Of a DNA stretch of 64,000 nt, positions 1 through 64,000 are shown piece by piece. Positions within the stretch are counted from its first letter, which is position 1. Every line of letters begins with the position of its first letter. The DNA is taken from positions 4,025-68,024 of the forward strand of contig CAYZWF010000005.1 of NCBI GenBank assembly GCA_964482135.1, in the 5' to 3' direction. The stretch comes from an uncultured Rhodospirillaceae bacterium (GTDB lineage: Bacteria; Pseudomonadota; Alphaproteobacteria; UBA11136). A program made the position numbers and the translations under genes. A model generated the notes under the pieces. The model was not told the origin of the DNA. It worked only from the letters and a program-made list of their open reading frames with translations, and did no database searches.

Positions 1-84
1 ATACGACAGATCGAAGCCAAGGCCCTGCGCAAGCTCAAGCATCCCTCGCGCTCGCGCAAACTGAGAAGCTTTCTCGATACCTAA
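1..84 (+). CDS. rpoD: RNA polymerase sigma-70 RpoD, C-terminal end (partial)
   Basis: Frame 1 reads IRQIEAKALRKLKHPSRSRKLRSFLDT*, the canonical RpoD region 4.2 tail. Confidence 0.95.
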   Translation: MRQIEAKALRKLKHPSRSRKLRSFLDT

Positions 85-121
85 AGACTTTGGAATTTAG
101 GAAAACGCGTTTAAGGCTCAG

Positions 122-161
122 GGCCGGGGATCACAGACAGGATTTCCGGCCTTTTGCTTTT
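122..161 (+). terminator. Intrinsic terminator after rpoD
   Basis: GGCCGGGGATC-N8-GATTTCCGGCC stem followed by TTTTGCTTTT. Confidence 0.7.
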
Positions 162-226
162 ATGGGAGTATGAATAAACGCCGCCTCTTACGCCCGTTGG
201 GGGCGGCGAGTGAAAGGAAAAAATAC

Positions 227-303
227 GGGCCCGTAGTTCAGTTGGTTAGAACGCGCCGCTCATAACGGTGTTGTCGCAGGTTCGAGTCCTGCCGGGCCCA
301 CCA
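227..303 (+). tRNA. ileX: tRNA-Ile2 (anticodon CAT, lysidine type)
   Basis: Cloverleaf GGGCCCG...CGGGCCC-ACCA, anticodon arm CGCCG-CTCATAA-CGGTG, TTCGAGT T-loop. Position after rpoD matches ileX; Met(CAT) is less likely. Confidence 0.85.
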
Positions 304-364
304 TTTTTTTCGCCGCACCTGCCCCGCAAAGGGGGCCGCCCCCCAAAATCAAGCCGCGAAGAAA

Positions 365-715
365 TCAAAGCTTATTAATCACGCTCTTTGCAACGTCCTC
401 CACCTCGACACTGGCCTTGTCTATATCCTTCGCGGCGGTATCTATGCCTGAACCTATGTCATACTCGACTGAACTTATGTCATCCCCGATGGAACTTTTT
501 CCTCCGGCAACGGCGTCCAGCTGTTCGTCGCTCAGCTCCTGTTTCGCCGTCTTATGCATATGGGACTTGGCCTCCTCCAGGGTAAAATCATAGCCCTTGG
601 CGGCGGCCCTCTCGACGATGGCGGCAAAGCTCTCCATATCGGCCATAACCTCGCCGCGCAGGGCCTCGTCGTTTTTCATATCGTCGAGAAAACGATGGAT
701 TTCCGGTTCACTCAT
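365..715 (-). CDS. Nif11-like leader peptide RiPP precursor (116 aa)
   Basis: From ATG 715: MSEPEIHRFLDDMKNDEALR...AAAKGYDFTLEE...ELSDEQLDAVAGG (Nif11 leader plus double-Gly motif), then a 44-aa core. Confidence 0.8.
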   Translation of the reverse strand: MSEPEIHRFLDDMKNDEALRGEVMADMESFAAIVERAAAKGYDFTLEEAKSHMHKTAKQELSDEQLDAVAGGKSSIGDDISSVEYDIGSGIDTAAKDIDKASVEVEDVAKSVINKL

Positions 716-1113
716 GGGTAACTGATCATACAAATCTGAATAGGTTGCACGGAGCATCTCAATCGGACGCAGATGCAATGCGCCCCAAAGTCGATGTTGT
801 GAAAAGACATATCACCGATATGGGTCTAGGTTGTCGCGTATATGCGGTCAATGCCTGGGTTGGGGAAAAGTGTTGTAGAGATGTTCTGAAAAGCTGCGAT
901 ATCATCTTTGGCTGCACTGATGACAATGATGGCCGGCTTTTACTGAACAGGGTGGCCTATTATTACCTAATCCCTATTTTTGATCTTGGTCTGGCCATAG
1001 ATGTCAGCACGGATGTCCCACCACATGTTCTTTGTCTAGATGGGCGTGTTACTTACATCTACCCAGAAAAGACATGTCTTATGTGTCGGGAGATCATTGA
1101 TATGAATGCGGCT
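716..1113 (+). pseudogene. ThiF/E1-like adenylyltransferase fragment, truncated at both ends
   Basis: Frame reads TDHTNLNRLHGA...RPKVDV...CDIIFGCTDDNDGRLLLNR...IPIFDLG...CLMC. No start or Rossmann N-terminus; beyond about 1113 the ORF is only antisense to the GFA gene. Confidence 0.7.
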
Positions 1114-1452
1114 ACCGTCGAAGGGGATCACCTCGCCAGTAAACGTGTCCAGATCGAAACCGTCCACACAGCGCATGTTGAGCGACACCTGATCGGGGGC
1201 CGAACGCGGGTTGGAATACACATGAATGCCGCAATGGCGGCAGAACCAGTGCTTGGCCGTATGGGTGCCGAATTGATAGAGCGCCAGATCGTCTTTACCA
1301 GACTCGAGGGTGAAATCCCCAGGCGCCACCTGATGGTGGACCATGCCCTTCTTGGCGCAGAGCGAACAATTGCATAAGACCACTTGTCCCAGCTCCGTGC
1401 GCGCGGAAAACCGCACCGCCCCGCAATGACAGCCGCCGCTGATGGTTTTCAT
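1036..1452 (-). CDS. GFA (CENP-V) family protein, C-terminus probably replaced at the junction near 1113
   Basis: GGCHCGAVRF, CNCSLC, FCRHCG Zn motifs; GGAGG RBS before ATG 1452; tail after PFDG runs through ThiF antisense sequence. Confidence 0.85.
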   Translation of the reverse strand: MKTISGGCHCGAVRFSARTELGQVVLCNCSLCAKKGMVHHQVAPGDFTLESGKDDLALYQFGTHTAKHWFCRHCGIHVYSNPRSAPDQVSLNMRCVDGFDLDTFTGEVIPFDGSRIHINDLPTHKTCLFWVDVSNTPI

Positions 1453-1574
1453 GTGATACACCTCCCTTTTTGCGAGGCCGCAGTTTCTGATATGCCTTGG
1501 CCCAGACCCTATAATATCCCCTTGACGCCTTCACACAGCCACCACGACCTGAAAAGTTACTGAAAGCCACCGCC

Positions 1575-2258
1575 ATGCAGAGTTTCGACGCCATCTACAA
1601 CATCGCCGCAGAGCGCCAGGGCGGGGCGGACGCCCTGGAACAGCGCCTGTCCGCCACCAAAGGCCCCGCTCAACTAGCCGCCATCCCCGATGACCGCTGG
1701 CTCGCCCAGATGACCAAATGCATCTTCCAGGCCGGCTTCAAATGGAAGGTGGTGGAGTATAAATGGCCCGGCTTCGAGGAGGCCTTCGAGGGTTTCATCC
1801 CGGCGCGCTGGGCAGGCGTCCCCGATCACGAGCTCGACGCGCTGTGCTCCGATACCCGCATCATCCGCAACGGCAAGAAAATCTTCGCCCTGCGCCACAA
1901 CGCCGCCTTTCTTTGCGAGTTGGCCGCCGAACACGGCAGCGCCGGCGCCTTCTTCGCCAACTGGCCGGATGAGGATTTCGCCGGATTGCTGGAGGTGCTG
2001 GGGAAGCGCGCCAGCCGCATGGGCGGCAAGACCTCGCAGTATTTCCTGCGCTTCATGGGCAAGGATTCCTTCGTCCTCTCCGCCGACGTGATCGCCGCCC
2101 TGATGCGCGAAGGCGTGGTGGACAAGCCACCCAGCGGCAAACGCGCCCTAGCCGCCGTCCAGGCCGCCTTCAACCAATGGCGCGAAGAAAGCGGGCGCTC
2201 CATGGCCCATATCAGCCAGGTGCTGGCCTGTGGCATCGACGCCCCGCCACAGACGTAA
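1575..2258 (+). CDS. DNA-3-methyladenine glycosylase I family protein
   Basis: DDRWL..MTKCIFQAGFKWKVV..KWPGFEEAF and RIIRN motifs of the Tag family. Confidence 0.8.
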   Translation: MQSFDAIYNIAAERQGGADALEQRLSATKGPAQLAAIPDDRWLAQMTKCIFQAGFKWKVVEYKWPGFEEAFEGFIPARWAGVPDHELDALCSDTRIIRNGKKIFALRHNAAFLCELAAEHGSAGAFFANWPDEDFAGLLEVLGKRASRMGGKTSQYFLRFMGKDSFVLSADVIAALMREGVVDKPPSGKRALAAVQAAFNQWREESGRSMAHISQVLACGIDAPPQT

Positions 2259-2413
2259 AAGGCGCCCGAAATGACCCCTGCGACATCGTGCCACAGTCAT
2301 TTTCGGTCACTTACAACCAATTATTGTTTCTGTTCAGGCCCCGTTCATGTATTTAGACTTATTCTAAAAATATCATCCATCACATTGATATAAATAGATA
2401 GTAGGTAATCACC

Positions 2414-2956
2414 ATGACACAACAGAGAGTTCCCGAGACCACCTTCAAGACCCGGGTGCGCAACGACGCCCTCGAGGGCGACAATCCCTTCGAGTGGAAA
2501 GACCTCACCAGTGCCGACATCTTCGCCGGCAAGAAGGTGGTGGTGTTTTCCCTGCCCGGCGCCTTCACCCCCACCTGTTCCACCTCCCACCTGCCGCGCT
2601 ACGAAGAACTGCACGAAAAGTTTAAGGCCTTGGGCGTGGACCAGGTGATCTGTCTTTCGGTCAATGACGCCTTCGTCATGTTCCAATGGGGCAAGGCCCA
2701 GGGCGCGGAAAACGTGTTCCTGCTGCCCGACGGCAACGGCGAATTCACACGCAAGATGGGTATGCTGGTGGACAAGTCCAATCTCGGCTTCGGCATGCGC
2801 TCCTGGCGTTATTCCATGGTGGTCAATGACGGCGAGATCGAGAAGATGTTCACGGAACCCGGCTACATGGACAACTGCCCCGAAGATCCCTTCGAGGTCT
2901 CCGACGCCGACACCATGCTGGCCTATCTCGAGGGAGCGGCCAAAGCCGCGGCTTAA
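2414..2956 (+). CDS. Peroxiredoxin (Prx5/PGdx-like)
   Basis: PGAFTPTCS active site, [20 protein letters not shown]. Confidence 0.92.
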
Positions 2957-3026
2957 TCCACCCCCCCAAACCGCCGTTTTCAGCCGATGCTCCCGTCCCC
3001 GTGGCTACCCTGCGGGGATGGGATGC

Positions 3027-3056
3027 AAAAAAAGCCCCTGATGGGGCTTCTTTTTT
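3027..3056. terminator. Bidirectional intrinsic terminator between peroxiredoxin and tRNA-Gln
   Basis: A-run-AAGCCCC-TGAT-GGGGCTT-T-run. Confidence 0.75.
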
Positions 3057-3083
3057 GGGCTATCGAAATTGGCTTTTTAAATT

Positions 3084-3158
3084 TGGCTGGGGCGGCAGGA
3101 TTCGAACCTGCGAATGGCGGCATCAAAAGCCGCTGCCTTACCACTTGGCGACGCCCCA
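3084..3158 (-). tRNA. tRNA-Gln (TTG)
   Basis: Reverse complement TGGGGCGTCGCCAAGTGGTAAGGCAGCGGCTTTTGATGCCGCCATTCGCAGGTTCGAATCCTGCCGCCCCAGCCA. Confidence 0.95.
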
Positions 3159-3271
3159 ACACAGCGCGGGCGGCCACGATGAACGGACCGCAAACTGACC
3201 ACGACAGTTTCTGGAAAATACGGGGTTTGACGGGGCCGTGCAAGCGCACCCCACGGGTCTTCGGCCCGCCT

Positions 3272-4093
3272 CTAGGCCAGGATGTCCACCAGCCGGTTGC
3301 TGTTGACCAGGAACAGGTTCTGGGCGGCCTTGGCGAGGTGGATGTTGATATCCACCGTGTTGGGCACCTGAACCGCCACCCGTTTGACCTGGGACTCGTT
3401 GGCTTCTACTTCTTCGGCGCGGGCAAGCTGGCGGGCGGCGTAGGTCAGCCTTGTGGCCGTTATGTCCACCGTGGCCTGGCGCACATCGAGATTACCCTGG
3501 GCGGTGGTGATCAGGGTCGTGGCGGCGGCGGCATTGGCCTGGGTGGTGAGATCGGCGCTGTCGAGCCCCGTCTCCAGACCACCGCTCAGCACCGAGACCA
3601 GGCTGATGGAAACGGTGTCGCCCGCCGTGCCGCCGGTGCCGATGCTGAAATCGAAAGTCTTATTGGTATTGAGAATGGCGGTATTGTGAAACTCGGTGTC
3701 GTTGGCGATGGCGTCGATGTCGTCCCTTGTGTTGGAAAACTGCTGGTTGAGAATCGCCCGATCCACCGTGGACACATCCGAATCATCGGCCGAATCGGCC
3801 AAACTTTCCAAAGCGGCGAGCAAGGCGTCGATACGCGTATAGGCGTCACGCACCGTCTGCAGCAGGGCCAGGGCCGAAATGGCGTTATTGGCCGCCTCGC
3901 GGCTGATCTTGGCGGCGTTGCGGAAGTCGGAATTAATGAAGTTGGTGGGCGAGGACTCCAGCGTGGAGACGTCCGCCTCCGACGAGGTGGTTGTGGTCGC
4001 GGTCCCGCGGCTAATAGCCAGCGTCAGATCCGGCAGCGCGTTTGCGTACAACGCAGCGATATTGCTCATGCCAAAAACTCTCGACAGAGCCAT
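3272..4093 (-). CDS. Divergent flagellin-like protein
   Basis: NAISALALLQTV...IDALL...DRAILNQQF..IDAIANDTEFHNTAIL and FSIGT/DTVSI match the flagellin D1 pattern; termini are atypical. Confidence 0.65.
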   Translation of the reverse strand: MALSRVFGMSNIAALYANALPDLTLAISRGTATTTTSSEADVSTLESSPTNFINSDFRNAAKISREAANNAISALALLQTVRDAYTRIDALLAALESLADSADDSDVSTVDRAILNQQFSNTRDDIDAIANDTEFHNTAILNTNKTFDFSIGTGGTAGDTVSISLVSVLSGGLETGLDSADLTTQANAAAATTLITTAQGNLDVRQATVDITATRLTYAARQLARAEEVEANESQVKRVAVQVPNTVDINIHLAKAAQNLFLVNSNRLVDILA

Positions 4094-4288
4094 CCTCGCA
4101 ACGAGTCAACTGAAGCTACTAAGCCGTCCTGGCTAGGGAGCCGTCCCCGAAGGAACTGGGCGAATGGGTCCGGAACGAATACCGGCCCCCGGGCGTTAGA
4201 GGCAGTTTGATAAGCCTAGAAACTAAAGACACTTCGCCCCAACGCGGAGCGAGTATATCACAAATCCCAATCTCAAGAAAGTATTCGG

Positions 4289-4301
4289 AATCAATGATTT
4301 A
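4289..4301 (+). promoter_or_regulatory. IHF consensus site in AT-rich intergenic region upstream of the flagellin-like gene
   Basis: AATCAA-TGAT-TTA = WATCAANNNNTTR. Confidence 0.4.
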
Positions 4302-4437
4302 ACAGTATTTAAGTAAAATTAAATATAAATTTTAATAAATTACAGTATTCATCACGAATAGCCGCAGAAGCGGGCCTCGGCCAAAAGAACCGGCGGCGCT
4401 CGCGGGCTTGTTTTTTTAGAGAGGTGCGTTGTGGGGA

Positions 4438-5406
4438 TTACGTGGCTGAAGTGCCCGCTACATTATCCCGGTACCAGGCATAGGCCCGGCGCAGCCCTTC
4501 CTCTAGGTCCGTCTGCGCGCGCCAGCCGAGATCGGAAAGGCGGCTTACATCGAGCAGCTTACGCGGCGCGCCGTCGGGTTTGTCGGTGACGAAATCAAAA
4601 CGGCCTTCGAAACCGATGACGCGGGCCACCAGGGCCGCCAGATCGGCGATGGTCACATCCACGCCGGTGCCCACATTAATGTGACTCTCTTGCGAATAGG
4701 ACTTCATGAGAAAGACCAGGGCGTCGGCCAGATCCTCCACATAAAGAAGCTCGCGCTTGGGTTTGCCGGTACCCCAGACCTCCACCGATTCGGCCCCGCT
4801 TTCCCGTGCCGCATGGGTTTTGGCGATGAGGGCAGGCACCACGTGGCTAGCCTCGAGGTCGTAATTATCGTGGGGGCCGTAAAGATTGGTGGGCATGGCG
4901 GAGATAAAGTCACAGCCGTACTGGCGGCGATAAGCCTGGCACAGCTTGATGCCGGAAATCTTGGCCAGCGCGTACCACTGGTTTGTGGGCTCCAGGCCGC
5001 CACTCAGAAGCGCCTCCTCGGTCATGGGCTGGGGCGCCAGCCGGGGATAGATACAGGACGAGCCGAGATAAAGAAGCTTGGCCTGGCAGTGGCGCCAGAC
5101 CCCGTTCACCACATTAGCCACCATCATGATGTTGTCGTAGATGAATTCCGCCGGGCGGGTGTCATTGGCGTGGATACCGCCCACGGTGCCGGCGGCCAGA
5201 AACACGGCCTCGGGCTTGTTGGCGGCAAGCCAGTCACCCACCTGGGCCTGGTTGCGCAGGTCCACCTCGGCATGGGGCACCGTCAGGATGGTACAATTTT
5301 CGCGCTCAAGGCGCGACACGATGGCCGTGCCCACCATGCCCCTGTGGCCGGCCACCCAAACCTTGCGGCCCTCGAGCCGGAACGGCAGTTCAGTCGATGA
5401 GGGCAT
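4438..5406 (-). CDS. fcl: GDP-L-fucose synthase
   Basis: [40 protein letters not shown] motifs. Confidence 0.95.
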
Positions 5407-6457
5407 TGCGCTTGCGCTCGTTCTTCACCGTCACAAGATCGGCTTCCACCATGTCGCGCACCAGTTCGGAGAAACTGGTGCGGTGCTCCCACCCCAGCAC
5501 TTCCTTGGCCTTGGAAGGATCGCCGCGCAGGTTGTCCACTTCGGTGGGGCGGAAATAGCGGGGGTCGATACGCACCAGCACCTCGCCGGTTTCGCTGTCC
5601 GTGCCCTGTTCCTCCACCCCTTTGCCCGACCAGGCAAGGGTGCGGCCCATATGCCCGAAGGCGAGCTCCACGAACTCGCGCACTGAATGGCTTTCGCCGG
5701 TGGCCAGCACGAAATCTTCCGGTTTGTCATGCTGGACGATACGCCACATGCCTTCCACATAATCGCGGGCGTGCCCCCAGTCGCGGACGGCATCGAGATT
5801 ACCCAGATGCAGCGCCGATTGCAGGCCCAGCTTGATGGCGGCCACGGCGCGCGTGATCTTGCGGGTGACAAAGGTTTCGCCGCGTGTGGGCCCCTCATGA
5901 TTAAAGAGAATGCCGTTGGAGGCGTGGAGGCCATAGGCCTCGCGGTAATTCACCGTAACCCAGTAGGCGTAAAGTTTGGCCGCGGCATAGGGACTGCGCG
6001 GCGCGAAGGGAGAGGTCTCGTTCTGGGGCGGCGGGGTGTTGCCGTAGAGCTCGGAAGTGGAGGCCTGATAGAAGCGCACCGTATCTTCCAGCCCCAGGAT
6101 GCGGACGGCCTCCAAGAGGCGCAGGGCGCCAAGACCGTCGGCATTAGCCGTGTATTCCGGGGTTTCGAAACTGACCTGGACGTGACTCTGCGCCGCCAGA
6201 TTATAAATTTCCGTGGGCCGGGTTTCCTGCACCAGGCGGATCAGATTGGTGGCGTCGGTCATGTCGCCGTAATGCATGAAGAAGCGCACGCCCTCTTCAT
6301 GGGGATCATGATAGAGGTGATCCACCCGCGCCGTATTAAAGGAAGACGAGCGCCGCTTTACGCCATGAACCACATAGCCTTTGTCGAGGAGAAGCTCGGC
6401 GAGATACGCCCCGTCCTGCCCGGTGACGCCAGTGATCAACGCAACCTTGTCCGCCAT
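5390..6457 (-). CDS. gmd: GDP-mannose 4,6-dehydratase
   Basis: [44 protein letters not shown]; start taken at MADKV (6457). Confidence 0.97.
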
Positions 6458-6859
6458 AGTTTCCGCACCTTCCCCAGATATCCTTAAAATGATCCCGGAA
6501 CAAAGCGAAACGACCCGCCACACCGGTCACGGTGATTCATGTCACATCCCACCACAGCCAAGCTAGCCCATTTCTCCCCGGGGAAAAAGAGCCTCGAAAC
6601 GGTGCCGGATTTGCCCCAAAACGGCGCGCAGGTCATACTTGGTATGACAATTGCCCCTCCAAGATAAAAGAAGAAGCCTTGCCGCCCCCCGGGGCGGTAT
6701 CATTATAAACCTGATTTACACAATGATGGCAGTTGGTTACCATCGGATAAGGTAAATTCACGGAGCCCGGCGGACTGCTAAAGAGGCGGTTTCCATCGAG
6801 CCGCGGTTCGGTCATACTACCGGCTCTGGACTCGGCACACGGGGAGAGATGAAGAAGCC

Positions 6860-7810
6860 ATGAGTCAGAATTCCCCCTGGAGCGTTAAAAGCGTGACGCA
6901 GGAGGCCCGTGACGCGGCGAAACAGGCCGCCCGCAGGGCCGGGTTGACCATTGGCGAGTGGCTGTCACAAACCATTACCACTGCTGCTGAAAACGAAGTG
7001 CGGGAAAATGCCCTTCCCGACGCCGGTGATGGCGAGGGCGGCGCGGTGGCCCCGGAAAGCGGGTCCGCATCGCTGCCGTCGGCCCCGCTGCCGGCGGGAA
7101 TCGCCGGTGAAATTCAGGAACTCAGGGACGGCTATGTGGATCTCGAGGAACGTATTTACGATACGTTGGAGCCGCTCATGCAGCGGGTGCGGCGGCTCAG
7201 TGCGCAAATGACGGAACTGCAATACGCCTCGGGAAGGATGGAGGAATTATCCTCGATTCAGGACAAGGTCCGCGACCTGCAACGCCTCTCCCGGGAGGTA
7301 GACGGCATTCCCTTGCTTCAGGAACAGGTACGCGAGTTACAGAGAAACCCGTATGATCCGGGCGCCCTCCGCCACCTCCAGGATCAGATCAGGGATATTG
7401 AACGCCGCGCCCAGGACAACAGCGATCTGCGCAAACTTCAGGACCAGATTCGTGAAGTCCGGCAACAGGCGCAGAGCGGAGGCAACACCCAGGACATCGA
7501 GAATCAGCTCTATGCGCTCACCAAGCGGGTGGAAAACATGGGCAGTGGCGGCGGTGGCGGCGATTCCCCCGAACAGTACGAGGAACTGTCCGATATGGTC
7601 GAGCAGATCAAACAGGCCTCGCAGCATCAAATCACGGAACAGACAGAAAAACTCAACAGTCTCAGCCGCGAAATCGAACAGATCCGAAGCGAGGCCGGCT
7701 CATCGGCGGCCACCACCGGCCCCATGGAACGGGCGCTGTCGCGTCTCGCCGAGCGGGTACAGAAGCTGGAAGAGGGACAGCCCGAAAGCAAGGGCGGCCT
7801 GTTCGGCTGA
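6860..7810 (+). CDS. Coiled-coil protein with PodJ-like N-terminal motif
   Basis: PWSVKSVTQEARDAAKQAARRAGLTIGEWL resembles the PodJ N-terminus; strong RBS GGGGAG; five 20-aa repeats. Confidence 0.7.
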   Translation: MSQNSPWSVKSVTQEARDAAKQAARRAGLTIGEWLSQTITTAAENEVRENALPDAGDGEGGAVAPESGSASLPSAPLPAGIAGEIQELRDGYVDLEERIYDTLEPLMQRVRRLSAQMTELQYASGRMEELSSIQDKVRDLQRLSREVDGIPLLQEQVRELQRNPYDPGALRHLQDQIRDIERRAQDNSDLRKLQDQIREVRQQAQSGGNTQDIENQLYALTKRVENMGSGGGGGDSPEQYEELSDMVEQIKQASQHQITEQTEKLNSLSREIEQIRSEAGSSAATTGPMERALSRLAERVQKLEEGQPESKGGLFG

Positions 7811-7853
7811 TCCTGCCAGGCTGGGCCAGGCCCAAAATCGCATCAAGACCCCG

Positions 7854-8813
7854 TCAGGATCCGGCTGCAATTTCCCCATCAAACGTAACCTCGGCGCTGT
7901 CGGCGGCGAGGCGCGTGGCCACCACCCACCAGAGAGGCATCGCTTCGGAGATTACAGCGGCGGCCTGACGGGCATCCTTTTCCCCACCGAACAAACCGAA
8001 ACAGGTGGCACCGCTTCCCGACATGCGCGCCAGCAGGCACCCCCCGGAGGCCTCCAGGGCGCCCAGCACGTCACCTACTTCCGGCGCCAGGGAAACCGCC
8101 GCTTGCGTCAGGTCGTTATGTCGTTCCTTCAACAGAGCAACCAGTTCCGAGGCCTTGCGGGGCCTGTCCTTGAAACGGCTTGATTGGGAAAAAGCTCCCT
8201 CGCGCGCGGCAAACACCGCCGGGGTCGAAAGCGCAACCATGGGGTTGACCAGCACCGCCCAGACCCCAGACGCGCCGGGGGAAATAATTGCCGCCGGTTC
8301 GAGCGACTCCCCGATGCCACCGACGAATCCCGCCTGTCCCGCCAGGCAGAAAGGTACGTCGGCGCCAAGCTCCAACGCCAGGGCGGCCATATCTTCCGGT
8401 GGCGGGGACAGCCGCCAAAGATCACAGAGAGCGCGTAGCGTGGCCGCCGCATCGGCCGACCCGCCGCCTATTCCGGAAGCCACCGGCAGGTTTTTGACGA
8501 GCCGGATACGAGCCCCTTCCGTGATGCCGCAAGCACCCGCCAGGCCGCGCGCCGCGCGCAGCACCAGATTGTCCCCGCCGGCCTCCAGACCCCTGGCAAA
8601 GGGGCCTTCCACCGTCAGAGACAGATTCTCCGCGGGCTCTACGCAAATGCCGTCACCCACATGGACAAAAGTCATCAGGGTGTCGAGAAGGTGATAGCCA
8701 TCCTCGCGGCGGCCCAGCACATGTAAATAGAGATTGAGCTTCGCCGGCGCGGCAACCCACCGCACCCGTGCGCCGTGACTGGTATCCGCCCCGGAATTTT
8801 CACCATTCTTCAT
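7854..8813 (-). CDS. ispE: 4-diphosphocytidyl-2-C-methyl-D-erythritol kinase
   Basis: APAKLNLYLHV, KNLPVASGIGGGSADAAA, LGADVPFC, RMSGSGATCF. Confidence 0.95.
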   Translation of the reverse strand: MKNGENSGADTSHGARVRWVAAPAKLNLYLHVLGRREDGYHLLDTLMTFVHVGDGICVEPAENLSLTVEGPFARGLEAGGDNLVLRAARGLAGACGITEGARIRLVKNLPVASGIGGGSADAAATLRALCDLWRLSPPPEDMAALALELGADVPFCLAGQAGFVGGIGESLEPAAIISPGASGVWAVLVNPMVALSTPAVFAAREGAFSQSSRFKDRPRKASELVALLKERHNDLTQAAVSLAPEVGDVLGALEASGGCLLARMSGSGATCFGLFGGEKDARQAAAVISEAMPLWWVVATRLAADSAEVTFDGEIAAGS

Positions 8814-8831
8814 ATGGAGAATACCATGGGA

Positions 8832-10649
8832 TCAGGAATCGGGTTTATCCTCGGCATCGTCCTGTCCGTTTGCGGAATCAACCGGTCCGTTTTCGGCATC
8901 GCCCAATCCATTTTCCAGCTTGGCTTCGAGGGCGGCGGCCAATTCCGGCGTCGGGTCGAGATTAAGTGCGCGGCGCCACTGGAAGCGCGCCTCGTTACGC
9001 CGCCCCGTCCGCCAATAGGCGTCCCCAAGGTGATCGTTGATGGTGGAATCATGGGGCCGCAATTCCACCGCACGCTCCAGTTCCCGCACGGCACCTTCGA
9101 ACTCACCGAAACGGAACAGTACCCAGCCCAGAGAATCCACGATGTAGCCGTCGCGGGGTTTAAGTTTCACGGCCTGTTCGATTATCTCACGCGCGCGCTC
9201 CAGATTGATCCCCTGATCAACCCAGGAATAACCGAGATAATTGAGCACGTAGGGCTGGCCGGGCTGTAATTCCAACGCCCGCAACAGGTCGTCTTCCGCG
9301 CGCTGCCATAATTTCGCGCGCTCCAGGGCGATGCCGCGGGCATATAGAAGCGCCCAGTGGCGTGGCTCCAGTTCATCAATGCGCGCAACCGCTTCGTCAT
9401 AAGCGGCAATGGCTTCCTTGAAGCGTTCCCTGGTTCGCAGGATGTCGCCCGTGCTGACCAGGGCCTCCACCCGTTCGGGCCGGTCTTTGGACAAAGCGCG
9501 TAACACGGCCAGAGCCTCTTCGGTACGGTTGAGTTCGTCCAGGATCAAGGCCACGCGCAAATCCGCCATCCAGCGATGGGGCGTGCCCGGACGGATGCTT
9601 TCATAGAGGGCTTTGGCGGTTTTCTTGCGTCCCTGGAGTTCATAAATTTCAGCGAGCAAGGCTTGGTTGATTGGGAAATCAGGCCGCAGGAATCCCGCCA
9701 GACGGGAATAGATGAGGGCCATCTTGGTCGCCCCTTCCTGATGCAGGGCGCTGGAGATATTGAACAGGGCCTCGGCCATGCCCTCACGCACCGAATTCAC
9801 CACGGGCTCGGGCATCTTGTTGTCTTCAAGCCGCGCCAGGGCGGGCTCGATCATGGAGGCATTGGCCACGTTCTCAAGATAGTTCCGGTAAATTTCCATA
9901 GCCTTTTCGGAATGCCCGGAACGCTCGAGGAAATTACCGAAAATTTCCACCAGCCTGAAGGAGGAAGGGGGGCCGCTCAAGAGGGCATTTTCATAGCTCT
10001 CCATCGCCTTTTCCTTGTCGCCCGATACGTCCTGGATCAACCCCAGATGCAGATCCCGCAAGACGGCAAAACCGCTGTTCTCGGACAGGGGCGCCAACGC
10101 CATCTCCGCCTCCATACCGAGCCCCTGCCCGGACAGCACCCAGGACAGCATCAAGGGCTTGAGAAACTTGTTGAATCCTTCTTCGGGAAGGGAACGCAGC
10201 TTAACCTCGGCCAGGTGCAAATTCCCTTCCACCACATCGCTCAGCGCCAGGGTAAGAATAGGCAGGGTCGCTTCGGGGCTGATCTCGGTGGCGCGTTCGG
10301 CAAGGGAATTTGCTTTGTCAAAACGCCCTTCTTCCATCATCAACAGAAAAGCGCGGTTGAGAAGTTCAAGATTGTCTGGATCGGCGGCCAAAGCCTGGAG
10401 AAGAAAATCCCCCGCCGCACCGGCCTCGCCATGCCGTGCGGCGTGGAGCCCCGCCAGATAGCTCCCCGGCGAGGATGAAGGCTGTGCCTCCGTCTCTTCC
10501 GTCTCGGCCTTGTCCGTGGATGGGGGCGCGCCCTCATCGGCGTTCTTGACCACGCATCCCGCAACCGTCAAACCGGCCACGGCAACAGCGGCGGCAAGGC
10601 ATAGCTTTTTGTACGTGAAAAGAGACAATGCTGACGGAATCAGCCGCAA
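8832..10649 (-). CDS. Tetratricopeptide repeat protein, probable lipoprotein
   Basis: Lipobox VAGC after a hydrophobic stretch; TPRs (LNYLGYSW, IVDSLGW, INDHLGDAYW); usual neighbour of ispE. Confidence 0.85.
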   Translation of the reverse strand: MRLIPSALSLFTYKKLCLAAAVAVAGLTVAGCVVKNADEGAPPSTDKAETEETEAQPSSSPGSYLAGLHAARHGEAGAAGDFLLQALAADPDNLELLNRAFLLMMEEGRFDKANSLAERATEISPEATLPILTLALSDVVEGNLHLAEVKLRSLPEEGFNKFLKPLMLSWVLSGQGLGMEAEMALAPLSENSGFAVLRDLHLGLIQDVSGDKEKAMESYENALLSGPPSSFRLVEIFGNFLERSGHSEKAMEIYRNYLENVANASMIEPALARLEDNKMPEPVVNSVREGMAEALFNISSALHQEGATKMALIYSRLAGFLRPDFPINQALLAEIYELQGRKKTAKALYESIRPGTPHRWMADLRVALILDELNRTEEALAVLRALSKDRPERVEALVSTGDILRTRERFKEAIAAYDEAVARIDELEPRHWALLYARGIALERAKLWQRAEDDLLRALELQPGQPYVLNYLGYSWVDQGINLERAREIIEQAVKLKPRDGYIVDSLGWVLFRFGEFEGAVRELERAVELRPHDSTINDHLGDAYWRTGRRNEARFQWRRALNLDPTPELAAALEAKLENGLGDAENGPVDSANGQDDAEDKPDS

Positions 10650-10737
10650 ACGGACCTCCTGTTTCAGGCGAAGAAAGATAAGGAGCTACAGGGGCTCAAC
10701 AGACCCCGATAGTATCCTAAGCCCACGTTTTCCGCCA

Positions 10738-12381
10738 TCACATGTTGGGATAATTTGGACCGCCGCCGCCTTCGGGCACCACCCAGTCGATGTTCTGGGT
10801 CGGGTCCTTGATATCGCAGGTCTTACAGTGAACACAGTTCTGCGCGTTGATCTGGAGACGGGGCGCAGCCTCCCCCTCGCGCAGAATTTCATAGACTCCA
10901 GCCGGGCAATAACGCTGTTCCGGCGCATCATAGAGCGCCAGATTGACCGCCACCGGCACGCCTTCGTCCTTCAAGTGGAGATGAACCGGCTGGTCTTCCT
11001 CGTGATTGGTGCTGGAAAGCTGGACCGAGGTCAGTCTGTCAAAGGTGAGCTTGCCGTCGGGGGAGGGATAGTCGATGGGCCTGGAGTTGGCCGCTGGCTT
11101 AAGGCTTTCATGATCGGCGTGGTGACGCAGAGTCCAGGGGGCGAGGCCGCGCAAGACAAAGGCCTCCAGCGCCGAATAGATCATGCCCAGCCACAGGCCC
11201 CAGCGGAAGGCGGGGCGGATGTTGCGTTCGCGCTTGAGTTCCCGGCCCACCCAGCTTTCTCTCAAGGCCTTCCCATAGCCCTCGGCCTCGGCACCATCCT
11301 TGGCCCCGTCCTTGCCATCGGCAAGCACCGCGAACACGGCCTCGGCCGCCAGCATGCCCGACTTCATGGCGGTGTGAGAGCCCTTGATCTTGGGCACGTT
11401 GAGGAACCCCGCGCAATCACCCATGAGAAGCCCGCCCGGGAATGACAATTTCGGGATCGACTGCCAACCGCCCTCGCTGAGCGCCCGCGCCCCATAGGCG
11501 ATACGGCGGCCGCCCTCGAAAACCGGGCGGATGGCGGGATGGGTCTTGAAACGCTGAAATTCCTCATAAGGGCTGAGATGGGGGTTTTCGTAATCCAGCC
11601 CCACCACGAAACCCACCGCCACCTGATTGTCTTCGAGATGATAGAGGAAAGACCCGCCATAGGTGCGCCTGTCCAGCGGCCAGCCCACGGAATGCACCAC
11701 CGTTCCAGGCTTGTGCTGCGCCGGGTCCACCTCCCACAGCTCCTTCAGGCCAAGACCATAGGTCTGGGGATCGGCACCGTCGCGCAGACCGAATGTCTCG
11801 AACAGGCCCTTGGTAAGTGAACCGCGGCAGCCCTCCGCAAACAAAGTCTGGCGCGCCACCAGATCGACGCCGGGTTGGTAATTGGCGCCGGGCTGGCCAT
11901 CCTTGCCCACGCCCATATCGCCGGTGCCCACACCGCGCACCGCGCCGTCGTCGTGGAAAAGAACCTGAGCCGCGGCAAAGCCGGGATAGACCTCCACACC
12001 CAGCGCCTCGGCCTGCTCCGCCAGCCAGCGGCACAGATTACCCAGGCTGATGATGTAGTTGCCGTGGTTGTTCATCTGCGGCGGAGTGGGCAGCCGCAGG
12101 GCGCGATTTTTGGTGAGGAACAGGAAGCGGTCTTTTTCGGCGGGCGTATACAGCGGCGCGCCCAGCGTCTTCCAGTCGGGAATTAGTTCATCGAGGGCGC
12201 GAGTCTCGATGACGGCGCCGGAAAGAATATGGGCGCCCACCTCGGAACCCTTTTCCACCACACAAACACTGATTTCGCGGTCCGATTCCAGGCCCAGCTG
12301 CTTGATGCGAATGGCAGCCGAGAGCCCCGACGGACCGGCGCCGACGATGACCACATCGTATTCCATCATCTCACGCTGCAT
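10738..12381 (-). CDS. etfD: Electron transfer flavoprotein-ubiquinone oxidoreductase
   Basis: [41 protein letters not shown]. Confidence 0.95.
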
Positions 12382-12440
12382 GGCGATTCCTTATATTAAT
12401 GTCTGTCGGCAGCGCTCGCCGACCATGCTAAGCTCGCCCC

Positions 12441-13313
12441 ATGAACGCCGACGCCAATCTCAAGAAACTTCTGTTGTGGCAAATGGAGGCCGGGGCCGAC
12501 GAGGCGGTTCTCGATCATCCCGTCAACCACTATCACGCCCAAGCGGGGCAGCGCCAGCGCCAAGAGAATCCACCGCAAGTCCTGAAAAATACTACGAAAA
12601 GTAGGGATATGGCAGAAGGATTGGGCGAAGGTGCGCCAGCACCGGCCCCAAGGCCCTTCCCGCCTTCCAACGCCGCGCCGCCACCCGGGCTCCACACCAC
12701 CGACGAGGCCCTCCACGACGCCCGTAGCCTGGCCCATTCCGCGGAAAGTATGGAAGATTTAGCTGAAAGGCTGCGCACCTATGAGGGATGCAGCCTGAAG
12801 AAGACCGCCACCAACATGGTTTTCGGCGACGGCAATATTGAGGCCCCCATCATGTTCGTGGGCGAGGCGCCGGGCGCCGACGAAGACCGCCTGGGACGTC
12901 CCTTTGTCGGGGTCAGCGGCCAGCTTCTCGACCGTATGATGGCCGCCATCGGCCTCGACCGGGACAGCGCCTATATCAGCAATATTCTGCCCTGGCGGCC
13001 GCCCGGCAACCGCAACCCCACACCGGCCGAGATTTCACTGTGCCTGCCCTTCATCGAACGCCAGATCGAATTGGTGGCGCCCCATATCCTGGTTCTGGTG
13101 GGCGGCACCGCAGCAAAAACCCTGCTTGGCCGTAAGGAAGGAATCATGAAGCTGCGCGGCCAGTGGTTCGACTATGCCAGCCCCGGTTTAAGCTGTCCGG
13201 TGAAGGCGCGGGCCATTTTTCATCCCGCCTATCTGCTGCGTTCGCCAGCCCAGAAACAGAAAGCCTGGCAGGACCTTCTGGAAATAAAGATAAAAATGAG
13301 CGGAGACCTGTAA
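12441..13313 (+). CDS. Uracil-DNA glycosylase family 4
   Basis: FVGEAPGADED..GRPFVG, NILPWRPPGNRNP, FHPAYLLR. Confidence 0.93.
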   Translation: MNADANLKKLLLWQMEAGADEAVLDHPVNHYHAQAGQRQRQENPPQVLKNTTKSRDMAEGLGEGAPAPAPRPFPPSNAAPPPGLHTTDEALHDARSLAHSAESMEDLAERLRTYEGCSLKKTATNMVFGDGNIEAPIMFVGEAPGADEDRLGRPFVGVSGQLLDRMMAAIGLDRDSAYISNILPWRPPGNRNPTPAEISLCLPFIERQIELVAPHILVLVGGTAAKTLLGRKEGIMKLRGQWFDYASPGLSCPVKARAIFHPAYLLRSPAQKQKAWQDLLEIKIKMSGDL

Positions 13314-13341
13314 CACCCTGATAATCCCTAGAAATACAACA

Positions 13342-13362
13342 TTATCCATAGCCTGTGGATAA
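13342..13362. promoter_or_regulatory. Pair of inverted DnaA boxes
   Basis: TTATCCATA (1 mismatch) at 13342-13350 and TGTGGATAA (perfect, reverse) at 13354-13362. Confidence 0.5.
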
Positions 13363-13424
13363 CTATCACCATATATTGTGTGTTTGGGGTTGTCCCGGGA
13401 AGAGGAATTTCGTATTAATCTCAA

Positions 13425-15389
13425 ATGCTGTCGAATAGACCCACCTTTTATCTGGGCCGTTTTTTCGATGGGTTTCATGGGGGGGGAGCCGGCGCTCGGG
13501 CGCTGATCCTGGGTCTCGCCTTGGCCCTTTCCGCCACCGCCCCGTTTCCCGGAAAAGCCGATTCCAGAGGCCTTCTTTCCAAAGAAGGGCTTTCCAAGGA
13601 CGGGAAAGCCGCCGCCGCGCGTGACACCAGAGGCGCCGAAGTGGCGGTGCTGGAGCCTTCCGGCATATCGACAGAACAGATAGTCCCCCTGCCCCGGCCT
13701 CTGAGCGCGGAGGATGAAGGGCGCTATGGGCGTATCTTCCTCCACCAGGAGGCCGGTGAATGGAAGAAAGCGGACCGCCTCATAGGACAGCTGAACAACC
13801 GAATTCTGATGGGCCATGTGCTCTATCAGCGCTATATGCACCCCACCAAATACCGTTCCAAATACAAGGAATTGCGGGACTGGATGGCGCTCTATGCGGA
13901 CCATCCCGGGGCGCGGAAAATCCATAGCCTAGCGCTGAAGCGCCGCCCCGAAAATTACAAATATCCAAAACAGCCGGTGGGCGGTTATTTCTACGGCAGG
14001 GGCACCGACCCCGGCGCCCAGGTGGAAAGCGTTTACGTCTCGAAACGCAAGCGTACAAGGGATCAAAAGGCCCGGGTGACGGCTCTGAAACGCTCCATCA
14101 AACGTTCTGTCCGCCGCGGCGGCCCCACCAAGGCCAAGAAAATTCTCATGGAGAGCCGGGACCGCAGCCTGCTCGACACCACCGAAACCGACCATCTGCT
14201 CTCGGCAATCGCGGCCGGATATTTCGCCGCCGGCAAGGATGCCTTGGCATTGAGCATCGCCGGCGCCGTGGTCAAGCGTTCGGGCATGCGCGTGCCCCGC
14301 GCCTACTGGACGGCGGGGCTGGCGTCATGGCGGCTGGGCCAATTACCCGATGCCGCCCGCCATTTCGAGCCCCTGGCCCTGTCCGACAAGGCTTCGGGGT
14401 GGAGCGTGGCCGCCGCCGCCTATTGGGCGGCGCGTGCCCATCTGCTCACCCGCCAGCCGCAAAAGGTCAACCACTGGCTCAATATCGCCGCCCTTCACAG
14501 CCGCACCTTCTATGGCCTTCTGGCGCGCCGCAATCTGGGTCTTCCCACCTATTTCAACTGGAAAACGCCGCCCCTGACCGAGACCCGGGTGGCGCGCCTG
14601 ATATCGGTTCCCGGCGGAGAGAGAACCCTGGCCCTGTTGCAGCTGGGCCGCCACAGCATGGCCGAGAAGGAACTGCGCAAGATCTACCCCCGGTCCAACT
14701 CTCCCCTGGCTGATTCCCCCTTGGCCGGCGCGGTTTTGGCCGTGGCCAGCAGCGCCAACCTGCCGGGACTGGCCATGCGTATCGGCGCCGAATGGGGCGA
14801 CGACCAGGACATTCCTAATGACGACGCCCTTTACCCGACGCCGAACTGGGCGCTCGACGGCGGCAAGAACGTGGACAGGGCGCTGGTTTTTTCCATTATC
14901 CGCCAGGAATCGCGGTTCAATCCCAACGCTAAAAGCCATGCCGGGGCCCGCGGGCTGATGCAGATCATGCCGCGCACGGCCAATTTCATCGTCGGCAAGA
15001 AGAAGTTCCGTGGCAAGGCGCGCGATCTCCTGCTCAACCCCGAACTTAATATATCACTGGGCCAGACCTATCTGCGGCAGCTTCTCGATCACGAAAATAT
15101 CGGCGGCAATTTGTTCCTGCTGGCGGTGGCCTATAACAGTGGCCCGGGGAACCTCGCCAAGTGGCGGCGCAAAATGAAATACCACAACGACCCGCTGCTG
15201 TTTATCGAGTCCATCCCCAATTCGGAAACCCGCGCCTTCATCGAACGGGTGCTGACCAACCTGTGGATTTACCGCAAGCATCTGGAGCAGCCCACGCCGT
15301 CTCTCGACGCCATTGCCGCCGGTGACTGGCCGCTTTACGCGCCCCTCGACGGAACCGGGATCAAGGTGGCGCAACATGGCGGGAATTAA
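13425..15389 (+). CDS. Soluble lytic murein transglycosylase (SLT domain); start uncertain
   Basis: [41 protein letters not shown]. Confidence 0.9.
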
Positions 15390-15912
15390 AGAAAACCGGA
15401 CTTTCCACCCCGTCAACATCGCCCTGCTGACCGTTTCCGACACACGGACCGAGGCCGATGACAAGTCGGGCGATATTCTCGCTGAACTGGTGGCCGAGGC
15501 CGGCCACAAGATCGCGGCCCGGACCATCGTCACCGACGAACAAAAGCAAATCGTCGCTCAGTTGAAGGACTGGATCACCGATCCGGGCGTCGATGTGGTG
15601 ATCGCCACCGGCGGCACCGGCGTCACCGGACGCGATGTAACACCGGAAACCTTCACCCAGGTCTATGACAAGGATATCCCCGGTTTTGGCGAACTCTTCC
15701 GCATGCTGAGCTATGAGAAAATCGGCACTTCCACCATGCAGTCGCGGGCCACCGGCGGCGTCGCCGGGGGCACTTATCTCTTCGCCCTGCCGGGTTCGCC
15801 CGGAGCCTGCCGCGACGGCTGGGAGGACATCCTGCGCTGGCAGCTGGATTCCCGCTATCGCCCCTGCAATCTGGTGGACCTCATGCCGCGCCTGCAGGAA
15901 CATGAGGACTAA
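15376..15912 (+). CDS. moaB: Molybdenum cofactor biosynthesis protein B
   Basis: [37 protein letters not shown]; start MAGIK at 15376. Confidence 0.93.
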
Positions 15913-15953
15913 CCCGCCTCGGGAACGACTCATACCTAACCGTGGAGGCCGTC

Positions 15954-16412
15954 ATGAAACAAACCGCTCTTTACACCGCAGCCGTGATCTTCGTCCTCGT
16001 CTCCCCAGGCCATGAACTCATAAATCTGATGAGCAATGGCGCTCGAAACCGCTAAGACAGGCCAGGAAACGCGCCACAAGCGGGGCCGGCGCCCCGGTGT
16101 TGGGCGTTGACGACGCCTGTCAACGCGGTTTCAGCGCCCGGAGGGTATGGCGAATTTGCCCAACTACATTGTCCACAGACCTTGAAAACCGTGGGGGTTT
16201 CCGGCGGTCTGTCTCCGCCTATCCGAACAAATTAGCTCATACCATTGCCATTACATTTATGAGTTCATGACCTAGCCCACTGGCTGCGCTTTTTTACCGG
16301 TGCCGAAGTCATCATCGGCGGCACCGCGATTTCCCAGGGGCTTTCGGTCATCGCCGGACTGGTCACAGCGGCGCTGGCGGTATGGATGGTGATGGCGGCG
16401 CGGAAACCCTGA
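15954..16412 (+). pseudogene. Small two-TM membrane protein gene (63 aa when rejoined) interrupted by a MITE
   Basis: GGAGG RBS, ATG 15954. Removing 16006-16272 restores MKQTALYTAAVIFVLVSLAHWLRFFTGAEVIIGGTAISQGLSVIAGLVTAALAVWMVMAARKP*. Confidence 0.8.
16008..16272. mobile_element. Non-autonomous miniature inverted-repeat element (MITE), 265 bp
   Basis: Imperfect 31-32 bp TIRs: GGCCATGAACTCATAAATCTGATGAGCAATGG vs reverse complement of right end GGTCATGAACTCATAAATGTAATGGCAATGG; flanks CA/TA (degenerate TA duplication); no transposase ORF. Confidence 0.85.
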
Positions 16413-16418
16413 ACTGAG

Positions 16419-17039
16419 TCAGGAATTTTTCCGCCAGTTGCGGTAGTCCTCGGCCGTATCCACGTCGGGTAACTCCTCGACGAAACCGGCACCCGGACGG
16501 CCCCCAGGATGGGCCTTAAGATTGGCTAAGGTATCGGCCAGGGCATGTTCGCTCGACCAGCGCACGCTAGCAAACAGATCGGGGCAGCGGGGACGGCGGC
16601 GTGCCCCCACCAACCAATAGCCGCCGTCGGGGGCGGGACCGAACACGGCGCCGTATTTCCCCAAAAGCCGGAAGGCCCGCGCCACCTGTCGCGGCTCGAT
16701 ACCGGGAATATCGCTGCCCACGATCACTACCGGTCCGGGGGGCAAAATACGCAGAATACGGTCCATGCGCGCGCCCAAATCACCGCCGCCCTGGACCATG
16801 CGCCGCACCCTCTTGCCCTTCCCGGACCAGGCGCGCGGAGGGAACCTGATGACGTCGGGCGTCGCCGCCAGCCAGGTGGTCCAGCGCCGGTCGCGGCCCA
16901 GACGCCTGAGCAGTCTTTCGCTACAGAGGCGGTAAAACCGTAGAGCGCTCCCCGCGCCCAGATCACGGGCCAGACGCCGTTTCACCCGCCCCATCTGCGG
17001 CGCCCGCACCATGATCACCAGATGGTTGCGCGGTTTCAT
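16419..17039 (-). CDS. TIGR04282-type (DUF2064, CofC-like) transferase
   Basis: GRVKRRLA, QGGGDLGARM, VIVGSDIP, GPAPDGGYWLVG, DVDTAEDY; start MKPRNH overlaps the upstream stop. Confidence 0.85.
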   Translation of the reverse strand: MKPRNHLVIMVRAPQMGRVKRRLARDLGAGSALRFYRLCSERLLRRLGRDRRWTTWLAATPDVIRFPPRAWSGKGKRVRRMVQGGGDLGARMDRILRILPPGPVVIVGSDIPGIEPRQVARAFRLLGKYGAVFGPAPDGGYWLVGARRRPRCPDLFASVRWSSEHALADTLANLKAHPGGRPGAGFVEELPDVDTAEDYRNWRKNS

Positions 17040-17731
17040 GACCCATAAAGCCGAGCGATGAGGCGGGGCGGACAGTTCATGAAATAAAGGACGAGACAGC
17101 CGAGATTGCGTAGCGGACGCCACAGATAACCACCGCGCCGATAACGTGCGGCGCTGGTCACGGCGTGTACATCCAAGGCGGCCAGACGACGACGGCCGAT
17201 ACGGCGCACCAGCGCCACATCCTCCATCAGGGGGAGGGGCGGAAAACCGCCCAGTTCGCGGTAGAAATCCCGCGACAGGAGCAACCCCTGGTCACCGTAG
17301 GGCAAGGCCAGCAGACGGCAGCGCCAGGCCACCAGCCGTTCCAGCCGCCGCGCAGCCGTCGCCTCGTCATCGAGGGCGAAACGAAAATAAGCCGCCCGCC
17401 GGACGTTTTCCTCCGCACCCATGAAGTCCGCCGCCGCCCGCGTCCACCCCGGCTCCAGCGCCGTATCGGCATGAAGAAACAGCAGCCATTGGCCGCCCGC
17501 CGCCTGTGCCCCGGCGGCCAGTTGCCCGCCGCGCCCCGGGGCGCAGGAAATCACCTTCGCCCCCAGCGCCCCGGCCGTATCCGCGGTGGCATCCCGCGAC
17601 CCGCCATCGGCGACGATTATTTCCAGGCTGATCCCCATGCGCTCAGCCGCCGTGATGGCGGTGAGGCAGCGGCCAAGGCTGTCCGCAGCGTTAAGGGTGG
17701 GAATGACGATACTCAGAAACGGTTCCGACAT
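17036..17731 (-). CDS. TIGR04283-type GT2 glycosyltransferase
   Basis: SIVIPTLNAA, VADGGSRD, LLFLHADT, PYGDQGL, LMEDV, TSAARY. Confidence 0.88.
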   Translation of the reverse strand: MSEPFLSIVIPTLNAADSLGRCLTAITAAERMGISLEIIVADGGSRDATADTAGALGAKVISCAPGRGGQLAAGAQAAGGQWLLFLHADTALEPGWTRAAADFMGAEENVRRAAYFRFALDDEATAARRLERLVAWRCRLLALPYGDQGLLLSRDFYRELGGFPPLPLMEDVALVRRIGRRRLAALDVHAVTSAARYRRGGYLWRPLRNLGCLVLYFMNCPPRLIARLYGS

Positions 17732-17836
17732 ACCCCACCATAACCCAGGATTTACAGGCCGTGCAGGGGGAGAAACAGGTCTGTCGCCCGATTAATGTTC
17801 TTGAAATGTTCTTATTCCCCTTTTAGACTAGGCGCC

Positions 17837-18964
17837 ATGGAACAGAACGCATCCGGCTTTCCCTTCGGCGACGACGCTCTCCCCGACCGCGCGGTCAAGG
17901 GACGCGGCGCCATCGGCAATCGTCCCGGACGTTTCGAGACCTTGCGTCATGTGGCGCTGGACGATGGTTGGGACGCCGCAGCACAGGAGGGAGACGAGCC
18001 GCCCCCCGCCCCGCCGGTGGTTACCACCCTGACGGCGGACACCAGCCGCACCGTCATTACCCGCAACGATTCCCCCGACGTTTCCTTCGACCGTTCCGTC
18101 AATCCCTATCGCGGTTGCGAACATGGCTGCGTCTATTGTTTCGCCCGCCCCAGCCATGCCTATCTCGATCTCTCCCCGGCCCTGGATTTTGAGACCCGCA
18201 TTCTCACCAAGCCCGAGGCGCCGCGCCTTCTGGCCGAAGAATTGCGCCACCCCGGCTATCAACCCGCGCCGCTGGCCCTGGGCTCCAATACCGACCCCTA
18301 TCAGCCGGTGGAGCGCCGTCTCAAGATCACCCGGGGCATTCTCGAAGTACTGGCGGCCTTTTCACATCCCGTAACCATCGTCACCAAATCAGCCCTGATC
18401 CTGCGCGATCTCGACATTATCGCCCCCATGGCCGCCAGGGGGCTGGCCAATGTGGCGGTCTCCATCACCACCCTCGATGATGGTCTCGCCCGCCGCATGG
18501 AACCACGGGCGGCGACACCCGCACGGCGGCTGGAGACCCTCAGCGCTCTGTCACGGGCCGGGATTCCCACGGCGGTTATGGCCTCGCCCATGATTCCCGG
18601 CCTCAACGACCACGAACTGGAACGTATTCTCGAAGCCGCCGCGGAAGCCGGAGCGCACACGGCGGGCACGATTCTGTTGCGGCTGCCCCACGAGCTGAAA
18701 CCCATCTTCACCGATTGGCTCGACGTGCATTTCCCCGACCGCGCCCGGCGCGTGCTCAACCTGCTGCGCCAATGCCGCGCCGGTGAGCTTAACGAGAACG
18801 GCTTTGGCCGGCGTATGACCGGAGGCGGCGTGGTGGCGGCCATGATCAACCGCCGTTTTCGACTCTCCTGCAGGCGGTTGGGCCTGGAGAAAGGTGTGCC
18901 TGCCCTCGACTGTGGACAGTTCAACCCGCCGCCGCGCCCCGGAGACCAGCTCAGCCTTTTCTAA
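17837..18964 (+). CDS. PA0069/Rv2578c-family radical SAM protein
   Basis: NPYRGCEHGCVYCFARP CX3CX2C motif, GSNTDPYQP, C-terminal QLSLF. Confidence 0.9.
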   Translation: MEQNASGFPFGDDALPDRAVKGRGAIGNRPGRFETLRHVALDDGWDAAAQEGDEPPPAPPVVTTLTADTSRTVITRNDSPDVSFDRSVNPYRGCEHGCVYCFARPSHAYLDLSPALDFETRILTKPEAPRLLAEELRHPGYQPAPLALGSNTDPYQPVERRLKITRGILEVLAAFSHPVTIVTKSALILRDLDIIAPMAARGLANVAVSITTLDDGLARRMEPRAATPARRLETLSALSRAGIPTAVMASPMIPGLNDHELERILEAAAEAGAHTAGTILLRLPHELKPIFTDWLDVHFPDRARRVLNLLRQCRAGELNENGFGRRMTGGGVVAAMINRRFRLSCRRLGLEKGVPALDCGQFNPPPRPGDQLSLF

Positions 18965-19025
18965 AAAGACGGCGAAAGGCTACTGACGCTCCTTCCGGGC
19001 GGGGGATCGTGATAGACTCCTCCCC

Positions 19026-20483
19026 ATGTCCGCCCATGCAGACCTGACGGGACTCGCCGTCGTCATCCTCGCCGCCGTGATCTGTGGCGTCGTCATGTCG
19101 CGCCTGCGCCAGCCCGCCATCTCCGGCTATATCCTGGCCGGAATCCTGCTCGGCCCCTCTGCCCTGGCGCTGGTGGAAAACCGCGACCAGATCATGGTTC
19201 TGGCCGATCTCGGCGTACTCATGCTGTTGTTTCTGGTGGGCATGGAGCTATCGCTCAGCGACTTCCGGCGCGTCTGGCGCGGCGCCCTTGTGGCCACACT
19301 GTTACAGATAGCATGCAGCGTCGGCGCCACCCTGGCACTGTCATTGCTGTTCGGCTGGTCGCTGGGGCTTTCCATCCTGCTCGGCTTCGTCATTGCCCTG
19401 TCCAGCACCGCCGTGGTGATCAAGATGCTGGAAGGCATGAACATACTCAACACGCCGCTGGGCAAGGTCACGGTGGGCGTGCTCATCGCCCAGGACCTGG
19501 CCTTCGTGCCCATGATGCTGATTCTCGCCAGCCTTGCCGGAGACGGTTTCGGCACTTTCGACCTGCTCCGGGTTGGCCTCTCGGTGGTGGGGCTGGTGCT
19601 GCTCATCTTCTATCTCAGCCGCCGCCAGAAGATCGCCCTGCCTTTTGCCGGCATGGTGGCCGGGCATCCCGATCTCACGCCCCTGCGCGGGCTCGCCTTT
19701 TGCTTCGGCGCCGCGGCGCTGACCGGCACCCTGGGCCTTTCCCCCGCCTATGGGGCGTTCCTGGCCGGGCTGGTGATCGGCAACAGCACCGAGCGCCGGG
19801 CCATGATGCGCGGCATCCAGCCCATTCAGAGCATCCTCATGATGGTCTTTTTCCTCTCCATCGGGCTGCTCATCGACCTCGATTTCATCCTCGTCAATAT
19901 GGGCACCGTTCTGTTGATCTTGTTCATGGTCACGGTGTTCAAGACAGGGCTTAATATCGGGGTGCTGCGGCTGGCGCGCGAACCCTGGCCCCATGCCTTC
20001 ATAGCCGGCATGCTGCTGGCCCAGATCGGGGAGTTCTCTTTTCTGTTGGGCCAGACTGGCGTCTCCACGGGCCTCATCAACCGCGAGGAAGGCGACCTCA
20101 TCATCGCCGTGACGGCGCTGTCCCTTCTCGTCACGCCTTTGTGGCTTGCCACCGCGCGGCGGCTGATGCGTATCGCCATTCTCAGCACCACCTCGGGCCG
20201 CGAGGGGGTGCGGCTTCTCTTCGGCCGTCACGCTCCCGCCGTGTTCTCCGCCTGGGACGCCATGGCCGCGAGAATCGGTGATTTTTTCAGCCGTGTTCTT
20301 TCCCGGCTGCCGGCCGGACTACCCATAAAACCGAACCCCGCCGACAAAGCGGAGCAGGAAGAGGCCAGCGACGCCCGATGGGAGGACATCCCCCCGGAAA
20401 CACCCACGGAGATAACGGAGCCACCTTCTCCCGCACCACCCAGGAAAAAGAAACGCGCCAAGGGCAGAAAAAAGGATGGCTGA
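19026..20483 (+). CDS. CPA2 family cation:proton antiporter
   Basis: Many TM segments; ALSSTAVVIK, GVLIAQDL, GAFLAGL, AQIGEFSF. Confidence 0.9.
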   Translation: MSAHADLTGLAVVILAAVICGVVMSRLRQPAISGYILAGILLGPSALALVENRDQIMVLADLGVLMLLFLVGMELSLSDFRRVWRGALVATLLQIACSVGATLALSLLFGWSLGLSILLGFVIALSSTAVVIKMLEGMNILNTPLGKVTVGVLIAQDLAFVPMMLILASLAGDGFGTFDLLRVGLSVVGLVLLIFYLSRRQKIALPFAGMVAGHPDLTPLRGLAFCFGAAALTGTLGLSPAYGAFLAGLVIGNSTERRAMMRGIQPIQSILMMVFFLSIGLLIDLDFILVNMGTVLLILFMVTVFKTGLNIGVLRLAREPWPHAFIAGMLLAQIGEFSFLLGQTGVSTGLINREEGDLIIAVTALSLLVTPLWLATARRLMRIAILSTTSGREGVRLLFGRHAPAVFSAWDAMAARIGDFFSRVLSRLPAGLPIKPNPADKAEQEEASDARWEDIPPETPTEITEPPSPAPPRKKKRAKGRKKDG

Positions 20484-21116
20484 TTCTTCTCCTTCTTCCC
20501 CGGATTTTTCACTCGAACAGGCGTCACCAGGCCCCGTTGCCGGCATCGACGAGGTGGGCCGTGGACCTTGGGCGGGGCCGGTGGTGGCCGCGGCGCTTGT
20601 CTTTCCCCAGCGCGATTCCCTTCCTGAAACGCTGCGTCACGGACTCAATGATTCAAAAACCCTCTCACCCGCGCACCGTGAGACCCTGTTCGCCGAGCTG
20701 CTGGCTCATGCAGCCATCGGCCTGGGCGCGGCAAGCGTCGCCGAGATTGACTGTTTCAACATTCTTCAGGCCACCCTGCGCGCCATGGCCCGCGCCATGG
20801 CCCAATTGGAACGACGGCTGGAGACCAGCCCCGGAATGACCTTGAGTCTGGCGCTGGTGGATGGCACCCATGCGCCACCCCTGTCCTGTCCGGTGCAAAC
20901 CGTCACCAAAGGCGACAGCAAAAGCCTCTCCATCGCCGCCGCCTCCATCGTCGCCAAAGTCACCCGCGACCGGCTGATGGTCGAGCTCGGCCGCCGCTAT
21001 CCCGGATTCGGATGGGAGCGCAATGCCGGCTACGGCACCGCCCAACACAAGGAGGGGCTGGCGCGCCTTGGAATCACGCCCCATCACCGCCGCAGCTTCA
21101 AACCCATCAAGATATT

Positions 21117-21135
<19 letters not shown>
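20476..21135 (+). CDS. rnhB: Ribonuclease HII
   Basis: GIDEVGRGPWAGPV, LNDSK, KGDSKSLSIAAASIVAKVTRD, HHRRSF. Confidence 0.96.
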
Positions 21136-24417
<3,282 letters not shown>

Positions 24418-24461
24418 CTTCCCGGCCGTCCTCGTTTTCTTAAAATGGTTTAGGGGGCGGC

Positions 24462-24836
24462 TTAGGGGGTTGCCCCGTTATCGCCGCCGCCTATTTTTCC
24501 GCGCTCGATTTTAAGGATTGTGGCGGTCCCGGCATCCACGCGCAACACCAGAAGCGCATCTTCGGGCGTAAACATCCTGATTTCGTAAACCCAGCCATGA
24601 AGCCCTTCTTCCTGATCCCTCAGTACTACCTCCAGAACCCGGCCCTCATGGCGCTTGTGGATACGGGCGAGGATATCATGCAGGGCCATGATTTCGCCCG
24701 ACTGCACGGCGGCCCGTGCACGGTCGTGGTCGACGCCGGGCTCCGCAGCCTGAACCGCGCCACCCGCAAGCACCGCCCAACCGAGCAGAAAGGCAGCCGC
24801 CAAGTGCTGAATACGCCTATTAAGGGACATTGCCAT
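24462..24836 (-). CDS. PepSY-domain periplasmic protein
   Basis: Signal peptide, DHDRARAAVQSGEIMAL..IL, GRVLEV, YEIRM, VDAGT. Confidence 0.8.
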   Translation of the reverse strand: MAMSLNRRIQHLAAAFLLGWAVLAGGAVQAAEPGVDHDRARAAVQSGEIMALHDILARIHKRHEGRVLEVVLRDQEEGLHGWVYEIRMFTPEDALLVLRVDAGTATILKIERGKIGGGDNGATP

Positions 24837-25248
24837 AGCCTAGGCCTGAATGCGTGAACGGACAATGAACGCCGCGCTCATCAGCCGTTCAGACCACACC
24901 CCTATGATGCACGGTGGAAACGTAAACACAGTTTCCTCCCCATTCGTCGCCGCGTGCCCCCGACACCTTTCTGCGGCGGCATCGAGACCCGCCCGCCACC
25001 CCGGCGGGCGGGTATTTTTTCGATCTGCCCCCCCTCTTTTCCCAAAATGAACAGCAGATGAATAGAGGTCTCATCCCCTGTTCAGGCGCCCTATGGGAGA
25101 AAGAGAGTGAGGATATTTACAGGTATTTCACCAGCGACTCTTTTCCCCCGGAAGAACGCGTGAATGCCTGCGCAGCTGCGATTGAACATATAGAAACCCG
25201 TCCGCACCTCCTCGCGGGCGGGTTTTGCTTTATCTGGCGCCGTCTCTC

Positions 25249-26340
25249 TCACCGTCCCGACTCCTCTTCGACATTTCCCCACTGCAACGCATGATCGGCG
25301 ATCTTTCGGGTCAGCACCGAAAGCGCGTAGGCGGAGAATCCCGACGGCGGCGACCAGGTGCCCGGTTGGGCATCCGCGCCATCCCCGGCGTCATCCATGA
25401 CATCATCTACGGCACCCGCAAGAACCGTCATTTCCAGCCTGAAATGGGTGAAACCGTGGCACACCCGTCCCAGCAGCGTGGTCCAATCGGCATCGAAGGG
25501 CGCGGCGGCCTTGGCCTCGTCCAGATTCCAGTCATGCTCCCGCCAGTCGGTGGAAGGAATTTCCATCATTCCGCCAAGAAGGCCCCGTGACGGACGTTTC
25601 CTCAACAGAATCCTGCCCTCGCGGTCACGTACCCAAAAGGCGACACCGCGCCGTAACGGACGCTTCCCGCGTGGCGCGCGCCGGGGCAGGCTTTCCGCCT
25701 CTCCGGCATTGGCCGCGGCGCAGTCCGGCATCCACGGACAGGCCCCGCAGGCGGGATTGCGTGGCGTGCATATGGTGGCCCCCAGATCCATCACCGCCTG
25801 GGCATAGTCCCCCGGCCGCCCTCGCGCCGACTTCGGCGTCATTTCGGCGGCCCGGGCGTACAGCTCCTTGCGCGCGCCCGGCAGAGGATCGCTGACACGG
25901 AAAAACCGGGCCATGACCCTTTCCACGTTTCCGTCCACCACCACCGCCGGACGCCGGAAGGCAATGGCGGCGATGGCGGCCGCGGTGTAGGGGCCGATTC
26001 CGGGCAGTTTCCGGAGGTCTTTCTCGTCATCGGGAAAGACCCCGCCATGATCGCGCGCCAGCACCCCGGCACAGGCATGGAGATTACGGGCGCGGCCATA
26101 ATAACCCAGCCCCTGCCAGGCATGAAGCACCTCGTCGAGGTCGGCGCCGGCAAGCGCCCCGAGATCGGGCCAGCGCTTCAGGAACGCCAGGAAATAGGGA
26201 ATCACGGTGGCCACCGTGGTCTGTTGCAGCATGATCTCGCTCAGCCACACGCGGTAGGGATCGGGCACGGCGTCGCCATGGCTGCGCCAGGGAAGATCGC
26301 GGCGGTTGTGGTCGTACCAGGCGAGAAGACGGGAAGCCAT
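25249..26340 (-). CDS. mutY: A/G-specific adenine glycosylase
   Basis: RRDLPWR, VWLSEIMLQQT, GLGYYGRARNL, LPGIGPYTA, CTPRNPACGACP Fe-S motif. Confidence 0.96.
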   Translation of the reverse strand: MASRLLAWYDHNRRDLPWRSHGDAVPDPYRVWLSEIMLQQTTVATVIPYFLAFLKRWPDLGALAGADLDEVLHAWQGLGYYGRARNLHACAGVLARDHGGVFPDDEKDLRKLPGIGPYTAAAIAAIAFRRPAVVVDGNVERVMARFFRVSDPLPGARKELYARAAEMTPKSARGRPGDYAQAVMDLGATICTPRNPACGACPWMPDCAAANAGEAESLPRRAPRGKRPLRRGVAFWVRDREGRILLRKRPSRGLLGGMMEIPSTDWREHDWNLDEAKAAAPFDADWTTLLGRVCHGFTHFRLEMTVLAGAVDDVMDDAGDGADAQPGTWSPPSGFSAYALSVLTRKIADHALQWGNVEEESGR

Positions 26341-26392
26341 CAGAATTGATTCGATTTGATCGGATAGTGCTCTAACATGGGAAACCGACTCT

Positions 26393-27055
26393 ATGACAGG
26401 AGCGGCTCCACGAACAGGGTCCAGGCACCACTACAGCATGAACAATCCATCGCCCGCCTCGTCACCAAGGCGCAAGACACTCCCGCCGCCGTCACGCGTC
26501 CAGAGGGGGCTTCTCGCCCTTGGCGCCATGGTGTCCAAGGTCACAACGCCCCTCTATCGCAAGCGCGGCTTCGCCGAAGCCCGCATTCTCAGCGACTGGC
26601 CGGTCATCGTCGGCGAGCGTTTCGCCGCCGTCACCCTTCCCGAGAAACTTACCTTTCCCCGGGGAGGTGCCGGAGGAGGAAAGCGCGACGGGCTGTTGCA
26701 GGTGCGTGTGGGCGCCCCGCTGGCCACCGAATTACAGCATTTGGAGCCCCAGATCATCGAACGCATCAACGGCTATTTCGGCTATAATGCCGTGGCCCGG
26801 CTCAAGCTGGTCCAGGGGCCGGTGACGCCGCCATCGCCGCCGCCGGTAGAACCTCCGTCCCAGGCCGATGCCGCTACCGAGCGCGCCATGAATGAAATGA
26901 CCGCCGAGGTCGCCGATACCGGCCTGCGCGAGGCGCTGACCGATCTGGGCTGCGCGGTAGCCGCCCAAGAGGAGCGCCGCCACGGCGTTGAGCCGTCGAA
27001 AAAAGGGGAAGCCAGCCCCGGAACCGTTCCTAAAAATGGTGCCGGAGAGAGCTGA
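26393..27055 (+). CDS. DUF721 / DciA family protein
   Basis: RGFAEARILSDWPVIVG, LQHLEPQIIERINGYFG. Confidence 0.85.
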   Translation: MTGAAPRTGSRHHYSMNNPSPASSPRRKTLPPPSRVQRGLLALGAMVSKVTTPLYRKRGFAEARILSDWPVIVGERFAAVTLPEKLTFPRGGAGGGKRDGLLQVRVGAPLATELQHLEPQIIERINGYFGYNAVARLKLVQGPVTPPSPPPVEPPSQADAATERAMNEMTAEVADTGLREALTDLGCAVAAQEERRHGVEPSKKGEASPGTVPKNGAGES

Positions 27056-27121
27056 ATTTTCCCGCCATATAGCCGCCATATATGGGCTCCATATATACGT
27101 CACAGACCCGTTTTCCCGCTC

Positions 27122-27943
27122 TTGCCGCCCCCCAAGGCGGCGCGTATAGTCAGTCCCACACAGTCTCCGGAGGAACTCTTGAACACATTCCCGACCCCAC
27201 AGATTTCAGTCTTTCGTCGTTCTCTTACCCTGGTGGGCCTTATCACCGGCGTGGCCGTTTTAACTGCCCTTTTGGCTCTTCCCCGCCCGGCGATGGCGGT
27301 CGTTTCAGACCCGGTGGAGGCCCTGTCGGAGAAAGTTCTCGGCGCCGAGGATGCCCCCATCACCATCATCGAATTCGCTTCGCTCACCTGCCCCCACTGC
27401 GCCTCCTTTCACGCCAACGTGCTGCCGCAGCTGAAGAGCAACTATATCGAGACCGGCAAGGCGAAGCTGATCTATCGCGACTTTCCCCTCGACCGCTATG
27501 CGCTGACGGCCTCCAAGCTGGCGCGCTGTGCCGGTAACGACCGATATTTCGCCTTTCTTAATATCCTGTTCCAGAAACAACCGCTCTGGACCTCGGGAGA
27601 CAATCCCATCCCAGCCCTGAAGCGTATTGCCAAGTTCGGCGGCATCGATGCCGCGGACTTCAAGCAATGCCTCAACAACAAGGTTCTGGAGGAAGGCATT
27701 CTCGACATGCGGTTGCAGGCGGAGAAGAACTATAATATTTCCGTCACCCCCACCATCTACATCAACGGCGAGAAATACGAAGGTAAACACTCCTTCGAAG
27801 CCCTGGACACGGCCCTGCAAGAGCTTGGACTGGATACCGAGTCCCCGGCGACCGCTCCCATGGCGGCGGCGGACGAGCCCCCTCCCGAGACCCAGCCCCA
27901 ATCCTGGTTTGACAGGATTATCAATGCCATACGCAACCTTTGA
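27122..27943 (+). CDS. DsbA family thioredoxin-fold protein; start uncertain
   Basis: LGAEDAPITIIEFASLTCPHCASF, RDFPLD, VTPTIYING. Confidence 0.9.
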   Translation: MPPPKAARIVSPTQSPEELLNTFPTPQISVFRRSLTLVGLITGVAVLTALLALPRPAMAVVSDPVEALSEKVLGAEDAPITIIEFASLTCPHCASFHANVLPQLKSNYIETGKAKLIYRDFPLDRYALTASKLARCAGNDRYFAFLNILFQKQPLWTSGDNPIPALKRIAKFGGIDAADFKQCLNNKVLEEGILDMRLQAEKNYNISVTPTIYINGEKYEGKHSFEALDTALQELGLDTESPATAPMAAADEPPPETQPQSWFDRIINAIRNL

Positions 27944-27975
27944 TGTCTTTTCTGATCGTTCGTTAGGAACCCTCT

Positions 27976-30900
27976 TTGGTCCAGTTCACAAAGCTTCGCC
28001 TGTCGGGTTTCAAATCCTTCATTGAGCCGACGGAAATTCTGATCGAGTCCGGGCTCACCGGCATCGTCGGCCCTAACGGTTGTGGTAAATCCAACATCGT
28101 TGACGCCCTGCGCTGGGTCATGGGCGAAATTTCGGCCAAGCAGATGCGCGGCGGCGCAATGAACGACGTCATCTTCAGCGGCACCGCCAACCGGCCCGCG
28201 CGCAACATCGCCGAGGTCAGTGTTTCCCTGGATAATTCGCAGCGCAAGGCTCCGGCCGCCTTCAACGACGACGAAGAGCTGGAGATCATCCGCCGCATCG
28301 AGCGCGACCAGGGCTCCGCCTACACCGTCAACGGCCAGGAGGTCCGCGCCCGCGACGTCCAGCTTCTGTTCGCCGATTCGGCCACCGGCGCCCGTTCCAC
28401 CGCCTTGGTGAGCCAGGGCCGCATCGGCGCCCTGATCGGCGCCAAGGCCACCGACCGCCGCACCGTGTTGGAAGAAGCGGCCGGCATTACCGGCCTCCAT
28501 TCACGCCGCCACGAGGCGGAACTGCGGCTACGCGGCGCCGAGACCAATCTCGAACGCCTCGATGATGTGCTGCTGACCCTGGAAGAACAGGGCCGGGGAT
28601 TGAAGCGCCAAGCCCGCCAGGCTTCGCGCTATCGCAATATCGGCGACCAGATTCGCCGCCAGGAGGCCATGCTGTTTCACCAGCGCTGGCACGCCGCTGG
28701 AGAAGACATGGCGCAGTCGCGGGAAAAAATGGCCGAGGCCGAATCGCGGGTTACGAAGCTGTCCCAGACCGTTGCCGCCGCTACCACCAAAAAAACCGAG
28801 ACTGCCGCCGATCTGCCGGATTTGCGCCGCGACGAGGCGGCGGCCGCCAGCGCCCTGCAGCGGCTGCTTCTCGCCCGCGACGGCCTTGACGCCGAAGAGC
28901 AGCGCCTGACCCAGGCGCGACAGGAGTGTGAAAACCGCCTCGCCCAGACCGCCGGCGACATCGAACGCGAAAAGACCCTCTCCCAGGATGCCGCCGCGGC
29001 GCTGGCGCGGCACGAAGAAGAACGCGCCGCCATCAACGACGCCCGGCAGGGAGAGGAAACAGCTCAGGGCGAGGCATTGGAGAAGGTGGAGGCCGTGGCA
29101 TCGGAGGTGGCGGAGCTGGAAAACCGCCTCACATCCCTCACCGAACAGGTGGCCGCTTCCGAAGGGCGGCGGGCCGGGCTGGAGCGGCAGATCACCGAGA
29201 TTGACAAGCGGCTGGCCCGCGATGCCGAACGCATGGCCGAGGTAGCCGAACAACAGGGCGCCCTTAATTCTGAATTCGGGGATTCCGATGCCGGGGAGTC
29301 CGCCCAGAGCGCCGAATTAAGCGAAACCGAGGCCGCCGTGACGGCGGGGCAGGCCGGGCTCGAAGAATTGCGGACCGCCGCCGAAAAGGCCGAGGAAACC
29401 CTCGCCGCGGCGCGCACAGCCGACGAGGAAGCCCGCGAAGCACTGGCAACCGCCGAGGCCGACGATGCCCGCCTGCGCGCCGAGGAGGAGGCGCTGACGG
29501 CTCTTCTCGCCGCCTCCGAGGCCGGTGGCGGAACGCCGCTCATGGACGAGATCACCGTGGAGTCCGGCTATGAAGCGGCGCTGGGAGCGGCGCTGGGCGA
29601 AGACCTCGACGCCCCGGCCGATGAAGACGCACCGGTGCGCTGGCGCACCCTGCCCCCCTATGAAGACGCCGCCGCCCTCCCCGGAGGAATAGAGCCCCTG
29701 TCGGCCTTCGTCACGGCCCCCGATGCCTTGTCACGCAGGCTGGCGTTGATCGGCGTGGTCGCGGACAATGACCAGGGCCGCGATCTGGCCGCCGCCTTGA
29801 AACCCGGCCAGAGACTGGTCAGCCGCGATGGCGGCCTGTGGCGCTGGGACGGCTTCACCGTGGATTCGGGAGCCGAAACCGCCGCCGCAACACGGCTCGG
29901 CCAGCGCAACCGGCTCAATGAAATCCGCGGCCAGAAGGACGCCGCCGAAAGCACGCTGGCCGGGATCAGAACCCACGCCGGGGAAACCCGAGACCAGGCG
30001 CGCGCGGCCCAGGAGGCCGAACGCCAGGCCCAGGAAACCCTGCGCCGCGCCTATGCCGATCACCATGCCGCCCGCGATGCCCATGCCGCCATCATACATA
30101 AGGCGGCGGAGGCGAAATCCCGCATTGCCGGGCTGCGTGAGGCCGATGAGCGGCTGCGCGCCGAGCGTGTGGAAGCGCAAGCCGAGCGCGAGGTAGCCGA
30201 GGAGGCGCTGGCGGCCCAGGAAGACGTGTCGGACAGCCGCAAGGAAATGGAACGGCTGCGCGAGGAGACCGGCGAGCGCCGCACCCTGTTGATCGAAACC
30301 CGCGGCACTCACGACCATTTGATGCGCGAAGCCGCCCAGCGCAGTGACCGGTTGGCCGCTATAGCCGCCGAGAGCGAAACCTGGAAAGCCCGGGCGCAAG
30401 CCGCCATGCGTCAGGTTTCCGAACTCGAGGAAAGGCAACAGGCAGCGAGCGCCGAACGCGACCAGCTCGATGCGCGCCCGGAGGAAATCGCCGTCCAGCG
30501 CGCCACCCTTCAGGACCAGATCGACGAAGCCGAAGCCACCCGCAGCCAAGCAGCCAGTGTTCTGGCCGAGGCCGAGGAACGGCTGGCCGAGGTCGAGCGC
30601 ATGCTCAAGGTGGAGGAAACCAACCTTGCCGAGGCGCGCGAGGGCCGGGTACGGGCCGAGGCCGTGGTGGAACAGGCGCAGCAGGCATTGGACAGCCTCG
30701 CCGAGCGCATCGCCGAACGGCTCGAATGCGCGCCCGACAAAACTCTGGAAACGGTGGGCATTTCGCCCGATGACGACCTGCCGGACACGCAAGCCGTGGA
30801 AAAAAAGCTCGAGCGGCTGCTTCGCGAGCGCGACACCATGGGCCCGGTCAATCTGCGCGCCGAAGAAGAAGCCCGCGACATCGAGGAACAGATCACTACC

Positions 30901-31464
30901 CTGCAATCGGAGCGCGAAGACCTGGTATCCGCCATCTCCCGCCTGCGCCAGGGCATTTCCAGCCTCAACCGCGAGGGCCGGGAACGCCTGCTGGCGGCCT
31001 TTTCCGAAGTGGACACCCATTTCCAGGAGCTTTTCGTACGCCTGTTCGGAGGCGGCCGGGCGCATATGGAACTGGTGGATTCCGACGATCCGCTGGAAGC
31101 CGGGCTGGAAATTTTCGCCAGCCCCCCGGGCAAGAAACTCCAGGTTCTTTCCCTGCTTTCGGGCGGCGAAAAGGCCTTAACCGCGCTGGCGCTGTTATTC
31201 GCCGTCTTTCTCACCAATCCGGCGCCTATCTGTGTGCTTGACGAGGTGGACGCGCCTCTCGATGACGCCAATGTGGACCGATTCTGTGACCTGATCGCGG
31301 AAATCGCCCATAAATCCGACACCCGTTTCGTCGTCGTCACCCATCACCGGCTGACCATGGCCCGGGTCGACCGGCTGTTCGGCGTCACCATGATGGAACG
31401 CGGTGTTTCGCAAATTGTCTCGGTGGACCTGCAGCGCGCCGAGCGGCTGCGCGAAGCCAGCTAG
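27976..31464 (+). CDS. smc: Chromosome segregation protein SMC
   Basis: Walker A GPNGCGKSN, long coiled coils, hinge, LSGGEKAL, LDEVDAPLDD. Confidence 0.97.
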   Translation: MVQFTKLRLSGFKSFIEPTEILIESGLTGIVGPNGCGKSNIVDALRWVMGEISAKQMRGGAMNDVIFSGTANRPARNIAEVSVSLDNSQRKAPAAFNDDEELEIIRRIERDQGSAYTVNGQEVRARDVQLLFADSATGARSTALVSQGRIGALIGAKATDRRTVLEEAAGITGLHSRRHEAELRLRGAETNLERLDDVLLTLEEQGRGLKRQARQASRYRNIGDQIRRQEAMLFHQRWHAAGEDMAQSREKMAEAESRVTKLSQTVAAATTKKTETAADLPDLRRDEAAAASALQRLLLARDGLDAEEQRLTQARQECENRLAQTAGDIEREKTLSQDAAAALARHEEERAAINDARQGEETAQGEALEKVEAVASEVAELENRLTSLTEQVAASEGRRAGLERQITEIDKRLARDAERMAEVAEQQGALNSEFGDSDAGESAQSAELSETEAAVTAGQAGLEELRTAAEKAEETLAAARTADEEAREALATAEADDARLRAEEEALTALLAASEAGGGTPLMDEITVESGYEAALGAALGEDLDAPADEDAPVRWRTLPPYEDAAALPGGIEPLSAFVTAPDALSRRLALIGVVADNDQGRDLAAALKPGQRLVSRDGGLWRWDGFTVDSGAETAAATRLGQRNRLNEIRGQKDAAESTLAGIRTHAGETRDQARAAQEAERQAQETLRRAYADHHAARDAHAAIIHKAAEAKSRIAGLREADERLRAERVEAQAEREVAEEALAAQEDVSDSRKEMERLREETGERRTLLIETRGTHDHLMREAAQRSDRLAAIAAESETWKARAQAAMRQVSELEERQQAASAERDQLDARPEEIAVQRATLQDQIDEAEATRSQAASVLAEAEERLAEVERMLKVEETNLAEAREGRVRAEAVVEQAQQALDSLAERIAERLECAPDKTLETVGISPDDDLPDTQAVEKKLERLLRERDTMGPVNLRAEEEARDIEEQITTLQSEREDLVSAISRLRQGISSLNREGRERLLAAFSEVDTHFQELFVRLFGGGRAHMELVDSDDPLEAGLEIFASPPGKKLQVLSLLSGGEKALTALALLFAVFLTNPAPICVLDEVDAPLDDANVDRFCDLIAEIAHKSDTRFVVVTHHRLTMARVDRLFGVTMMERGVSQIVSVDLQRAERLREAS

Positions 31465-31629
31465 AACGGTCCCGGGAACACCCTCCGCAAGCCCTGGTTT
31501 TTCCTGTCTTTTTTCCTTCCCACGGCGCGTCTTCCCGCACCCTTGACAGCCTTGGGGCCACCCCCTATTGTGCCCCGGCTTTGGCGCTGAATACCGCTGA
31601 AAAGCAGGGGATTTAAAGACTTCCCAACC

Positions 31630-31998
31630 ATGATGGAACGCACCCCGCCACCCTCCCTTCGCGACCTCGACGCCCGTTTGCGCGAGGCCCGGGAACGGAG
31701 AGAACAGAATACTGTTGAGGGCGACGGATCGCGGTCATCATTGAAAGGGGCTCCCCTTGCCTTTCGCATCGGCGCCGAACTGGTGGCCGCCACCGTTGTC
31801 GGCGTTGGTATCGGTCTGTTGACGGACTATTGGCTGGACACCGCCCCCTGGGGAATGATCGTCTTTTTTTTCCTGGGCGGGGCCGCCGGTGTATTGAATG
31901 TGTGGCGGGCCGTGTCGGGAATCGGTATGGCCGCCGGATACCAAGCGCCGGACGAGCACAACGAAGGCGGGCAGGACAAGGACGAAGGGCAGGAATAA
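31630..31998 (+). CDS. atpI: ATP synthase protein I (AtpZ/AtpI)
   Basis: FRIGAELVAATVVG..IG...D.WL...PWG, first gene of the F0 operon. Confidence 0.85.
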   Translation: MMERTPPPSLRDLDARLREARERREQNTVEGDGSRSSLKGAPLAFRIGAELVAATVVGVGIGLLTDYWLDTAPWGMIVFFFLGGAAGVLNVWRAVSGIGMAAGYQAPDEHNEGGQDKDEGQE

Positions 31999-31999
31999 A

Positions 32000-32722
32000 G
32001 TGGCCGATCCACTCCATCAGTTTAAAATCCATCCCGTGGTTCACATCCCCTTGGGCGAGGTGAACGCGTCCCTGACCAATTCCGGCGTCGCCATGCTGGC
32101 GGCCACGGTGGCCGTTACCCTGTTCATGACGCTCAGCATGCGCGGCCGCGCCCTGGTTCCGGGACGCTGGCAGTCATTGGCGGAATTGGCCTATGAATTC
32201 ATCGGCAACATGGTGCGCGACAATGTGGGCAAGGAGGGGCGGCCCTATTTCCCCTTCGTGCTGTCGCTTTTCATGTTTGTCCTGTTCGGCAATCTTCTGG
32301 GGCTTCTGCCTTACAGCTTTACCTTTACCAGCCATATTATCGTCACCTTCGCCATGGCGTTGGTGGTTTTTCTCGGCGTGACGGCCGTTGGCATTATCCG
32401 TCATGGCCTTCATTTCTTCAGTTTTTTCGTGCCCAAGGGCGTGCCGGCAGCAATGCTGCCGTTGATGATTCCCATCGAGGTGGTCTCCTATCTCTCACGC
32501 CCGGTAAGCCTTTCCATCCGTCTCTTCGCCAATATGATGGCGGGCCATACCATGATGAAGGTTTTCGCCGGATTCGTTTTTTCCCTGGGTGTGTTCGGTT
32601 TTGCGCCCCTGGCCGTGGATGTGGCCCTGACAGCCTTCGAGGTCATGGTGGCCTTTCTCCAGGCCTATGTGTTCACCGTTCTTACCTGTCTTTATCTCAA
32701 CGACACCATTCATCTGCATTAG
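32000..32722 (+). CDS. atpB: F0F1 ATP synthase subunit a
   Basis: GTG start VADPLHQF; GRWQS, SRPVSLSIRLFANMMAGH, FLQAYVF. Confidence 0.95.
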   Translation: MADPLHQFKIHPVVHIPLGEVNASLTNSGVAMLAATVAVTLFMTLSMRGRALVPGRWQSLAELAYEFIGNMVRDNVGKEGRPYFPFVLSLFMFVLFGNLLGLLPYSFTFTSHIIVTFAMALVVFLGVTAVGIIRHGLHFFSFFVPKGVPAAMLPLMIPIEVVSYLSRPVSLSIRLFANMMAGHTMMKVFAGFVFSLGVFGFAPLAVDVALTAFEVMVAFLQAYVFTVLTCLYLNDTIHLH

Positions 32723-32804
32723 GACCATCACCATGCGGAAGGAAAAATTCCGCATAACCCGAAACGTTGATTCGTTACCTGCATAAACAAAGGATTTCAG
32801 AACC

Positions 32805-33029
32805 ATGGATATTGAAGCTGCAAAAATGATTGGCGCCGGCCTTGCCGTTATCGGCCTTGGCGGCGTGGGCGTCGGTATCGGCAATATCTTTTCTTCACTG
32901 ATCAGCTCCATCTCCCGCAATCCGGCATCCCGCCCGGAAGTGTTCCCCATGAGCATGCTGGGCTTTGCCCTGGTGGAAGCGGTGGCGCTGTATGCCTTGC
33001 TGATCTCGTTCCTGATCCTGTTCCTATAG
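32805..33029 (+). CDS. atpE: F0F1 ATP synthase subunit c
   Basis: GAGLAVIG, RNP, GFALVEA. Confidence 0.95.
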   Translation: MDIEAAKMIGAGLAVIGLGGVGVGIGNIFSSLISSISRNPASRPEVFPMSMLGFALVEAVALYALLISFLILFL

Positions 33030-33096
33030 GACGAGAAGAAGGAGTTTCCCGGGGGCGTTCCGCATTCCGCGGCGCCCCGGGGCTCAAGGAAGCGCC

Positions 33097-33591
33097 ATGC
33101 CGCAACTAGACGTCGCCCTTTATCCGCCCCAGCTCATCTGGCTCGTCATCAGCTTCACGCTGTTGTATCTGGCCATGGCCAGGGTCGCCCTGCCGCGTAT
33201 TTCCGAGGTGCTTGAAAAGCGCCGTGACCGGATCGATGGCGATCTCGACAAGGCGAGTTCCCTGAAGAAGGAAGCCGATGAGGCTCTGGCGGCCTATGAA
33301 AAATCCATGGCCGAGGCCAAGACCCAGGCGCTTGCCGTGATCAAGGAAGTCTCCGACAAGCTGGTCGAGGACTCCGCGGCCCGTCATGCCGAACTTTCCG
33401 CCACCATAGCCGATCAGGCCGAGGCCGCCGAAGCCACCATCGCACGAGCCAAGGAAAGCGCGCTGGCGGATATCGGCGGTATCGCCGAAGACATCACCAG
33501 CCAGGCCGCGGCCAAGCTGATCGGGGCCAAGAAGGTGGATAAGAAACAGCTTCAGGACGCCGTGACGGCCGCCATGAAGGAGCATGAATGA
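33097..33591 (+). CDS. F0F1 ATP synthase subunit b'
   Basis: MPQLD...PQLIWL, LPRI...R..RI..DL. Confidence 0.9.
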   Translation: MPQLDVALYPPQLIWLVISFTLLYLAMARVALPRISEVLEKRRDRIDGDLDKASSLKKEADEALAAYEKSMAEAKTQALAVIKEVSDKLVEDSAARHAELSATIADQAEAAEATIARAKESALADIGGIAEDITSQAAAKLIGAKKVDKKQLQDAVTAAMKEHE

Positions 33592-34073
33592 TGTTGGAAT
33601 CCGCCGAATTCTGGGTCGCCATCGCCTTCATCGCCTTCGTCGCCGGCGTCTTCAAGCCGGGCCGCAAGTTCCTGCTCGACGCCCTCGACAGCAGGGCGGC
33701 GAAAATCCGGTCCGAGATTGACGAGGCCACGCGCCTGCGCGAGGAAGCCCAGGCCGCCCTTGCAGCCTATCAGCGCAAACAGCGCGAGGCCGCCGAAGAA
33801 GCCGGGGAAATGCTCGAACATGCCAGGGAGGAGGCCGACCTGTTACGTAAGCGGACCCTGAGCGAGCTTGAGGAGGCCCTGCAACGGCGCCAGAAACAGG
33901 CCCTCGACCGCATCGCCCAGGCCGAGGCCGAGGCCACTCAGGAAGTGCGCAATCATGCGGTGGATATCGCCGTCACCGCCACCGTGCGGATTCTCGAGGA
34001 AAACCTGGGGGATGAACGTGGCGACGACCTGGTCAAGGCCGCCATCGAGGAGTTGCCGAAAAAGCTGCATTAG
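33588..34073 (+). CDS. atpF: F0F1 ATP synthase subunit b
   Basis: EFWVAIAF, LDSRAAKIRSEIDEA..LREEA. Confidence 0.92.
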   Translation: MMLESAEFWVAIAFIAFVAGVFKPGRKFLLDALDSRAAKIRSEIDEATRLREEAQAALAAYQRKQREAAEEAGEMLEHAREEADLLRKRTLSELEEALQRRQKQALDRIAQAEAEATQEVRNHAVDIAVTATVRILEENLGDERGDDLVKAAIEELPKKLH

Positions 34074-34096
34074 GAAAATTCGCAGCCTGCAACGGC

Positions 34097-34126
34097 AAAA
34101 CCCCCGCCGGGAAGCGGGGGTTTTTT
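34097..34126. terminator. Bidirectional intrinsic terminator after the F0 operon
   Basis: AAAACCCCCGC-N6-GCGGGGGTTTTTT. Confidence 0.8.
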
Positions 34127-34163
34127 AGTGGCCGAAGAATTGTGGCCGGGTGGCGGGAAGCTC

Positions 34164-34421
34164 CTAAAGTTCCTTATCGGTGCCGTCGCAGTAAGGCGGC
34201 GCCTTGGTATGTTTGCAACCGCAGAAGAAAATGGTATCCGAGATTTCTGGCGTGAAAGGAACGGGCTGGAAGCCACTTCCGGAATGGGCGCCGTCGCAGA
34301 AAGGCTGTTTTTCGCTTTTCCCGCAGCTGCACCAGTAATAGGTTTTTCCGGCTTCCACCTCCACCTCGTAGGGGCCCTTTTTGACGATAATGGGCTCTTC
34401 CATTATTTCACTCATTTCCAC
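34164..34421 (-). CDS. CDGSH iron-sulfur domain protein
   Basis: WCSCGKSEKQPFCDGAH and FCGCKHTKAPPYCDGT. Confidence 0.9.
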   Translation of the reverse strand: MEMSEIMEEPIIVKKGPYEVEVEAGKTYYWCSCGKSEKQPFCDGAHSGSGFQPVPFTPEISDTIFFCGCKHTKAPPYCDGTDKEL

Positions 34422-34634
34422 CTCTTCCTTTAGCCTTTTGGCTGTATTACCTTGCGATGCTCAAACCGGGCTACCGTCACGCGGCAGCCCGATTTAGATA
34501 CTGATATAGAGACGCGGGCATGAGGGCACAAGGATAAGATTACGGATCGTGGGACGCGGCCACCTCTTTTCCGTTCCAGTGCCCGGCACGCGCCTTCCAG
34601 CCCTTCTTTTAGAGAACCTTTCCAGGGAAGTTTC

Positions 34635-35597
34635 ATGGCGGTCTATACGGAAGTTTCCGACCAAGAACTGGCCACCTTCCTGCGCGGCTATGATATCGGC
34701 CACGCGGTATCGTTCAAGGGCATCGCCGAAGGCGTGGAGAATTCCAACTATCTTCTCCGCACCGATCGGGGCAGCTTTATCCTGACCCTGTACGAAAAGC
34801 GGGTGGCACCCAAAGACCTGCCCTATTTCCTCGGCCTCATGGATCATCTTGCCGCTGAGGGCCTTGTCTGTCCCACCCCCATCCATGGCAGCGACGGCGA
34901 GGCCCTGCGCGAACTGTGCGGACGCCCCGCCGCCATCATCAGCTTTCTCGAGGGCATGTGGCCACGCCGCGTCGAGCCCCCTCACTGTGCCCTGCTGGGC
35001 GAAGCCATGGCGAACATGCATCTCGCCGGCAACAGCTTCGCCATGAAACGGGAGAACAACCTCTCGGTGGCGGGCTGGCGTCCCCTGTTCGAGGCCTGCC
35101 GCAAGCGCGCCCATGAAATCGAGGACGGTCTTGAGGAGATCATAGAGGAGGAACTGGCGCGGCTGGAGGAAAGCTGGCCCGCCGGCCTTCCCGCAGGCAT
35201 CATCCATGCCGACCTGTTTCCCGACAACGTGTTCTTTCTTGATAATAAGCTGTCGGGGCTGATTGATTTCTATTTCGCCTGTAACGATTTCCTCGCCTAT
35301 GACCTGGCCATCTGTCTCAATGCCTGGTGTTTCGAGGAAGACGGCAGTTTCAACCTTACCAAGGGGCGCCGCCTGTTGGCCGGGTATGGCGGCGTGCGGC
35401 CTTTGGAAAAGAGCGAAATCGCGGCTCTGCCCCTGCTCGCCCGCGGCGGCGCCATGCGCTTTCTCCTGACACGGCTTTACGACTGGCTGCACCACCCCGA
35501 GGGCGCCATGGTCGGCCCCAAAGACCCCCGGGAATATCTGGGCAAGCTGCGCTTTCACCAGCAGGTGAGCGACGCAGGCGCATACGGGTTGGACTAA
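34635..35597 (+). CDS. thrB: Homoserine kinase type II
   Basis: [43 protein letters not shown]. Confidence 0.95.
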
Positions 35598-36070
35598 TGA
35601 CGAAGGCGGCGCCGTCCCAGTCCCCGGCAATGGTGGCATTATTCACCGATGGCGCCTGTTCGGGCAATCCCGGCCCCGGCGGCTGGGGCGTGCTGTTGCG
35701 CTATGGCGAGGCGGAAAAGGAACTGTGCGGTTTCGAGGCCGAAACCACCAACAACCGCATGGAACTCACCGCCGCCATACGCGGGATCGAGGCGCTCAAC
35801 CGCGATGCCCGCGTGGCCCTCTATACCGACAGCACCTATCTGCGCGACGGCATCACCAAATGGATCGGCGAATGGAAGGCCCGGGGCTGGAAGACCGCGG
35901 CCAAAAAACCGGTGAAGAATCAGGACTTATGGCAACGGCTGGAAGAGGCGCTGGGCAGCCATGAGGTGGAATGGCACTGGGTCAAGGGCCATTCCGGCCA
36001 TGACGGAAACGAGCGCGCCGACGCCCTGGCCCGCAAGGGGCTTGAACAAGGCGCCGGCGGCTGTGTTTAG
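35597..36070 (+). CDS. rnhA: Ribonuclease HI
   Basis: [49 protein letters not shown]; TAATG overlap with thrB. Confidence 0.96.
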
Positions 36071-36129
36071 GGGGCTAACAAGTCCAGCCCGGAAAACCGG
36101 ACCGATAAATCCGGGCTGGGGAAAGCGGC

Positions 36130-36609
36130 CTAAAGCTGTTCCAGCAGGGCTTCGGCGGAGCTGACCTCGAAGTCGGGGCCGCCCTCGTTATTGAGCACCG
36201 TCACCGTGCCGTCATCGACGATCATGGAATAGCGGTTGGAGCGCACGCCGAGACCGGCCACGCCGAGATCCAGTTCCATGCCCACGGCCTTGGTGAAGTC
36301 GCCGGGATCGGCATAGAGCGCAACCTTGTCGCCCACGTTCTGGGCTTCGCCCCAGGCCGCCATGACAAAGGGATCGTTAACGGAAACACAAACGATGCTG
36401 TCCACGCCCTTGGCCTTGAGGGCGTCGGCGTTGTTGACGAAGCCGGGCAGATGGGCCGCCGAACAGGTGGGAGTGAAGGCCCCCGGAACCACGAAGAAGG
36501 CCACTTTCTTGCCGCCGAAAATGTCATCGGTGGAAATCTGGGCAGGCCCGTCTTCCGTCATGTGAAACAGATTGGCTGAAGGTATCTTGTCGCCGACATT
36601 GATGCTCAT
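36130..36609 (-). CDS. Peroxiredoxin (Prx5-like)
   Basis: [30 protein letters not shown]. Confidence 0.93.
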   Translation of the reverse strand: MSINVGDKIPSANLFHMTEDGPAQISTDDIFGGKKVAFFVVPGAFTPTCSAAHLPGFVNNADALKAKGVDSIVCVSVNDPFVMAAWGEAQNVGDKVALYADPGDFTKAVGMELDLGVAGLGVRSNRYSMIVDDGTVTVLNNEGGPDFEVSSAEALLEQL

Positions 36610-36725
36610 GTTCTTCCCCTATGGGTAAAATTTTGAAAAAAATAGCACGGGAACAGGCCCCTGCGGAGCGCGAACATAATCATTCTAATGCAAAAATGCA
36701 ACGGCCCCCGGCGGTTTTTCATCCC

Positions 36726-39053
36726 CTAGTCAGGCGTCGAAGAAGCACCGCCACCGGCCCGGCTCACGGCGTCCACCACCCGCGCCGGAGTGAGCAGTTC
36801 CGGCAGCACCATGCCCTGGGGCGCGGCGGGACCGTAGACCACGTTGAAGGGGATACCGAAACGCCCGAAACCCGCGAGATAGGCGGCGATATCATCGTCG
36901 CGGCGGGTCCAGTCGGCGCGCATGGCGATGACGCCGCCCTGATTGGATGAGTCGGATGGATCGGATGGAGCGCCCAGCAATTGGGTCACCTCGCCGCGAT
37001 CGAGGGCCAGCTTTTTATTGACCTGGCAGGTGAGGCACCATTCGGCGGTCACGTCCACCAGCACCACCCGCCCCGAGGCCACCAAGGCGGGGATGGCGGC
37101 GGGGTCGAAGGGCTGCCAGAGATGGTCGGACTGTGATGGCGGCGGCGGCGGGGCTACCGTATTCTCGAAGCGGCCCGGCGCAATCAGCACCATCAGAATC
37201 AGGAGTCCCGCCGCCACGCGCAGGAAAGGACGCGGCAGGATGGTCCGGGGCTTGTCTCCGGCAAGGCCCCACAGCACCACCCCCAGCGCCAGCAGCAGGA
37301 CCGACACCAGGGCGGCGGCATCCACCGAGACCTGCGCCGCCAGAACCGAAACCAGCCACAAGGCGGTGAGCGCCAGCGCCAGGCCCAGCAAGCGGCGCAG
37401 GGTCACCATCCACGGCCCCGGATGGGGCAGCCGCACGGCCAGTTGCGGCGCCGCTACCATGGTCAGATAGGGGGCGGCGAACCCCAGGCCCAGCGCCGCA
37501 AAGACGGCATAGGTCTCGAATGCGCCACGGGCCAGGGCGAAGCCGATGGCGGTGCCGAGAAAGGGCGCCGAACAGGGCGTCGCCAGCAGGGTGGCGAAGG
37601 CCCCGGTGAGGAACTGTCCCTCGATGCTGTGGGGCCGGGTCTGGGAATGGCCGCTGTGGCGCAGGGCGAGGTCGCCCATCCAGCCGGGCAGGGGAATTTC
37701 GAAGAAGCCCCACAGATTGCAGGCGAACAGGGTCAGCACCACTGCCATGGCGGCGAGAAAGACCGGCTGTTGGAACTGGATGCCCCAACCCACGCTGAGC
37801 CCCGCCATGCGCAGCCCCACCGCCAGCGAGGCCAGCACCATGAAGGTGAAGAGAATCCCCGCCGAGGTGGCGAGGAAGCTGCGCCGCACGGCCCCGGTCT
37901 CGCCGCCGCCGTGACCGATGACGCCGAGCAGTTTCAGGGACAGCACCGGCAGCACGCAGGGCATGAGGTTGAGGATGAGCCCGCCCAAGAGGGCGATGGC
38001 GAGAATGCCGGCAAATCCGCCAAGCCCGTTGGTCTCGGTCCCCGCCGTCACGGTGAGCCGCGCTTCCAGCGCCCGCGCCGGGGGAGCTTCGGCAGCGCTT
38101 TCAATATCACTTTCAACGATAGTCACGGTGAGGGGCAACCCCACGAGGGAGGCGGTTTTGCCGTCGTCTTGCGGCGATGCCGGACCCATCCCCGCCGCCA
38201 TGGTCAACACCGCCACCCGGCCCCCGGCCAGGGAGCGCAGTTTCGGCGCCCCGGCCCAGAATCCCGGCGGGCCTTCCACGAAGGTGTCGAGAGCGCCGAA
38301 GGGAGTCCCCGAACGGGCGGTAATGCGGAGCCGGGTCTTGTCTCCCGCGCCCAGCGCCTCCACCCGCTCCACGGCCAGTTCGCCGCCCTCATGGGGGCCC
38401 GGCACCAGCGCGCGGTAGCGGTCGATGAGGGTGGCGAAGGGAGTGGGCGTAGCGTCCCCCGACGGCAGGTCCAAGGCCAGATCGGCGCGGCGCGGAATGC
38501 ATATCTCCTTGCAGGTGAGGTAATCCACCCGGGCGTTGAGGGAGAGCCCCCGGCCCGGCTTTTCGAGCCGCGCCGTCACCGGCAGCACCACCGCCTTCTC
38601 ATAGCCCACGGTCTCCAGCCCATAGGCCGAATAGCGGCGCGGCGCCGGCCAGAAGAGTTCAGCCGCCGCCAGATTGGCCGAGCCCGACCAGTCCACCTGG
38701 GGCGGCAGCCCGGCATCGCCCGGCGAGCGCCAATAGGTTTTCCAGCCCGGTTCCATGCGGAATTCCAGCCCTAAGGAAATGCTGTCTTCTTCTCCGGTGG
38801 CGGTCATGGCGGCGATGAGACGCACCTTGCTCTCCTCTACCTCGGACCAGGGTGAGGCGGCCTGAGAGCTTTGTGAACCTTGGGCAGCGGCGGCGGGCGA
38901 CGCGCCTGAGAGAGCGAGGAAAGCGGCCATGAAAAAGGCCACGAAAGCGGGGCCTAGCGAGGAAAAAAACAATCGGGACATGAAACATGGGGCGACTCGT
39001 CGCCACTCCTTATGAAGTCTTAAACTTTGCATTGCTATACTACAGCCCGTCAC
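36726..39053 (-). CDS. DsbD/ScsB-like protein-disulfide reductase; start uncertain
   Basis: WKTYWRSPGDAG, CKEIC, LNLMPCVLPVL, LATPCSAPFLG, TAEWCLTC. Confidence 0.9.
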   Translation of the reverse strand: MTGCSIAMQSLRLHKEWRRVAPCFMSRLFFSSLGPAFVAFFMAAFLALSGASPAAAAQGSQSSQAASPWSEVEESKVRLIAAMTATGEEDSISLGLEFRMEPGWKTYWRSPGDAGLPPQVDWSGSANLAAAELFWPAPRRYSAYGLETVGYEKAVVLPVTARLEKPGRGLSLNARVDYLTCKEICIPRRADLALDLPSGDATPTPFATLIDRYRALVPGPHEGGELAVERVEALGAGDKTRLRITARSGTPFGALDTFVEGPPGFWAGAPKLRSLAGGRVAVLTMAAGMGPASPQDDGKTASLVGLPLTVTIVESDIESAAEAPPARALEARLTVTAGTETNGLGGFAGILAIALLGGLILNLMPCVLPVLSLKLLGVIGHGGGETGAVRRSFLATSAGILFTFMVLASLAVGLRMAGLSVGWGIQFQQPVFLAAMAVVLTLFACNLWGFFEIPLPGWMGDLALRHSGHSQTRPHSIEGQFLTGAFATLLATPCSAPFLGTAIGFALARGAFETYAVFAALGLGFAAPYLTMVAAPQLAVRLPHPGPWMVTLRRLLGLALALTALWLVSVLAAQVSVDAAALVSVLLLALGVVLWGLAGDKPRTILPRPFLRVAAGLLILMVLIAPGRFENTVAPPPPPSQSDHLWQPFDPAAIPALVASGRVVLVDVTAEWCLTCQVNKKLALDRGEVTQLLGAPSDPSDSSNQGGVIAMRADWTRRDDDIAAYLAGFGRFGIPFNVVYGPAAPQGMVLPELLTPARVVDAVSRAGGGASSTPD

Positions 39054-39202
39054 AGCTTCACAGAAGGTTTCACAAGCTCACAGCCTTTCACTTTTAAGTG
39101 TTGCATGACCGGGACCACTTGCCCCGCGGCGCCTCATGCTGGTACCATGGATATGCTGCGAGATAACGCCCCGCCATTCTTAGGATTGGAAATTATTCAA
39201 AG

Positions 39203-39784
39203 ATGGGCCGTTCCATAAAAGAGGATATGCCTTCCTATCTCGATGGGGATCTTCTCATCGCCATGCCGCAGATGCGCGACCCCCGCTTTTCCCAGTCCGT
39301 CATCTATATGGTGGCCCATTCCGACGACGGCGCCATGGGGATCGTTCTCAACCAGATGATTGATTCCATCACCTTTCCCGACCTCTTGAAACAGCTCGGC
39401 ATCGCGCTTGAGCGCGAGGAACAGATCATCGGCATCCATTGTGGCGGCCCAGTGGAAAGCGGCCGCGGCTTCGTGCTTCATTCCCCCGACTATCATCAGG
39501 AAGGCACCCTGGAACTTAATTCGGAAATCTGCCTCACTGCCACGGTGGAAATCCTGCGCGCCATCGCCGCCGGACAAGGCCCCCGCCAATGCATGCTGGC
39601 GCTGGGCTATGCGGGATGGGGGCCGGGCCAGCTCGAATCGGAAATCCAGTCCAATGGCTGGCTCCACGCGCCCGCCGACAGCAAGCTGGTGTTCGACGAC
39701 GACCTCTCCAATTTATGGGAGCGGGCAGTGGCCAGCCTGGGCATCGATCCGTCCATGCTTTCCGACGACGCCGGCCACGCCTGA
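39203..39784 (+). CDS. YqgE/AlgH family protein
   Basis: [45 protein letters not shown]. Confidence 0.92.
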
Positions 39785-40129
39785 GACTGGTTTGCCCCGC
39801 CTGAGGCTGGGCCACGCCCGAGGGGTATTCGCAGCCCATTTGAAGGGTGTTCCCACCCCGCTCATTTCAATCTAAGTTATTGAATTAAAACGAATCTGCC
39901 GCCGGAAGGCGTGAAAATGTTAACATTTGTCATCATTTGTTAACATGCCGCGCCAAGGACGGGCGCGCAGCCCAGGCCAGGTGCGGCTTACGCGGAATTG
40001 TGCGGCGTGGAAATTCACCGTTCCAATGTTAACATGTGAGAGGGATATGGGTTGGCAATGGCGCGGCGCACTGCGCCCCTACACATCAAGTTCCACGCCG
40101 GAGAGGCCGTAAAGACATCGTTTTAAAAC

Positions 40130-40438
40130 TTAGGCCTCAACAAGTGCGTCCAAAACCTCTTTGGGTTTTCTTTCCAGGGCGGTTATGAGCACCCGAGCCG
40201 TCCGGTTTGGTTTTCTGCGCTGTTTCTTGCGCTCCCAGGATTGAAGTGTCGAAAGTTTGAAGCCAAACATATCCGCGAATTGTTTCTGTGAGAGCGCAAG
40301 GTTTTCCCTGACGGATTTTACGTCAACGTCTTCCGGAACTTTCAGGGCACGGATATGGACCCGTGAGTCATCTCCATCCAGGTAGGCGGCAATATCGGCG
40401 CGAGCCTCTTTGATTGATTGACGTAATGTACCGGTCAT
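40130..40438 (-). CDS. XRE-family HTH antitoxin (HigA2/YiaG-like)
   Basis: MTGTLRQSIKEA...VDVKSVRENLALSQKQFA..FG..LSTLQSWER; ATGA overlap with toxin stop. Confidence 0.8.
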   Translation of the reverse strand: MTGTLRQSIKEARADIAAYLDGDDSRVHIRALKVPEDVDVKSVRENLALSQKQFADMFGFKLSTLQSWERKKQRRKPNRTARVLITALERKPKEVLDALVEA

Positions 40439-40773
40439 TTGGCCCTCCGTTTCTTGCTGTCCTTGATCAACTTGGTGATTTTCTTCAGTTCCGCCTTCTC
40501 GTTCTCCGTTAAATCCGTTTTTCGATTTTTTGGATAACAAGCCAGGAAAAAAACCTCGCTATCACCGGAATGGAAATAATAAATCAGCCTTGACCGGCCC
40601 CCGGTTCCGAACTGCCGTATCTTTCTGGCGCCGCCGGTTTTAGGGACAACGCCGCCCAACTCCGGATTAAGCGCCAGTTTCGTCTGAACGGCCTCCATAT
40701 GCCGCGCCGTGAACACCCCGCGCATTGCTTTTTTGAAAGCCTTCGGAGTGATGAATATTATTTTACGTCACAT
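40435..40773 (-). pseudogene. RelE/HigB2-like toxin with in-frame TGA at codon 2 (intact ORF only from ATG 40725)
   Basis: ATG TGA CGT AAA ATA ATA TTC ATC ACT CCG AAG GCT TTC in frame with NPELGGVVPKTGGARKIR...RLIYYF...FFLACYPKNRKTDLT. Confidence 0.65.
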
Positions 40774-40790
40774 AGTATGAACTATATGAC
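40767..40790. promoter_or_regulatory. Inverted-repeat operator at the TA promoter
   Basis: GTCACATAGT-N4-ACTATATGAC (9/10 pairing); TATAGT lies 7 nt before ATG 40773 on minus strand. Confidence 0.6.
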
Positions 40791-41031
40791 AATGTCATAC
40801 AATCCCCCAAAAAAAACGAGGCCCATAAGATGGTTACGAGTCATATAGGGCCCAGGAATCCGCAGATTTAGGTATTCCCCCCCGGAAGCGGGCGCACTGC
40901 GCCCCTTGATTAAGGAGTATATTCCTATATTGGCGGAGGAATGTCAAGGAGAACATGGCGGGGGGACGGATCAACCGGGGAGAAGTTTCATGCCGGCGGT
41001 GCCTGTGACATCCGCGCAAGGGATGAAACGG

Positions 41032-41436
41032 CTATTTCCTGTCCCAGCCACTCCAATTCATACTCTTGGGCTTTATTACAGAGCTGGCGTTGATTTCGTT
41101 GAGCGTTTCCGACAGGTGCAGGAGAACCTTCAGCATTACCGGGTCCATCTTGTCCAGCCGCGCCTTGAAAGCTTTCTTGGAAATAGTTACCAGGGAGCAC
41201 TTCTCCGTTGTAACCGCCCCTGCATTGCGGGGAACATCATTGATCAGAGCCAATTCACCGAAGATGCTGCCCTTGCGCAGAGTCGCAATGGTTCGCGGGT
41301 TTTCAGTTCGCGTACCCTTGCGAATTTCCACGCTTCCTTCGCTGATCATATAGGCCGCATCGGGCATATCCCCTTCGTCGAAGACCATCTTGTTGGCCTC
41401 GAGGGTGATTTTCTTGAATGCTTCCGAATGCGGCAA
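41032..41436 (-). CDS. Stand-alone cyclic-nucleotide-binding domain protein
   Basis: VFDEGD..D.AYMISEGSVEI, GSIFGELALI..PRNA. Confidence 0.85.
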   Translation of the reverse strand: MPHSEAFKKITLEANKMVFDEGDMPDAAYMISEGSVEIRKGTRTENPRTIATLRKGSIFGELALINDVPRNAGAVTTEKCSLVTISKKAFKARLDKMDPVMLKVLLHLSETLNEINASSVIKPKSMNWSGWDRK

Positions 41437-41600
41437 CGGTACCCCCCAGTCGTCTTCGTATTAGAGGGGCATAATTCTTAATAATCACTTACCAGAATCA
41501 GCCGAAGACCGCGGCGCCAGTTGCCGCAACCGCGGGGGTTTTTGCGTTCCGATGAATGTCTGCCTTGGGTCAGGGTTCGTTAAGGACGGCGCAGCAGCGG

Positions 41601-41694
41601 CTAGCCGTCGCCGTCGCCCGCCGTATCCGCCTTGTCCAAATCCTCACGCAGCATGGCGAAGGTGTAATGGTCGCACCAGCGGCCGTCGATGCGC
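41601..41694 (-). pseudogene. Displaced copy of the 3' end of the RimJ-like GNAT gene
   Basis: Encodes RIDGRWCDHYTFAMLREDLDKADTAGDGDG*; 41635-41694 matches 42445-42504 at 55/60 nt. Confidence 0.85.
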
Positions 41695-41753
41695 GGATTC
41701 CGGACATGTCTCTCGGATGTGGCCCCCCGGGAGACATCAGATACATTTAATGC

Positions 41754-41782
41754 TTGCCATATTATAGATAACATAATATGTT
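41754..41782 (+). promoter_or_regulatory. higBA promoter/operator
   Basis: TTGCCA-N17-TATGTT overlapped by perfect IR CATATTAT-N7-ATAATATG (41758-41780); ATG 41789 would be leaderless. Confidence 0.65.
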
Positions 41783-41788
41783 GTGCTT

Positions 41789-42064
41789 ATGATAAAGTCC
41801 TTCGCCACGGGCCGCACCGAAAGGCTTTTTTCAACGGGGAAGCCCATTAAGGGCGTGGATACCGACATTGCTCTGAAGCGGCTGGACGCGCTGCGCGCCG
41901 CCAAAAGTCTACAAGACATATCGCCGCTGAAAAGCGTCGGACTGCATAAGCTGGGCGGGGACCGCAAGGGTCAATGGGCCATGAACGTCAACGGACCATG
42001 GAGGGTTTGTTTCCGGTTTCGCGCCGGCGACGCCTATGACGTGGAAATTACCGATTATCACTAA
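41789..42064 (+). CDS. higB: HigB toxin (RelE/ParE superfamily)
   Basis: MIKSF, LHKLGGDRKGQWAMNVNGPWRVCFRF, VEITDYH. Confidence 0.92.
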   Translation: MIKSFATGRTERLFSTGKPIKGVDTDIALKRLDALRAAKSLQDISPLKSVGLHKLGGDRKGQWAMNVNGPWRVCFRFRAGDAYDVEITDYH

Positions 42065-42099
42065 GCTCCAACTATCGGCAGGCCAAGGAGGGCCGTCAC

Positions 42100-42390
42100 A
42101 TGACACGAATTAAAACACATCCCGGAAGCATTCTGCGGGAGGAACTGGAGGCGCGGAATCTTTCCGCGAACGCCCTGGCCCGCGCATTGCGCGTTCCACC
42201 AAATAGAATAACGGAGATACTCAACCAGGATCGCGGCATTTCACCGGATACCGCCCTACGTTTTTCGAGATATTTTGAAACCAGCGCCGAATTCTGGATG
42301 AATCTGCAAACCGCCCATGATTTGTCCGTTACCGAACAGGAGCATGGAGAAAAAATAGCCGCCGACGTAGCCGGTGCGACGGCGGCCTAG
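42100..42390 (+). CDS. higA: HigA antitoxin
   Basis: HPGSILREEL, LARAL.VPPNRITEI, ISPDTALRFSRYF.TSAEFWMNLQ. Confidence 0.93.
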   Translation: MTRIKTHPGSILREELEARNLSANALARALRVPPNRITEILNQDRGISPDTALRFSRYFETSAEFWMNLQTAHDLSVTEQEHGEKIAADVAGATAA

Positions 42391-43067
42391 TCGCCCTCGC
42401 TGTCGTCCTCCCCGTCCCCGCCGTCCGCCGCGTCCGCAGACCCTTCCAAATCCTCGCGCAGCACGGCGAAGGTGTAGTGGTCGCGCCAGCGGCCGTCGAT
42501 ACGCAGATATTTGAGGGCCAGACCTTCACGCCGGAACCCGGTTTTTTCCAAAACCCGGCGCGAGGCGTCATTGTCGGTGACGCAGGCGGCTTCGATGCGG
42601 TGCAGGTTGAGATGGTCGAAGCCATAGCGCAACACCGCCTGCATGGCCTCGGTCATATGCCCCTGCCCGGCATGGGGCTGGCCGATCCAGTAGCCCAGGC
42701 TCGCCGTCTGGACGATGCCGCGGCGCAGGTTGTTGAAGGTGATGCCGCCGAGAAGACTATCGTTTTCGGCGTGGAAGATGAAGAAGGCGTAGCTGCGGTC
42801 ATCGTTCCAGTCACGGCCCCAACCACGCAAGCGGCGGCGGAAGGCGGTACGCGAGAGGGCATCGCGGCTCCAGCTGGGCTCCCAGGGTTTCAGGAATTTG
42901 CGTGAGCAGGAACGCAGGGACGACCATTCCCGCCAGTCGCCATCCACCGGCGGGCGCAGCACCACCTGGCCATAAGCGAGACGCACCGGCGGCATAGCGC
43001 CGATCCTGGGTTGCAGGAAGCGGACGATGGAAAAAGGCTTACGGCTGGCGGTTTTTGGCTTGGCCAT
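42387..43067 (-). CDS. RimJ/RimL-family GNAT N-acetyltransferase
   Basis: FLKPWEP, LGYWIG..HAGQGHMTEA, LHRIEAAC..N.ASRRVLEKTGFRREG. Confidence 0.9.
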   Translation of the reverse strand: MAKPKTASRKPFSIVRFLQPRIGAMPPVRLAYGQVVLRPPVDGDWREWSSLRSCSRKFLKPWEPSWSRDALSRTAFRRRLRGWGRDWNDDRSYAFFIFHAENDSLLGGITFNNLRRGIVQTASLGYWIGQPHAGQGHMTEAMQAVLRYGFDHLNLHRIEAACVTDNDASRRVLEKTGFRREGLALKYLRIDGRWRDHYTFAVLREDLEGSADAADGGDGEDDSEGD

Positions 43068-43109
43068 ACCCCCCCCTGATGGCCCGCACCAAAGCGGCGG
43101 GCCGCGCGC

Positions 43110-44363
43110 TCAGCTTAGCAGAGTGGCCACGTCGCCGGGAAGGTCCGTGCCGCTTGGCCCCAGCGTCACGAAGGTGGGGGCGCTGGAAAGCAGGCGCGCG
43201 GCCACCCGCGAAATCGCCTCGCGGTCCACGGCGTCGATACGATCGGTAATCTCGTCGAGGGGGATGGGGCGGCCATAGACCAGCATCTGGGTGCCGAGCT
43301 GTTCGCAGCGCGAAGGCACGCTTTCCTGGGACATGAGCAGACCGGCGCGGGCCTGGGCGCGGGCGCGGGCGAGTTCCTCCCCGGTGACGTTTCCGCCCAG
43401 CGCCTTGATCTCGTCGCAGATCACGGGCAGCAGTTCGCCGCCCTTGTCGGCGCCGGCGCCGGCATAGACCCCGAGCAGGCCGCTGTCGGCATAGGAGGAG
43501 GTAAAGGAGGCGATGGTATAGACCAGCCCCCGTTTCTCGCGCACCTCCTGAAACAGCCGCGAGGACATGCCGCCGCCCAGGATGCCGGAGAATACCGACA
43601 GCGCATAGTAATCGGGATCGTCGGCGCGAACTCCCTCGAAACCCAACACCAGATGCAGCTGTTCCAAGGGCTTTTCGCTGTGCATGTGGCCCCCGGCATA
43701 GCGCGCCTGTTCCGGCGCCGGGGCATCCCCAGGACCAATGGAATCGAAGGCCGCAGCCACCAGCGCCACGAAGGCGTCATGATCCACGTCACCGGCGGCG
43801 CTCACCACCATGCGCCCGGGCGCGTAGTTCTCGGCCATATAGGCGCCCAGGGAATCCCGCGAAAAAGCGCTGACTATATGGGGCAGGCCGAGAATGGGAC
43901 GGCCCATGGCCTGGTCGGGATAGGCGCGGGCCTGAAAATTATCGAAGATGAGGTCGTCGGGGGTGTCGTTGCACTGGCCGATTTCCTGGAGCACCACATT
44001 GCGTTCCAGCTCCAGTTCCGATTCGTCGAATACCGAGTGCTGGAGGATATCGCCGAGAATATCCAGCGCCAGGGAGGTGTTCTCCTTGAGCACGCGGGCC
44101 ACATAGACCGTGCTTTCGCGCGAAGTATAGGCGTTGAGATGGCCGCCCACGGTCTCGATCTCTTCGGCGATGGCGCGCGCCGAGCGCCGCCGCGTGCCCT
44201 TGAAGGCCATGTGTTCGAGAAGATGGGAGACGCCGTTGATTTCCGGCCTCTCGTTACGGGTGCCCGCGCCCACGAAAACCCCCAGCGATACCGAGCGCGC
44301 GTCCTCCATGGCGTCGGTGGCCACCCGCAGGCCGTTATCCAGCGTGGTGACGGCAACGGTCAC
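43110..44363 (-). CDS. M16 family zinc peptidase (MPP-like)
   Basis: HLLEHMAFKGT, GGHLNAYTSRE, GGGMSSRLFQEVREKRGL. Confidence 0.93.
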   Translation of the reverse strand: MTVAVTTLDNGLRVATDAMEDARSVSLGVFVGAGTRNERPEINGVSHLLEHMAFKGTRRRSARAIAEEIETVGGHLNAYTSRESTVYVARVLKENTSLALDILGDILQHSVFDESELELERNVVLQEIGQCNDTPDDLIFDNFQARAYPDQAMGRPILGLPHIVSAFSRDSLGAYMAENYAPGRMVVSAAGDVDHDAFVALVAAAFDSIGPGDAPAPEQARYAGGHMHSEKPLEQLHLVLGFEGVRADDPDYYALSVFSGILGGGMSSRLFQEVREKRGLVYTIASFTSSYADSGLLGVYAGAGADKGGELLPVICDEIKALGGNVTGEELARARAQARAGLLMSQESVPSRCEQLGTQMLVYGRPIPLDEITDRIDAVDREAISRVAARLLSSAPTFVTLGPSGTDLPGDVATLLS

Positions 44364-45832
44364 GGGGCGCCTCCCGCGCTTTGGCCGCTCTCTTCTGCGC
44401 TGCTCTTTTCCGTTTCCTCACTGGAGCCACCGTTCATAACGGTAGCGTGTTCGCGCATATAGGCGGCCACGATGTTCACGTCGGCGGGAAGCGTTTCGAA
44501 GCGTTCGGGAAGCTCCGCCAGACCGGCCAGCGGCGCCGGGGCCGGGGGAATCACGCCGCAGGCCTTTTCCACGGCTTGCGGGAACTTGGCCGGATGGGCC
44601 GTGGCCAGCGCCACCACTGGATTTGCCTTACTGGCATGCCCAAGCTGGCGCGCGGCATGGACGCCGATGGCGCTGTGGGGATCGAGCAGGGTTCCGGTAT
44701 TTTCATATTCCCGGGCGATGGCCGCCAGCGTACCCTCGTCGTCGAGGCGGCAGGCGGTGAACAGTTCACAGGCGGTGCGGTAGAGTTTTTCCTCCAGCTT
44801 GAGGCGCCCGCTTTTGCGGAATGTCTTCATGGCCGATGCCACCCGCGCACCGTCGCGGTCAAAGAGGTCGAACAACAGGCGTTCAAAATTGCTCGAGACC
44901 TGGATATCCATGCTCGGGCTCAGGGAGGGCGTGACCTCGTGGACTTCCATGGCCCCGGACTCGAAGAACCGGGTGAGAATATCGTTGCGGTTGGAGCCGA
45001 TGACGAGGCGCTTGATGGGAAGCCCCATGCAGCGCGCGGCATAGCCCGCATAGACGTTGCCGAAATTGCCCGTGGGCACGGCAAACGACACCCCTTTGTC
45101 CGGCGCGCCCAATTCCAGGGCGGCGGAAAAGTAATACACGGTCTGGGCCATGATGCGCGCCCAGTTGATGGAATTGGCCGCCGAGAGGTGCAGATCCTGG
45201 CGGAAGGCGGTATCCTTGAACAGGGTTTTCACCATGTCCTGGCAGTCGTCGAAATCGCCTTCGATGGCCATATTGAACACATTGGGCGCGGCCACCGTGG
45301 TCATCTGGCGGCGCTGGACATCGGAAATCCGGCCCTTGGGGTGGAGCATGAACACATCCACCGAAGGACAGGCCGCACAGCCGGCAATGGCCGCCGAACC
45401 GGTATCGCCCGAAGTGGCGCCGAGGATGGTGACACGCTCGCCGCGGCTTGTAAGAATGTGATCGAAGAGCTGGCCCACCAGTTGCAGGGCGTAGTCCTTG
45501 AAGGCCAGGGTGGGGCCGTGGAAAAGCTCCATCAGATGGACGCCGCCACCGAGATCGCGCAAGGGCGCGATGGGATCGTGACTGAATCCGGCGTAGGATT
45601 TGGCCACCAGATCGCCATAGGTGCTCTCGGGGATGGCCTCGCCGATGAAGGGGTGGGTCAGACGCACCGCCAGATCCACATAGGACAGCCCGGCCATGTC
45701 ACGCAGCGCGGCGGCATCGAACTGGGGCCAGCTTTCGGGCACATAAAGGCCGCCGTCCCGGGCCAGCCCGGTCAGCAACACCTCGTCGAAGGAAAGTGCC
45801 GGAGCATCTCCCCGGCTGCTGATATAACGCAC
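44360..45832 (-). CDS. thrC: Threonine synthase
   Basis: MRYISSRG, GLARDGGLYVP, ELFHGPTLAFKD, ATSGDTGSAA, NSINWARI, ATAHPAKF. Confidence 0.96.
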   Translation of the reverse strand: MRYISSRGDAPALSFDEVLLTGLARDGGLYVPESWPQFDAAALRDMAGLSYVDLAVRLTHPFIGEAIPESTYGDLVAKSYAGFSHDPIAPLRDLGGGVHLMELFHGPTLAFKDYALQLVGQLFDHILTSRGERVTILGATSGDTGSAAIAGCAACPSVDVFMLHPKGRISDVQRRQMTTVAAPNVFNMAIEGDFDDCQDMVKTLFKDTAFRQDLHLSAANSINWARIMAQTVYYFSAALELGAPDKGVSFAVPTGNFGNVYAGYAARCMGLPIKRLVIGSNRNDILTRFFESGAMEVHEVTPSLSPSMDIQVSSNFERLLFDLFDRDGARVASAMKTFRKSGRLKLEEKLYRTACELFTACRLDDEGTLAAIAREYENTGTLLDPHSAIGVHAARQLGHASKANPVVALATAHPAKFPQAVEKACGVIPPAPAPLAGLAELPERFETLPADVNIVAAYMREHATVMNGGSSEETEKSSAEESGQSAGGAP

Positions 45833-45946
45833 GCGGCCCCTCCCAAAGCCTTGTGGATAAAATGCGCGCCTAACCTATCCCGCGAGCGGGGAGCAAGCAA
45901 GCCAGGGGGGTAAAATGGCGGGAAAAAAGCCAGAAAACAGCCGTTT

Positions 45947-46699
45947 TTAGGCGTTTTCGTCCTCGCGCTTGGTGCTGTAGACCACATAGATCACCAACAG
46001 CGCCAGGGCCAGGAGATACCAGGTAATGGCGTAGTGCAGGTGGTCGTTGGGCAGGTCAACCTTGGACTGGCCGCCCACGGGAAAACCGCCGGGATTGGGC
46101 TTGGCGCCGGCTTCCACATACCAGCTGGCGAAGGGGTCGAGTCCGGTGGCGGCGGCCATGGCGGGCAGGTCCACATAGAACCAAAAATTCTCCCGCGGCA
46201 CGTTATCGGGGGTATAGCGGCTCTTGCGGCCGGGGGCGCGGATCACGCCCTGCAATGAGACCGGGCCTTCGAGTTGCGCCGCCGCGCGCGGGGCGGGATC
46301 CTTGTAGTCCAGCGGTACCCAGCCGCGGTCCACCAGAACCAGGCTGTCATCGCCGCGCCGCAGCGGCGTGATCACGTGATAGCCCACATGGCCCATGAGC
46401 GAGCGGGCGCCGAGATACATCTCGTGATCGTGAAGAAACTCACCCTCGAGCCGTACCCGGTGGAATTCGAACTGGTCTATGGCGGCGGCGGCGGCGGTAG
46501 CCGGGGGCGGCGCAATCACGGTGGCAAAGCGGGCCTGGCGGGTGCTGATCAGGTCTTCCTTCCACAACAGGCGCTGGACCTGCCAGCCGCCGAGGAACAG
46601 CATGAACGCCACGCCGACAATGGTGAACAGGGTGGGAACCAGCGCCGGGCGGAACACATAGCCGCGAAAGCGGAAAATACCCTTATTGTCAGCCATCAT
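45947..46699 (-). CDS. SURF1 family cytochrome oxidase biogenesis protein
   Basis: LGGWQVQRL.WK, VLVDRGWVP, PNDHLHYAITWY. Confidence 0.92.
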   Translation of the reverse strand: MMADNKGIFRFRGYVFRPALVPTLFTIVGVAFMLFLGGWQVQRLLWKEDLISTRQARFATVIAPPPATAAAAAIDQFEFHRVRLEGEFLHDHEMYLGARSLMGHVGYHVITPLRRGDDSLVLVDRGWVPLDYKDPAPRAAAQLEGPVSLQGVIRAPGRKSRYTPDNVPRENFWFYVDLPAMAAATGLDPFASWYVEAGAKPNPGGFPVGGQSKVDLPNDHLHYAITWYLLALALLVIYVVYSTKREDENA

Positions 46700-47069
46700 C
46701 GTCCCTTCCCTGGCTTTCCGAATAGTCTTCCGATCTGTGGCGGAACTGCAGCGCCACCAGAGTCGCCTTGAGCCAGCGCGTGACGAGAAGCGAGCCGCCG
46801 AGGATAAGCGGCAGCAACACCACCCAATGCACCCATAGCGGCGGCGCGAAGACGGCTTCCATCCACAAGGCCACAGCCACGGCGATGCCGCCCATGATCA
46901 TTGTGACGAAGGCCACGGCGCCGTCGCCGCTGTCCTCGGCGCTTAAATTAAGATCGCAGACCGTGCACCGATCCGCGATCTTTAACAAGCCATTATAGAG
47001 TTTGCCCCTTCCACAACGGGGGCAGCGCATGGCCGCCCCCGCGAGGAAAGGTGATACCGGTGGGGTCAT
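46689..47069 (-). CDS. DUF983 family membrane protein
   Basis: RCPRCGRGKLY..LLK...C..C, DSGDG, PPLWVH. Confidence 0.85.
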   Translation of the reverse strand: MTPPVSPFLAGAAMRCPRCGRGKLYNGLLKIADRCTVCDLNLSAEDSGDGAVAFVTMIMGGIAVAVALWMEAVFAPPLWVHWVVLLPLILGGSLLVTRWLKATLVALQFRHRSEDYSESQGRDDDG

Positions 47070-47122
47070 CCGTTTATCTTACGTCCCCGATGTCCCCCCG
47101 GTTAGCGAAAAGTTCAACGCAT

Positions 47123-47953
47123 TCAGGCTGGCGGGCCCGCCCACCAGTAGATGCAGGTGAACAGGAACAGCCACACCACGTCCACGAAATGCCAGTACCA
47201 GGCGGCGGCCTCGAAACCGAAGTGATGGTCGGGTTTGAAATGCCCGGCCATCCCGCGCAGGAAACAGACGATGAGGAAGATGGTGCCCATGATCACATGG
47301 GCGCCGTGAAAACCGGTGGCCATGAAGAAGGTGGAGGGATAAATGCCGTCGCTGAAGGAGAAGGCGGCGATATCGTATTCATGGGCCTGAAGGCTGGTGA
47401 AGGTGATGCCCAAAATGATGGTCAGCGCCAGACCAAGCATGAAATGCTTGCGGTTGTCCTCGCGCAGGGCATGGTGAGCCCAGGTCACGGTGACGCCGGA
47501 GCTGAGCAGGATGACGGTGTTGAGGAAGGGAATTCCCCAGGGATCGAAGAGCTTGCCCTGCATATCCACCGGCGGCCAGACCCCGCCCAGAACCTCTTGC
47601 CGGGTTACCAGCTCGGGGCTGTTGGCGCCGGGAAAGAAGGCGACGTCGAAGAAAGCCCAGAACCAGGCCACGAAGAACATCACTTCCGAGGCGATGAACA
47701 GCGCCATGCCGTAACGCAGGCCGATCTGGACAACCGGCGAGTGGTGACCTTCATGTTCGCCCTCGCGGATGACATCACGCCACCAGGCGGCCACCACCAG
47801 CAGCAGCAGGGCGGAGCCCAGATAGAAAAGGGAATCGCCCTCGCCATGCATGAGACTGATGAGGCCAAAGGCCGTAATCAGTGCCGTAACACCGGTGGCG
47901 AAAGGCCACGGGCTGGGATCAACCAGATGATACGAATGTTTTGCAGAGCTCAT
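47123..47953 (-). CDS. coxC: Cytochrome c oxidase subunit III
   Basis: HSYHLVDPSPWP, FIASEVMFF, TGFHGAHV, WYWHFVDVVW. Confidence 0.96.
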   Translation of the reverse strand: MSSAKHSYHLVDPSPWPFATGVTALITAFGLISLMHGEGDSLFYLGSALLLLVVAAWWRDVIREGEHEGHHSPVVQIGLRYGMALFIASEVMFFVAWFWAFFDVAFFPGANSPELVTRQEVLGGVWPPVDMQGKLFDPWGIPFLNTVILLSSGVTVTWAHHALREDNRKHFMLGLALTIILGITFTSLQAHEYDIAAFSFSDGIYPSTFFMATGFHGAHVIMGTIFLIVCFLRGMAGHFKPDHHFGFEAAAWYWHFVDVVWLFLFTCIYWWAGPPA

Positions 47954-47997
47954 TCTTCTTACTCTCTTTTGCTAATAAAAATAAAAAACAAGGCCTC

Positions 47998-48648
47998 TTA
48001 CCCCCCGCTTGAATCCCCCAGCAAGGCGGTGCTTTCCTCCTCCGCGCCGTCGGCGGCAAAGAAGGTATAGGAAAGGGTGATGGTCTTGACCTCACCCATG
48101 TTGTCGTCGTCCATGATCGCCGGATCGACGAAGAAACTCACCGGCATGTCCACCTGTTGCCCCGCAGCCAGGGTCTGTTCGGTGAAGCAGAAACAGTCGA
48201 TCTTGTTGAAATACTTGCCCACCTTGAGCGGCGTCACGTTGAACACGGCGCTGCCGGTGACGGGCGTGGCGGAAAGGTTGCGCGCGGTGTAAAAGGCCAG
48301 CGCCGATTCCCCCACCTTGACGTCCACCGCCCTCTGCGCCGGGGCGAAACGCCACGGCAGGGTGGAGGAAACGCTGGAATCGAAGCGCACCGTTATCATG
48401 CGGGGGGGCACGGAGCCTCCAGAGTCCGTAAATTCCGGCGCGCCGGGCGCGGCAGCCGCCTGTTGCGTGGTGCCGCCATAGCCGGTGACCTGGCAGAAGA
48501 GGCGGTAGAGCGGCACCGAGGCATAGGCCAGCCCCACCATGCCGAACACCACCGCGGTGAGAATGCTTAAGAGCCTGCGGTTGCGGCGCCGCAGATCATC
48601 CCCCCGTGCAGATGTGGGTGCAGATGTGGGTGCGGGCATGGCGGTCAT
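47998..48648 (-). CDS. ctaG: Cytochrome c oxidase assembly protein CtaG/Cox11
   Basis: YASVPLYRLFCQVTGYGG, YFNKIDCFCFTEQ, TLSYTF. Confidence 0.95.
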   Translation of the reverse strand: MTAMPAPTSAPTSARGDDLRRRNRRLLSILTAVVFGMVGLAYASVPLYRLFCQVTGYGGTTQQAAAAPGAPEFTDSGGSVPPRMITVRFDSSVSSTLPWRFAPAQRAVDVKVGESALAFYTARNLSATPVTGSAVFNVTPLKVGKYFNKIDCFCFTEQTLAAGQQVDMPVSFFVDPAIMDDDNMGEVKTITLSYTFFAADGAEEESTALLGDSSGG

Positions 48649-48815
48649 GACGGCCCTCCCATGCGCACGATGGTGATGAGATAGAACAGCGCCACCAGGG
48701 CAAGCAGCACGCCGCCCAGGGCCAGGTTGCGGCTGCGCTGGCGTTTGTGCAGGGCGTCCATGCCGGACTCCCCGCTCACGACGCTGTCCTTGGTCACGAC
48801 GCTGTCCTTGGTCAT
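48645..48815 (-). CDS. Small single-TM protein between ctaB and ctaG (CoxF-like)
   Basis: ([18 protein letters not shown])[38 protein letters not shown]; alternative start 48761. Confidence 0.7.
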
Positions 48816-49762
48816 GCCGGAATCCCCATGCCGGCGGCCGCGTCGGCTAGCATGGCGACGAACAGCAGGAACAGATAGAGGATGGAATAGCCGAACAGGG
48901 CCTTGGCGGCGGCATCGGACTTGGCGGCCCAGAGCCGCAGCGCCAGCCCCAGGAACCCTCCCCCCAGAACCAGTGCAACGATCGCATAGGCCATCCCCGC
49001 CACGCCGAGCCAGCACGGAACCAGGGTCACGGGAATCAGCAGAACCGTGTAGAGCAGGATCAGCTTGCGGGTTTCGCGCGCGCCCGCCACCACCGGCATC
49101 ATGGGCACGCCGACGCGGGCGTAATCGCCGCAACGATACAGCGAGAGCGCCCAGAAATGGGCCGGCGTCCACACGAAGATAATGGCGAACAGGGCCAGCG
49201 AGGCCAACGACACGTCGCCGCTGACGGCGGCCCAGCCGATCATCGGCGGAAACGCCCCCGACGCGCCGCCGATGACAATGTTCTGCGGCGTCCGGCGTTT
49301 CAGCCAGATGGTATAGACGAATACATAGAAACAGATGGTCAGCGCCAACAGCGCGGCGGCCACATAGTTCACCGCCAGACCCATCACGCTCACCGCCGCC
49401 ACCGACAACACCACCCCGAAACCAAGTGCATCCGCCGGGTCCATGCGGCCCGCCGGCAACGGCCGGTTGCGGGTACGCTTCATGCCGGCATCGATATCGC
49501 GGTCGTACCACATGTTGATGGCGCCCGAGGCCCCCGCCGCCACGGCGATACATAAGATAGCCACCGCCGCCAGCAGGGGATGGATATGGCCCGGAGCCAG
49601 CATCATGCCGGCAAATCCGGTAAACACCACCAGCGACATCACCCGTGGTTTCAACAGGGCGATGAAATCCGTCACCGCGGGACTGGCGGAGCCGTCACCC
49701 GAAACATCAGACGGCACAGCCCCCGAAGAGACGTGATTGAGGTCAATGGAGGTAGAAGCCAT
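48812..49762 (-). CDS. ctaB: Protoheme IX farnesyltransferase (heme o synthase)
   Basis: [49 protein letters not shown]. Confidence 0.96.
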
Positions 49763-49807
49763 TTATAGCCTCCATCCGTTACGCATAAATCCCACCCTCC
49801 TGAAAAA

Positions 49808-51370
49808 CTACACTTTCGGCAATTCTTCGTAGGTATGGAAGGGTGGCGGTGAACTGAGCTTCCATTCCAGGGTATCGGCACCCACACCCCACGGATTATC
49901 CGCCGCCTTCTCGCCCGACGCAAAGGTCTTGTAGACGATGTAGAGGAAGAGAACCGCACCCACGATCGAGAGATAGGATCCGTAGGTGGAAATCTCGTTC
50001 CAGCCGACATAGGCGTCCGGATAGTCGGGAATACGCCGCGGCATGCCGGCAAGACCCGAGAAATGCATGGGGAAGAAGGTGAGGTTGACACCGACGAACA
50101 TGATCCAGAACTGGAGCTTGCCCAGGCTTTCCGAATACTGGCGTCCCGACATCTTGCCGATCCAGTAGAAAAAGCCCGCGAACATGGCGAACAGGGCGCC
50201 CATGGACATGGTGTAGTGGAAGTGGCCAACCACGTAATAGGTATCCTGAAGCGCGATGTCCACACCGGCATTGGCCAGCACCACGCCGGTGACGCCGCCC
50301 AGCGTAAACAGGAAGATCATCCCCAGCGCGAACAGCATGGGCGTGGGGAAGGTCAGAGACCCGCCCCACATGGTGGCTATCCAGCTGAATATCTTGATCC
50401 CCGTGGGCACCGCGATGACCATGGTGGCGGCCACGAAATAGGCCCGCGTATCCACGTCCATCCCCACCGTATACATGTGGTGGGCCCAGACGATGAAGCC
50501 GACGAAGCCGATGGCCACCATGGCGTAGGCCATGCCGAGATAGCCGAAGACGGGCTTCTTCGAGAAGGTGGAGATCACCTGGCTGACGATACCGAAACCC
50601 GGGATGATCAGGATATAGACCTCGGGGTGGGCGAAGAACCAGAACAGATGCTGCCACAGAAGAGGATCGCCGCCGCCCTCGGGTGAATAGAAGGTGGTGC
50701 CGAAATTACGGTCGGTGAGCAGCATGGTGATGCCGCCCGCCAGAACCGGCAAGGAGAGCAGTAGCAGGAACGAAGTCACCAGAACCGCCCAGCAGAACAG
50801 CGGCATCTTGTGCAGGGTCATGCCCGGCGCCCGCATGTTGAAGATGGTGGCGATGAAGTTGATGGCGCCCAGGATCGACGAGGCGCCCGCCAGATGCAGG
50901 GACAGAATCGCCAGGTCAACCGCCTTGCCGGGATGTCCGTAAGTGCTCAAGGGGGCGTAAACGGTCCAGCCCGTGCCGGCGCCGCCATCGGTAAAGGCCG
51001 AGGTCACCAGCAGGATAAGCGCCGGCGGCAGCAGCCAGAAGCTGACATTGTTCATGCGCGGGAAGGCCATGTCCGGCGCCCCGATCATCAACGGCACCAT
51101 CCAGTTGCCGAAACCGCCCATCATGGCCGGCATGACCATGAAGAACACCATGACGAAGCCATGGGCCGTCACCACCACGTTGAAGAACTGGTAGTCGTCG
51201 CCGAAGACCTGCATGCCGGGCTCGGCGAGCTCCATGCGAAGAAGCAGGGAGAAGACCGCGCCAACAACACCGCCGATAACGGCGAGAATAAGGTACATCG
51301 TGCCGATGTCCTTGTGGTTGGTGGAATAGAGCCACCGCTTGATGCCGGTGGGATTATCGTGAGTGCTCAT
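49808..51370 (-). CDS. coxA: Cytochrome c oxidase subunit I (aa3 type)
   Basis: [37 protein letters not shown]. Confidence 0.97.
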
Positions 51371-51392
51371 AATTTAAAACTCTCGCTTTGGC

Positions 51393-52271
51393 CTATTGCT
51401 GGGCTTGGTTTTGTACAGTGTTCTGGGCAACGCGGACGGACTCGTTGCCGTCATTGCGCGCGAATTCTTCCTGGGCGGTCGTGACCCAGGCGTCGAAGGC
51501 CTCTTTCGAGACCGCCTTGATGGCGATGGGCATGAAGGCGTGACCGGTGCCGCAAAGCTCCGAACACTGGCCGTAGTACCAGCCCTCTTGCGTAATCTTG
51601 AGCCAGGTCTCGTTGAGACGGCCGGGAATGGCGTCGGTCTTGACGCCGAGCGCGGGCATGGCCCAGCTGTGAATGACCCCGGCGGGAGGCGCGGCCAGAA
51701 GCACGCGCACGGTGGTGTCCACCGGCAGCACCACGGGATTGTCCACGCCGAGCAAGCGGGGATGCCCGTCCAGCTCGTCCTCCTCAAGCATGATGCTGTC
51801 GAAGGTAAAGTTGCCGTTATCGGGATATTCGTAGGTCCAGTACCACTGTTCGCCGATGGCCTTGATGGTCATCTCGGCGTCGGCCGCGCGGTCCTCGAAA
51901 TAAAGCAGCTTGAAGGAGGGAATGGCGATGGTCACCAGGATAAGAATGGGGACCACCGTCCACGCCACCTCAAGAGCGGTGTTGTGTGTCACCTTCGAGG
52001 GCACCGGGTTGTTCGATTCCTTGAAGCGCGTGATCACATAGAGCAGCAGCACGGTGACGAAAATGGAGATGACGGTGATGATGACGAGAAGCATGTCGTG
52101 AAAATCGGTAATGCTCTCCATCACCGGAGAGGCCGCGGCCTGAAGACCCATCTGCCAATCCACCGGCTGGCCGGTATGGACGGCGCCTGCGTGTTCGGCC
52201 AAGGCGGAAAAGGCGCTTATGCCCGTGAAGAAAACGGCCGCAATGGCGGCGCATACAGCATTCAGAAACAT
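51393..52271 (-). CDS. coxB: Cytochrome c oxidase subunit II
   Basis: QWYWTYEY, VIHSW, CSELCGTGHAFM CuA motif. Confidence 0.96.
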   Translation of the reverse strand: MFLNAVCAAIAAVFFTGISAFSALAEHAGAVHTGQPVDWQMGLQAAASPVMESITDFHDMLLVIITVISIFVTVLLLYVITRFKESNNPVPSKVTHNTALEVAWTVVPILILVTIAIPSFKLLYFEDRAADAEMTIKAIGEQWYWTYEYPDNGNFTFDSIMLEEDELDGHPRLLGVDNPVVLPVDTTVRVLLAAPPAGVIHSWAMPALGVKTDAIPGRLNETWLKITQEGWYYGQCSELCGTGHAFMPIAIKAVSKEAFDAWVTTAQEEFARNDGNESVRVAQNTVQNQAQQ

Positions 52272-52837
52272 TGTGTCCTGTCCTGTCTCGAAACCAAAAA
52301 AATATATGGAGTGACAAAAATAGCCAACCCCCCCACTGCGCCCGGTTCATTAGCCCCAAGATATACCTTACCCAAGGGGTGGTCACATTCAAATCCCAGA
52401 ATCCGATGGGGGCTTGTCGAAAGCCTCCCGCGACGAAACAAGAATGCAACCAAACAGCAGACGCGTCGGGCACAATACACAGTGCGGCGGTGCGGCTCAA
52501 GCCTAAGAATCACTCCGTCGCCGACTTTAAAAATATGGTTCGGAGAGGCTGAAAGAGGCGGAAAACTCACGTTTTTAATTTATAAATTTTATAAGAAAAA
52601 GAATTACTGTAACCATGATGTAACTAAAGGATAAGCACGGATGTCACCAAGGCGTAACTCACATCCAGGGTAATTTTTTGCCCCGCATCGGTACCGCAGC
52701 CGTCCTCTTTTTTTGCTGTGCGCCGGGGCCACCCCTCCCCATCTTGAAGAAAGGCGCGGAACGCGCTACCCCTCACCGGAGGTTTTTCCTCCCGCCGCCA
52801 TCCAATCGAAAAAGCCAATGGAGAAAGTTAAAAAAAG

Positions 52838-54271
52838 ATGAGCGATCTCGCCACCACCGACACGCTGTTCTTCGAGCGCACCGGCCTCGACCGGGAAGGC
52901 GCCGAATCCCGGGTCAATGATGCCCTGGCGGGCTGTGATGACGGCGAGCTGTTCCTTGAATACTGTCAGACCGAAAGCCTCAACTTCGACGATGGACGGC
53001 TGAAGACGGCCAGTTTCGACACCTCCCAGGGATTTGGCCTGCGCGCAGTCAGCGGCGAGACCACCGGCTATGCCCATGCCAGCGAATTGAGCGAGGCGGC
53101 ATTGAAGCGCGCGGGCGAGACGGTGAAAACGGTCATCACCGGAAGCAAGGCGGCAACCGAGGCCGCGCCCCAGTCCACCAACCGCCATCTTTACGACGAC
53201 ACCAACCCGCTGGGCGAGGGCGAGTTCGCCGACAAGGTATCGCTGCTTTCCGAGATGGACGCCTATGCCCGCGACCGCGACCCCCGGGTGCGCCAGGTCT
53301 CGGCCTCGCTCTCGGGACAATGGCAGGCGGTGCAGATCATCCGCCCCGGCGGCGAGCGGGTCTGTGACGTGCGCCCGCTGGTACGGCTCAACGTGACGGT
53401 CACGGCCGCCGAGGGCGAACGCATGGAACAGGGCACCTATGGCAGCGGCGGCCGCGCCGGTTATGGCCAGTGGCTCAAGCCCGAGACCTGGAAGGCTTCC
53501 GTGGACGAAGCCCTGCGCCAAGCCCTGGTAAATCTGGAATCGGTGGCCACCCCGGCCGGTGAAATGACCGTGGTGCTGGGGCCGGGCTGGCCGGGAATCC
53601 TGTTACACGAGGCCGTGGGCCACGGGCTGGAAGGCGATTTCAACCGCAAGAACACCTCGGCTTTTTCCGGGCTGGTGGGTCAACGGGTGGCCGCGCCCGG
53701 CGTCACCGTGGTCGATGACGGCACCCTGGAAAACCTGCGCGGATCGGTAACCATCGACGACGAAGGCACGCCGCCACAACGCACGATGCTGATCGAGGAT
53801 GGCATCCTGACGGGCTATATGTTCGACCGCATGAACGCCCGCCTCATGGACGCCCAGCCCACCGGCAACGGCCGCCGCCAGTCCTACGCCCACGCCCCCA
53901 TGCCGCGCATGACCAACACCTATATGCTGGGCGGCGGCCATGCGCAGGAGGAGATCATCGCCTCGGTGAAGAAGGGCCTCTATGCCGTCAGTTTCAGCGG
54001 CGGCTCGGTGGACATCACCAGCGGTAAGTTCGTGTTCTCGGCCTCGGAGGCCTATCTCATCGAGGACGGCAAGATAGGCGCGCCGGTAAAAGGAGCCACC
54101 CTGATCGGCAACGGGCCGGATGTTTTGACCAAGGTCTCCATGATCGGCGACGACATGGCGCTGGACCCCGGTATCGGCACCTGCGGCAAGGACGGCCAGC
54201 ACGTGCCCGTGGGCGTGGGCCAGCCCACATTGAAGATCGACGGCCTCACCGTGGGCGGCACCGAAGGGTAA
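52838..54271 (+). CDS. tldD: Metalloprotease TldD
   Basis: GILLHEAVGHGLEGDFNRK, GNGRRQSYAH.PMPRMTNT, CGKDGQ.VPVGVGQPT. Confidence 0.96.
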   Translation: MSDLATTDTLFFERTGLDREGAESRVNDALAGCDDGELFLEYCQTESLNFDDGRLKTASFDTSQGFGLRAVSGETTGYAHASELSEAALKRAGETVKTVITGSKAATEAAPQSTNRHLYDDTNPLGEGEFADKVSLLSEMDAYARDRDPRVRQVSASLSGQWQAVQIIRPGGERVCDVRPLVRLNVTVTAAEGERMEQGTYGSGGRAGYGQWLKPETWKASVDEALRQALVNLESVATPAGEMTVVLGPGWPGILLHEAVGHGLEGDFNRKNTSAFSGLVGQRVAAPGVTVVDDGTLENLRGSVTIDDEGTPPQRTMLIEDGILTGYMFDRMNARLMDAQPTGNGRRQSYAHAPMPRMTNTYMLGGGHAQEEIIASVKKGLYAVSFSGGSVDITSGKFVFSASEAYLIEDGKIGAPVKGATLIGNGPDVLTKVSMIGDDMALDPGIGTCGKDGQHVPVGVGQPTLKIDGLTVGGTEG

Positions 54272-54287
54272 GGGGCGAATTCGGGGG

Positions 54288-54323
54288 GATAAACGCCCAG
54301 ATAAATGCCCAGATAAATACCCA
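54288..54323. repeat. Three 12-bp tandem repeats
   Basis: GATAAACGCCCA GATAAATGCCCA GATAAATACCCA. Confidence 0.8.
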
Positions 54324-54420
54324 AACAACCGGGGGGCGATGGACCCCCGTCATCGCGGGCCTTAAGGTGGGTCCAACAAGATTTTTATTCTTTCTAATTT
54401 TTCCTGGGGAGGGAAAAACA

Positions 54421-56562
54421 ATGCCTGATGGTACTACCGCAACAACCGCGTTTGGGGCCTGTCCCCATGACTGTCCCGACACCTGCGCCATGCTGTTCGA
54501 TATCGAGGATGGAAAAGTCACCGGCGTAAGTGGCAGCAGAGAACACCCCATGACCAACGGCAGTCTCTGCGTCAAGCTGAAGGATTATGAAAAACGCATG
54601 TATCATCCCGATCGCCTGTTGCATCCCATGCGCCGTACCGGGCCCAAGGGCAGCAAGCAGTTCGAACGCATTACCTGGGATGAGGCGCTGGATGAAATCG
54701 CCGGCAAATGGAAGGCCATCATAGAAGAGCATGGGCCCCAGGCCATCGTGCCCTATAGCTATCTGGGCCATCAGGGACTGGTTCACGGCCTCAATGGCGG
54801 CGACGCCTTCTTTAACAGACTGGGCGCCACGGTATGTGAACGCACCTTTTGCGGCGAAGGCTCCTGTACTGCCTGGTTGACCACGGTTGGCCCCACCGCG
54901 GGTCTCGACGTGGAGAGTTATATCCACTCGAAATATATCGTCATCTGGGCCTGTAACAGCGTCAGCACCAACCTGCATCACTGGGCCATTATCCAGGATG
55001 CCAGAAAAAAAGGCGCCAAGGTGGTGGTTATCGATGCCTATAAATCACGCACCGCCAAAGAAGCCGATTGGCATATTTGTCCAAAACCCGGAACCGACGG
55101 CGCTCTGGCCATGGCCCTCATCAACAGCATTATCGAACAGGGTCTGGTGGATAAGGAATACGTGGATAATTACACCGTCGGTTATGAGGAACTGGCGGAG
55201 CGCGCCAAGGATCGCACCCCGGAATGGGCATCAGAGATTACCGGCGTCGCCGCCGAGGACATCCGCCAGCTGGCCAAGGATCTGGCCACCGAGCAACCCG
55301 CCGCCATCCGCATGGGCGTGGCGCTGGAACGCCATTTCGGTGGCGGTCAAACCATCCGTGTGGTGACCTGTATCCCGGGACTGACCGGCGCATGGCGGCA
55401 TATCGGCGGGGGAGTTACACAATTTCCGGTTTGGGAACATCCCTACAAATTCGATGTGATATCTCGACCGGATCTTATTCCCGAAGGCACGCGGGTCATT
55501 AACGCCCTGCAGATAGGCCGCGCGCTGACCGGTGAAATGGATCTCGATATTCCCATCAAATCGATGATGTTCTGGAATGCAAATCCGGTCACCCAGGCGC
55601 CGGAAACGGACAAGATCGTCGAAGGCTTGATGAATGAAGATATGTTCACGGTCTGCGCCGAGCATTTCATCAGCGATACCGCGTCTTACGCGGATATCCT
55701 TTTGCCCGCCTCCATGGGCGCCGAGATGGAAGATATGGTCCTGTCGTGGGGTCACTTGTATCTCACCTATAACGCCAAGAGCGTTGAGTCCCCCGGAGAA
55801 GCCATACCCAACAATGAAATCTTCCAGCGTCTGGCCGCGCGCATGGGCTTTGAAGACGAACAGTTCAAATGGTCGGATTCCCAATGTCTGGAAAACTATG
55901 TTGATTGGGAGTCGCCCGCATGTGACGGCATCGATCTCGATTATATGCGTGAGAACGGTTTTGCCCGTTTGACCGTGGGAACCCCGGACGACCGTTGTCC
56001 CCATAAGGAAGGCAACTTCCCGACCCCATCCGGCAAATGTGAATTCAAGCTGGATGGCGCGGTTAACTTCGTCGCCGGACCCTTCCGTCAAATGTATGAG
56101 GGGTTTCAACCGGGTGAACCGCTGGATGACCTGCCCGATTATGTTCCCTCGAGGGAAACGCCGGAAACCAACCCGGAACTGGCGAAGAAATACCCCTTGA
56201 ATATTGTCTCACCCAAGAGCCACGGTTTCTTGAATTCCTGTTACGCCAATATGGATCACAAGATTAAAGGCCAGGGCGAACAATTCGTTTTGATTAACGC
56301 GGCGGACGCAGACCCCAGAGGCATAAAAGAGGGCGATAAAGTTCGCGTCTTTAATGACCGCGGCGGTTTTGTAGGTGATGCCAAGGTCACCGACGACGTC
56401 AATGCGGGGGTTATCGTCGCCACCCTGGGCTATTGGCGGCAATTAAACGAGGGGACGGTTAATTCCATCAGTTCCGCCGAGTTCGTCAATATGGGACATG
56501 CACCGTCCTTTTCCGACAATCTGGTGGAGGTGGGACTCACCAACCGCGGACCGGGAGACTGA
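54421..56562 (+). CDS. Molybdopterin (Mo-bisPGD) oxidoreductase, uncharacterised subfamily, cytoplasmic
   Basis: CPHDCPDTC...LCVK Fe-S motif, HPDRLLHPMRR, RITWDEALDEI, C-terminal molydop_binding domain; no Tat signal. Confidence 0.9.
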   Translation: MPDGTTATTAFGACPHDCPDTCAMLFDIEDGKVTGVSGSREHPMTNGSLCVKLKDYEKRMYHPDRLLHPMRRTGPKGSKQFERITWDEALDEIAGKWKAIIEEHGPQAIVPYSYLGHQGLVHGLNGGDAFFNRLGATVCERTFCGEGSCTAWLTTVGPTAGLDVESYIHSKYIVIWACNSVSTNLHHWAIIQDARKKGAKVVVIDAYKSRTAKEADWHICPKPGTDGALAMALINSIIEQGLVDKEYVDNYTVGYEELAERAKDRTPEWASEITGVAAEDIRQLAKDLATEQPAAIRMGVALERHFGGGQTIRVVTCIPGLTGAWRHIGGGVTQFPVWEHPYKFDVISRPDLIPEGTRVINALQIGRALTGEMDLDIPIKSMMFWNANPVTQAPETDKIVEGLMNEDMFTVCAEHFISDTASYADILLPASMGAEMEDMVLSWGHLYLTYNAKSVESPGEAIPNNEIFQRLAARMGFEDEQFKWSDSQCLENYVDWESPACDGIDLDYMRENGFARLTVGTPDDRCPHKEGNFPTPSGKCEFKLDGAVNFVAGPFRQMYEGFQPGEPLDDLPDYVPSRETPETNPELAKKYPLNIVSPKSHGFLNSCYANMDHKIKGQGEQFVLINAADADPRGIKEGDKVRVFNDRGGFVGDAKVTDDVNAGVIVATLGYWRQLNEGTVNSISSAEFVNMGHAPSFSDNLVEVGLTNRGPGD

Positions 56563-56640
56563 CCCGGGGACGAGGCGGCGGCGTAAGGGTCAGGGTACGT
56601 CAGAGACTGCGGCCCTAAAAAGATAGAAAACAAACCCATG

Positions 56641-56674
56641 AAAAACCCCGCTGGTTCAACCGGCGGGGTTTTTT
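56641..56674 (+). terminator. Intrinsic terminator after the Mo enzyme gene
   Basis: AAAAACCCCGCTGG-TTCAA-CCGGCGGGGTTTTTT. Confidence 0.8.
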
Positions 56675-56918
56675 GGTGGCTCTCAACTGCCGTCATCCGT
56701 CTTCGTGGAGGGAACCGGCTCTGCTGTTCCATTTCACCCTTCCCAGTGAGAGGGATCATGATTTCCCCGCATGATTTCCTTACGGCCCCCATGAAGTTAA
56801 CCTTCATCTCATATTCATGTTCTGGATTGTAATGACAGGCAACGCTTCATCTCTGAATCCACCGGGCCATCTTTCAGGAACCTTCTGTATGGCCAAAACG
56901 AGGAGAGAATAAGGAATC

Positions 56919-57452
56919 ATGAATTACAAAAAAATCTTTGTCGGCACGGTGTGCGCCCTGTCCGCCCTGTCCGCCATAAACGCATATGCGGAGGGGAATC
57001 CCGAATATGTCAAATTCCCCACGGGTTACGAGACATCCTTTGCCAACTACACGACCATGAACCGTGACGGTAAAGAGCAAGTGGCAAAGATGTATGCCAA
57101 CGACGCCGCCATATCCAGCTACAAAAAGGGGCAGACGGCGGCTCCGGGTTCCGTTGTCGTCATGGAAGTCTATAAGCCCAAAAAAGACGCCGATGGTAAA
57201 TCCATTGTGGGCAGTGACGGCATCTACGAAATTGGCAAGCTCGCCGCGGTCGCCGTCATGGAACGGAGGGACGCATGGGAGGCCGCGTATTCACCGGATC
57301 ACAGGCTGGGCAATTGGGGATTCGCCATATACAAACCCGATGGCACCCCAAAACCCAATAAGCTGGCTTGCGTCGAATGTCATTCACCGCTGGAAGATGA
57401 GGATTTTATCTTCTCCTATCAACAGCTTATGGATTACGTGAAGTCCAATTAA
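56919..57452 (+). CDS. Cytochrome P460-superfamily protein (c'-beta-like)
   Basis: Signal peptide, FP.GY, GSVVVMEV, GNWGFA, single C-terminal CVECH, DFIFS. Confidence 0.8.
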   Translation: MNYKKIFVGTVCALSALSAINAYAEGNPEYVKFPTGYETSFANYTTMNRDGKEQVAKMYANDAAISSYKKGQTAAPGSVVVMEVYKPKKDADGKSIVGSDGIYEIGKLAAVAVMERRDAWEAAYSPDHRLGNWGFAIYKPDGTPKPNKLACVECHSPLEDEDFIFSYQQLMDYVKSN

Positions 57453-57583
57453 CGCAACCAGGAGCCGGGCAGACATGCTCGGTAGAACGGCGGATTAAAA
57501 TTTAAGATGCGGCGTAAGAGGCGGGGGGTTAGCCGTCTTCGTGGAGACGGTCGAATTCGTCACGCCCGAAACCGATGAAGCCG

Positions 57584-58177
57584 TCAATTCTTGCGCAGGA
57601 CCACCGCTCCTTGTGCGAGGCTGGCATCGAGGTCGGTTTCGGGAGCTTCCTTGTGGACCAGGTTCTGGTGACAGTCGATGCAGGTCGCCCCTTCCGTTTC
57701 CATCTTCTTATGGGCCTTTTTCGCCGATTTGCCAGCCCCGCGCGGGTTCTTGTGGCAGCCGCGGCAGGTGATGCTGTCCCAGTCCTTCATCAGCATCCGC
57801 GCCTTGTGGGCCATTCTCAGGCGGTGCTTGTTGAATGCCTTCTTGGTCGAATAGTCGTCGACCAGTTCGTGGTAGATGGCGCGGGTCCCGTCGATTACGT
57901 GGGTAGCGAGCGCAAGGTGGAAGTTGGCGAGACCCTTGGGTATATGACAATCACTGCATTCCGGCTGGGCCCCCATGGCGCCGCGGTAGTGGGTGGATTT
58001 CTTGAATTCCTCGGCCGGGTAGGTCATGGAATGGCAGCCGACGCAAAAGCCGGTGCTTGAAACCGCCGCCTCGCCGCCCAGGACGATAGCCAGCAAGGCC
58101 AGCATGCCACCGGCGCCCCAAAGCAGCGCGCCCAGATTGCCGGTAATGTATCGCCAGATTTTCGTCATCCTTGGCAT
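57584..58177 (-). CDS. cycB: Tetraheme membrane cytochrome cM552 (NapC/NirT family)
   Basis: N-terminal TM; CVGCH, CSDCH, CRGCH, CIDCH; last gene of the hao cluster. Confidence 0.9.
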   Translation of the reverse strand: MPRMTKIWRYITGNLGALLWGAGGMLALLAIVLGGEAAVSSTGFCVGCHSMTYPAEEFKKSTHYRGAMGAQPECSDCHIPKGLANFHLALATHVIDGTRAIYHELVDDYSTKKAFNKHRLRMAHKARMLMKDWDSITCRGCHKNPRGAGKSAKKAHKKMETEGATCIDCHQNLVHKEAPETDLDASLAQGAVVLRKN

Positions 58178-58189
58178 CGGCCTGTAACG

Positions 58190-58894
58190 CTATTCCTTGG
58201 GAATGGGTTTCGCTTTTTCCTGGAATTCATCGTGAAACGGCGGCGTCGGCGGCCCGGTGAAGGTCCCTTCCAGCTTGAAATGCCCGTGCATCGCCTTTTC
58301 ATTTCGCACCGCCTTTTCGAAATCGAAGGTGTATTTAGGGTCAACCTTGGGCGTGAAGGGGGTGTATGGCTTCTTGGCGCCGGACCACCCCGACCCCTCG
58401 TAGTTGAGGTGACAGCCCTTACAGCGCTCGATGAACTCGAATTCCTCCCCCGCCTCCACCAGCACCTGGCGGGGAGTGGTCGTGCCCTCGTTCTCGAAAG
58501 CGATGCCGGCCTTGCGGTGGACGAGCCGGTAATCGAGGCCGGGGCCGTGGCAGGATTCGCACCCTACCCCCACCAAATATTCGCTGGGGTCTTCCATGTC
58601 GTAACCGCCCTCATGGCTGAAACCGGTGGTGTGGCAGGCCACGCATTTTTCGTCCTCTGTGTATTCTTTGTCCGGGTCCAGCCCCGCCTTTTTCTTGGCC
58701 TCGGCCTTTTCACCGGCGGCCAGCGACTTCAGCGCCTTGGCATGCGCCGTCTGTTGCCAGGATTCGAACTCGCTTTTGTGGCAGCCGCCGCATTTCTTGC
58801 GGCCCTCGAACTCAAACTCTTCGGCAGTGGCGGCAAATGTCCCGAAAGCAAGAATGCAGACGGCAAATGCGCTCAGGAAGACAGCCCGGGACAT
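58190..58894 (-). CDS. cycA: Tetraheme cytochrome c554
   Basis: FEGRKKCGGCH, CVACH, GVGCESCHGPG, CKGCHLNYEGS.W.GAK.PYTPFTP.VD.KYTF, closely matching Nitrosomonas c554. Confidence 0.93.
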   Translation of the reverse strand: MSRAVFLSAFAVCILAFGTFAATAEEFEFEGRKKCGGCHKSEFESWQQTAHAKALKSLAAGEKAEAKKKAGLDPDKEYTEDEKCVACHTTGFSHEGGYDMEDPSEYLVGVGCESCHGPGLDYRLVHRKAGIAFENEGTTTPRQVLVEAGEEFEFIERCKGCHLNYEGSGWSGAKKPYTPFTPKVDPKYTFDFEKAVRNEKAMHGHFKLEGTFTGPPTPPFHDEFQEKAKPIPKE

Positions 58895-58989
58895 CTTTCG
58901 TACCTATGAATTGGAAAACCTATCCACGACTTCTGGCCCTATCGTAGGCGCATCCGATGACCCTTCGTTAGTGCCAGGAACTAATATTT

Positions 58990-60045
58990 TTATAGGGCCG
59001 GAGGCGTTGTTTCGGTCTCGGCCTCTTGCTCCGCCGGCGGCACCCTGTAGACCCAGAAGTCGCCGTGCTGGTAGACCAGTTCGATCTCCGTAAGCTCCAT
59101 GGGCCGCGAGTTGGTAAACGGCAATGCCTGGGCAAGCAGAGTCCGGGAAGAGGCCTCGTCGGTCAGGAAATAGACCCGGACCACCGTCTTGCCCAGCCGT
59201 TGCGTGGTGTAGTTCTCGTAGCCCTCTTCTTTCAGCCATTTCTTGATGGAGGAGGCCATTCCGTGGGCGTCCTCGCCCTTGGCGAAGTCCTTGAATCCAA
59301 TACCGAAGCGTTCCGGATACAAGGCCCCGACCTTGTAAGTGTCCTGTACCGAGAGGACCAGGAAGGACTCGCGGCCACCGACCAGGGCGCGTAATTTTTC
59401 GGCCGCCGCCGCCTGGCGGTCGGTAAGCAGGGCCTCGGTGAATTGTTCGAACAGGACTTCGCCGGATTCTCCCTTGTTGAGATTCCAGAAGCTGCGCTCC
59501 ACGGCCTTGATGGGCTTTTGATACCTGTTCCACGATTCGGGCAACAGAACGGGTTGCGCCAGGTGGCGGTCGAAAAGAACGTCGATCCCCGCCAAAAGCT
59601 TCAAGCGGCGGGATATGTCCCACCAGCCGATCACCGGCGCCCCCTCGGGCGCGTGTTCGCGGATGGCCTCGGCAAGGACCGCCGTCTCGGAAACATCGCT
59701 GGCGGCGTTGATCACCGGCTCGGCGAGATAGTTTCGCCAATCGAGGAGGACAGGCTCGCCTTTATTCCGGGCGGCGGTGTGAAAGACGGCGATGGGTTTG
59801 TCTATTTGATCCACCCGCAGTTCGTATTTGCGGATAACCAGGTTCGGACTGTCCACGCCGCCTTCTCCCGCCAGCCCCAGATCAGGGAAAGCCTCGACGC
59901 CTCCTTCTTCGACCATGGTGTAGACGTAAGGCGCTTTCTGGGGCGTCGGCTGGAAAATCGACCACGCCACCCATCCGCCCAAGAAGAACCCTCCTGACAC
60001 CAGGAGAATTCCGGCTGTCAGGAGGGTTTTCCGATTGCCCGTCAT
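58990..60045 (-). CDS. haoB: Hydroxylamine oxidation protein HaoB
   Basis: N-terminal TM, PVLLDWRN..AEP, GWWDISRRL.LLAG, YGDF-like tail; lies between haoA and cycA. Confidence 0.82.
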   Translation of the reverse strand: MTGNRKTLLTAGILLVSGGFFLGGWVAWSIFQPTPQKAPYVYTMVEEGGVEAFPDLGLAGEGGVDSPNLVIRKYELRVDQIDKPIAVFHTAARNKGEPVLLDWRNYLAEPVINAASDVSETAVLAEAIREHAPEGAPVIGWWDISRRLKLLAGIDVLFDRHLAQPVLLPESWNRYQKPIKAVERSFWNLNKGESGEVLFEQFTEALLTDRQAAAAEKLRALVGGRESFLVLSVQDTYKVGALYPERFGIGFKDFAKGEDAHGMASSIKKWLKEEGYENYTTQRLGKTVVRVYFLTDEASSRTLLAQALPFTNSRPMELTEIELVYQHGDFWVYRVPPAEQEAETETTPPAL

Positions 60046-60101
60046 GGGTCAATCACAGAGGGAGATATGGATTGCCGGGCACCAAGAAGGACGCGGCGTG
60101 C

Positions 60102-61829
60102 TCATCTGATATCCTCTCCCATGTCTTCTTTTTTGCGTCCGCGGCGCCACCCCCATAGAGCGAGAGAGCCGACCAGCAGCATGCCGCCGCCGCCGACGCC
60201 AAGGGACGCCTTCTTAAAGAAGGTGTCGAGTTTGGGCAGATCGCTGCGCTTGCCTCCTTCGAGTTTAGCGATCCTGTCTTTCAACGACGCCATCTCGCGA
60301 ATCCGGGTGTTTTCGTCCTGGATTTCGGCATAGGCCCCCATTAACGGCGCCCAACCATTCGAGTAGGTGTAGTTGCCCGGATTGAAGTGGGCGAGACCCT
60401 TGTAGAGCTTGATCAGGTCGTGTTCCCACATCTCCGTGTAGACGCGGTCCATATGCGTCGGGTTGTTGTCCTTGGCCCAGAACAGACCGTAGAAGCCGCC
60501 GGGGGCGTCTTTTTCAGGCGCTGGAGGCGGTGGGCGGTTGGTTTTCTGGCCAACCATCAGACCGTCGGCATAGAGCTGTTTGACCACCTTTCCGGCCTCT
60601 TGTTCCACCTTGAGCCCTTGTATGGAGCCATTGTCGATTTGGCTGAGCCTGGCCCTGGTAAAGCTTTCGGAGTGACAGTTGGTACAGGTCTTGACCCAGG
60701 CTTCCTGGCGCGACGTGAACCATTTGTGATCCAGGTTGTCGGCGATCGCCGGCTGTGGGTTAAAGCCCCAGCGCACCTTGCGCACCAGGTTGTGTCCGAA
60801 CTTGCCCTTGTTCTCCATGTGACAGAAGGCGCAGGTCGGTGAGGTCTGGCCGCCCTTGTCGATGGCGTCCTTGAGGGGCACTTCCCAGTTCCACTCGTCG
60901 CCGAGCAACTGATAAATGGTGCCGTGTTTGGACATCATGTAGTTCTCGAACTCGTTATGATCGACGCCGTTGTGGCAAATGCCGCAGGCCTGGGGCTTGC
61001 GCGATTCGGCGGCTGAGAACTGGTGCCGGGTGTGGCAGGTGTCGCACTTGTTCTGGTTGATGTGACACTCGGTGCAGCCTTCGGCGACATCCCGTTGTTC
61101 CATGGCGGCCCAGATCGCCGTTTCCACGTTGGCCTTGTAGTCGAGGGCGTGGGACGGACGGCCCTTCGGCCACTGGTCCTGGGGCCAGTTCAGGGTGTCG
61201 CGTTCGGATTCGCGCTCGGCGAACTCCTGGAGATGGCAGGTACCGCAGACGTCGGCGGTGGGCATGCGCAAATCCTTGCGGTGATCGCCTTTCTCGGCCA
61301 AGACTTCGACGTGGCAATCCATGCACATGACTTCATTCAGCTGTTCCTTGGCGCCGAGCTTGCCAAGGGAGCGCAGGTTGTCTTCGACTTCTTTTAATTT
61401 TTTCTTCTTGTAGGCTCTGGGGTCGCCGTCGGACAGGTTGCGGATAGCGTTGATGTCGGCGTGCACGCTCTTCTTCCATGCGACGACGGCGCCGGGTGTT
61501 TCCTTTTCGTGGCAGCTTATGCATTCGGAACGTGTCGAGACGTCCTTCACCGATGTGGGTGGCTTGTAGAAGCTCAGCGGATCGAGATAGGAACTCATGG
61601 GGATCGGCTCCCAGTACTTTGCGAGAGTCCCCTTTCCGGCTCCCTGTTCGGGATCACGGTAACGTTTCTTCAGCGCATTATAGAGATCCTTCGGCGGCGC
61701 CGATTTCGACACCCCAAGGGCGTCGTAAAGCTCGTTGGGAATATCGGCCACGGCCTCTCCGGCCAAGCCGGCCATCCACGAAATCGCCACGGCCACAGCC
61801 GTCGTCCTCGTCCAAAACAGGATCCGCAT
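60102..61829 (-). CDS. haoA: Octaheme hydroxylamine oxidoreductase (575 aa)
   Basis: GGAGG RBS before ATG 61829; signal peptide; 8 CxxCH; GAGKG...YWEPI, WP.GRPSHALDY.AN, CHNGVDHN, HFNPGNYTYSNGW; C-terminal TM anchor. Confidence 0.95.
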   Translation of the reverse strand: MRILFWTRTTAVAVAISWMAGLAGEAVADIPNELYDALGVSKSAPPKDLYNALKKRYRDPEQGAGKGTLAKYWEPIPMSSYLDPLSFYKPPTSVKDVSTRSECISCHEKETPGAVVAWKKSVHADINAIRNLSDGDPRAYKKKKLKEVEDNLRSLGKLGAKEQLNEVMCMDCHVEVLAEKGDHRKDLRMPTADVCGTCHLQEFAERESERDTLNWPQDQWPKGRPSHALDYKANVETAIWAAMEQRDVAEGCTECHINQNKCDTCHTRHQFSAAESRKPQACGICHNGVDHNEFENYMMSKHGTIYQLLGDEWNWEVPLKDAIDKGGQTSPTCAFCHMENKGKFGHNLVRKVRWGFNPQPAIADNLDHKWFTSRQEAWVKTCTNCHSESFTRARLSQIDNGSIQGLKVEQEAGKVVKQLYADGLMVGQKTNRPPPPAPEKDAPGGFYGLFWAKDNNPTHMDRVYTEMWEHDLIKLYKGLAHFNPGNYTYSNGWAPLMGAYAEIQDENTRIREMASLKDRIAKLEGGKRSDLPKLDTFFKKASLGVGGGGMLLVGSLALWGWRRGRKKEDMGEDIR

Positions 61830-62019
61830 AAGTACCTCCCCACTCCCGCCGCAAAAACCGCGGACGGGAAAAAATTTAAGCGAGCATGAATGAGTTTCAG
61901 AAAAACCGCGAACGGGCGTAAGGACCAGCTTCTGAAAAAGGCATGGGCCACTGGCTCCATGGGTTTCATGGCGCCGATGAATCCATAACCAAGGCCTTGA
62001 GAAGAATGATGTTTGGTAA

Positions 62020-62090
62020 ACTGGCCCAAAGTATATTTCAACCACTGGCACTATCCTGGCGGCCAATAACGGATATAATGTTGGGCCAGT
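62020..62090. promoter_or_regulatory. Candidate MocR operator in the hao/MocR divergent intergenic region
   Basis: ACTGGCCCAA (62020-62029) and TTGGGCCAGT (62081-62090) form a perfect 10-bp IR; extra ACTGGC at 62044 and 61950. Confidence 0.6.
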
Positions 62091-62143
62091 CGCTGAATTA
62101 TTTGCTGACTGGGAGCTACAGGAGACCCGGTTGAAGGGGGGGG

Positions 62144-63712
62144 GTGTCCGTTTCCATGCAATTGCCACTGAAAGTCTACCACGGCAAAAAACAGCCACTC
62201 CAGACGCAGATATTCGATCAAATCCGCGGATTAATCCTGGAGGGCCGGCTGAAGCCGGGCACGCCGATTCCCGCCACCCGCGCCCTGGCCGAACAGCTGG
62301 GCGTTTCGCGCAACACGGTCACCCTTGCTTACGAACAACTGATCATCGAAGGCTATCTTCAGACCCGCAGGGCGGTCGGCACCTTCGTCAGTTTCGATTT
62401 ACCGGCGTCGTCCCTGTTATCGGACAGCGGTGAGGCCGTATCCCATGACAATTCCGAACGGCTGATCGACCGCCAACCCGTGCGCTTCCGGGGCACTCCC
62501 CATCCGGTCGTCAACCGCAACCGTCACAACCTCGCGGTCGATTTCTGGGTGGGACGGCCCGATGCCAGGTCTTTCCCTTCAAAGACTTGGCGGCGCCTGC
62601 TCAATCGGGAGCTTACCCACCCCAGCTCCAGCCTCACGGAATATGGGGAGCCGGGAGGGCTGCCCGCCCTGCGCCAGGCCATAGCCGATCATCTGGGGCC
62701 TGCCCGCGGCATTTCCACGACACCGGAACAGGTGATTATCGTCGCCGGTTGCCAGGAGGCGCTGAACGTCGCGGCGCGTCTTTTCGTCGGCCAGGATACT
62801 CCGGTGGTCGTCGAAAACCCCTGCTACCAAGGGGCCTCGAACCTCATGGAGAGTTACGGCGCCAGGCTGATCCCGGTTGCGGTCGACGGTGAGGGCCTGG
62901 ACGTCGCCCAGCTGCCCCAGAAACCGGTCAGCCTTGCCTATGTGACACCGTCACACCAATACCCCATGGGGGCGACACTTTCCCTGGAACGCCGGTTACG
63001 TTTGTTGGATTGGGCGTGGAAAACCGGCGCCTATATCATCGAGGATGACTATGACAGCGATTTCCGATACGACGGCTCGCCGTTAACCGCGCTGAAGGGC
63101 TTGGATAAGCGCGGCTGTGTCATTTACATGGGGACTTTTTCAAAGTCGGTTGGCGCCGGTATCCGGATCGGCTATCTGGTGGTTCCCCGCGAACTCGTCG
63201 AGCCGGCGACCACCGTCAAGGCCCTGCTGGATAACGGTCATCCCTGGCTCGACCAGGCGGTGCTCGCCGATTTCATTTCAAGCGGCACCTTCTCCAACCA
63301 TCTCCGGCGAATCCGGTACACCTATAAACTGCGCCGCGACTGTCTCATTGAGGCCTTGGGCAGGCACTTTGGAGACGTGGCGTTGTCCGGCGTTATGGGA
63401 GGCATGCATCTGGTTTGGCATCTGCCGCGGAGCTTCCCGAAGGCAAAAAAACTCCAGGAGATGGCGCTGGATCGCGGTATCGGCATCTATTCGCTGCAGG
63501 ACGGAGCCGCCAGCGTCTTCGGAAGCAATAACTTTGACGAGCGGGCAATCATGCTCGGCTATTCGTCGACCTCGGAAAAGCAAATCCGCGAAGGCATAGC
63601 CCGAATCGCCAAGGTCGTTCCCGTGAAGCGGAGGGCCCAGCCGTCCGGTGCCGACAATTTATTTTTCTCAAGCCGCAAAAAACCCGGACCGGCCCTCAAC
63701 GCCAGACAATAA
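62144..63712 (+). CDS. MocR/GabR-family PLP-dependent transcriptional regulator (start 62144 or 62156)
   Basis: GntR wHTH (LAEQLGVSRNTVTLAYEQL..EGY) plus aminotransferase-like domain (YVTPSHQYP.G, IIEDDYDSDF, YMGTFSKS). Confidence 0.93.
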   Translation: MSVSMQLPLKVYHGKKQPLQTQIFDQIRGLILEGRLKPGTPIPATRALAEQLGVSRNTVTLAYEQLIIEGYLQTRRAVGTFVSFDLPASSLLSDSGEAVSHDNSERLIDRQPVRFRGTPHPVVNRNRHNLAVDFWVGRPDARSFPSKTWRRLLNRELTHPSSSLTEYGEPGGLPALRQAIADHLGPARGISTTPEQVIIVAGCQEALNVAARLFVGQDTPVVVENPCYQGASNLMESYGARLIPVAVDGEGLDVAQLPQKPVSLAYVTPSHQYPMGATLSLERRLRLLDWAWKTGAYIIEDDYDSDFRYDGSPLTALKGLDKRGCVIYMGTFSKSVGAGIRIGYLVVPRELVEPATTVKALLDNGHPWLDQAVLADFISSGTFSNHLRRIRYTYKLRRDCLIEALGRHFGDVALSGVMGGMHLVWHLPRSFPKAKKLQEMALDRGIGIYSLQDGAASVFGSNNFDERAIMLGYSSTSEKQIREGIARIAKVVPVKRRAQPSGADNLFFSSRKKPGPALNARQ

Positions 63713-63771
63713 GAGACTATCATCAAGAACCGGTGGCGCCGAAAGGCGCCCGGCGCGCCCAGTCACTATGT

Positions 63772-64000
63772 TCAGTCACCCTCATGGAGGCGGTCGAATT
63801 CGCCTTTTTCGAATTCGATGAAGCTGTCGATCATACGCCGGAACACGGCCTCGGCGATGCCGGGCGCCAGCCCCGCCTGTTCGGCCTTCGCGCGCATGCG
63901 GGTGATGATGTCCTCGATGCGGGCGCGGTCCACCACGCCTTCGCGCGAGGGCTTGAAGCGCGCCGCCTCGCCCACATAGAAGCTACGTTCGGCCATAAGC
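63772..64000 (-). CDS. Chorismate mutase type II / isochorismate-pyruvate lyase-like protein (partial, runs off the window)
   Basis: AER..YV.EAARFK, V.D.ARIE.II...R..A...GL. Confidence 0.7.
   Translation of the reverse strand, partial: LMAERSFYVGEAARFKPSREGVVDRARIEDIITRMRAKAEQAGLAPGIAEAVFRRMIDSFIEFEKGEFDRLHEGD

What the first reader, a model, noticed from the sequence alone, without database searches (positions are those of the whole stretch)
57584..61829. Complete nitrifier-type haoA-haoB-cycA-cycB module in a heterotroph-like alphaproteobacterium
Seen: the exact gene order and heme counts (8, 0, 4, 4 CxxCH) of the hydroxylamine:ubiquinone redox module, with c554 and HAO recognisably close to the Nitrosomonas proteins. 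Surrounding core genes are alphaproteobacterial, an aa3 oxidase operon is about 5 kb away, and no amo is in the window. Known: the full module typifies beta/gamma ammonia oxidisers and comammox Nitrospira; an alphaproteobacterial precedent is Ruegeria pomeroyi. Inference: this organism may gain energy from hydroxylamine (own or cross-fed), represent an unrecognised ammonia/hydroxylamine oxidiser, or run the module for nitrite reduction.
Basis: partly seen in the sequence, partly recalled or inferred. Interest (0 to 1): 0.9.

Follow-up and report, generated by a model that had tools for sequence, protein, structure and literature searches.

The report
Nitrifier-type hydroxylamine oxidation genes in alphaproteobacterium
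An uncultured marine alphaproteobacterium from oxygen-poor water carries, in its chromosome, the complete and intact gene set that ammonia-oxidising bacteria use to burn hydroxylamine for energy, plus its regulator. This suggests a hydroxylamine-consuming lifestyle outside the known nitrifiers, but it is not the first such case.

Summary
On the minus strand, 57584-61829 encodes haoA (8 CxxCH), haoB (0), cycA/c554 (4) and cycB/cM552 (4). All four are intact and align full-length with the Nitrosomonas/Nitrosococcus proteins.

HAO keeps the cross-linking Tyr, the catalytic Asp-His pair and the C-terminal anchor, so it is the oxidative type.

The join is not chimeric. Six independent assemblies from oxygen-deficient-water samples are 99.85-99.99% identical across both junctions. 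The same contig carries rpoD, dnaG, carAB and an alphaproteobacterial cox operon.

- a divergent MocR/GntR PLP-dependent regulator, which accompanies hao in Nitrosococcus, Nitrosovibrio, Ruegeria and many MAGs;
- an adjacent "P460" gene, which is really a cytochrome c'-beta-Met without the Lys cross-link.

Ruegeria pomeroyi is a precedent for haoAB plus the regulator only; it has no c554.

Full modules also occur in other alphaproteobacterial MAGs (Rhodospirillales, Hyphomicrobiales, Ferrovibrionaceae) and in marine gammaproteobacterial MAGs. One is published for the denitrifier Ca. Desulfobacillus.

No amo lies within about 82 kb, and the rest of the genome could not be searched.

Most likely this is a laterally acquired hydroxylamine:quinone redox module used for energy gain or detoxification. 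I rate it a new member of a known kind, of moderate interest.

The parts
60102..61829 (-). haoA: octaheme hydroxylamine oxidoreductase precursor, 575 aa. It has a signal peptide and 8 CxxCH motifs. The heme-4 (P460) motif is CTECH at residues 252-256. Asp290-His291 is the catalytic pair, Tyr489 is the cross-linking tyrosine, and there is a C-terminal hydrophobic anchor.
   Evidence: It aligns full-length with N. europaea HAO (E 1e-225, 57% identity). A GGAGG Shine-Dalgarno sequence precedes the ATG at 61829.
58990..60045 (-). haoB: hydroxylamine oxidation protein HaoB, 351 aa, with an N-terminal membrane anchor and no heme motif.
   Evidence: (TIGR04392, 328 bits against a cut-off of 200), (PF27869 HaoB_nitrify).
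58190..58894 (-). cycA: tetraheme cytochrome c554 precursor, 234 aa, with a signal peptide and 4 CxxCH motifs. Every His of N. europaea c554 is conserved in the alignment.
   Evidence: 60% identity to 1BVB, E 6.5e-83. NF043010 scores 340 bits, below its equivalog cut-off of 400.
57584..58177 (-). cycB: membrane-anchored tetraheme cytochrome cM552 of the NapC/NirT family, 197 aa (or 194 aa from the ATG at 58168). It has one N-terminal transmembrane helix and 4 CxxCH motifs. It is the presumed quinone reductase.
   Evidence: 66-70% identity to Nitrosospira and Nitrosovibrio cycB. No solved relative was found.
62156..63712 (+). MocR/GabR-type regulator with a GntR winged-helix domain fused to a PLP-aminotransferase-like domain. 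It is transcribed divergently from haoA and is the probable regulator of the module. The ORF is listed from a GTG at 62144; the likely start is the ATG at 62156 (518 aa).
   Evidence: GntR plus Aminotran_1_2 domains; the PLP Lys (FSKS) and the phosphate Arg are conserved relative to PdxR 7PQ9 and GabR 4N0B. A homologue at 45-67% identity lies within 10 kb of hao in 29 of 60 loci. These include Nitrosococcus halophilus (63%), Nitrosovibrio Nv4 and R. pomeroyi.
61830..62155 (.). Divergent haoA/MocR control region with repeated TGGGCCA(S)T-type boxes at 61944-61956, 62020-62029, 62042-62054 and 62081-62094. These are candidate operator sites.
   Evidence: repeats, including a perfect 10-nt inverted repeat. 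Related TGGNNCCA boxes are about 20-fold enriched in the equivalent intergenic regions of other loci (15 observed against 0.7 expected). They were found again in L071 and L073, which were not used for discovery. The motif was chosen post hoc, and binding has not been tested.
56919..57452 (+). Cytochrome c'-beta-Met, 177 aa: P460 fold, one CxxCH, signal peptide, convergent with cycB. It is a probable accessory protein that binds NO or peroxide. It is not a cytochrome P460.
   Evidence: PF16694; 57% identity to the N. europaea protein 7S5O, E 1e-58. Met is at the Lys cross-link position, Ala at the distal-carboxylate position, and the Arg cap is conserved, when mapped onto Table 2 of PMC11928373. 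It is not linked to hao in the other non-AOB loci. Nitrosococcus has a P460-family gene beside its hao-linked regulator.

Best explanation
The locus is a laterally acquired, chromosomally fixed hydroxylamine:ubiquinone redox module of the Nitrosococcus type. Its host is an uncultured marine alphaproteobacterium (Rhodospirillales in the broad sense) from oxygen-deficient water.

Proposed mechanism:
1. Periplasmic trimeric HAO, with its Tyr-heme P460 cofactor, oxidises NH2OH to NO or nitrite.
2. Electrons pass to soluble tetraheme c554, then to membrane-anchored cM552, and into the quinone pool.
3. The respiratory chain takes them from there, so NH2OH is both removed and used as a supplementary electron donor.
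4. Expression is probably set by the divergently transcribed PLP-dependent MocR regulator acting on repeated boxes in the shared intergenic region.
5. The neighbouring cytochrome c'-beta-Met probably handles NO or peroxide side-products.

Shown: gene content, intactness, the diagnostic residues, phylogenetic placement, host identity, non-chimerism, and conservation of the regulator linkage.

Inferred: catalytic direction, electron route, the regulator's target and ligand, and the source of NH2OH. That source would be neighbours such as ammonia-oxidising archaea, methanotrophs or anammox bacteria, or an unknown endogenous route.
For: - All four genes are intact with the right heme counts and topology signals.
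- HAO is 57% identical to N. europaea HAO over its full length and keeps Tyr489 (= Tyr467), Asp290-His291 (= Asp267-His268) and the C-terminal anchor. The Tyr cross-link is the accepted mark of oxidative HAOs (PMC12758564).
- In a neighbour-joining tree, the window HAO sits in a clade with 100% bootstrap support. That clade holds marine metagenome proteins and gammaproteobacterial MAGs that also carry cycAB. It lies inside the AOB-type radiation: 84% support with beta-AOB and 96% with Nitrosococcus added.
- cycAB, the link to quinone, is present here but absent from most haoAB-only non-nitrifiers. cycAB is used in the literature as the marker of energy-conserving ammonia oxidisers (PMC11135946).
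- The locus has the same architecture as Nitrosococcus, regulator included (PMC3772326).
- The module's composition matches the host: GC 0.594, tetranucleotide z = 1.0.
- The junctions are identical in six independent assemblies.
Against: - No amo lies within about 82 kb, so no source of NH2OH is visible.
- There are no expression or activity data for this organism.
- In the one published non-AOB carrier of a full cluster, only haoAB were transcribed, and the authors considered the reverse reaction (PMC8402940).
- c554 scores below NCBIfam's equivalog cut-off.
- No sigma-70-like promoter was found, and terminator-like sites do not exceed background.
- HAO can run reductively in vitro with strong reductants (my own knowledge of the literature).
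Confidence: 0.65

Rival explanations
1. The organism is a true ammonia oxidiser, the first alphaproteobacterial AOB. Its amoCAB, or a divergent copper monooxygenase, would lie elsewhere in the genome and feed NH2OH to this module.
For: The module has the full AOB inventory, including cycAB, the Nitrosococcus-type regulator and a P460-superfamily cytochrome. In AOB, amo and hao are usually unlinked, so absence of amo from the window is weak evidence.
Against: No amo lies within about 82 kb. The flanks of every other non-canonical full-module locus show heterotroph-type genes and no amo. A survey of xmoA-containing genomes that scored cycAB recognised only gamma-AOB, beta-AOB and comammox as oxidisers (PMC11135946). 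NCBI already held alphaproteobacterial MAGs with cycAB by then (L061, L068).
Confidence: 0.08
2. The module is purely protective. It removes toxic NH2OH or NO made by neighbours, or by the cell's own nitrogen metabolism, and energy conservation is irrelevant.
For: The haoAB-plus-regulator cassette without cycAB is widespread in heterotrophs: Rhodobacteraceae, Burkholderiales, Thioalbus-like bacteria and R. pomeroyi. That fits a detoxification role. A neighbouring c'-beta-Met points to handling of reactive nitrogen or oxygen species.
Against: Keeping c554 and a quinone-reducing cM552 intact, at 60-70% identity to the AOB proteins, argues that the electrons are delivered to the respiratory chain. 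Detoxification and energy gain are not mutually exclusive.
Confidence: 0.17
3. The module runs in reverse under anoxia. Quinol-derived electrons would pass through cM552 and c554 to HAO and reduce nitrite or NO to NH2OH or ammonium.
For: The habitat is oxygen-deficient water. The reverse reaction was proposed for Ca. Desulfobacillus. In related loci, hao sits beside nirS (L063) or a NirK-like copper oxidase (L065).
Against: The Tyr cross-link residue is conserved. Characterised reductive HAOs lack it (PMC12758564). The HAO groups with AOB enzymes, not with reductive clades.
Confidence: 0.07
4. The physiological substrate is hydrazine leaked by anammox bacteria, oxidised to N2, rather than hydroxylamine.
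For: [quoted passage not shown] Anammox bacteria share this habitat (my own knowledge).
Against: There is no specific sequence evidence. Identity to hydrazine dehydrogenase is low (NF052343 at 130 bits against a cut-off of 900; 6HIF E 3e-34).
Confidence: 0.03

Closest known systems
Nitrosococcus hao locus: N. oceani Noc0890-0895 (cytL, GntR, haoA, haoB, cycA, cycB) and N. halophilus Nc4 (L073)
   Same: The gene order haoA-haoB-cycA-cycB is the same. So is the divergently transcribed GntR/MocR regulator, which is 63% identical to the window's. There is a P460-superfamily cytochrome next door. HAO is 60-63% identical, and both have Phe-Asn at the N. europaea Tyr334 position.
   Different: The Nitrosococcus host is a gammaproteobacterial obligate ammonia oxidiser with amoCAB. 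Its neighbouring cytochrome is named P460 (CytL) in N. oceani (PMC3772326); I did not check its residues. Here it is a c'-beta-Met on the other side of the operon. No amo is seen here.
Betaproteobacterial AOB haoAB-cycAB clusters (Nitrosomonas europaea, Nitrosospira, Nitrosovibrio), with solved HAO (4FAS, 6M0P) and c554 (1BVB) structures
   Same: All four proteins are homologous over their full length: HAO 57-61%, HaoB 38-43%, c554 60-66%, cM552 66-70%. The heme motifs, Asp-His pair, cross-link Tyr and C-terminal anchor match.
   Different: AOB carry two or three copies, and only one copy has the MocR gene beside it (Nitrosovibrio Nv4). Here there is a single copy in a non-AOB lineage.
Ca. Desulfobacillus denitrificans haoA-haoB-c554-cytochrome c cluster (Okubo and Takami 2021, PMC8402940)
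   Same: It is a published case of the whole cluster in a bacterium that is not an ammonia oxidiser. Its HAO groups with AOB enzymes and is 59% identical to the window's.
   Different: It is a betaproteobacterial (Rhodocyclales) denitrifier from an anammox reactor. Its HAO falls in the beta-AOB clade, not the marine clade of the window. Only haoAB were expressed there.
Ruegeria (Silicibacter) pomeroyi DSS-3 megaplasmid hao cluster
   Same: The host is alphaproteobacterial. It has haoA (59% identical), haoB and the same MocR-type regulator (47% identical).
   Different: It has no cycA: tblastn of c554 against all 72,556 plasmids found nothing. No cM552-like gene is annotated in the cluster. Instead the cluster continues with ccmF-dsbE-ccmH-TPR-hemA-ccmE. 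It is plasmid-borne, and its HAO lies outside the AOB-type clade that holds the window's.
DnfR, the MocR-like regulator of the dirammox dnf cluster in Alcaligenes (Xu et al. 2022, cited in PMC12575085)
   Same: It is a MocR-family PLP-type regulator governing genes of hydroxylamine metabolism. This is a functional parallel for the hao-linked regulator.
   Different: Its target genes are unrelated (dnfABC, not hao). Its ligand was still unknown in 2024. I had no DnfR sequence to compare, so homology beyond family level is untested.
Anammox HOX/HDH and reductive octaheme HAOs (HAOr, epsilon-type, ONR)
   Same: They share the octaheme core fold (6H5L, 4N4J, 6HIF at E 1e-34 to 1e-61).
   Different: They are much more distant. 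Reductive members lack the cross-link Tyr that the window HAO has, and none is followed by haoB-cycA-cycB.

Membership tests
Hydroxylamine:ubiquinone redox module (haoA-haoB-cycA-cycB) | Octaheme HAO with eight c-type heme-binding motifs | tested here: met
   8 CxxCH. PF13447, E 2.7e-150. Full-length match to 6M0P and 4FAS.
Hydroxylamine:ubiquinone redox module (haoA-haoB-cycA-cycB) | Cross-linking tyrosine that makes heme 4 a P460 cofactor (oxidative type), plus the distal Asp-His pair | tested here: met
   Tyr489 aligns with N. europaea Tyr467, and Asp290-His291 with Asp267-His268. The covalent bond itself cannot be tested in silico.
Hydroxylamine:ubiquinone redox module (haoA-haoB-cycA-cycB) | haoB immediately downstream of haoA | tested here: met
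   TIGR04392, 328 bits against a cut-off of 200. There is a 56-nt gap, on the same strand.
Hydroxylamine:ubiquinone redox module (haoA-haoB-cycA-cycB) | Tetraheme cytochrome c554 (cycA) | tested here: met
   4 CxxCH. 60% identity and E 6.5e-83 to 1BVB over 206 residues, with all His conserved. Caveat: NF043010 scores 340 bits, below the equivalog cut-off of 400.
Hydroxylamine:ubiquinone redox module (haoA-haoB-cycA-cycB) | Membrane-anchored tetraheme NapC/NirT-type cM552 (cycB) directly after cycA | tested here: met
   PF03264, E 3e-45. 4 CxxCH. Transmembrane helix at residues 13-37. 66-70% identity to Nitrosospira cycB. 12-nt gap after cycA.
Hydroxylamine:ubiquinone redox module (haoA-haoB-cycA-cycB) | NH2OH oxidation coupled to quinone reduction | not testable with these tools
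   This needs enzyme or physiological assays.
Ammonia-oxidising bacterium | amoCAB (copper membrane monooxygenase) in the genome | tested here: inconclusive
   None was found in the 64-kb window, the 10 kb to its left or the 7.8 kb to its right.
Cytochrome P460 (ORF 56919-57452) | Heme-lysine cross-link residue and distal carboxylate, both needed for NH2OH oxidation | tested here: not met
   Met is at the Lys position and Ala at the carboxylate position, exactly as in N. europaea cytochrome c'-beta-Met 7S5O, to which it is 57% identical. It is filed as c'-beta-Met.
MocR/GabR subfamily of GntR regulators (ORF 62156-63712) | N-terminal GntR winged helix, a fold-type-I aminotransferase-like domain, and a PLP-binding Lys | tested here: met
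   PF00392 plus PF00155. The FSKS Lys and the phosphate Arg align with GabR Lys312 and Arg319 and with PdxR 7PQ9. They are conserved in all 22 hao-linked homologues.
Reductive octaheme HAO-like enzymes (HAOr, epsilon-HAO, ONR) | Absence of the cross-link tyrosine; not followed by haoB-cycAB | tested here: not met
   The Tyr is present, haoB-cycAB follow, and the HAO groups with AOB HAOs.

The most novel reading that the evidence does not exclude
This alphaproteobacterium and the allied marine MAG populations with the same cassette would form an unrecognised guild in oxygen-deficient waters. They would conserve energy from hydroxylamine released by ammonia-oxidising archaea, methanotrophs or anammox bacteria, and so shape NO and N2O yields. 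The conserved hao-linked MocR protein would be a direct hydroxylamine sensor, detecting NH2OH through reaction with its PLP cofactor (oxime formation). The same sensor would then control hao in canonical nitrifiers such as Nitrosococcus.
Probability: 0.2. Interest if true: 0.8.

Novelty: new member of a known kind. Interest (0 to 1): 0.55.

Why it matters
cycAB is treated as the signature of energy-conserving bacterial ammonia oxidisers (PMC11135946). I recall that c554 was once reported as lacking from non-nitrifiers (Bergmann et al. 2005, from memory).

Here the full module, with its Nitrosococcus-type regulator, is fixed in the chromosome of an abundant alphaproteobacterial population from oxygen-deficient water. 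It recurs in at least three other alphaproteobacterial MAG lineages and in marine gammaproteobacterial MAGs.

Three consequences follow:
- hao or cycA reads in marine metagenomes cannot be equated with AOB.
- Hydroxylamine may be a traded intermediate with its own consumers, which is relevant to NO and N2O budgets in oxygen-minimum zones.
- The hao-linked MocR regulator offers a concrete, testable handle on how hao is controlled, including in classical nitrifiers, where that control is poorly understood.

Tried and rejected
- Chimeric join: rejected. Six independent assemblies (JGI and ENA samples) match the window at 99.85-99.99% across both edges of the module. The same 143-kb scaffold carries rpoD, dnaG and carAB.
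- Foreign composition: the module itself is host-like (z = 1.0). Only the adjacent Mo-oxidoreductase plus c'-beta segment is deviant (GC 0.543, z = 4.5).
- 'Cytochrome P460' next to the module: rejected in favour of c'-beta-Met.
- Functional link to the aa3 operon: no support. CoxA and CoxB are not near hao in any other locus, and tldD plus an unrelated Mo-enzyme gene lie in between.
- R. pomeroyi as a full-module precedent: rejected.
- N. europaea Tyr334 as a discriminator: it is Phe-Asn here but also in Nitrosococcus, so it is uninformative.
- Promoter and terminator scan: no sigma-70-like site, and terminator-like sites are at background.
- Rfam: only two tRNAs in the window.
- GTDB species-representative scan: no HAO closer than 74%, so this species, or this locus, is not among the representatives.
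- cM552 against the PDB: no hit.
- Literature: 10 searches found no paper describing haoAB-cycAB in Alphaproteobacteria or a MocR-hao link. Term matching is literal and the library is partial, so absence is weak evidence.
- Searching the organism's whole genome for amo, nir, nor or RuBisCO was not possible with the tools.

Full report
**1. Observation**

The CxxCH counts are 8, 0, 4 and 4, with no variant heme motifs.

Pfam and NCBIfam assign them as follows:
- HAO: PF13447, E 2.7e-150.
- HaoB: TIGR04392, 328 bits, cut-off 200.
- c554: PF13435, and NF043010 at 340 bits, below its cut-off of 400.
- cM552: PF03264 (NapC/NirT), E 3e-45.

HAO aligns end to end with N. europaea HAO (6M0P, 4FAS; E about 1e-225) at 57% identity. 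c554 is 60% identical to 1BVB. Every gene has the expected N-terminal signal or anchor, and haoA has a GGAGG ribosome-binding site. The longer ORF reaching 62198 is an artefact of the ORF rule.

**2. Oxidative or reductive HAO?**

- Tyr489 of the precursor aligns with N. europaea Tyr467, the residue that cross-links to heme 4.
- Asp290-His291 align with Asp267-His268.
- The heme-4 motif and the C-terminal hydrophobic tail are present.
- The Tyr is the accepted signature of oxidative HAOs, and reductive ones lack it (PMC12758564).
- The N. europaea Tyr334 position is Phe-Asn here, but also in Nitrosococcus, so it does not discriminate.

I built a neighbour-joining tree of 52 HAOs with 200 bootstrap replicates. 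The window protein falls in a clade with 100% support. That clade also holds unnamed marine metagenome proteins (71-79% identity) and the MAGs labelled Arenicellales and Acidiferrobacteraceae. It joins a group containing beta-AOB at 84% support, and Nitrosococcus at 96%. The haoAB-only clades of Rhodobacteraceae and Burkholderiales lie outside. The tree is a distance tree, midpoint-rooted, with no distant outgroup.

**3. Host and integrity**

- The exact HAO protein is indexed in 44 blocks of the contig collection.
- Six independent assemblies from JGI and ENA samples match the window at 99.85-99.99% nucleotide identity across both sides of the module.
- One of these samples, SAMN10231904, is a water-column sample from an oxygen-minimum or oxygen-deficient zone (PMC12220078).
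- The same 143-kb scaffold carries carAB, dnaG and rpoD 10 kb to the left of the window.
- All named relatives of that RpoD are MAG proteins labelled Alphaproteobacteria, Rhodospirillaceae, Rhodospirillales or Magnetovibrio, at 67-85% identity.
- The window itself holds CcrM, RNase HII, MutY, DciA, SMC, DsbD, a split F0 operon with b and b' subunits, ETF-QO, and the operon coxB-coxA-ctaB-ctaG-coxC-DUF983-surf1-thrC-M16.
- The module's GC content (0.594) and tetranucleotide profile (z = 1.0) are host-like.

The module is therefore a genuine, settled part of an alphaproteobacterial chromosome. The species, or at least this locus, is missing from the GTDB r232 representatives; the best HAO match there is 74%.

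**4.

(a) *A regulator.* A MocR/GabR-type regulator (62156-63712) is transcribed divergently from haoA. It has a GntR domain and an aminotransferase-like domain with the PLP Lys intact.

Homologues at 45-67% identity lie within 10 kb of hao in 29 of 60 loci examined. They occur across alpha-, beta- and gammaproteobacteria:
- Nitrosococcus halophilus: 63% identity, same divergent arrangement.
- Nitrosovibrio Nv4: beside one of its three hao copies.
- R. pomeroyi.

N. oceani lists a 'GntR' gene, Noc0891, between cytL and haoA (PMC3772326).

The shared intergenic region of the window has four TGGGCCA(S)T-type boxes. TGGNNCCA boxes are about 20-fold enriched in the equivalent regions elsewhere (15 observed against 0.7 expected). 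They reappeared in two loci not used to find them. The motif choice was post hoc, so these figures overstate significance.

All 22 hao-linked homologues keep the PLP Lys and the phosphate Arg. All have Gly at the GabR Arg207 position, and none has Arg at the Arg430 position. From memory, those two arginines hold the GABA carboxylate. If so, the ligand here is not a GABA-like acid.

(b) *A misnamed neighbour.* The 'P460' ORF at 56919-57452 is 57% identical to N. europaea cytochrome c'-beta-Met (7S5O). It has Met at the cross-link position and Ala at the carboxylate position. That class does not oxidise NH2OH.

**5. Comparison with what is known**

- R. pomeroyi's megaplasmid has haoA-haoB-MocR-ccmF-dsbE-ccmH-TPR-hemA-ccmE. 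No c554 was found on any of 72,556 plasmids. It is therefore a precedent for haoAB only.
- A full cluster in a non-nitrifier has been published for Ca. Desulfobacillus denitrificans, where only haoAB were expressed (PMC8402940).
- Full modules with the regulator also occur in:
  - a Rhodospirillales MAG, GCA_019455065.1 (L061);
  - a Hyphomicrobiales MAG, GCA_020682745.1 (L068);
  - a 792-kb contig named 'Ferrovibrionaceae' (L072);
  - a 5.25-Mb contig with heterotroph-type flanks and its own ccmFGH genes (L067);
  - the marine gammaproteobacterial MAGs (L007, L008, L057);
  - the closest relative of all (78% HAO identity), which lies beside phage-type integrases (L070, L071).

- None of these flanks shows amo.
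- c554 is a small family, with 361 clusters at E <= 1e-20.
- The mismatch between gene tree and host taxonomy, together with the integrase context, indicates lateral transfer of a regulator-plus-module cassette.

**6. Mechanism**

The best-supported reading is an oxidative hydroxylamine:quinone module. HAO oxidises NH2OH. Electrons then go through c554 and cM552 to the quinone pool and on to the respiratory chain. The MocR protein probably sets expression.

Retention of an intact cycAB, which most haoAB-only heterotrophs lack, argues that the electrons are conserved rather than merely discarded.

The source of NH2OH is unknown. No amo lies within about 82 kb, but amo and hao are normally unlinked. 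A genuine alphaproteobacterial ammonia oxidiser therefore cannot be excluded; I give it about 8%. Detoxification only, reverse operation and hydrazine oxidation are the other rivals. The nearby aa3 operon is ordinary core gene order and carries no functional implication.

**7. Verdict**

This is a real, intact, oxidative-type HURM with a Nitrosococcus-like architecture in an uncultured alphaproteobacterium from oxygen-deficient water.

It is a new member of a known kind, not a new system. A published non-AOB precedent exists, and several unremarked MAG carriers are already in public databases.

Interest is moderate, for three reasons:
- it undermines the use of cycAB and hao as markers of AOB;
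- it points to hydroxylamine consumers in oxygen-minimum zones;
- it exposes a conserved, unstudied hao-linked PLP-type regulator.

Physiology and the presence or absence of amo remain undecided.

Noticed in passing
window 62156-63712, and loci L007-L073: A MocR/GntR PLP-type regulator travels with hao in alpha-, beta- and gammaproteobacteria. These include the canonical nitrifiers Nitrosococcus and Nitrosovibrio, where it sits beside one hao copy per genome. TGGNNCCA-type boxes lie in the shared intergenic region. All homologues keep the PLP Lys but lack the positions I recall as GabR's carboxylate-binding arginines. Hydroxylamine reacts readily with PLP, so a direct sensor is conceivable.
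   Followed up: partly
window 56919-57452: The P460-fold gene convergent with cycB is a cytochrome c'-beta-Met orthologue, not a cytochrome P460. It is 57% identical to N. europaea 7S5O, with Met and Ala at the two catalytic-signature positions. In one sample (L005) this gene carries an indel and is called at 173 aa instead of 177.
   Followed up: yes
window 54421-56562: A cytoplasmic molybdopterin oxidoreductase (713 aa; 4Fe-4S motif; no Tat signal). Its best structural relative by sequence is acetylene hydratase (E 7e-54, N-terminal part only), and no NCBIfam equivalog fits. Together with the c'-beta gene it forms a low-GC segment (0.543, tetranucleotide z = 4.5). It is absent from every other hao locus. 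Function unknown.
   Followed up: partly
L069 (R. pomeroyi megaplasmid NC_006569, 204747-222303); also L067 and L065: In several non-nitrifiers the hao cassette is accompanied by its own cytochrome c maturation genes (ccmF, ccmG/dsbE, ccmH, a TPR protein, ccmE). In R. pomeroyi it also has hemA. This suggests a dedicated supply line for heme attachment.
   Followed up: no
L007 and L008: Two MAGs labelled as different orders (Arenicellales and Acidiferrobacteraceae) share this locus and its flanks at 94.9% nucleotide identity over 8.6 kb. Either the taxonomy or binning is inconsistent, or the transfer was very recent.
   Followed up: partly
L070 634-5570: The closest relative of the window's module (HAO 78%, MocR 67%) lies next to two phage-type integrase genes and an excisionase-like HTH gene. 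This suggests the cassette can ride on an integrative element.
   Followed up: no
L015, L018, L033, L054: A clade of alphaproteobacterial haoAB-only HAOs (MAGs labelled Rhodospirillaceae and Alphaproteobacteria) has Ala in place of the catalytic Asp of the Asp-His pair (IAH or AAH instead of VDH), yet keeps the cross-link Tyr. These may have altered chemistry.
   Followed up: no
L063 12984-14732; L065 14248-17006: In close relatives of the window HAO, haoAB is followed directly by a cytochrome cd1 nitrite reductase (nirS) instead of cycAB. In another relative, haoAB-cycAB is followed by SCO1 and a NirK-like two-domain copper oxidase.
   Followed up: no
window 39000-42100: A low-GC patch (0.53-0.54) holds RelE-like and HigB-like toxin genes and a cNMP-binding protein. 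It is probably a small accessory island unrelated to the hao locus.
   Followed up: no

What the first reader, a model, noticed from the sequence alone, without database searches (positions are those of the whole stretch)
60102..61829. HaoA retains the oxidative-type signature residues
Seen: HFNPGNYTYSNGW aligns with Nitrosomonas HVNPGGWTYTEGW, keeping the Tyr467 equivalent that cross-links heme P460. CHNGVDHN keeps the Asp267/His268 pair, and a C-terminal TM anchor is present. Known: the Tyr cross-link biases HAO-family enzymes toward oxidation, while reductive homologues lack it. Inference: a true NH2OH-to-NO oxidoreductase.
Basis: partly seen in the sequence, partly recalled or inferred. 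Interest (0 to 1): 0.72.

Follow-up and report, generated by a model that had tools for sequence, protein, structure and literature searches.

The report
Oxidative-type hydroxylamine oxidoreductase on acquired island
The gene is an intact, textbook oxidative-type hydroxylamine oxidoreductase, which is unremarkable in itself, but it sits with its full electron-transfer partners on a 7-kb acquired island in an uncultured alphaproteobacterium that does not look like a classical nitrifier.

Summary
Window 60102-61829 (-) encodes a 575-aa HaoA. It aligns end to end with Nitrosomonas europaea HAO (E about 1e-222, 58% identity). It has eight CXXCH motifs. Tyr489 aligns with NeHAO Tyr467, and Asp290/His291 with Asp267/His268. 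A hydrophobic C-terminal tail is present.

These residues are not a special retention. Tyr and His are invariant in 121 of 121 close homologues, and Asp in 120 of 121.

haoA heads a complete haoA-haoB-cycA(c554)-cycB(cM552) operon. A divergent MocR-type regulator and a P460-family gene flank it, matching the gene content of the Nitrosococcus hao locus.

The host is an uncultured alphaproteobacterium. No amoCAB was found in the 64-kb window, and no AMO family is listed among the genes of the 8 kb beyond it.

A close relative (92-96% nt identity in the flanks) has 276 bp where this genome has a 7.2-kb block, so the cluster is an accessory island.

The best reading is a real NH2OH-oxidising enzyme (product NO by analogy) feeding the quinone pool. 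Its use is probably scavenging or detoxifying hydroxylamine rather than classical nitrification.

It is a new member of a known kind, of modest interest.

The parts
60102..61829 (-). haoA, octahaem hydroxylamine oxidoreductase, 575 aa
   Evidence: PF13447 at 499 bits. phmmer to NeHAO 4FAS/1FGJ/6M0P gives E about 1e-222 over the full length. Foldseek top hits are NeHAO with TM 0.84.
61746..61829 (-). Predicted signal peptide (residues 1-28, cleavage AVA|DI)
   Evidence: The mature NeHAO N-terminus, Asp25 (DISTVPDE), aligns with query Asp29 (DIPNELYD).
61062..61076 (-). CTECH, the fourth haem motif, equivalent to the catalytic P460 haem site of NeHAO (C229-H233)
   Evidence: Alignment. Coordinates. 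The proximal His is invariant in 121 of 121 homologues.
60957..60962 (-). Asp290-His291, equivalent to NeHAO Asp267/His268
   Evidence: PMC3814345 names these as functional residues.
60363..60365 (-). Tyr489, equivalent to the haem-cross-linking Tyr467 of NeHAO
   Evidence: It lies in an ungapped stretch of the alignment and is invariant in 121 of 121 homologues. The reductive Kuenenia HAOr (6H5L) has Trp in this column.
60105..60209 (-). C-terminal glycine-rich hydrophobic segment plus basic tail (putative membrane anchor)
   Evidence: Mean Kyte-Doolittle hydropathy is 1.47. It aligns with the NeHAO tail and is present in 120 of 121 homologues.
58990..60045 (-). haoB, 351 aa, with an N-terminal transmembrane helix
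   Evidence: TIGR04392 haoB_nitrify scores 328 bits against a cut-off of 200, and the match starts at residue 11, which supports the long start.
58190..58894 (-). cycA, tetrahaem cytochrome c554
   Evidence: PF13435 at 94.7 bits. NF043010 scores 339.7 bits, below its equivalog cut-off of 400. Four CXXCH motifs.
57584..58177 (-). cycB, membrane-anchored tetrahaem NapC/NirT-type cytochrome (cM552-like quinone reductase)
   Evidence: PF03264 at 154.5 bits. Four CXXCH motifs and an N-terminal hydrophobic helix.
62156..63712 (+). MocR-type regulator (GntR HTH plus aminotransferase-like domain), divergent from haoA
   Evidence: PF00392 plus PF00155. It is 63% identical, without gaps over 488 aa, to the regulator next to haoA in Nitrosococcus halophilus. 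The ORF list starts it at GTG 62144, but the alignment supports ATG 62156.
61922..61959 (-). Conserved block upstream of haoA: TGGnnC-N3-TGGnnC-N7-TTTTCA-N6-TGGnnC (candidate operator or promoter)
   Evidence: It lies at about the same distance (roughly 90-130 nt) from the haoA ATG in the window and in L001, L044, L061 and L062/63. It occurs nowhere else in 1.04 Mb of loci and in none of the shuffles. The pattern was defined after seeing the sequences.
56919..57452 (+). P460-superfamily cytochrome of the c'-beta-Met type
   Evidence: PF16694. E 1e-58 to N. europaea cytochrome c'-beta-Met, PDB 7S5O. It has Met, Arg and Ala at the Met79, Arg46 and Ala109 positions. The Nitrosococcus CytL has Lys at the Met position.
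56588..63771 (.). 7.2-kb accessory block carrying all of the above, absent from a close relative
   Evidence: blastn of L058/L060 against the window shows 92-96% identity up to 56587 and again from 63772. The relative has 276 bp in between.
57539..57624 (-). Vestigial copy of the 3' end of the chorismate mutase gene, just downstream of cycB
   Evidence: It translates to RIDGFIGFGRDEFDRLHEDG*, compared with the real C-terminus MIDSFIEFEKGEFDRLHEGD* encoded at 63772 onwards. Local alignment score is 47 against 22.9 +/- 2.3 for shuffles.

Best explanation
HaoA is a periplasmic octahaem hydroxylamine oxidoreductase of the oxidative type. By homology it should form a trimer in which Tyr489 of one subunit cross-links the fourth haem of the next subunit to make the P460 cofactor. 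With Asp290/His291 acting as proton acceptors, it should oxidise NH2OH, with NO as the product by analogy to NeHAO.

Electrons would pass through the seven bis-His haems to cytochrome c554 (CycA). From there they would go to the membrane-anchored NapC/NirT-type CycB and into the quinone pool. This is the hydroxylamine:ubiquinone redox module. HaoB is the conserved membrane partner.

The whole module, together with a MocR-type regulator and a c'-beta-Met cytochrome, is a horizontally acquired block of about 7 kb with the gene content of the Nitrosococcus hao locus. It sits in an uncultured alphaproteobacterium that respires with an aa3 oxidase.

No ammonia monooxygenase is in sight and a sister genome lacks the block. 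The most likely use is therefore energy-yielding scavenging or detoxification of hydroxylamine made by other organisms or by side reactions, not classical lithoautotrophic nitrification.

Shown here: the sequence features, the operon, the island and the host class. Inferred: the cross-link, the trimer, the product, the electron route and the physiological role.
For: - **Homology to NeHAO.** The alignment is full length, with Tyr467, Asp267 and His268 in register.
- **Haem sites.** There are eight CXXCH motifs. Sixteen His are invariant, which fits eight proximal ligands, seven distal ligands and the catalytic His291.
- **Fold.** The best fold match is NeHAO, TM 0.84.
- **Partners.** HaoB scores above its equivalog cut-off, and c554 and NapC/NirT tetrahaem partners follow in operon order.
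- **Locus architecture.** The same content (P460-family gene, MocR-type regulator, haoA, haoB, cycA, cycB) is found in Nitrosococcus halophilus, and the regulator is 63% identical. N. oceani lists Noc0890-0895 in the same order, with most of these genes induced by ammonium or hydroxylamine (PMC3772326).
- **Role of the Tyr.** Its presence or absence is reported to track the direction of catalysis, and NeHAO and KsHAO make NO (PMC8042395).
- **Host class.** Proteins at 90% identity or more are labelled Alphaproteobacteria MAG. Alphaproteobacteria-like gene order (from my own knowledge of these arrangements): a CcrM-like methylase with RAMA domain, two ATP synthase b subunits, a ctaCDBGE-SURF1-thrC arrangement, and DUF4170 just beyond the window.
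- **No AMO or pMMO family** among the ORFs scanned across the window, and none listed for the genes of the next 8 kb.
- **Island.** A relative with 92-96% nt identity in the flanks lacks the 7.2-kb block.
- **Spread of the module.** It occurs in housekeeping contexts in Arenicellales, Acidiferrobacteraceae and Ferrovibrionaceae MAGs and in other metagenome contigs. Thioalbus denitrificans carries the regulator with haoAB only.
- **Gene is maintained.** The identical protein is found on 24 or more contigs from several samples.
Against: - No biochemistry exists for this protein or its 13-member clade, which contains only unnamed environmental sequences.
- The rest of the genome could not be searched, so an AMO or another source of hydroxylamine elsewhere is not excluded.
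- The AlphaFold model is mediocre (pLDDT 65). It is below 50 around the catalytic haem region and the Tyr loop, so it adds no independent support for the geometry.
- NeHAO Tyr334, near the active site, is Asn357 here. Nitrosococcus has the same WxFNP, so this is unlikely to be disabling.
- c554 falls short of the NCBIfam equivalog cut-off (339.7 against 400).
- In Ca. Desulfobacillus denitrificans, a non-nitrifier with the same cluster, only haoAB were expressed and a reverse role was suggested (PMC8402940).
Confidence: 0.7

Rival explanations
1. The host is a genuine, previously unrecognised alphaproteobacterial ammonia oxidiser. An ammonia monooxygenase or another NH3-to-NH2OH enzyme encoded elsewhere supplies the substrate, and HAO with c554 and cM552 is its core energy metabolism.
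For: The full haoAB-cycAB set with its Nitrosococcus-type regulator is the inventory that ammonia oxidisers use to conserve energy (PMC11830464 discussion). In Nitrosococcus the amo genes are not next to hao either, so absence nearby is not decisive.
Against: - No AMO or pMMO family was found among the ORFs scanned across the window or the genes listed for the next 8 kb.
- The cluster is a single 7-kb presence/absence block relative to a near-identical genome.
- Many non-nitrifier lineages carry the same module (PMC8402940), and the cultured denitrifier Thioalbus denitrificans carries the regulator with haoAB.
Confidence: 0.12
2. In vivo the enzyme runs in reverse. It would reduce NO or nitrite to hydroxylamine or ammonium with electrons from the quinol pool through CycB and CycA (a reverse HURM).
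For: NeHAO can reduce NO, nitrite and NH2OH in vitro (PMC8042395). A reverse role was proposed for the same cluster in Ca. Desulfobacillus denitrificans (PMC8402940). One related locus pairs haoAB with a cd1-type nirS.
Against: The cross-linking Tyr is present, and the family members that are physiologically reductive lack it (PMC8042395; 6H5L has Trp in that column). The locus architecture matches that of oxidising Nitrosococcus.
Confidence: 0.08
3. The cluster is a recently transferred, silent or decaying passenger with no current function in this host.
For: It is an accessory block with a footprint of past recombination, the vestigial chorismate mutase 3' end. Its GC content is slightly below the rest of the window, 58.3% against 61.3%.
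Against: All six ORFs are intact, with every catalytic and haem-binding residue present. Third-position GC (0.71-0.78) is close to that of host genes. The identical HaoA is seen on 24 or more contigs from several samples. A conserved upstream block is retained.
Confidence: 0.04

Closest known systems
Nitrosomonas europaea hydroxylamine oxidoreductase (PDB 1FGJ, 4FAS, 4N4N, 6M0P)
   Same: It is 58% identical over the full length, with the same eight haem motifs, Tyr467, Asp267/His268, a signal peptide and a C-terminal hydrophobic tail. The fold match has TM 0.84.
   Different: NeHAO Tyr334 (WANYP) is Asn here (WGFNP). The host is an alphaproteobacterium with one copy on an island, not a betaproteobacterial nitrifier with several copies.
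Nitrosococcus hao locus (N. oceani Noc0890-0895; N. halophilus CP001798 around 1.07 Mb)
   Same: The gene content is the same: a P460-family cytochrome, a GntR/MocR-type regulator, haoA, haoB, cycA and cycB. HaoA is 61.5% identical and the regulator 63%. Both have WxFNP at the NeHAO Tyr334 position (PMC3772326).
   Different: Here the P460-family gene lies beyond cycB instead of beside the regulator. It is also the Met (c'-beta-Met) type rather than the Lys-cross-linked CytL. No adjacent multicopper oxidase is present, and the host is not a known nitrifier.
hao cluster of the non-nitrifying denitrifier Ca. Desulfobacillus denitrificans (DSYM_27790-27820)
   Same: It has haoA, haoB, c554 and a further cytochrome in an organism without ammonia monooxygenase, and the role is unresolved (PMC8402940). 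Its HaoA is 59% identical to the query.
   Different: That HaoA groups with the betaproteobacterial type (WANYP). The query belongs to a separate clade of 13 unnamed environmental sequences.
Reductive HAO homologues (Kuenenia HAOr Kustc0458, PDB 6H5L; epsilonproteobacterial HAOs)
   Same: They share the octahaem fold and the Asp/His region.
   Different: They lack the cross-linking Tyr (Trp in that column for 6H5L), are about 28% identical, and lack HaoB, c554 and cM552 partners (PMC8042395).

Membership tests
Oxidative octahaem hydroxylamine oxidoreductase (HaoA) | Eight CXXCH haem-binding motifs in the conserved order | tested here: met
   The motifs start at residues 103, 169, 195, 252, 262, 282, 333 and 382. 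All align with the NeHAO motifs.
Oxidative octahaem hydroxylamine oxidoreductase (HaoA) | Tyr that cross-links the catalytic haem of the neighbouring subunit (NeHAO Tyr467) | tested here: met
   Tyr489 is in register within an ungapped alignment block, and the column is invariant in 121 of 121 homologues. Only presence of the residue is shown, not the cross-link.
Oxidative octahaem hydroxylamine oxidoreductase (HaoA) | Distal Asp/His pair (NeHAO Asp267/His268) | tested here: met
   Asp290/His291 lie in CHNGVDHN.
Oxidative octahaem hydroxylamine oxidoreductase (HaoA) | Seven bis-His haems plus one five-coordinate haem | tested here: inconclusive
   Sixteen invariant His fit eight proximal ligands, seven distal ligands and the catalytic His. 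Ligation itself cannot be read from sequence, and the AlphaFold model has low confidence in those regions.
Oxidative octahaem hydroxylamine oxidoreductase (HaoA) | Covalent homotrimer with P460 absorbance (463-475 nm when reduced) and NH2OH oxidation to NO | not testable with these tools
   This needs purified protein. The criteria are taken from PMC8042395.
Oxidative octahaem hydroxylamine oxidoreductase (HaoA) | Adjacent haoB partner gene | tested here: met
   TIGR04392 scores 328 bits against a cut-off of 200, and the gene lies immediately downstream.
Hydroxylamine:ubiquinone redox module (HaoAB + c554 + cM552) | Tetrahaem c554 (cycA) and membrane-anchored tetrahaem NapC/NirT cytochrome (cycB) in operon order after haoAB | tested here: met
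   PF13435 and PF03264 match, each protein has four CXXCH motifs, and CycB has an N-terminal hydrophobic helix. CycA is below the NCBIfam equivalog cut-off, 339.7 against 400.
Canonical ammonia-oxidising bacterium | Ammonia monooxygenase genes amoCAB in the genome | tested here: inconclusive
   No AMO, AmoC or Monooxygenase_B family was found among the ORFs scanned across the window or listed for the genes of the next 8 kb.
Reductive HAO (HAOr / epsilon-HAO) | Absence of the cross-linking Tyr | tested here: not met
   The Tyr is present, so the protein is not filed here.
Cytochrome P460 (CytL), for the neighbouring ORF 56919-57452 | Lys that cross-links the haem, and a distal carboxylate | tested here: not met
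   Met and Ala occupy these positions, as in N. europaea c'-beta-Met (7S5O). That protein is reported not to oxidise NH2OH.

The most novel reading that the evidence does not exclude
The MocR-haoAB-cycAB block is a mobile 'hydroxylamine-harvesting' module. It would let non-nitrifying marine and engineered-system Proteobacteria use hydroxylamine leaked by nitrifiers or anammox bacteria as a respiratory electron donor, releasing NO.

Its conserved PLP-dependent MocR-type regulator would sense hydroxylamine directly. Hydroxylamine is a classic PLP-reactive compound, so the sensing could work through oxime formation with the cofactor. The regulator would act at the conserved TGGnnC repeat block upstream of haoA.
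Probability: 0.2. Interest if true: 0.7.

Novelty: new member of a known kind. Interest (0 to 1): 0.33.

Why it matters
The enzyme itself adds nothing new to HAO biochemistry. The context is what matters.

A complete, apparently functional hydroxylamine-oxidising electron-transfer module is carried as a gain/loss island by an uncultured alphaproteobacterium. The same module occurs in several other lineages that are not known as nitrifiers.

If these organisms oxidise free hydroxylamine, they are an unaccounted sink for a nitrification intermediate and an unaccounted source of NO, and indirectly of N2O. Counting hao genes in metagenomes would then overestimate the number of bacterial ammonia oxidisers.

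The regulator that travels with hao, including in Nitrosococcus, is uncharacterised. It is a tractable entry point to how hydroxylamine is sensed.

Tried and rejected
- **AlphaFold2 model (32-sequence alignment).** Mean pLDDT was 65, and below 50 across 219-273 and 484-490. It is therefore useless for checking the Tyr-haem geometry. It was used only for a fold match. No trimer or haem-containing model could be made.
- **Papers on active-site residues.** I tried to read Maalcke et al. 2014 (PMC3894310) on the active-site residues, including the Tyr334-equivalent position, and Xu et al. 2022 on DnfR (PMC8939314). Neither is held. The significance of Tyr334 to Asn therefore rests on my own recollection and is given little weight.
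- **Mobile-element signatures on the island.** No integrase or transposase was found, and no clean target-site duplication. The 276 bp in the relative shares only the terminator hairpin with the window.
- **Upstream motif.** It was not found in the Ferrovibrionaceae locus L064, in beta-AOB loci or in haoAB-only loci. The pattern was defined post hoc, so its statistics are only indicative.
- **Neighbour-joining tree.** It was midpoint rooted with no outgroup or support values. It is used only to say that the query clade contains no named organism. A first attempt timed out.
- **Cytochrome P460 as a second NH2OH oxidase on the island.** Considered and rejected because the Lys and the carboxylate are absent.
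- **Molybdopterin oxidoreductase at 54367-56562.** Considered as part of the module and rejected because the relative that lacks hao also has it.
- **Host taxonomy.** It was not refined beyond class, and the sampling environment of the window's own contigs was not established.
Full report
**The observation**

The reported interval is exactly one ORF on the minus strand. It runs from the ATG at 61829, with a GGGAGG ribosome-binding site 6 nt upstream, to the stop at 60102, giving 575 aa. The longer 698-aa ORF listed from GTG 62198 is an artefact of the open frame.

Pfam gives PF13447 (multihaem cytochrome) at 499 bits. A search of PDB sequences gives Nitrosomonas europaea HAO (6M0P, 4FAS, 1FGJ) at E about 1e-222 over the full length. 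Anammox HAO-like proteins and hydrazine dehydrogenase follow far behind.

I counted along the printed 4FAS alignment. CHNGVDHN lies on CHSGVDHN, and Asp290/His291 fall on Asp267/His268. The alignment has no gap anywhere between residues 359 and 524, so register is not in doubt.

Further features:
- There are eight CXXCH motifs.
- The mature N-terminus of NeHAO (Asp25) aligns with Asp29 after a typical signal sequence.
- The C-terminal ASLGVGGGGMLLVGSLALWGW-RRGRKK aligns with the NeHAO tail and is moderately hydrophobic.

**How informative it is**

I aligned the 120 best database homologues (56-100% identity) plus NeHAO.
- The Tyr and the His are present in 121 of 121.
- The Asp is present in 120 of 121.
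- The proximal His of the fourth haem is present in 121 of 121.
- The hydrophobic tail is present in 120 of 121.

In a 32-sequence alignment, 16 His are invariant. This matches eight proximal ligands, seven distal ligands and the catalytic His. 'Retains the oxidative signature' is therefore true but expected for any member of this clade.

The only active-site-adjacent difference from NeHAO that I found is at NeHAO Tyr334 (WANYP). The query has WGFNP there. Nitrosococcus, a bona fide ammonia oxidiser, has the same WAFNP, so this is a lineage type rather than a defect.

The contrast case is visible in the same search. The reductive Kuenenia HAOr (6H5L) has Trp in the Tyr column. The literature states that presence or absence of this Tyr tracks oxidative versus reductive catalysis, and that NeHAO and the Kuenenia HAO produce NO (PMC8042395). 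Asp267, His268 and Tyr467 are cited as the functional trio (PMC3814345).

An AlphaFold2 model was only moderate (pLDDT 65, and below 50 at the catalytic haem region and the Tyr loop). This is usual for haem proteins modelled without cofactors. Its best structural matches are the NeHAO chains (TM 0.84, 59% identity). It adds fold confirmation but no independent geometry.

**The surroundings**

haoA is followed on the same strand by three genes:
- haoB (58990-60045; TIGR04392 at 328 bits against a cut-off of 200);
- a tetrahaem c554 (58190-58894);
- a tetrahaem NapC/NirT cytochrome with an N-terminal membrane helix (57584-58177).

Together these make the complete hydroxylamine:ubiquinone redox module.

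Divergent from haoA is a MocR-type regulator with a GntR HTH and an aminotransferase-like domain (62156-63712). Beyond cycB lies a P460-superfamily cytochrome (56919-57452).

That last protein is not a true cytochrome P460. It matches N. europaea cytochrome c'-beta-Met (7S5O) at E 1e-58. It has Met, Arg and Ala at the positions of Met79, Arg46 and Ala109. The review of this superfamily lists that protein as lacking the Lys cross-link and NH2OH oxidase activity. The Nitrosococcus homologue has Lys at that position.

**The host**

Pfam scans of the candidate ORFs scanned across the window found only housekeeping and respiratory genes. Several arrangements look alphaproteobacterial (my reading of the gene order):
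- ctaC-D-B-G-E, DUF983, SURF1, thrC and an M16 peptidase;
- ATP synthase a plus two b subunits;
- a CcrM-like methylase with a RAMA domain;
- DsbD, SMC, ETF-QO and TldD.

No AMO, AmoC or Monooxygenase_B family was found. The 8 kb beyond the window end likewise list no AMO family and include DUF4170. Proteins in the same 90% clusters are labelled 'Alphaproteobacteria bacterium' MAG at NCBI.

The identical HaoA occurs on at least 24 contigs from several metagenome samples, the longest 158 kb.

**The cluster is an island**

A close relative has the same flanking genes: coxB side, TldD, the 713-aa molybdopterin oxidoreductase, then chorismate mutase, GCS2 and the rest. It lacks the P460-family gene, cycB, cycA, haoB, haoA and the regulator (NCBI GCA_016776635.1 and ENA contigs; its TldD is in the same 90% cluster).

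At the DNA level, identity is 92% up to window position 56587 and 96% again from 63772. The relative has 276 bp where the window has 7,184 bp. A terminator-like hairpin (56641-56673) is shared.

Just downstream of cycB there is an 86-nt vestigial copy of the 3' end of the chorismate mutase gene. It still translates to RIDGFIGFGRDEFDRLHEDG*. Its alignment score is about 10 standard deviations above shuffles. The 6.2-kb cycBA-haoBA-regulator segment is therefore bracketed by direct repeats of that gene end, a footprint of integration or recombination. No integrase is present.

Third-position GC of the island genes (0.64-0.78) is close to that of the host.

**Relatives**

The closest HaoA sequences (70-78% identity) are 12 unnamed environmental proteins. 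A simple neighbour-joining tree puts the query in that 13-member clade, apart from both Nitrosococcus and the betaproteobacterial nitrifiers.

In species-representative genomes the best matches are Arenicellales, Acidiferrobacteraceae and Guaymas gammaproteobacterial MAGs (72-74%). After these come alphaproteobacterial MAGs, Thioalbus denitrificans (64%), Nitrosococcus (about 61%) and Nitrosospira or Nitrosomonas (about 58%).

tblastn with the window's proteins shows the regulator-haoA-haoB-cycA-cycB arrangement in four places:
- the Arenicellales and Acidiferrobacteraceae MAGs;
- the Guaymas MAG, where it is split across two contigs;
- a Logan contig next to ccm genes;
- a Ferrovibrionaceae MAG in a housekeeping context.

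Many other Proteobacteria have haoAB plus the same regulator without cycAB.

The genuine ammonia oxidiser Nitrosococcus halophilus has the same locus content: a P460-family gene, a MocR-type regulator, haoA, haoB, c554 and NapC/NirT. Its regulator is 63% identical to the window's over 488 ungapped residues, which is as conserved as HaoA itself. N. oceani lists the same order as Noc0890-0895 (PMC3772326). The island is thus a Nitrosococcus-type hao locus in an alphaproteobacterial chromosome.

A published precedent for such a cluster in a non-nitrifier is Ca. Desulfobacillus denitrificans, where the role is left open and a reverse reaction is suggested (PMC8402940). Other authors note that haoAB-cycAB is the arrangement that lets ammonia oxidisers conserve energy, whereas methanotrophs use haoAB for detoxification (PMC11830464).

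**Mechanism and role**

The best-supported mechanism is the canonical one. A periplasmic trimer carries a Tyr489-haem 4 cross-link (P460). It oxidises NH2OH, with NO as the product by analogy. Electrons pass through c554 and the membrane cytochrome to quinone, and from there to the neighbouring aa3 oxidase or other acceptors.

What is shown is the sequence, the operon, the island and the host class. The cross-link, the trimer, the product and the electron path are inferred by homology.

For physiology I favour scavenging or detoxification of hydroxylamine, with energy conservation. This is because the module is accessory, is not accompanied by AMO in 72 kb, and is widespread in organisms not known as nitrifiers.

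Three rivals remain:
- a hidden AMO elsewhere in the genome, making the host a novel alphaproteobacterial nitrifier;
- reverse operation under low oxygen;
- a silent passenger.

I rate all three as less likely, but none is excluded by the data available.

**A lead on regulation**

A block, TGGnnC-N3-5-TGGnnC-N4-9-TTTTCA-N5-8-YGGnnC, sits about 90-130 nt upstream of the haoA start. It is present in the window (61922-61959) and in four other distinct loci of the query's clade, within otherwise unalignable intergenic DNA. It occurs nowhere else in 1.04 Mb of fetched loci and in none of the shuffles. The pattern was defined after seeing the sequences, so this is a lead only.

A MocR-family regulator (DnfR) governs the hydroxylamine-producing dirammox cluster of Alcaligenes (PMC12575085). 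That is a loose precedent for this family controlling hydroxylamine metabolism.

**Verdict**

The finding is a new member of a known kind. The acquired-island context in a non-nitrifier and the conserved regulator give it modest additional interest.

Noticed in passing
window 56588-63771 versus L058 13726-14001 and L060: The whole P460-family/cycBA/haoBA/MocR block (7.2 kb) is replaced by 276 bp, including a 49-aa ORF, in a relative whose flanks are 92-96% identical. It is a clean presence/absence island with no integrase.
   Followed up: yes
window 57539-57624 (compare 63782-63863): A vestigial duplicate of the 3' end of the chorismate mutase gene lies just downstream of cycB. The 6.2-kb cycBA-haoBA-regulator segment is therefore bracketed by direct repeats of that gene end.
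   Followed up: partly
window 56919-57452 (+): The ORF that Pfam labels Cytochrome_P460 is of the c'-beta-Met type. It has Met instead of the cross-linking Lys and Ala instead of the distal carboxylate. Its closest structure is N. europaea 7S5O, which is reported not to oxidise hydroxylamine.
   Followed up: yes
window 62156-63712 (+); L066 5887-7452; about 20 other loci (L001, L002, L004, L028, L030-L033, L036, L037, L039, L040, L044, L045, L047, L061, L063-L065): A MocR-type (GntR plus aminotransferase-like) regulator travels with hao genes across Alpha-, Beta- and Gammaproteobacteria, including Nitrosococcus and some Nitrosospira/Nitrosovibrio copies. It is absent together with hao in the sister genome. 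Its effector is unknown. NCBIfam scores it above the PdxR equivalog cut-off (453 against 320).
   Followed up: partly
window 61922-61959 (-); L001 685; L044 3812; L061 9877; L062/L063 9859: A conserved repeat block (TGGnnC x3 around TTTTCA) sits about 90-130 nt upstream of haoA in five distinct lineages. It is a candidate operator or promoter.
   Followed up: partly
window residue 357 of HaoA (nt 60759-60761): NeHAO Tyr334, near the active site, is Asn here. The alignment splits into a WANYP type (betaproteobacterial nitrifiers and Ca. Desulfobacillus) and a WxFNP type (Nitrosococcus and the query clade).
   Followed up: partly
L058 3923-9830 versus window 52272-52837: Between coxB and tldD the sister genome carries an extra terminal-oxidase cluster (COX2, COX1, two COX3, COX4_pro) and DUF2189, which the window lacks. 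This neighbourhood is a hot spot for gain and loss of respiratory genes.
   Followed up: no
window 40130-42390: A low-GC patch (about 53%) holds two toxin-antitoxin pairs (RelE-like with an HTH antitoxin, and HigB-like with an HTH antitoxin) and a small cNMP-binding protein.
   Followed up: partly
window 54367-56562 (+): A cytoplasmic-looking molybdopterin oxidoreductase (713 aa from the internal ATG, no Tat signal seen) reaches no NCBIfam equivalog cut-off. It is native rather than part of the island, because the sister genome has it too.
   Followed up: partly
window 59987-60028: A 19-nt inverted repeat with a 4-nt loop lies inside the 5' end of haoB, in the region coding its transmembrane helix. 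Some gene callers start haoB after it (330 aa instead of 351 aa).
   Followed up: no

What the first reader, a model, noticed from the sequence alone, without database searches (positions are those of the whole stretch)
61830..63712. PLP-dependent MocR regulator divergent from hao: a possible hydroxylamine-sensing switch
Seen: MocR/GabR gene head-to-head with haoA. The gap contains a perfect IR ACTGGCCCAA-N51-TTGGGCCAGT plus further ACTGGC copies (61950, 62044), the mixed direct/inverted layout typical of MocR operators. Known: hydroxylamine reacts with PLP to form an oxime, and a MocR-family regulator (DnfR) controls the Alcaligenes dnf ammonia-oxidation cluster; hao operons of classical AOB are not known to have such a dedicated neighbour. 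Inference: an inducible HAO system in which PLP-oxime formation (or an amine effector) is the signal, possibly undescribed.
Basis: partly seen in the sequence, partly recalled or inferred. Interest (0 to 1): 0.78.

Follow-up and report, generated by a model that had tools for sequence, protein, structure and literature searches.

The report
Conserved PLP-dependent regulator of hao genes
A vitamin-B6-binding (MocR-type) transcription factor gene sits head-to-head with the hydroxylamine oxidoreductase operon; the same pairing and the same DNA boxes recur in many bacteria, including classical nitrifiers, so it is very probably the undescribed dedicated regulator of this nitrogen-cycle enzyme.

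Summary
A MocR/GabR-type gene (62156-63712, +) is divergent from haoA-haoB-cycA-cycB (60102-61829 and downstream, -). The 326-bp gap holds ACTGGCCCAA-N51-TTGGGCCAGT plus two more ACTGGC copies. Inside this window alone that is only marginally unusual (10-nt inverted repeat p~0.05).

The weight comes from comparison. Orthologues (54-70% identity) lie next to hao in 9 of 10 contexts with readable flanks. These include Nitrosococcus, Nitrosoglobus, Nitrosovibrio/Nitrosospira and several non-nitrifiers.

It recurs at fixed spacings (9, 24, 34-35 bp) upstream of haoA, cycA and the regulator gene. Two or more boxes precede haoA in 13/18 loci with the regulator, against 2/51 without.

Nitrosomonas-type hao clusters lack both gene and boxes.

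The claim that classical ammonia oxidisers lack such a neighbour is wrong. N. oceani Noc_0891 is listed as "GntR" in a 2013 table, but I found no study of it.

Hydroxylamine sensing through a PLP oxime is chemically plausible and fits the loss of GabR's carboxylate-binding arginines, but it is untested.

Verdict: a new, probably hao-dedicated member of the MocR family; the effector is open.

The parts
62156..63712 (+). MocR-family regulator gene (518 aa): GntR-type wHTH (res. 16-78) + fold-type-I aminotransferase-like domain with PLP lysine K330
   Evidence: Pfam PF00392 64.9 bits, PF00155 86.7 bits. PDB sequence hits to PdxR 7pq9 and GabR 4n0b/4mgr, with GTFSKS aligned to GabR K312. K330 and other residues in the expected PLP-site motifs (N204, D297/D298, Y299, R337; roles assigned from general knowledge of fold-type-I aminotransferases) are invariant in 27 orthologues.
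62020..62029 (+).
   Evidence: Aligns with GTGGTACCAG of L005/L007/L089 (A2). The 24-bp start-to-start spacing to site B is the commonest spacing upstream of mocR across loci (11 counts).
62044..62053 (+). Operator site B (ACTGGCACTA)
   Evidence: Identical CACTGGCACTAT in the Betaproteobacteria MAG L007, conserved in A2. It is the 5th best hit in the 64 kb for a PWM built only from other loci.
62074..62079 (+). TATAAT, candidate -10 box of the mocR promoter, immediately before site C
   Evidence: Read directly from the sequence. TATAAT/TCTAA is conserved at this place in L171, L172, L094, L005 and L007. The simple sigma-70 scan did not call it because the -35 is poor. Its role as a promoter element is inferred.
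62081..62090 (-). Operator site C (ACTGGCCCAA on the minus strand); right arm of the inverted repeat
   Evidence: It lies 35 bp after site B. The B-to-C spacing of 35 and the A-to-C spacing of 59 both recur across loci (6 counts each). It aligns with ATGGAACCAG of L005/L007.
61944..61959 (.). haoA-proximal operator, paired boxes TGG-GCCA (61944-61950) and TGGCTCCA (61952-61959), about 115 bp from the haoA ATG
   Evidence: Aligns with cTGGc.CCAtTGGCACCAt, found about 110 bp upstream of haoA in L087, L005, L007, L016 and L089 (A1; A5). 61952 is the 6th best PWM hit in the window.
61921..61928 (-). haoA-proximal box TGGTCCTT (AAGGACCAG on +), 24 bp promoter-proximal of the paired boxes
   Evidence: AAG(A/G)ACCAG is invariant in 5 divergent-type loci (A5). 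24 bp is a recurrent spacing upstream of haoA (6 counts).
61985..61992 (.). Degenerate distal box (ATAACCAA), 33-34 bp from 61952
   Evidence: It occupies the position of the distal cTGGCACCAG box of other loci (A1), but only the ACCA half is kept. This is a weak call.
58933..58976 (-). Candidate third operator in the haoB-cycA gap: CCTGGCACTAA -36- TAGGGCCAGA (minus strand)
   Evidence: It has the same B/C box pair as the mocR operator. A box lies 72-112 bp upstream of cycA in 9/13 regulator-linked loci. All Nitrosospira-like loci carry CGGTACCA-9-TGGTACCA-24-TGGTGCTA there.
60102..61829 (-). haoA, octahaem hydroxylamine oxidoreductase of the oxidative type
   Evidence: 751 bits to N. europaea HAO 6m0p/4fas over the full length. 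PF13447 499 bits. It has 8 CxxCH motifs. The tyrosine at the position of the NeHAO cross-link (Y489, NYTYSNGW) is invariant in 20 HaoA.
58990..60045 (-). haoB
   Evidence: TIGR04392 haoB_nitrify, 328 bits against a cut-off of 200.
58190..58894 (-). cycA (cytochrome c554)
   Evidence: PF13435 94.7 bits. NF043010 339.7 bits, below its 400 cut-off.
57584..58177 (-). cycB (cytochrome cM552, NapC/NirT type)
   Evidence: PF03264 154.5 bits.
56919..57452 (+). cytochrome P460 gene, convergent with cycB
   Evidence: PF16694 91.6 bits. In Nitrosococcus and Nitrosoglobus the P460 gene lies directly downstream of the mocR orthologue. No boxes were found upstream of it in the window.

Best explanation
The gene encodes a MocR-family, PLP-dependent transcription factor that is the dedicated regulator of the hydroxylamine-oxidation module: haoAB, cycAB and its own gene.

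**DNA binding (inferred by analogy).** By analogy with GabR and PdxR, a head-to-tail dimer places its two winged-helix domains on boxes of consensus TGG(C/T)(A/G)CCA. The boxes lie 34-35 bp apart, with extra boxes at 9 or 24 bp that allow alternative binding modes.

**Operators in this window.**
- One array (62020/62044/62081) brackets the candidate -10 box and presumed start region of mocR and should auto-repress.
- A second array (61921-61992) sits about 90-160 bp upstream of the haoA start codon.
- A third array (58933-58976) sits upstream of cycA.
- The second and third arrays are positioned like activator sites.

**Signal (least secure step).** I take hydroxylamine as the most likely effector. 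It is small, uncharged and membrane-permeant. It attacks the Lys330-PLP internal aldimine to give a PLP oxime. That would free the lysine just as GABA does when it forms the external aldimine in GabR, switching the protein to its activating mode.

**Shown:** family membership, conserved PLP residues, conserved gene linkage, and conserved boxes, spacings and positions that co-occur with the regulator.

**Inferred:** DNA binding itself, the sign of regulation, the promoter positions and the effector.
For: **Linkage from the regulator side.**
- Orthologues with readable flanks are hao-adjacent in 9 of 10 contexts: N. halophilus, Ca. Nitrosoglobus, a Rhodocyclaceae MAG, a Betaproteobacteria CG2_30 MAG, Gamma Bin_33, two JGI contigs at 70% identity, Thioalkalicoccus limnaeus and Nitrosovibrio Nv4.
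- Three arrangements occur: divergent, tandem after cycB, and convergent.
- MocRs at 46-48% identity are not hao-linked.

**Linkage from the hao side.**
- 16 of 80 metagenomic hao loci carry the orthologue, and 8 of the 20 fully evaluable ones.
- All 4 further hao contexts that were looked up also carry it: Thioalbus-type, Rhodospirillales MAG, Ca. Desulfobacillus-type and a 5.25-Mb genome.

**Motif.**
- An unbiased 8-mer enumeration over 9 regulatory regions ranks TGGCACCA/TGGTACCA first: 21 hits in 9/9 regions against 2.5 expected.
- Alignments show site-34/35-site-9-site about 110 bp before haoA, and A-24-B-35-C before mocR.
- Spacing histograms peak at 9, 24, 34/35 and 59.
- Two or more boxes lie upstream of haoA in 13/18 regulator-linked loci against 2/51 others (Fisher 2e-8). 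Against the GC>=0.57 subset it is 2/23 (4e-5).
- A PWM built without the window places 2 of its top 7 hits in 64 kb inside the 326-bp gap (p 5e-4).
- The 35-bp start-to-start spacing equals that of GabR's ATACCA repeats with their 29-bp bridge (PMC4756830).
- The layout of two direct boxes plus one inverted box parallels PdxR (PMC10450172).

**Effector.**
- GabR R207 and R430 correspond to G226 (invariant) and V454 (Asp in most orthologues).
- 50 mM hydroxylamine strips PLP from GabR as the oxime (PMC11669113).
- P460 genes are linked.
- N. oceani haoA, haoB, cycB and cytL are induced about equally by NH4+ and NH2OH (PMC3772326).
Against: - There are no binding or expression data for this protein anywhere in the held literature.
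- Within-window statistics are marginal. Two of the four reader sites (62020, 62081) score poorly with the cross-species PWM.
- One orthologue, L088 (a 5.2-Mb genome), has no hao within 10 kb.
- Nitrosomonas-type clusters and most haoAB-only clusters work without it.
- The 80 metagenomic loci are a pattern-limited sample, not a random one.
- Phylogeny and GC content confound the comparison between loci with and without the regulator.
- Noc_0891's own transcript hardly changes (1.9x and 1.15x).
- PLP-oxime formation is a generic reaction of PLP proteins. It could inactivate the protein rather than signal.
- Equal induction by NH4+ and NH2OH is also what an energy-status signal would give.
Confidence: 0.75

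Rival explanations
1. It does regulate hao, but the effector is not hydroxylamine. It could be another amine or amino compound forming an external aldimine, the PLP pool itself as in PdxR, or nothing at all, with the aminotransferase-like domain serving only for dimerisation.
For: - All characterised MocR effectors are organic amines or PLP (GabR, PdxR).
- DnfR's ligand was still unknown in 2024 (PMC11440038).
- The two closest orthologue loci have a class I/II aminotransferase gene just downstream.
- The sister clade sits beside a Urt/Liv-type ABC transporter for small N compounds.
Against: - The carboxylate-binding arginines used by GabR are missing, and in most orthologues one is replaced by Asp.
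- The downstream aminotransferase is not conserved in other loci.
- The only constant partners are enzymes that handle hydroxylamine (HAO, P460).
- No B6 genes lie nearby.
Confidence: 0.4
2. It is an ordinary PdxR-type vitamin-B6 regulator, or a regulator of some unlinked regulon, that merely happens to lie beside hao. The repeats are chance.
For: - The NCBIfam PdxR equivalog NF052282 scores 453 bits against a cut-off of 320, and PGAP names the Nitrosovibrio and Nitrosacidococcus orthologues PdxR.
- The window-only repeat statistics are weak.
Against: - The same model also passes a 32%-identical paralogue and the ABC-transporter-linked sister clade, so it does not discriminate.
- No pdxS/T/A/J gene appears in any of the contexts whose gene lists or neighbouring genes were read.
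- Linkage survives three different gene arrangements.
- The boxes recur upstream of haoA up to 4 kb away from the regulator gene in tandem-type loci.
Confidence: 0.05
3. The TGGCAC-containing boxes belong to something else, either sigma-54 -24 elements or the site of another transcription factor, and the MocR protein binds elsewhere.
For: - TGGCAC is the sigma-54 -24 consensus (own knowledge).
- One 2-mismatch match to TGGCAC-N5-TTGCW starts at 62046.
Against: - There is no -12 TTGC at the proper distance in the window or in the aligned loci, and no match at all in the haoA direction.
- The boxes come in threes at 9/24/34-35 bp and also precede mocR itself.
- Their presence tracks the presence of the regulator gene.
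- The spacing equals that of GabR.
Confidence: 0.07

Closest known systems
GabR of Bacillus subtilis (MocR family; PDB 4n0b, 4mgr)
   Same: - The same two-domain architecture and the same PLP lysine context (GTFSKS).
- Divergent from its target operon.
- Box pairs 35 bp apart start-to-start (GabR: ATACCA with a 29-bp bridge), overlapping both promoters (PMC4756830). The box here even contains (T/C)ACCA.
- The effector is expected to act at the PLP aldimine.
   Different: - About 219 bits only. NF052285 scores 305 against a cut-off of 600.
- R207 and R430, which I assign from my own knowledge as the residues that bind the GABA carboxylate, are G226 and V454/Asp here.
- The target is a periplasmic multihaem respiratory module, not an aminotransferase operon.
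- There are three or more boxes per operator and at least three operators.
PdxR (e.g. Bacillus clausii, PDB 7pq9)
   Same: - It is the best PDB sequence match (230 bits).
- It also lacks the GabR R430 arginine (Leu).
- Its operator has two direct repeats and one inverted repeat, bound in alternative modes depending on the PLP state (PMC10450172). Sites A, B (direct) and C (inverted) here have the same logic.
   Different: - No pdxST or any pdx gene is nearby.
- The NF052282 'PdxR' hit does not discriminate.
- The operator span is 71 bp here against 48 bp.
- The carriers are Proteobacteria, which generally use the DXP-dependent B6 pathway (own knowledge).
DnfR of Alcaligenes (MocR-like activator of the dnf/dirammox cluster)
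   Same: It is a MocR-type regulator attached to a hydroxylamine-producing and -consuming pathway, with multiple binding sites (Xu et al. 2022, 2023, as cited in PMC12575085). Its ligand is unknown (PMC11440038).
   Different: - The targets (dnfABC) are unrelated to hao.
- The sequence relationship could not be tested, because the DnfR sequence and PMC8939314 were not obtainable here.
- This may be an independent recruitment. A third case is the 32%-identity MocR paralogue divergent from haoAB in L113/L142.
Noc_0891 'GntR' of Nitrosococcus oceani
   Same: It is most likely the orthologue, lying between cytL (Noc_0890) and haoA (Noc_0892). It is listed in Table 1 of Stein et al. 2013 (PMC3772326). 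N. halophilus and N. watsonii orthologues are 60-63% identical to the window protein.
   Different: It is only tabulated as a transcriptional regulator with expression ratios. No family assignment beyond GntR, operator, effector or function was proposed.

Membership tests
MocR subfamily of GntR regulators | N-terminal GntR-type winged helix-turn-helix | tested here: met
   PF00392 64.9 bits, residues 16-78. It aligns to the GabR and PdxR wHTH.
MocR subfamily of GntR regulators | C-terminal fold-type-I aminotransferase-like domain joined by a long linker | tested here: met
   PF00155 86.7 bits, residues 139-447. PDB hits to PdxR 7pq9 (E 7e-67) and GabR 4n0b (E 1e-63).
MocR subfamily of GntR regulators | Schiff-base lysine and PLP-anchoring residues retained | tested here: met
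   K330 in GTFSKS aligns with GabR K312. K330, N204, D297/D298, Y299, S329/S331 and R337 are invariant in 27 orthologues. Their PLP-anchoring roles are assigned from general knowledge of fold-type-I aminotransferases. Actual PLP binding was not assayed.
MocR subfamily of GntR regulators | Operator of short direct/inverted repeats about three helical turns apart, overlapping own and target promoters | tested here: met
   Conserved boxes at 9/24/34-35 bp upstream of mocR, haoA and cycA. This is comparative evidence only.
MocR subfamily of GntR regulators | Head-to-tail domain-swapped dimer; effector acts through PLP chemistry | not testable with these tools
   Needs protein biochemistry or a structure.
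PdxR (B6 biosynthesis regulator) | Passes the NCBIfam equivalog model NF052282 | tested here: inconclusive
   453 bits against a cut-off of 320. However, the model also passes a 32% paralogue and the ABC-transporter-linked sister clade.
PdxR (B6 biosynthesis regulator) | Adjacent to and regulating pdxST or other pdx genes | tested here: not met
   No pdx gene appears in the window end or in any related context read.
GabR | Model score, gabTD linkage and the carboxylate-binding R207/R430 | tested here: not met
   NF052285 scores 305 against a cut-off of 600. There is no gabT/gabD gene. R207 corresponds to G226 and R430 to V454.
DnfR | Orthology to Alcaligenes DnfR and linkage to dnfABC | not tested
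No dnf genes were seen in the contexts read.
Oxidative hydroxylamine oxidoreductase module of nitrifiers (haoAB-cycAB) | Octahaem HaoA with the cross-linking tyrosine, plus HaoB, c554 and cM552 | tested here: met
   8 CxxCH. 751 bits to NeHAO with the Tyr column conserved. HaoB TIGR04392 328 bits against a cut-off of 200; c554 and NapC/NirT-type domains present. No amoCAB in the 64 kb, so ammonia-oxidiser status of the organism is unknown.

The most novel reading that the evidence does not exclude
The PLP cofactor of this regulator is itself the hydroxylamine sensor. NH2OH converts the lysine-PLP aldimine to an oxime and thereby switches on hao, cycAB (and in Nitrosospira perhaps amo). This would make it the first dedicated transcription factor of bacterial nitrification genes and the first MocR protein whose effector is an inorganic nitrogen species. 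The same chemistry would be recruited independently by DnfR in dirammox bacteria and by a second MocR lineage next to haoAB.
Probability: 0.33. Interest if true: 0.85.

Novelty: new member of a known kind. Interest (0 to 1): 0.68.

Why it matters
To my knowledge, and in the papers searchable here, no dedicated transcription factor has been described for the hao or amo genes of ammonia-oxidising bacteria. How cells match HAO capacity to toxic hydroxylamine is an open question that bears on N2O and NO emission.

This result gives a concrete, widely conserved candidate with defined DNA boxes that can be tested in a week of EMSA and spectroscopy. It also explains a recurrent assembly artefact: Nitrosospira orthologues sit alone on contigs of about 2 kb, between the multicopy hao and amo repeats. 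It flags a likely mis-propagated 'PdxR' annotation. And it shows that AOB-type hao modules in many non-nitrifiers come with the same regulator, which points to inducible hydroxylamine scavenging or detoxification.

Tried and rejected
- **Sigma-54 reading of TGGCAC.** The scan for TGGCAC-N5-TTGCW gave only one 2-mismatch hit in the gap, on the mocR strand, and fewer hits window-wide than in shuffles.
- **Structured RNA in the gap.** No Rfam match at E<=1. The haoA leader fold is not better than shuffles (z -0.82).
- **Simple sigma-70/terminator scan of 61700-62300.** Nothing found. The TATAAT at 62074 has a poor -35.
- **PdxR label.** The model proved non-discriminating.
- **DnfR comparison.** PMC8939314 is not held and no sequence was obtainable.
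- **Best single PWM hit in the window** (39140, TGCTGGTACCATGG, between a DsbD-like gene and a small ORF). It is an isolated box, about what chance gives for an 8-mer in 128 kb of both strands, so it is not counted as a target.
- **Boxes upstream of the P460 gene in the window.** None.
- **amoCAB in the window.** None.
- **NJ tree.** The hao-linked proteins group together. However, the clade also takes in three Bradyrhizobium/Xanthobacteraceae sequences because of one deep hao-linked branch (L160), so strict monophyly is not shown.
Full report
**What is in the window**

The 3' end of the window carries a textbook hydroxylamine-oxidation module on the minus strand:
- haoA, 60102-61829: signal peptide, eight CxxCH motifs, C-terminal membrane helix.
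- haoB, 58990-60045: TIGR04392, 328 bits.
- cycA/c554, 58190-58894.
- cycB/cM552, 57584-58177.
- A convergent cytochrome P460 gene, 56919-57452.

HaoA matches the Nitrosomonas europaea enzyme over its full length (751 bits to 6m0p/4fas). It keeps the tyrosine at the cross-link position, and this column is invariant in 20 relatives. It is therefore the oxidative type.

Head-to-head with haoA, across a 326-bp gap, lies a 518-aa MocR-type regulator (62156-63712). It has a GntR wHTH and a fold-type-I aminotransferase-like domain. Its best solved relatives are PdxR 7pq9 and GabR 4n0b. Its GTFSKS lysine (K330) aligns with GabR K312.

No amoCAB is present in the 64 kb. The surrounding genes are housekeeping (cox-SURF1-thrC-M16 peptidase, ATP synthase, SMC, MutY), and GC is about 60%. 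Whether the organism oxidises ammonia cannot be told.

**Checking the observation**

The repeats are exactly as described. ACTGGCCCAA (62020-62029) and TTGGGCCAGT (62081-62090) are perfectly complementary with 51 nt between them. ACTGGC recurs at 61950 and 62044.

On their own they are not compelling. A perfect 10-nt inverted repeat arises in about 5% of simulated gaps, and some hexamer reaches four copies in about 30%. The question therefore had to be settled by comparison with other genomes.

**Conservation of linkage, from the regulator side**

The protein has a large set of relatives at 54-70% identity. Wherever enough flanking DNA could be read, the gene lay beside hao in 9 of 10 contexts.

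- Divergent from haoA (as in the window): Nitrosococcus halophilus and Ca. Nitrosoglobus terrae, where a P460 gene follows the regulator; two JGI contigs at 70% identity; and Thioalkalicoccus limnaeus, which has haoAB only.
- In tandem after cycB: a Rhodocyclaceae MAG, a Betaproteobacteria MAG, a Gammaproteobacteria MAG and Nitrosovibrio sp. Nv4.

In Nitrosovibrio the gene is wedged between the hao cluster and a convergent amoCAB operon. A Nitrosospira-like metagenome contig shows the same layout. This explains why Nitrosospira orthologues are almost always found on isolated contigs of about 2 kb: they are flanked by multicopy repeats.

The single exception is a 5.2-Mb genome with no hao within 10 kb. 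Even there the regulator's own upstream boxes are partly kept.

Relatives at 46-48% identity (Xanthobacter, Bradyrhizobium, Pseudomonadales) are not hao-linked. Instead they sit by a Urt/Liv-type ABC transporter.

**Conservation of linkage, from the hao side**

Eighty metagenomic hao loci were examined. Sixteen carry the orthologue, and 8 of the 20 loci with enough DNA on both sides do.

Loci whose HaoA is 76-80% identical to the N. europaea enzyme (GC 41-50%, presumably Nitrosomonas) never have it: 0 of 16 evaluable downstream and 0 of 6 upstream. Most high-GC haoAB-only clusters lack it too.

Four further hao contexts were looked up, and all have it: Thioalbus-type, a Rhodospirillales MAG with exactly the window's layout, Ca. 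Desulfobacillus denitrificans-type, and a 5.25-Mb genome.

Nitrosococcus and the Nitrosospira lineage have it. N. oceani Noc_0891 'GntR' is even tabulated between cytL and haoA in Stein et al. 2013 (PMC3772326), though without any analysis.

**The operator**

An unbiased enumeration of 8-mers over nine regulatory regions from six organisms put TGGCACCA/TGGTACCA first: 21 hits in 9/9 regions against 2.5 expected from coding DNA.

Two architectures recur.
- About 110 bp upstream of the haoA start codon: box, 34/35 bp, box, 9 bp, box, often with a further box 24 bp closer to the gene (alignments A1 and A5).
- Upstream of the regulator gene: box A, 24 bp, box B (ACTGGCACTAT, identical in the window and in a betaproteobacterial MAG), 35 bp, box C. 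A conserved TATAAT-like element lies just before C (A2 and A5).

Spacing histograms over all loci peak at 9, 24, 34/35 and 59 bp.

In the window:
- 62044 is box B.
- 61950 belongs to the haoA-proximal array (61944-61959), together with 61921-61928 and a degenerate box at 61985-61992.
- A third array, CCTGGCACTAA-36-TAGGGCCAGA, lies in the haoB-cycA gap (58933-58976).

Boxes at that third position occur in 9 of 13 regulator-linked loci. All Nitrosospira-like loci carry the same triple box before both haoA and cycA.

The boxes track the regulator. Two or more lie within 300 bp upstream of haoA in 13/18 loci that carry the gene, against 2/51 that do not (Fisher 2e-8). Restricting the controls to high-GC loci gives 2/23 (4e-5).

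A weight matrix built without the window places two of its seven best hits in 64 kb inside the 326-bp gap (p 5e-4).

Caveats: the loci are related to one another, the metagenome sample was pattern-limited, and two of the window's boxes are weak by the matrix.

**How it probably works**

The 35-bp start-to-start spacing is that of GabR's two ATACCA repeats (29-bp bridge), around which DNA bends so that both wHTH domains of one dimer bind (PMC4756830). The combination of two direct boxes and one inverted box matches PdxR, which changes box usage with its PLP state (PMC10450172).

I therefore infer that a dimer binds box pairs 34-35 bp apart. The extra boxes at 9 or 24 bp would provide an alternative register that the effector selects.

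Box C abuts the candidate -10 of mocR, which points to auto-repression. The haoA and cycA arrays lie where an activator would sit if transcription starts some tens of bases upstream of the start codons. Start sites are not known here, so this is inferred.

**Which signal**

The residues in the expected PLP-site motifs are invariant in 27 orthologues. The positions of GabR R207 and R430 are Gly226 (invariant) and Val454 (Asp in most orthologues). I take those two arginines, from my own knowledge, to be the residues that hold the GABA carboxylate. This argues against an amino-acid effector.

Hydroxylamine is the one metabolite common to everything the gene travels with (HAO, P460, in Nitrosospira AMO). 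It reacts with the GabR aldimine to give the oxime; the paper used 50 mM, for cofactor removal (PMC11669113). It is small and largely uncharged at neutral pH (own knowledge), so it can reach a cytoplasmic sensor.

In N. oceani, the hao-cluster and cytL transcripts rise about equally after NH4+ or NH2OH. That fits hydroxylamine as the signal, but it equally fits an energy signal.

I put the hao-regulator claim at about 0.75 and hydroxylamine as the effector at about one in three. It is still the most likely single candidate.

**Rivals**

- A PdxR role rests only on an NCBIfam model. That model also accepts a 32%-identical paralogue and the transporter-linked sister clade. No pdx gene is ever nearby.
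- A sigma-54 reading of TGGCAC fails for lack of a -12 element and because of the multi-box geometry.
- No RNA family or significant leader structure was found.

**Comparison and novelty**

[quoted passage not shown] It is not GabR, and it is not a bona fide PdxR.

It resembles DnfR in being attached to hydroxylamine metabolism. DnfR's ligand is also unknown (PMC11440038). Orthology to DnfR could not be tested.

A second, 32%-identical MocR lineage is divergent from haoAB in two metagenome contigs. This hints at repeated recruitment of this protein family to hydroxylamine enzymes.

I found no paper in the held library that assigns a function, operator or effector to the hao-linked regulator.

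It is best filed as a new member of a known kind, with a realistic chance of a new sensing chemistry.

Noticed in passing
L090 15206-15252 (Nitrosovibrio sp. Nv4), upstream of amoC (14154-14963, minus): Three boxes (TGGTACTA, TGGTACCA, TGCTACCA) cluster within 47 bp, about 240-280 bp upstream of amoC. The only other triple clusters in this 21.5-kb locus are those before haoA and cycA. The regulon may extend to amoCAB in the Nitrosospira lineage.
   Followed up: partly
L113 564-2033 and L142 4267-5670: A second MocR-family protein, only 32% identical to the window's, is divergent from haoAB in two high-GC metagenome contigs. This may be an independent recruitment of a PLP-dependent regulator to hao.
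   Followed up: partly
L008, L009 and most hits: Nitrosospira/Nitrosovibrio orthologues are almost always on contigs of 1.6-2.5 kb. In the one long assembly the gene lies between the multicopy hao cluster and a convergent amoCAB operon, so short-read assemblies break on both sides.
   Followed up: yes
NCBIfam NF052282 on window 62156-63712, L113, L012, L088, L090, L001: The 'PdxR' equivalog model passes its cut-off for hao-linked, ABC-transporter-linked and 32%-identity MocR proteins alike. PGAP already names hao-linked orthologues PdxR. This is probably an over-propagated annotation.
   Followed up: yes
L012 6794-9919, L014 4177-5499: The nearest non-hao clade (46-48% identity; Xanthobacter, Bradyrhizobium) sits beside a Urt/Liv-type ABC transporter (Peripla_BP_5, 526 bits). 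This suggests a small nitrogen compound as its effector.
   Followed up: partly
window 61853-61868 and 61901-61916: The direct repeat AAAAACCGCG(G/A)ACGGG occurs twice, 48 bp apart, in the presumed haoA leader. On the mRNA strand the proximal copy forms a local hairpin (CCCGUCCGCGG-UUUUU-GCGGCGGG) just before the ribosome-binding site. The whole-leader fold is not better than shuffles.
   Followed up: partly
window 39137-39150: The best single match in the window to the cross-species box matrix (TGCTGGTACCATGG) lies between a DsbD-like cytochrome-c-biogenesis gene (36726-39053, minus) and a small ORF (39203-39784). It is an isolated box, compatible with chance.
   Followed up: partly
L005/L006, L173, L174 downstream of the regulator: In tandem-type loci of Rhodocyclaceae/Desulfobacillus-like genomes the regulator is followed directly by the ccm cytochrome-c maturation genes. 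The result is one hao-cycAB-mocR-ccm block in organisms not known as nitrifiers.
   Followed up: no
L087 7551-8777 and the P0002 contig: In the two closest relatives (70% identity) a class I/II aminotransferase gene follows the regulator. It is not present in the window, where a chorismate-mutase-like gene end is convergent at 63772-64000 (assigned by eye from the translation, not by a family search).
   Followed up: partly
window 39100-42300: This is a low-GC stretch (0.53 against about 0.62 around it) with only short ORFs. It was not examined further.
   Followed up: no
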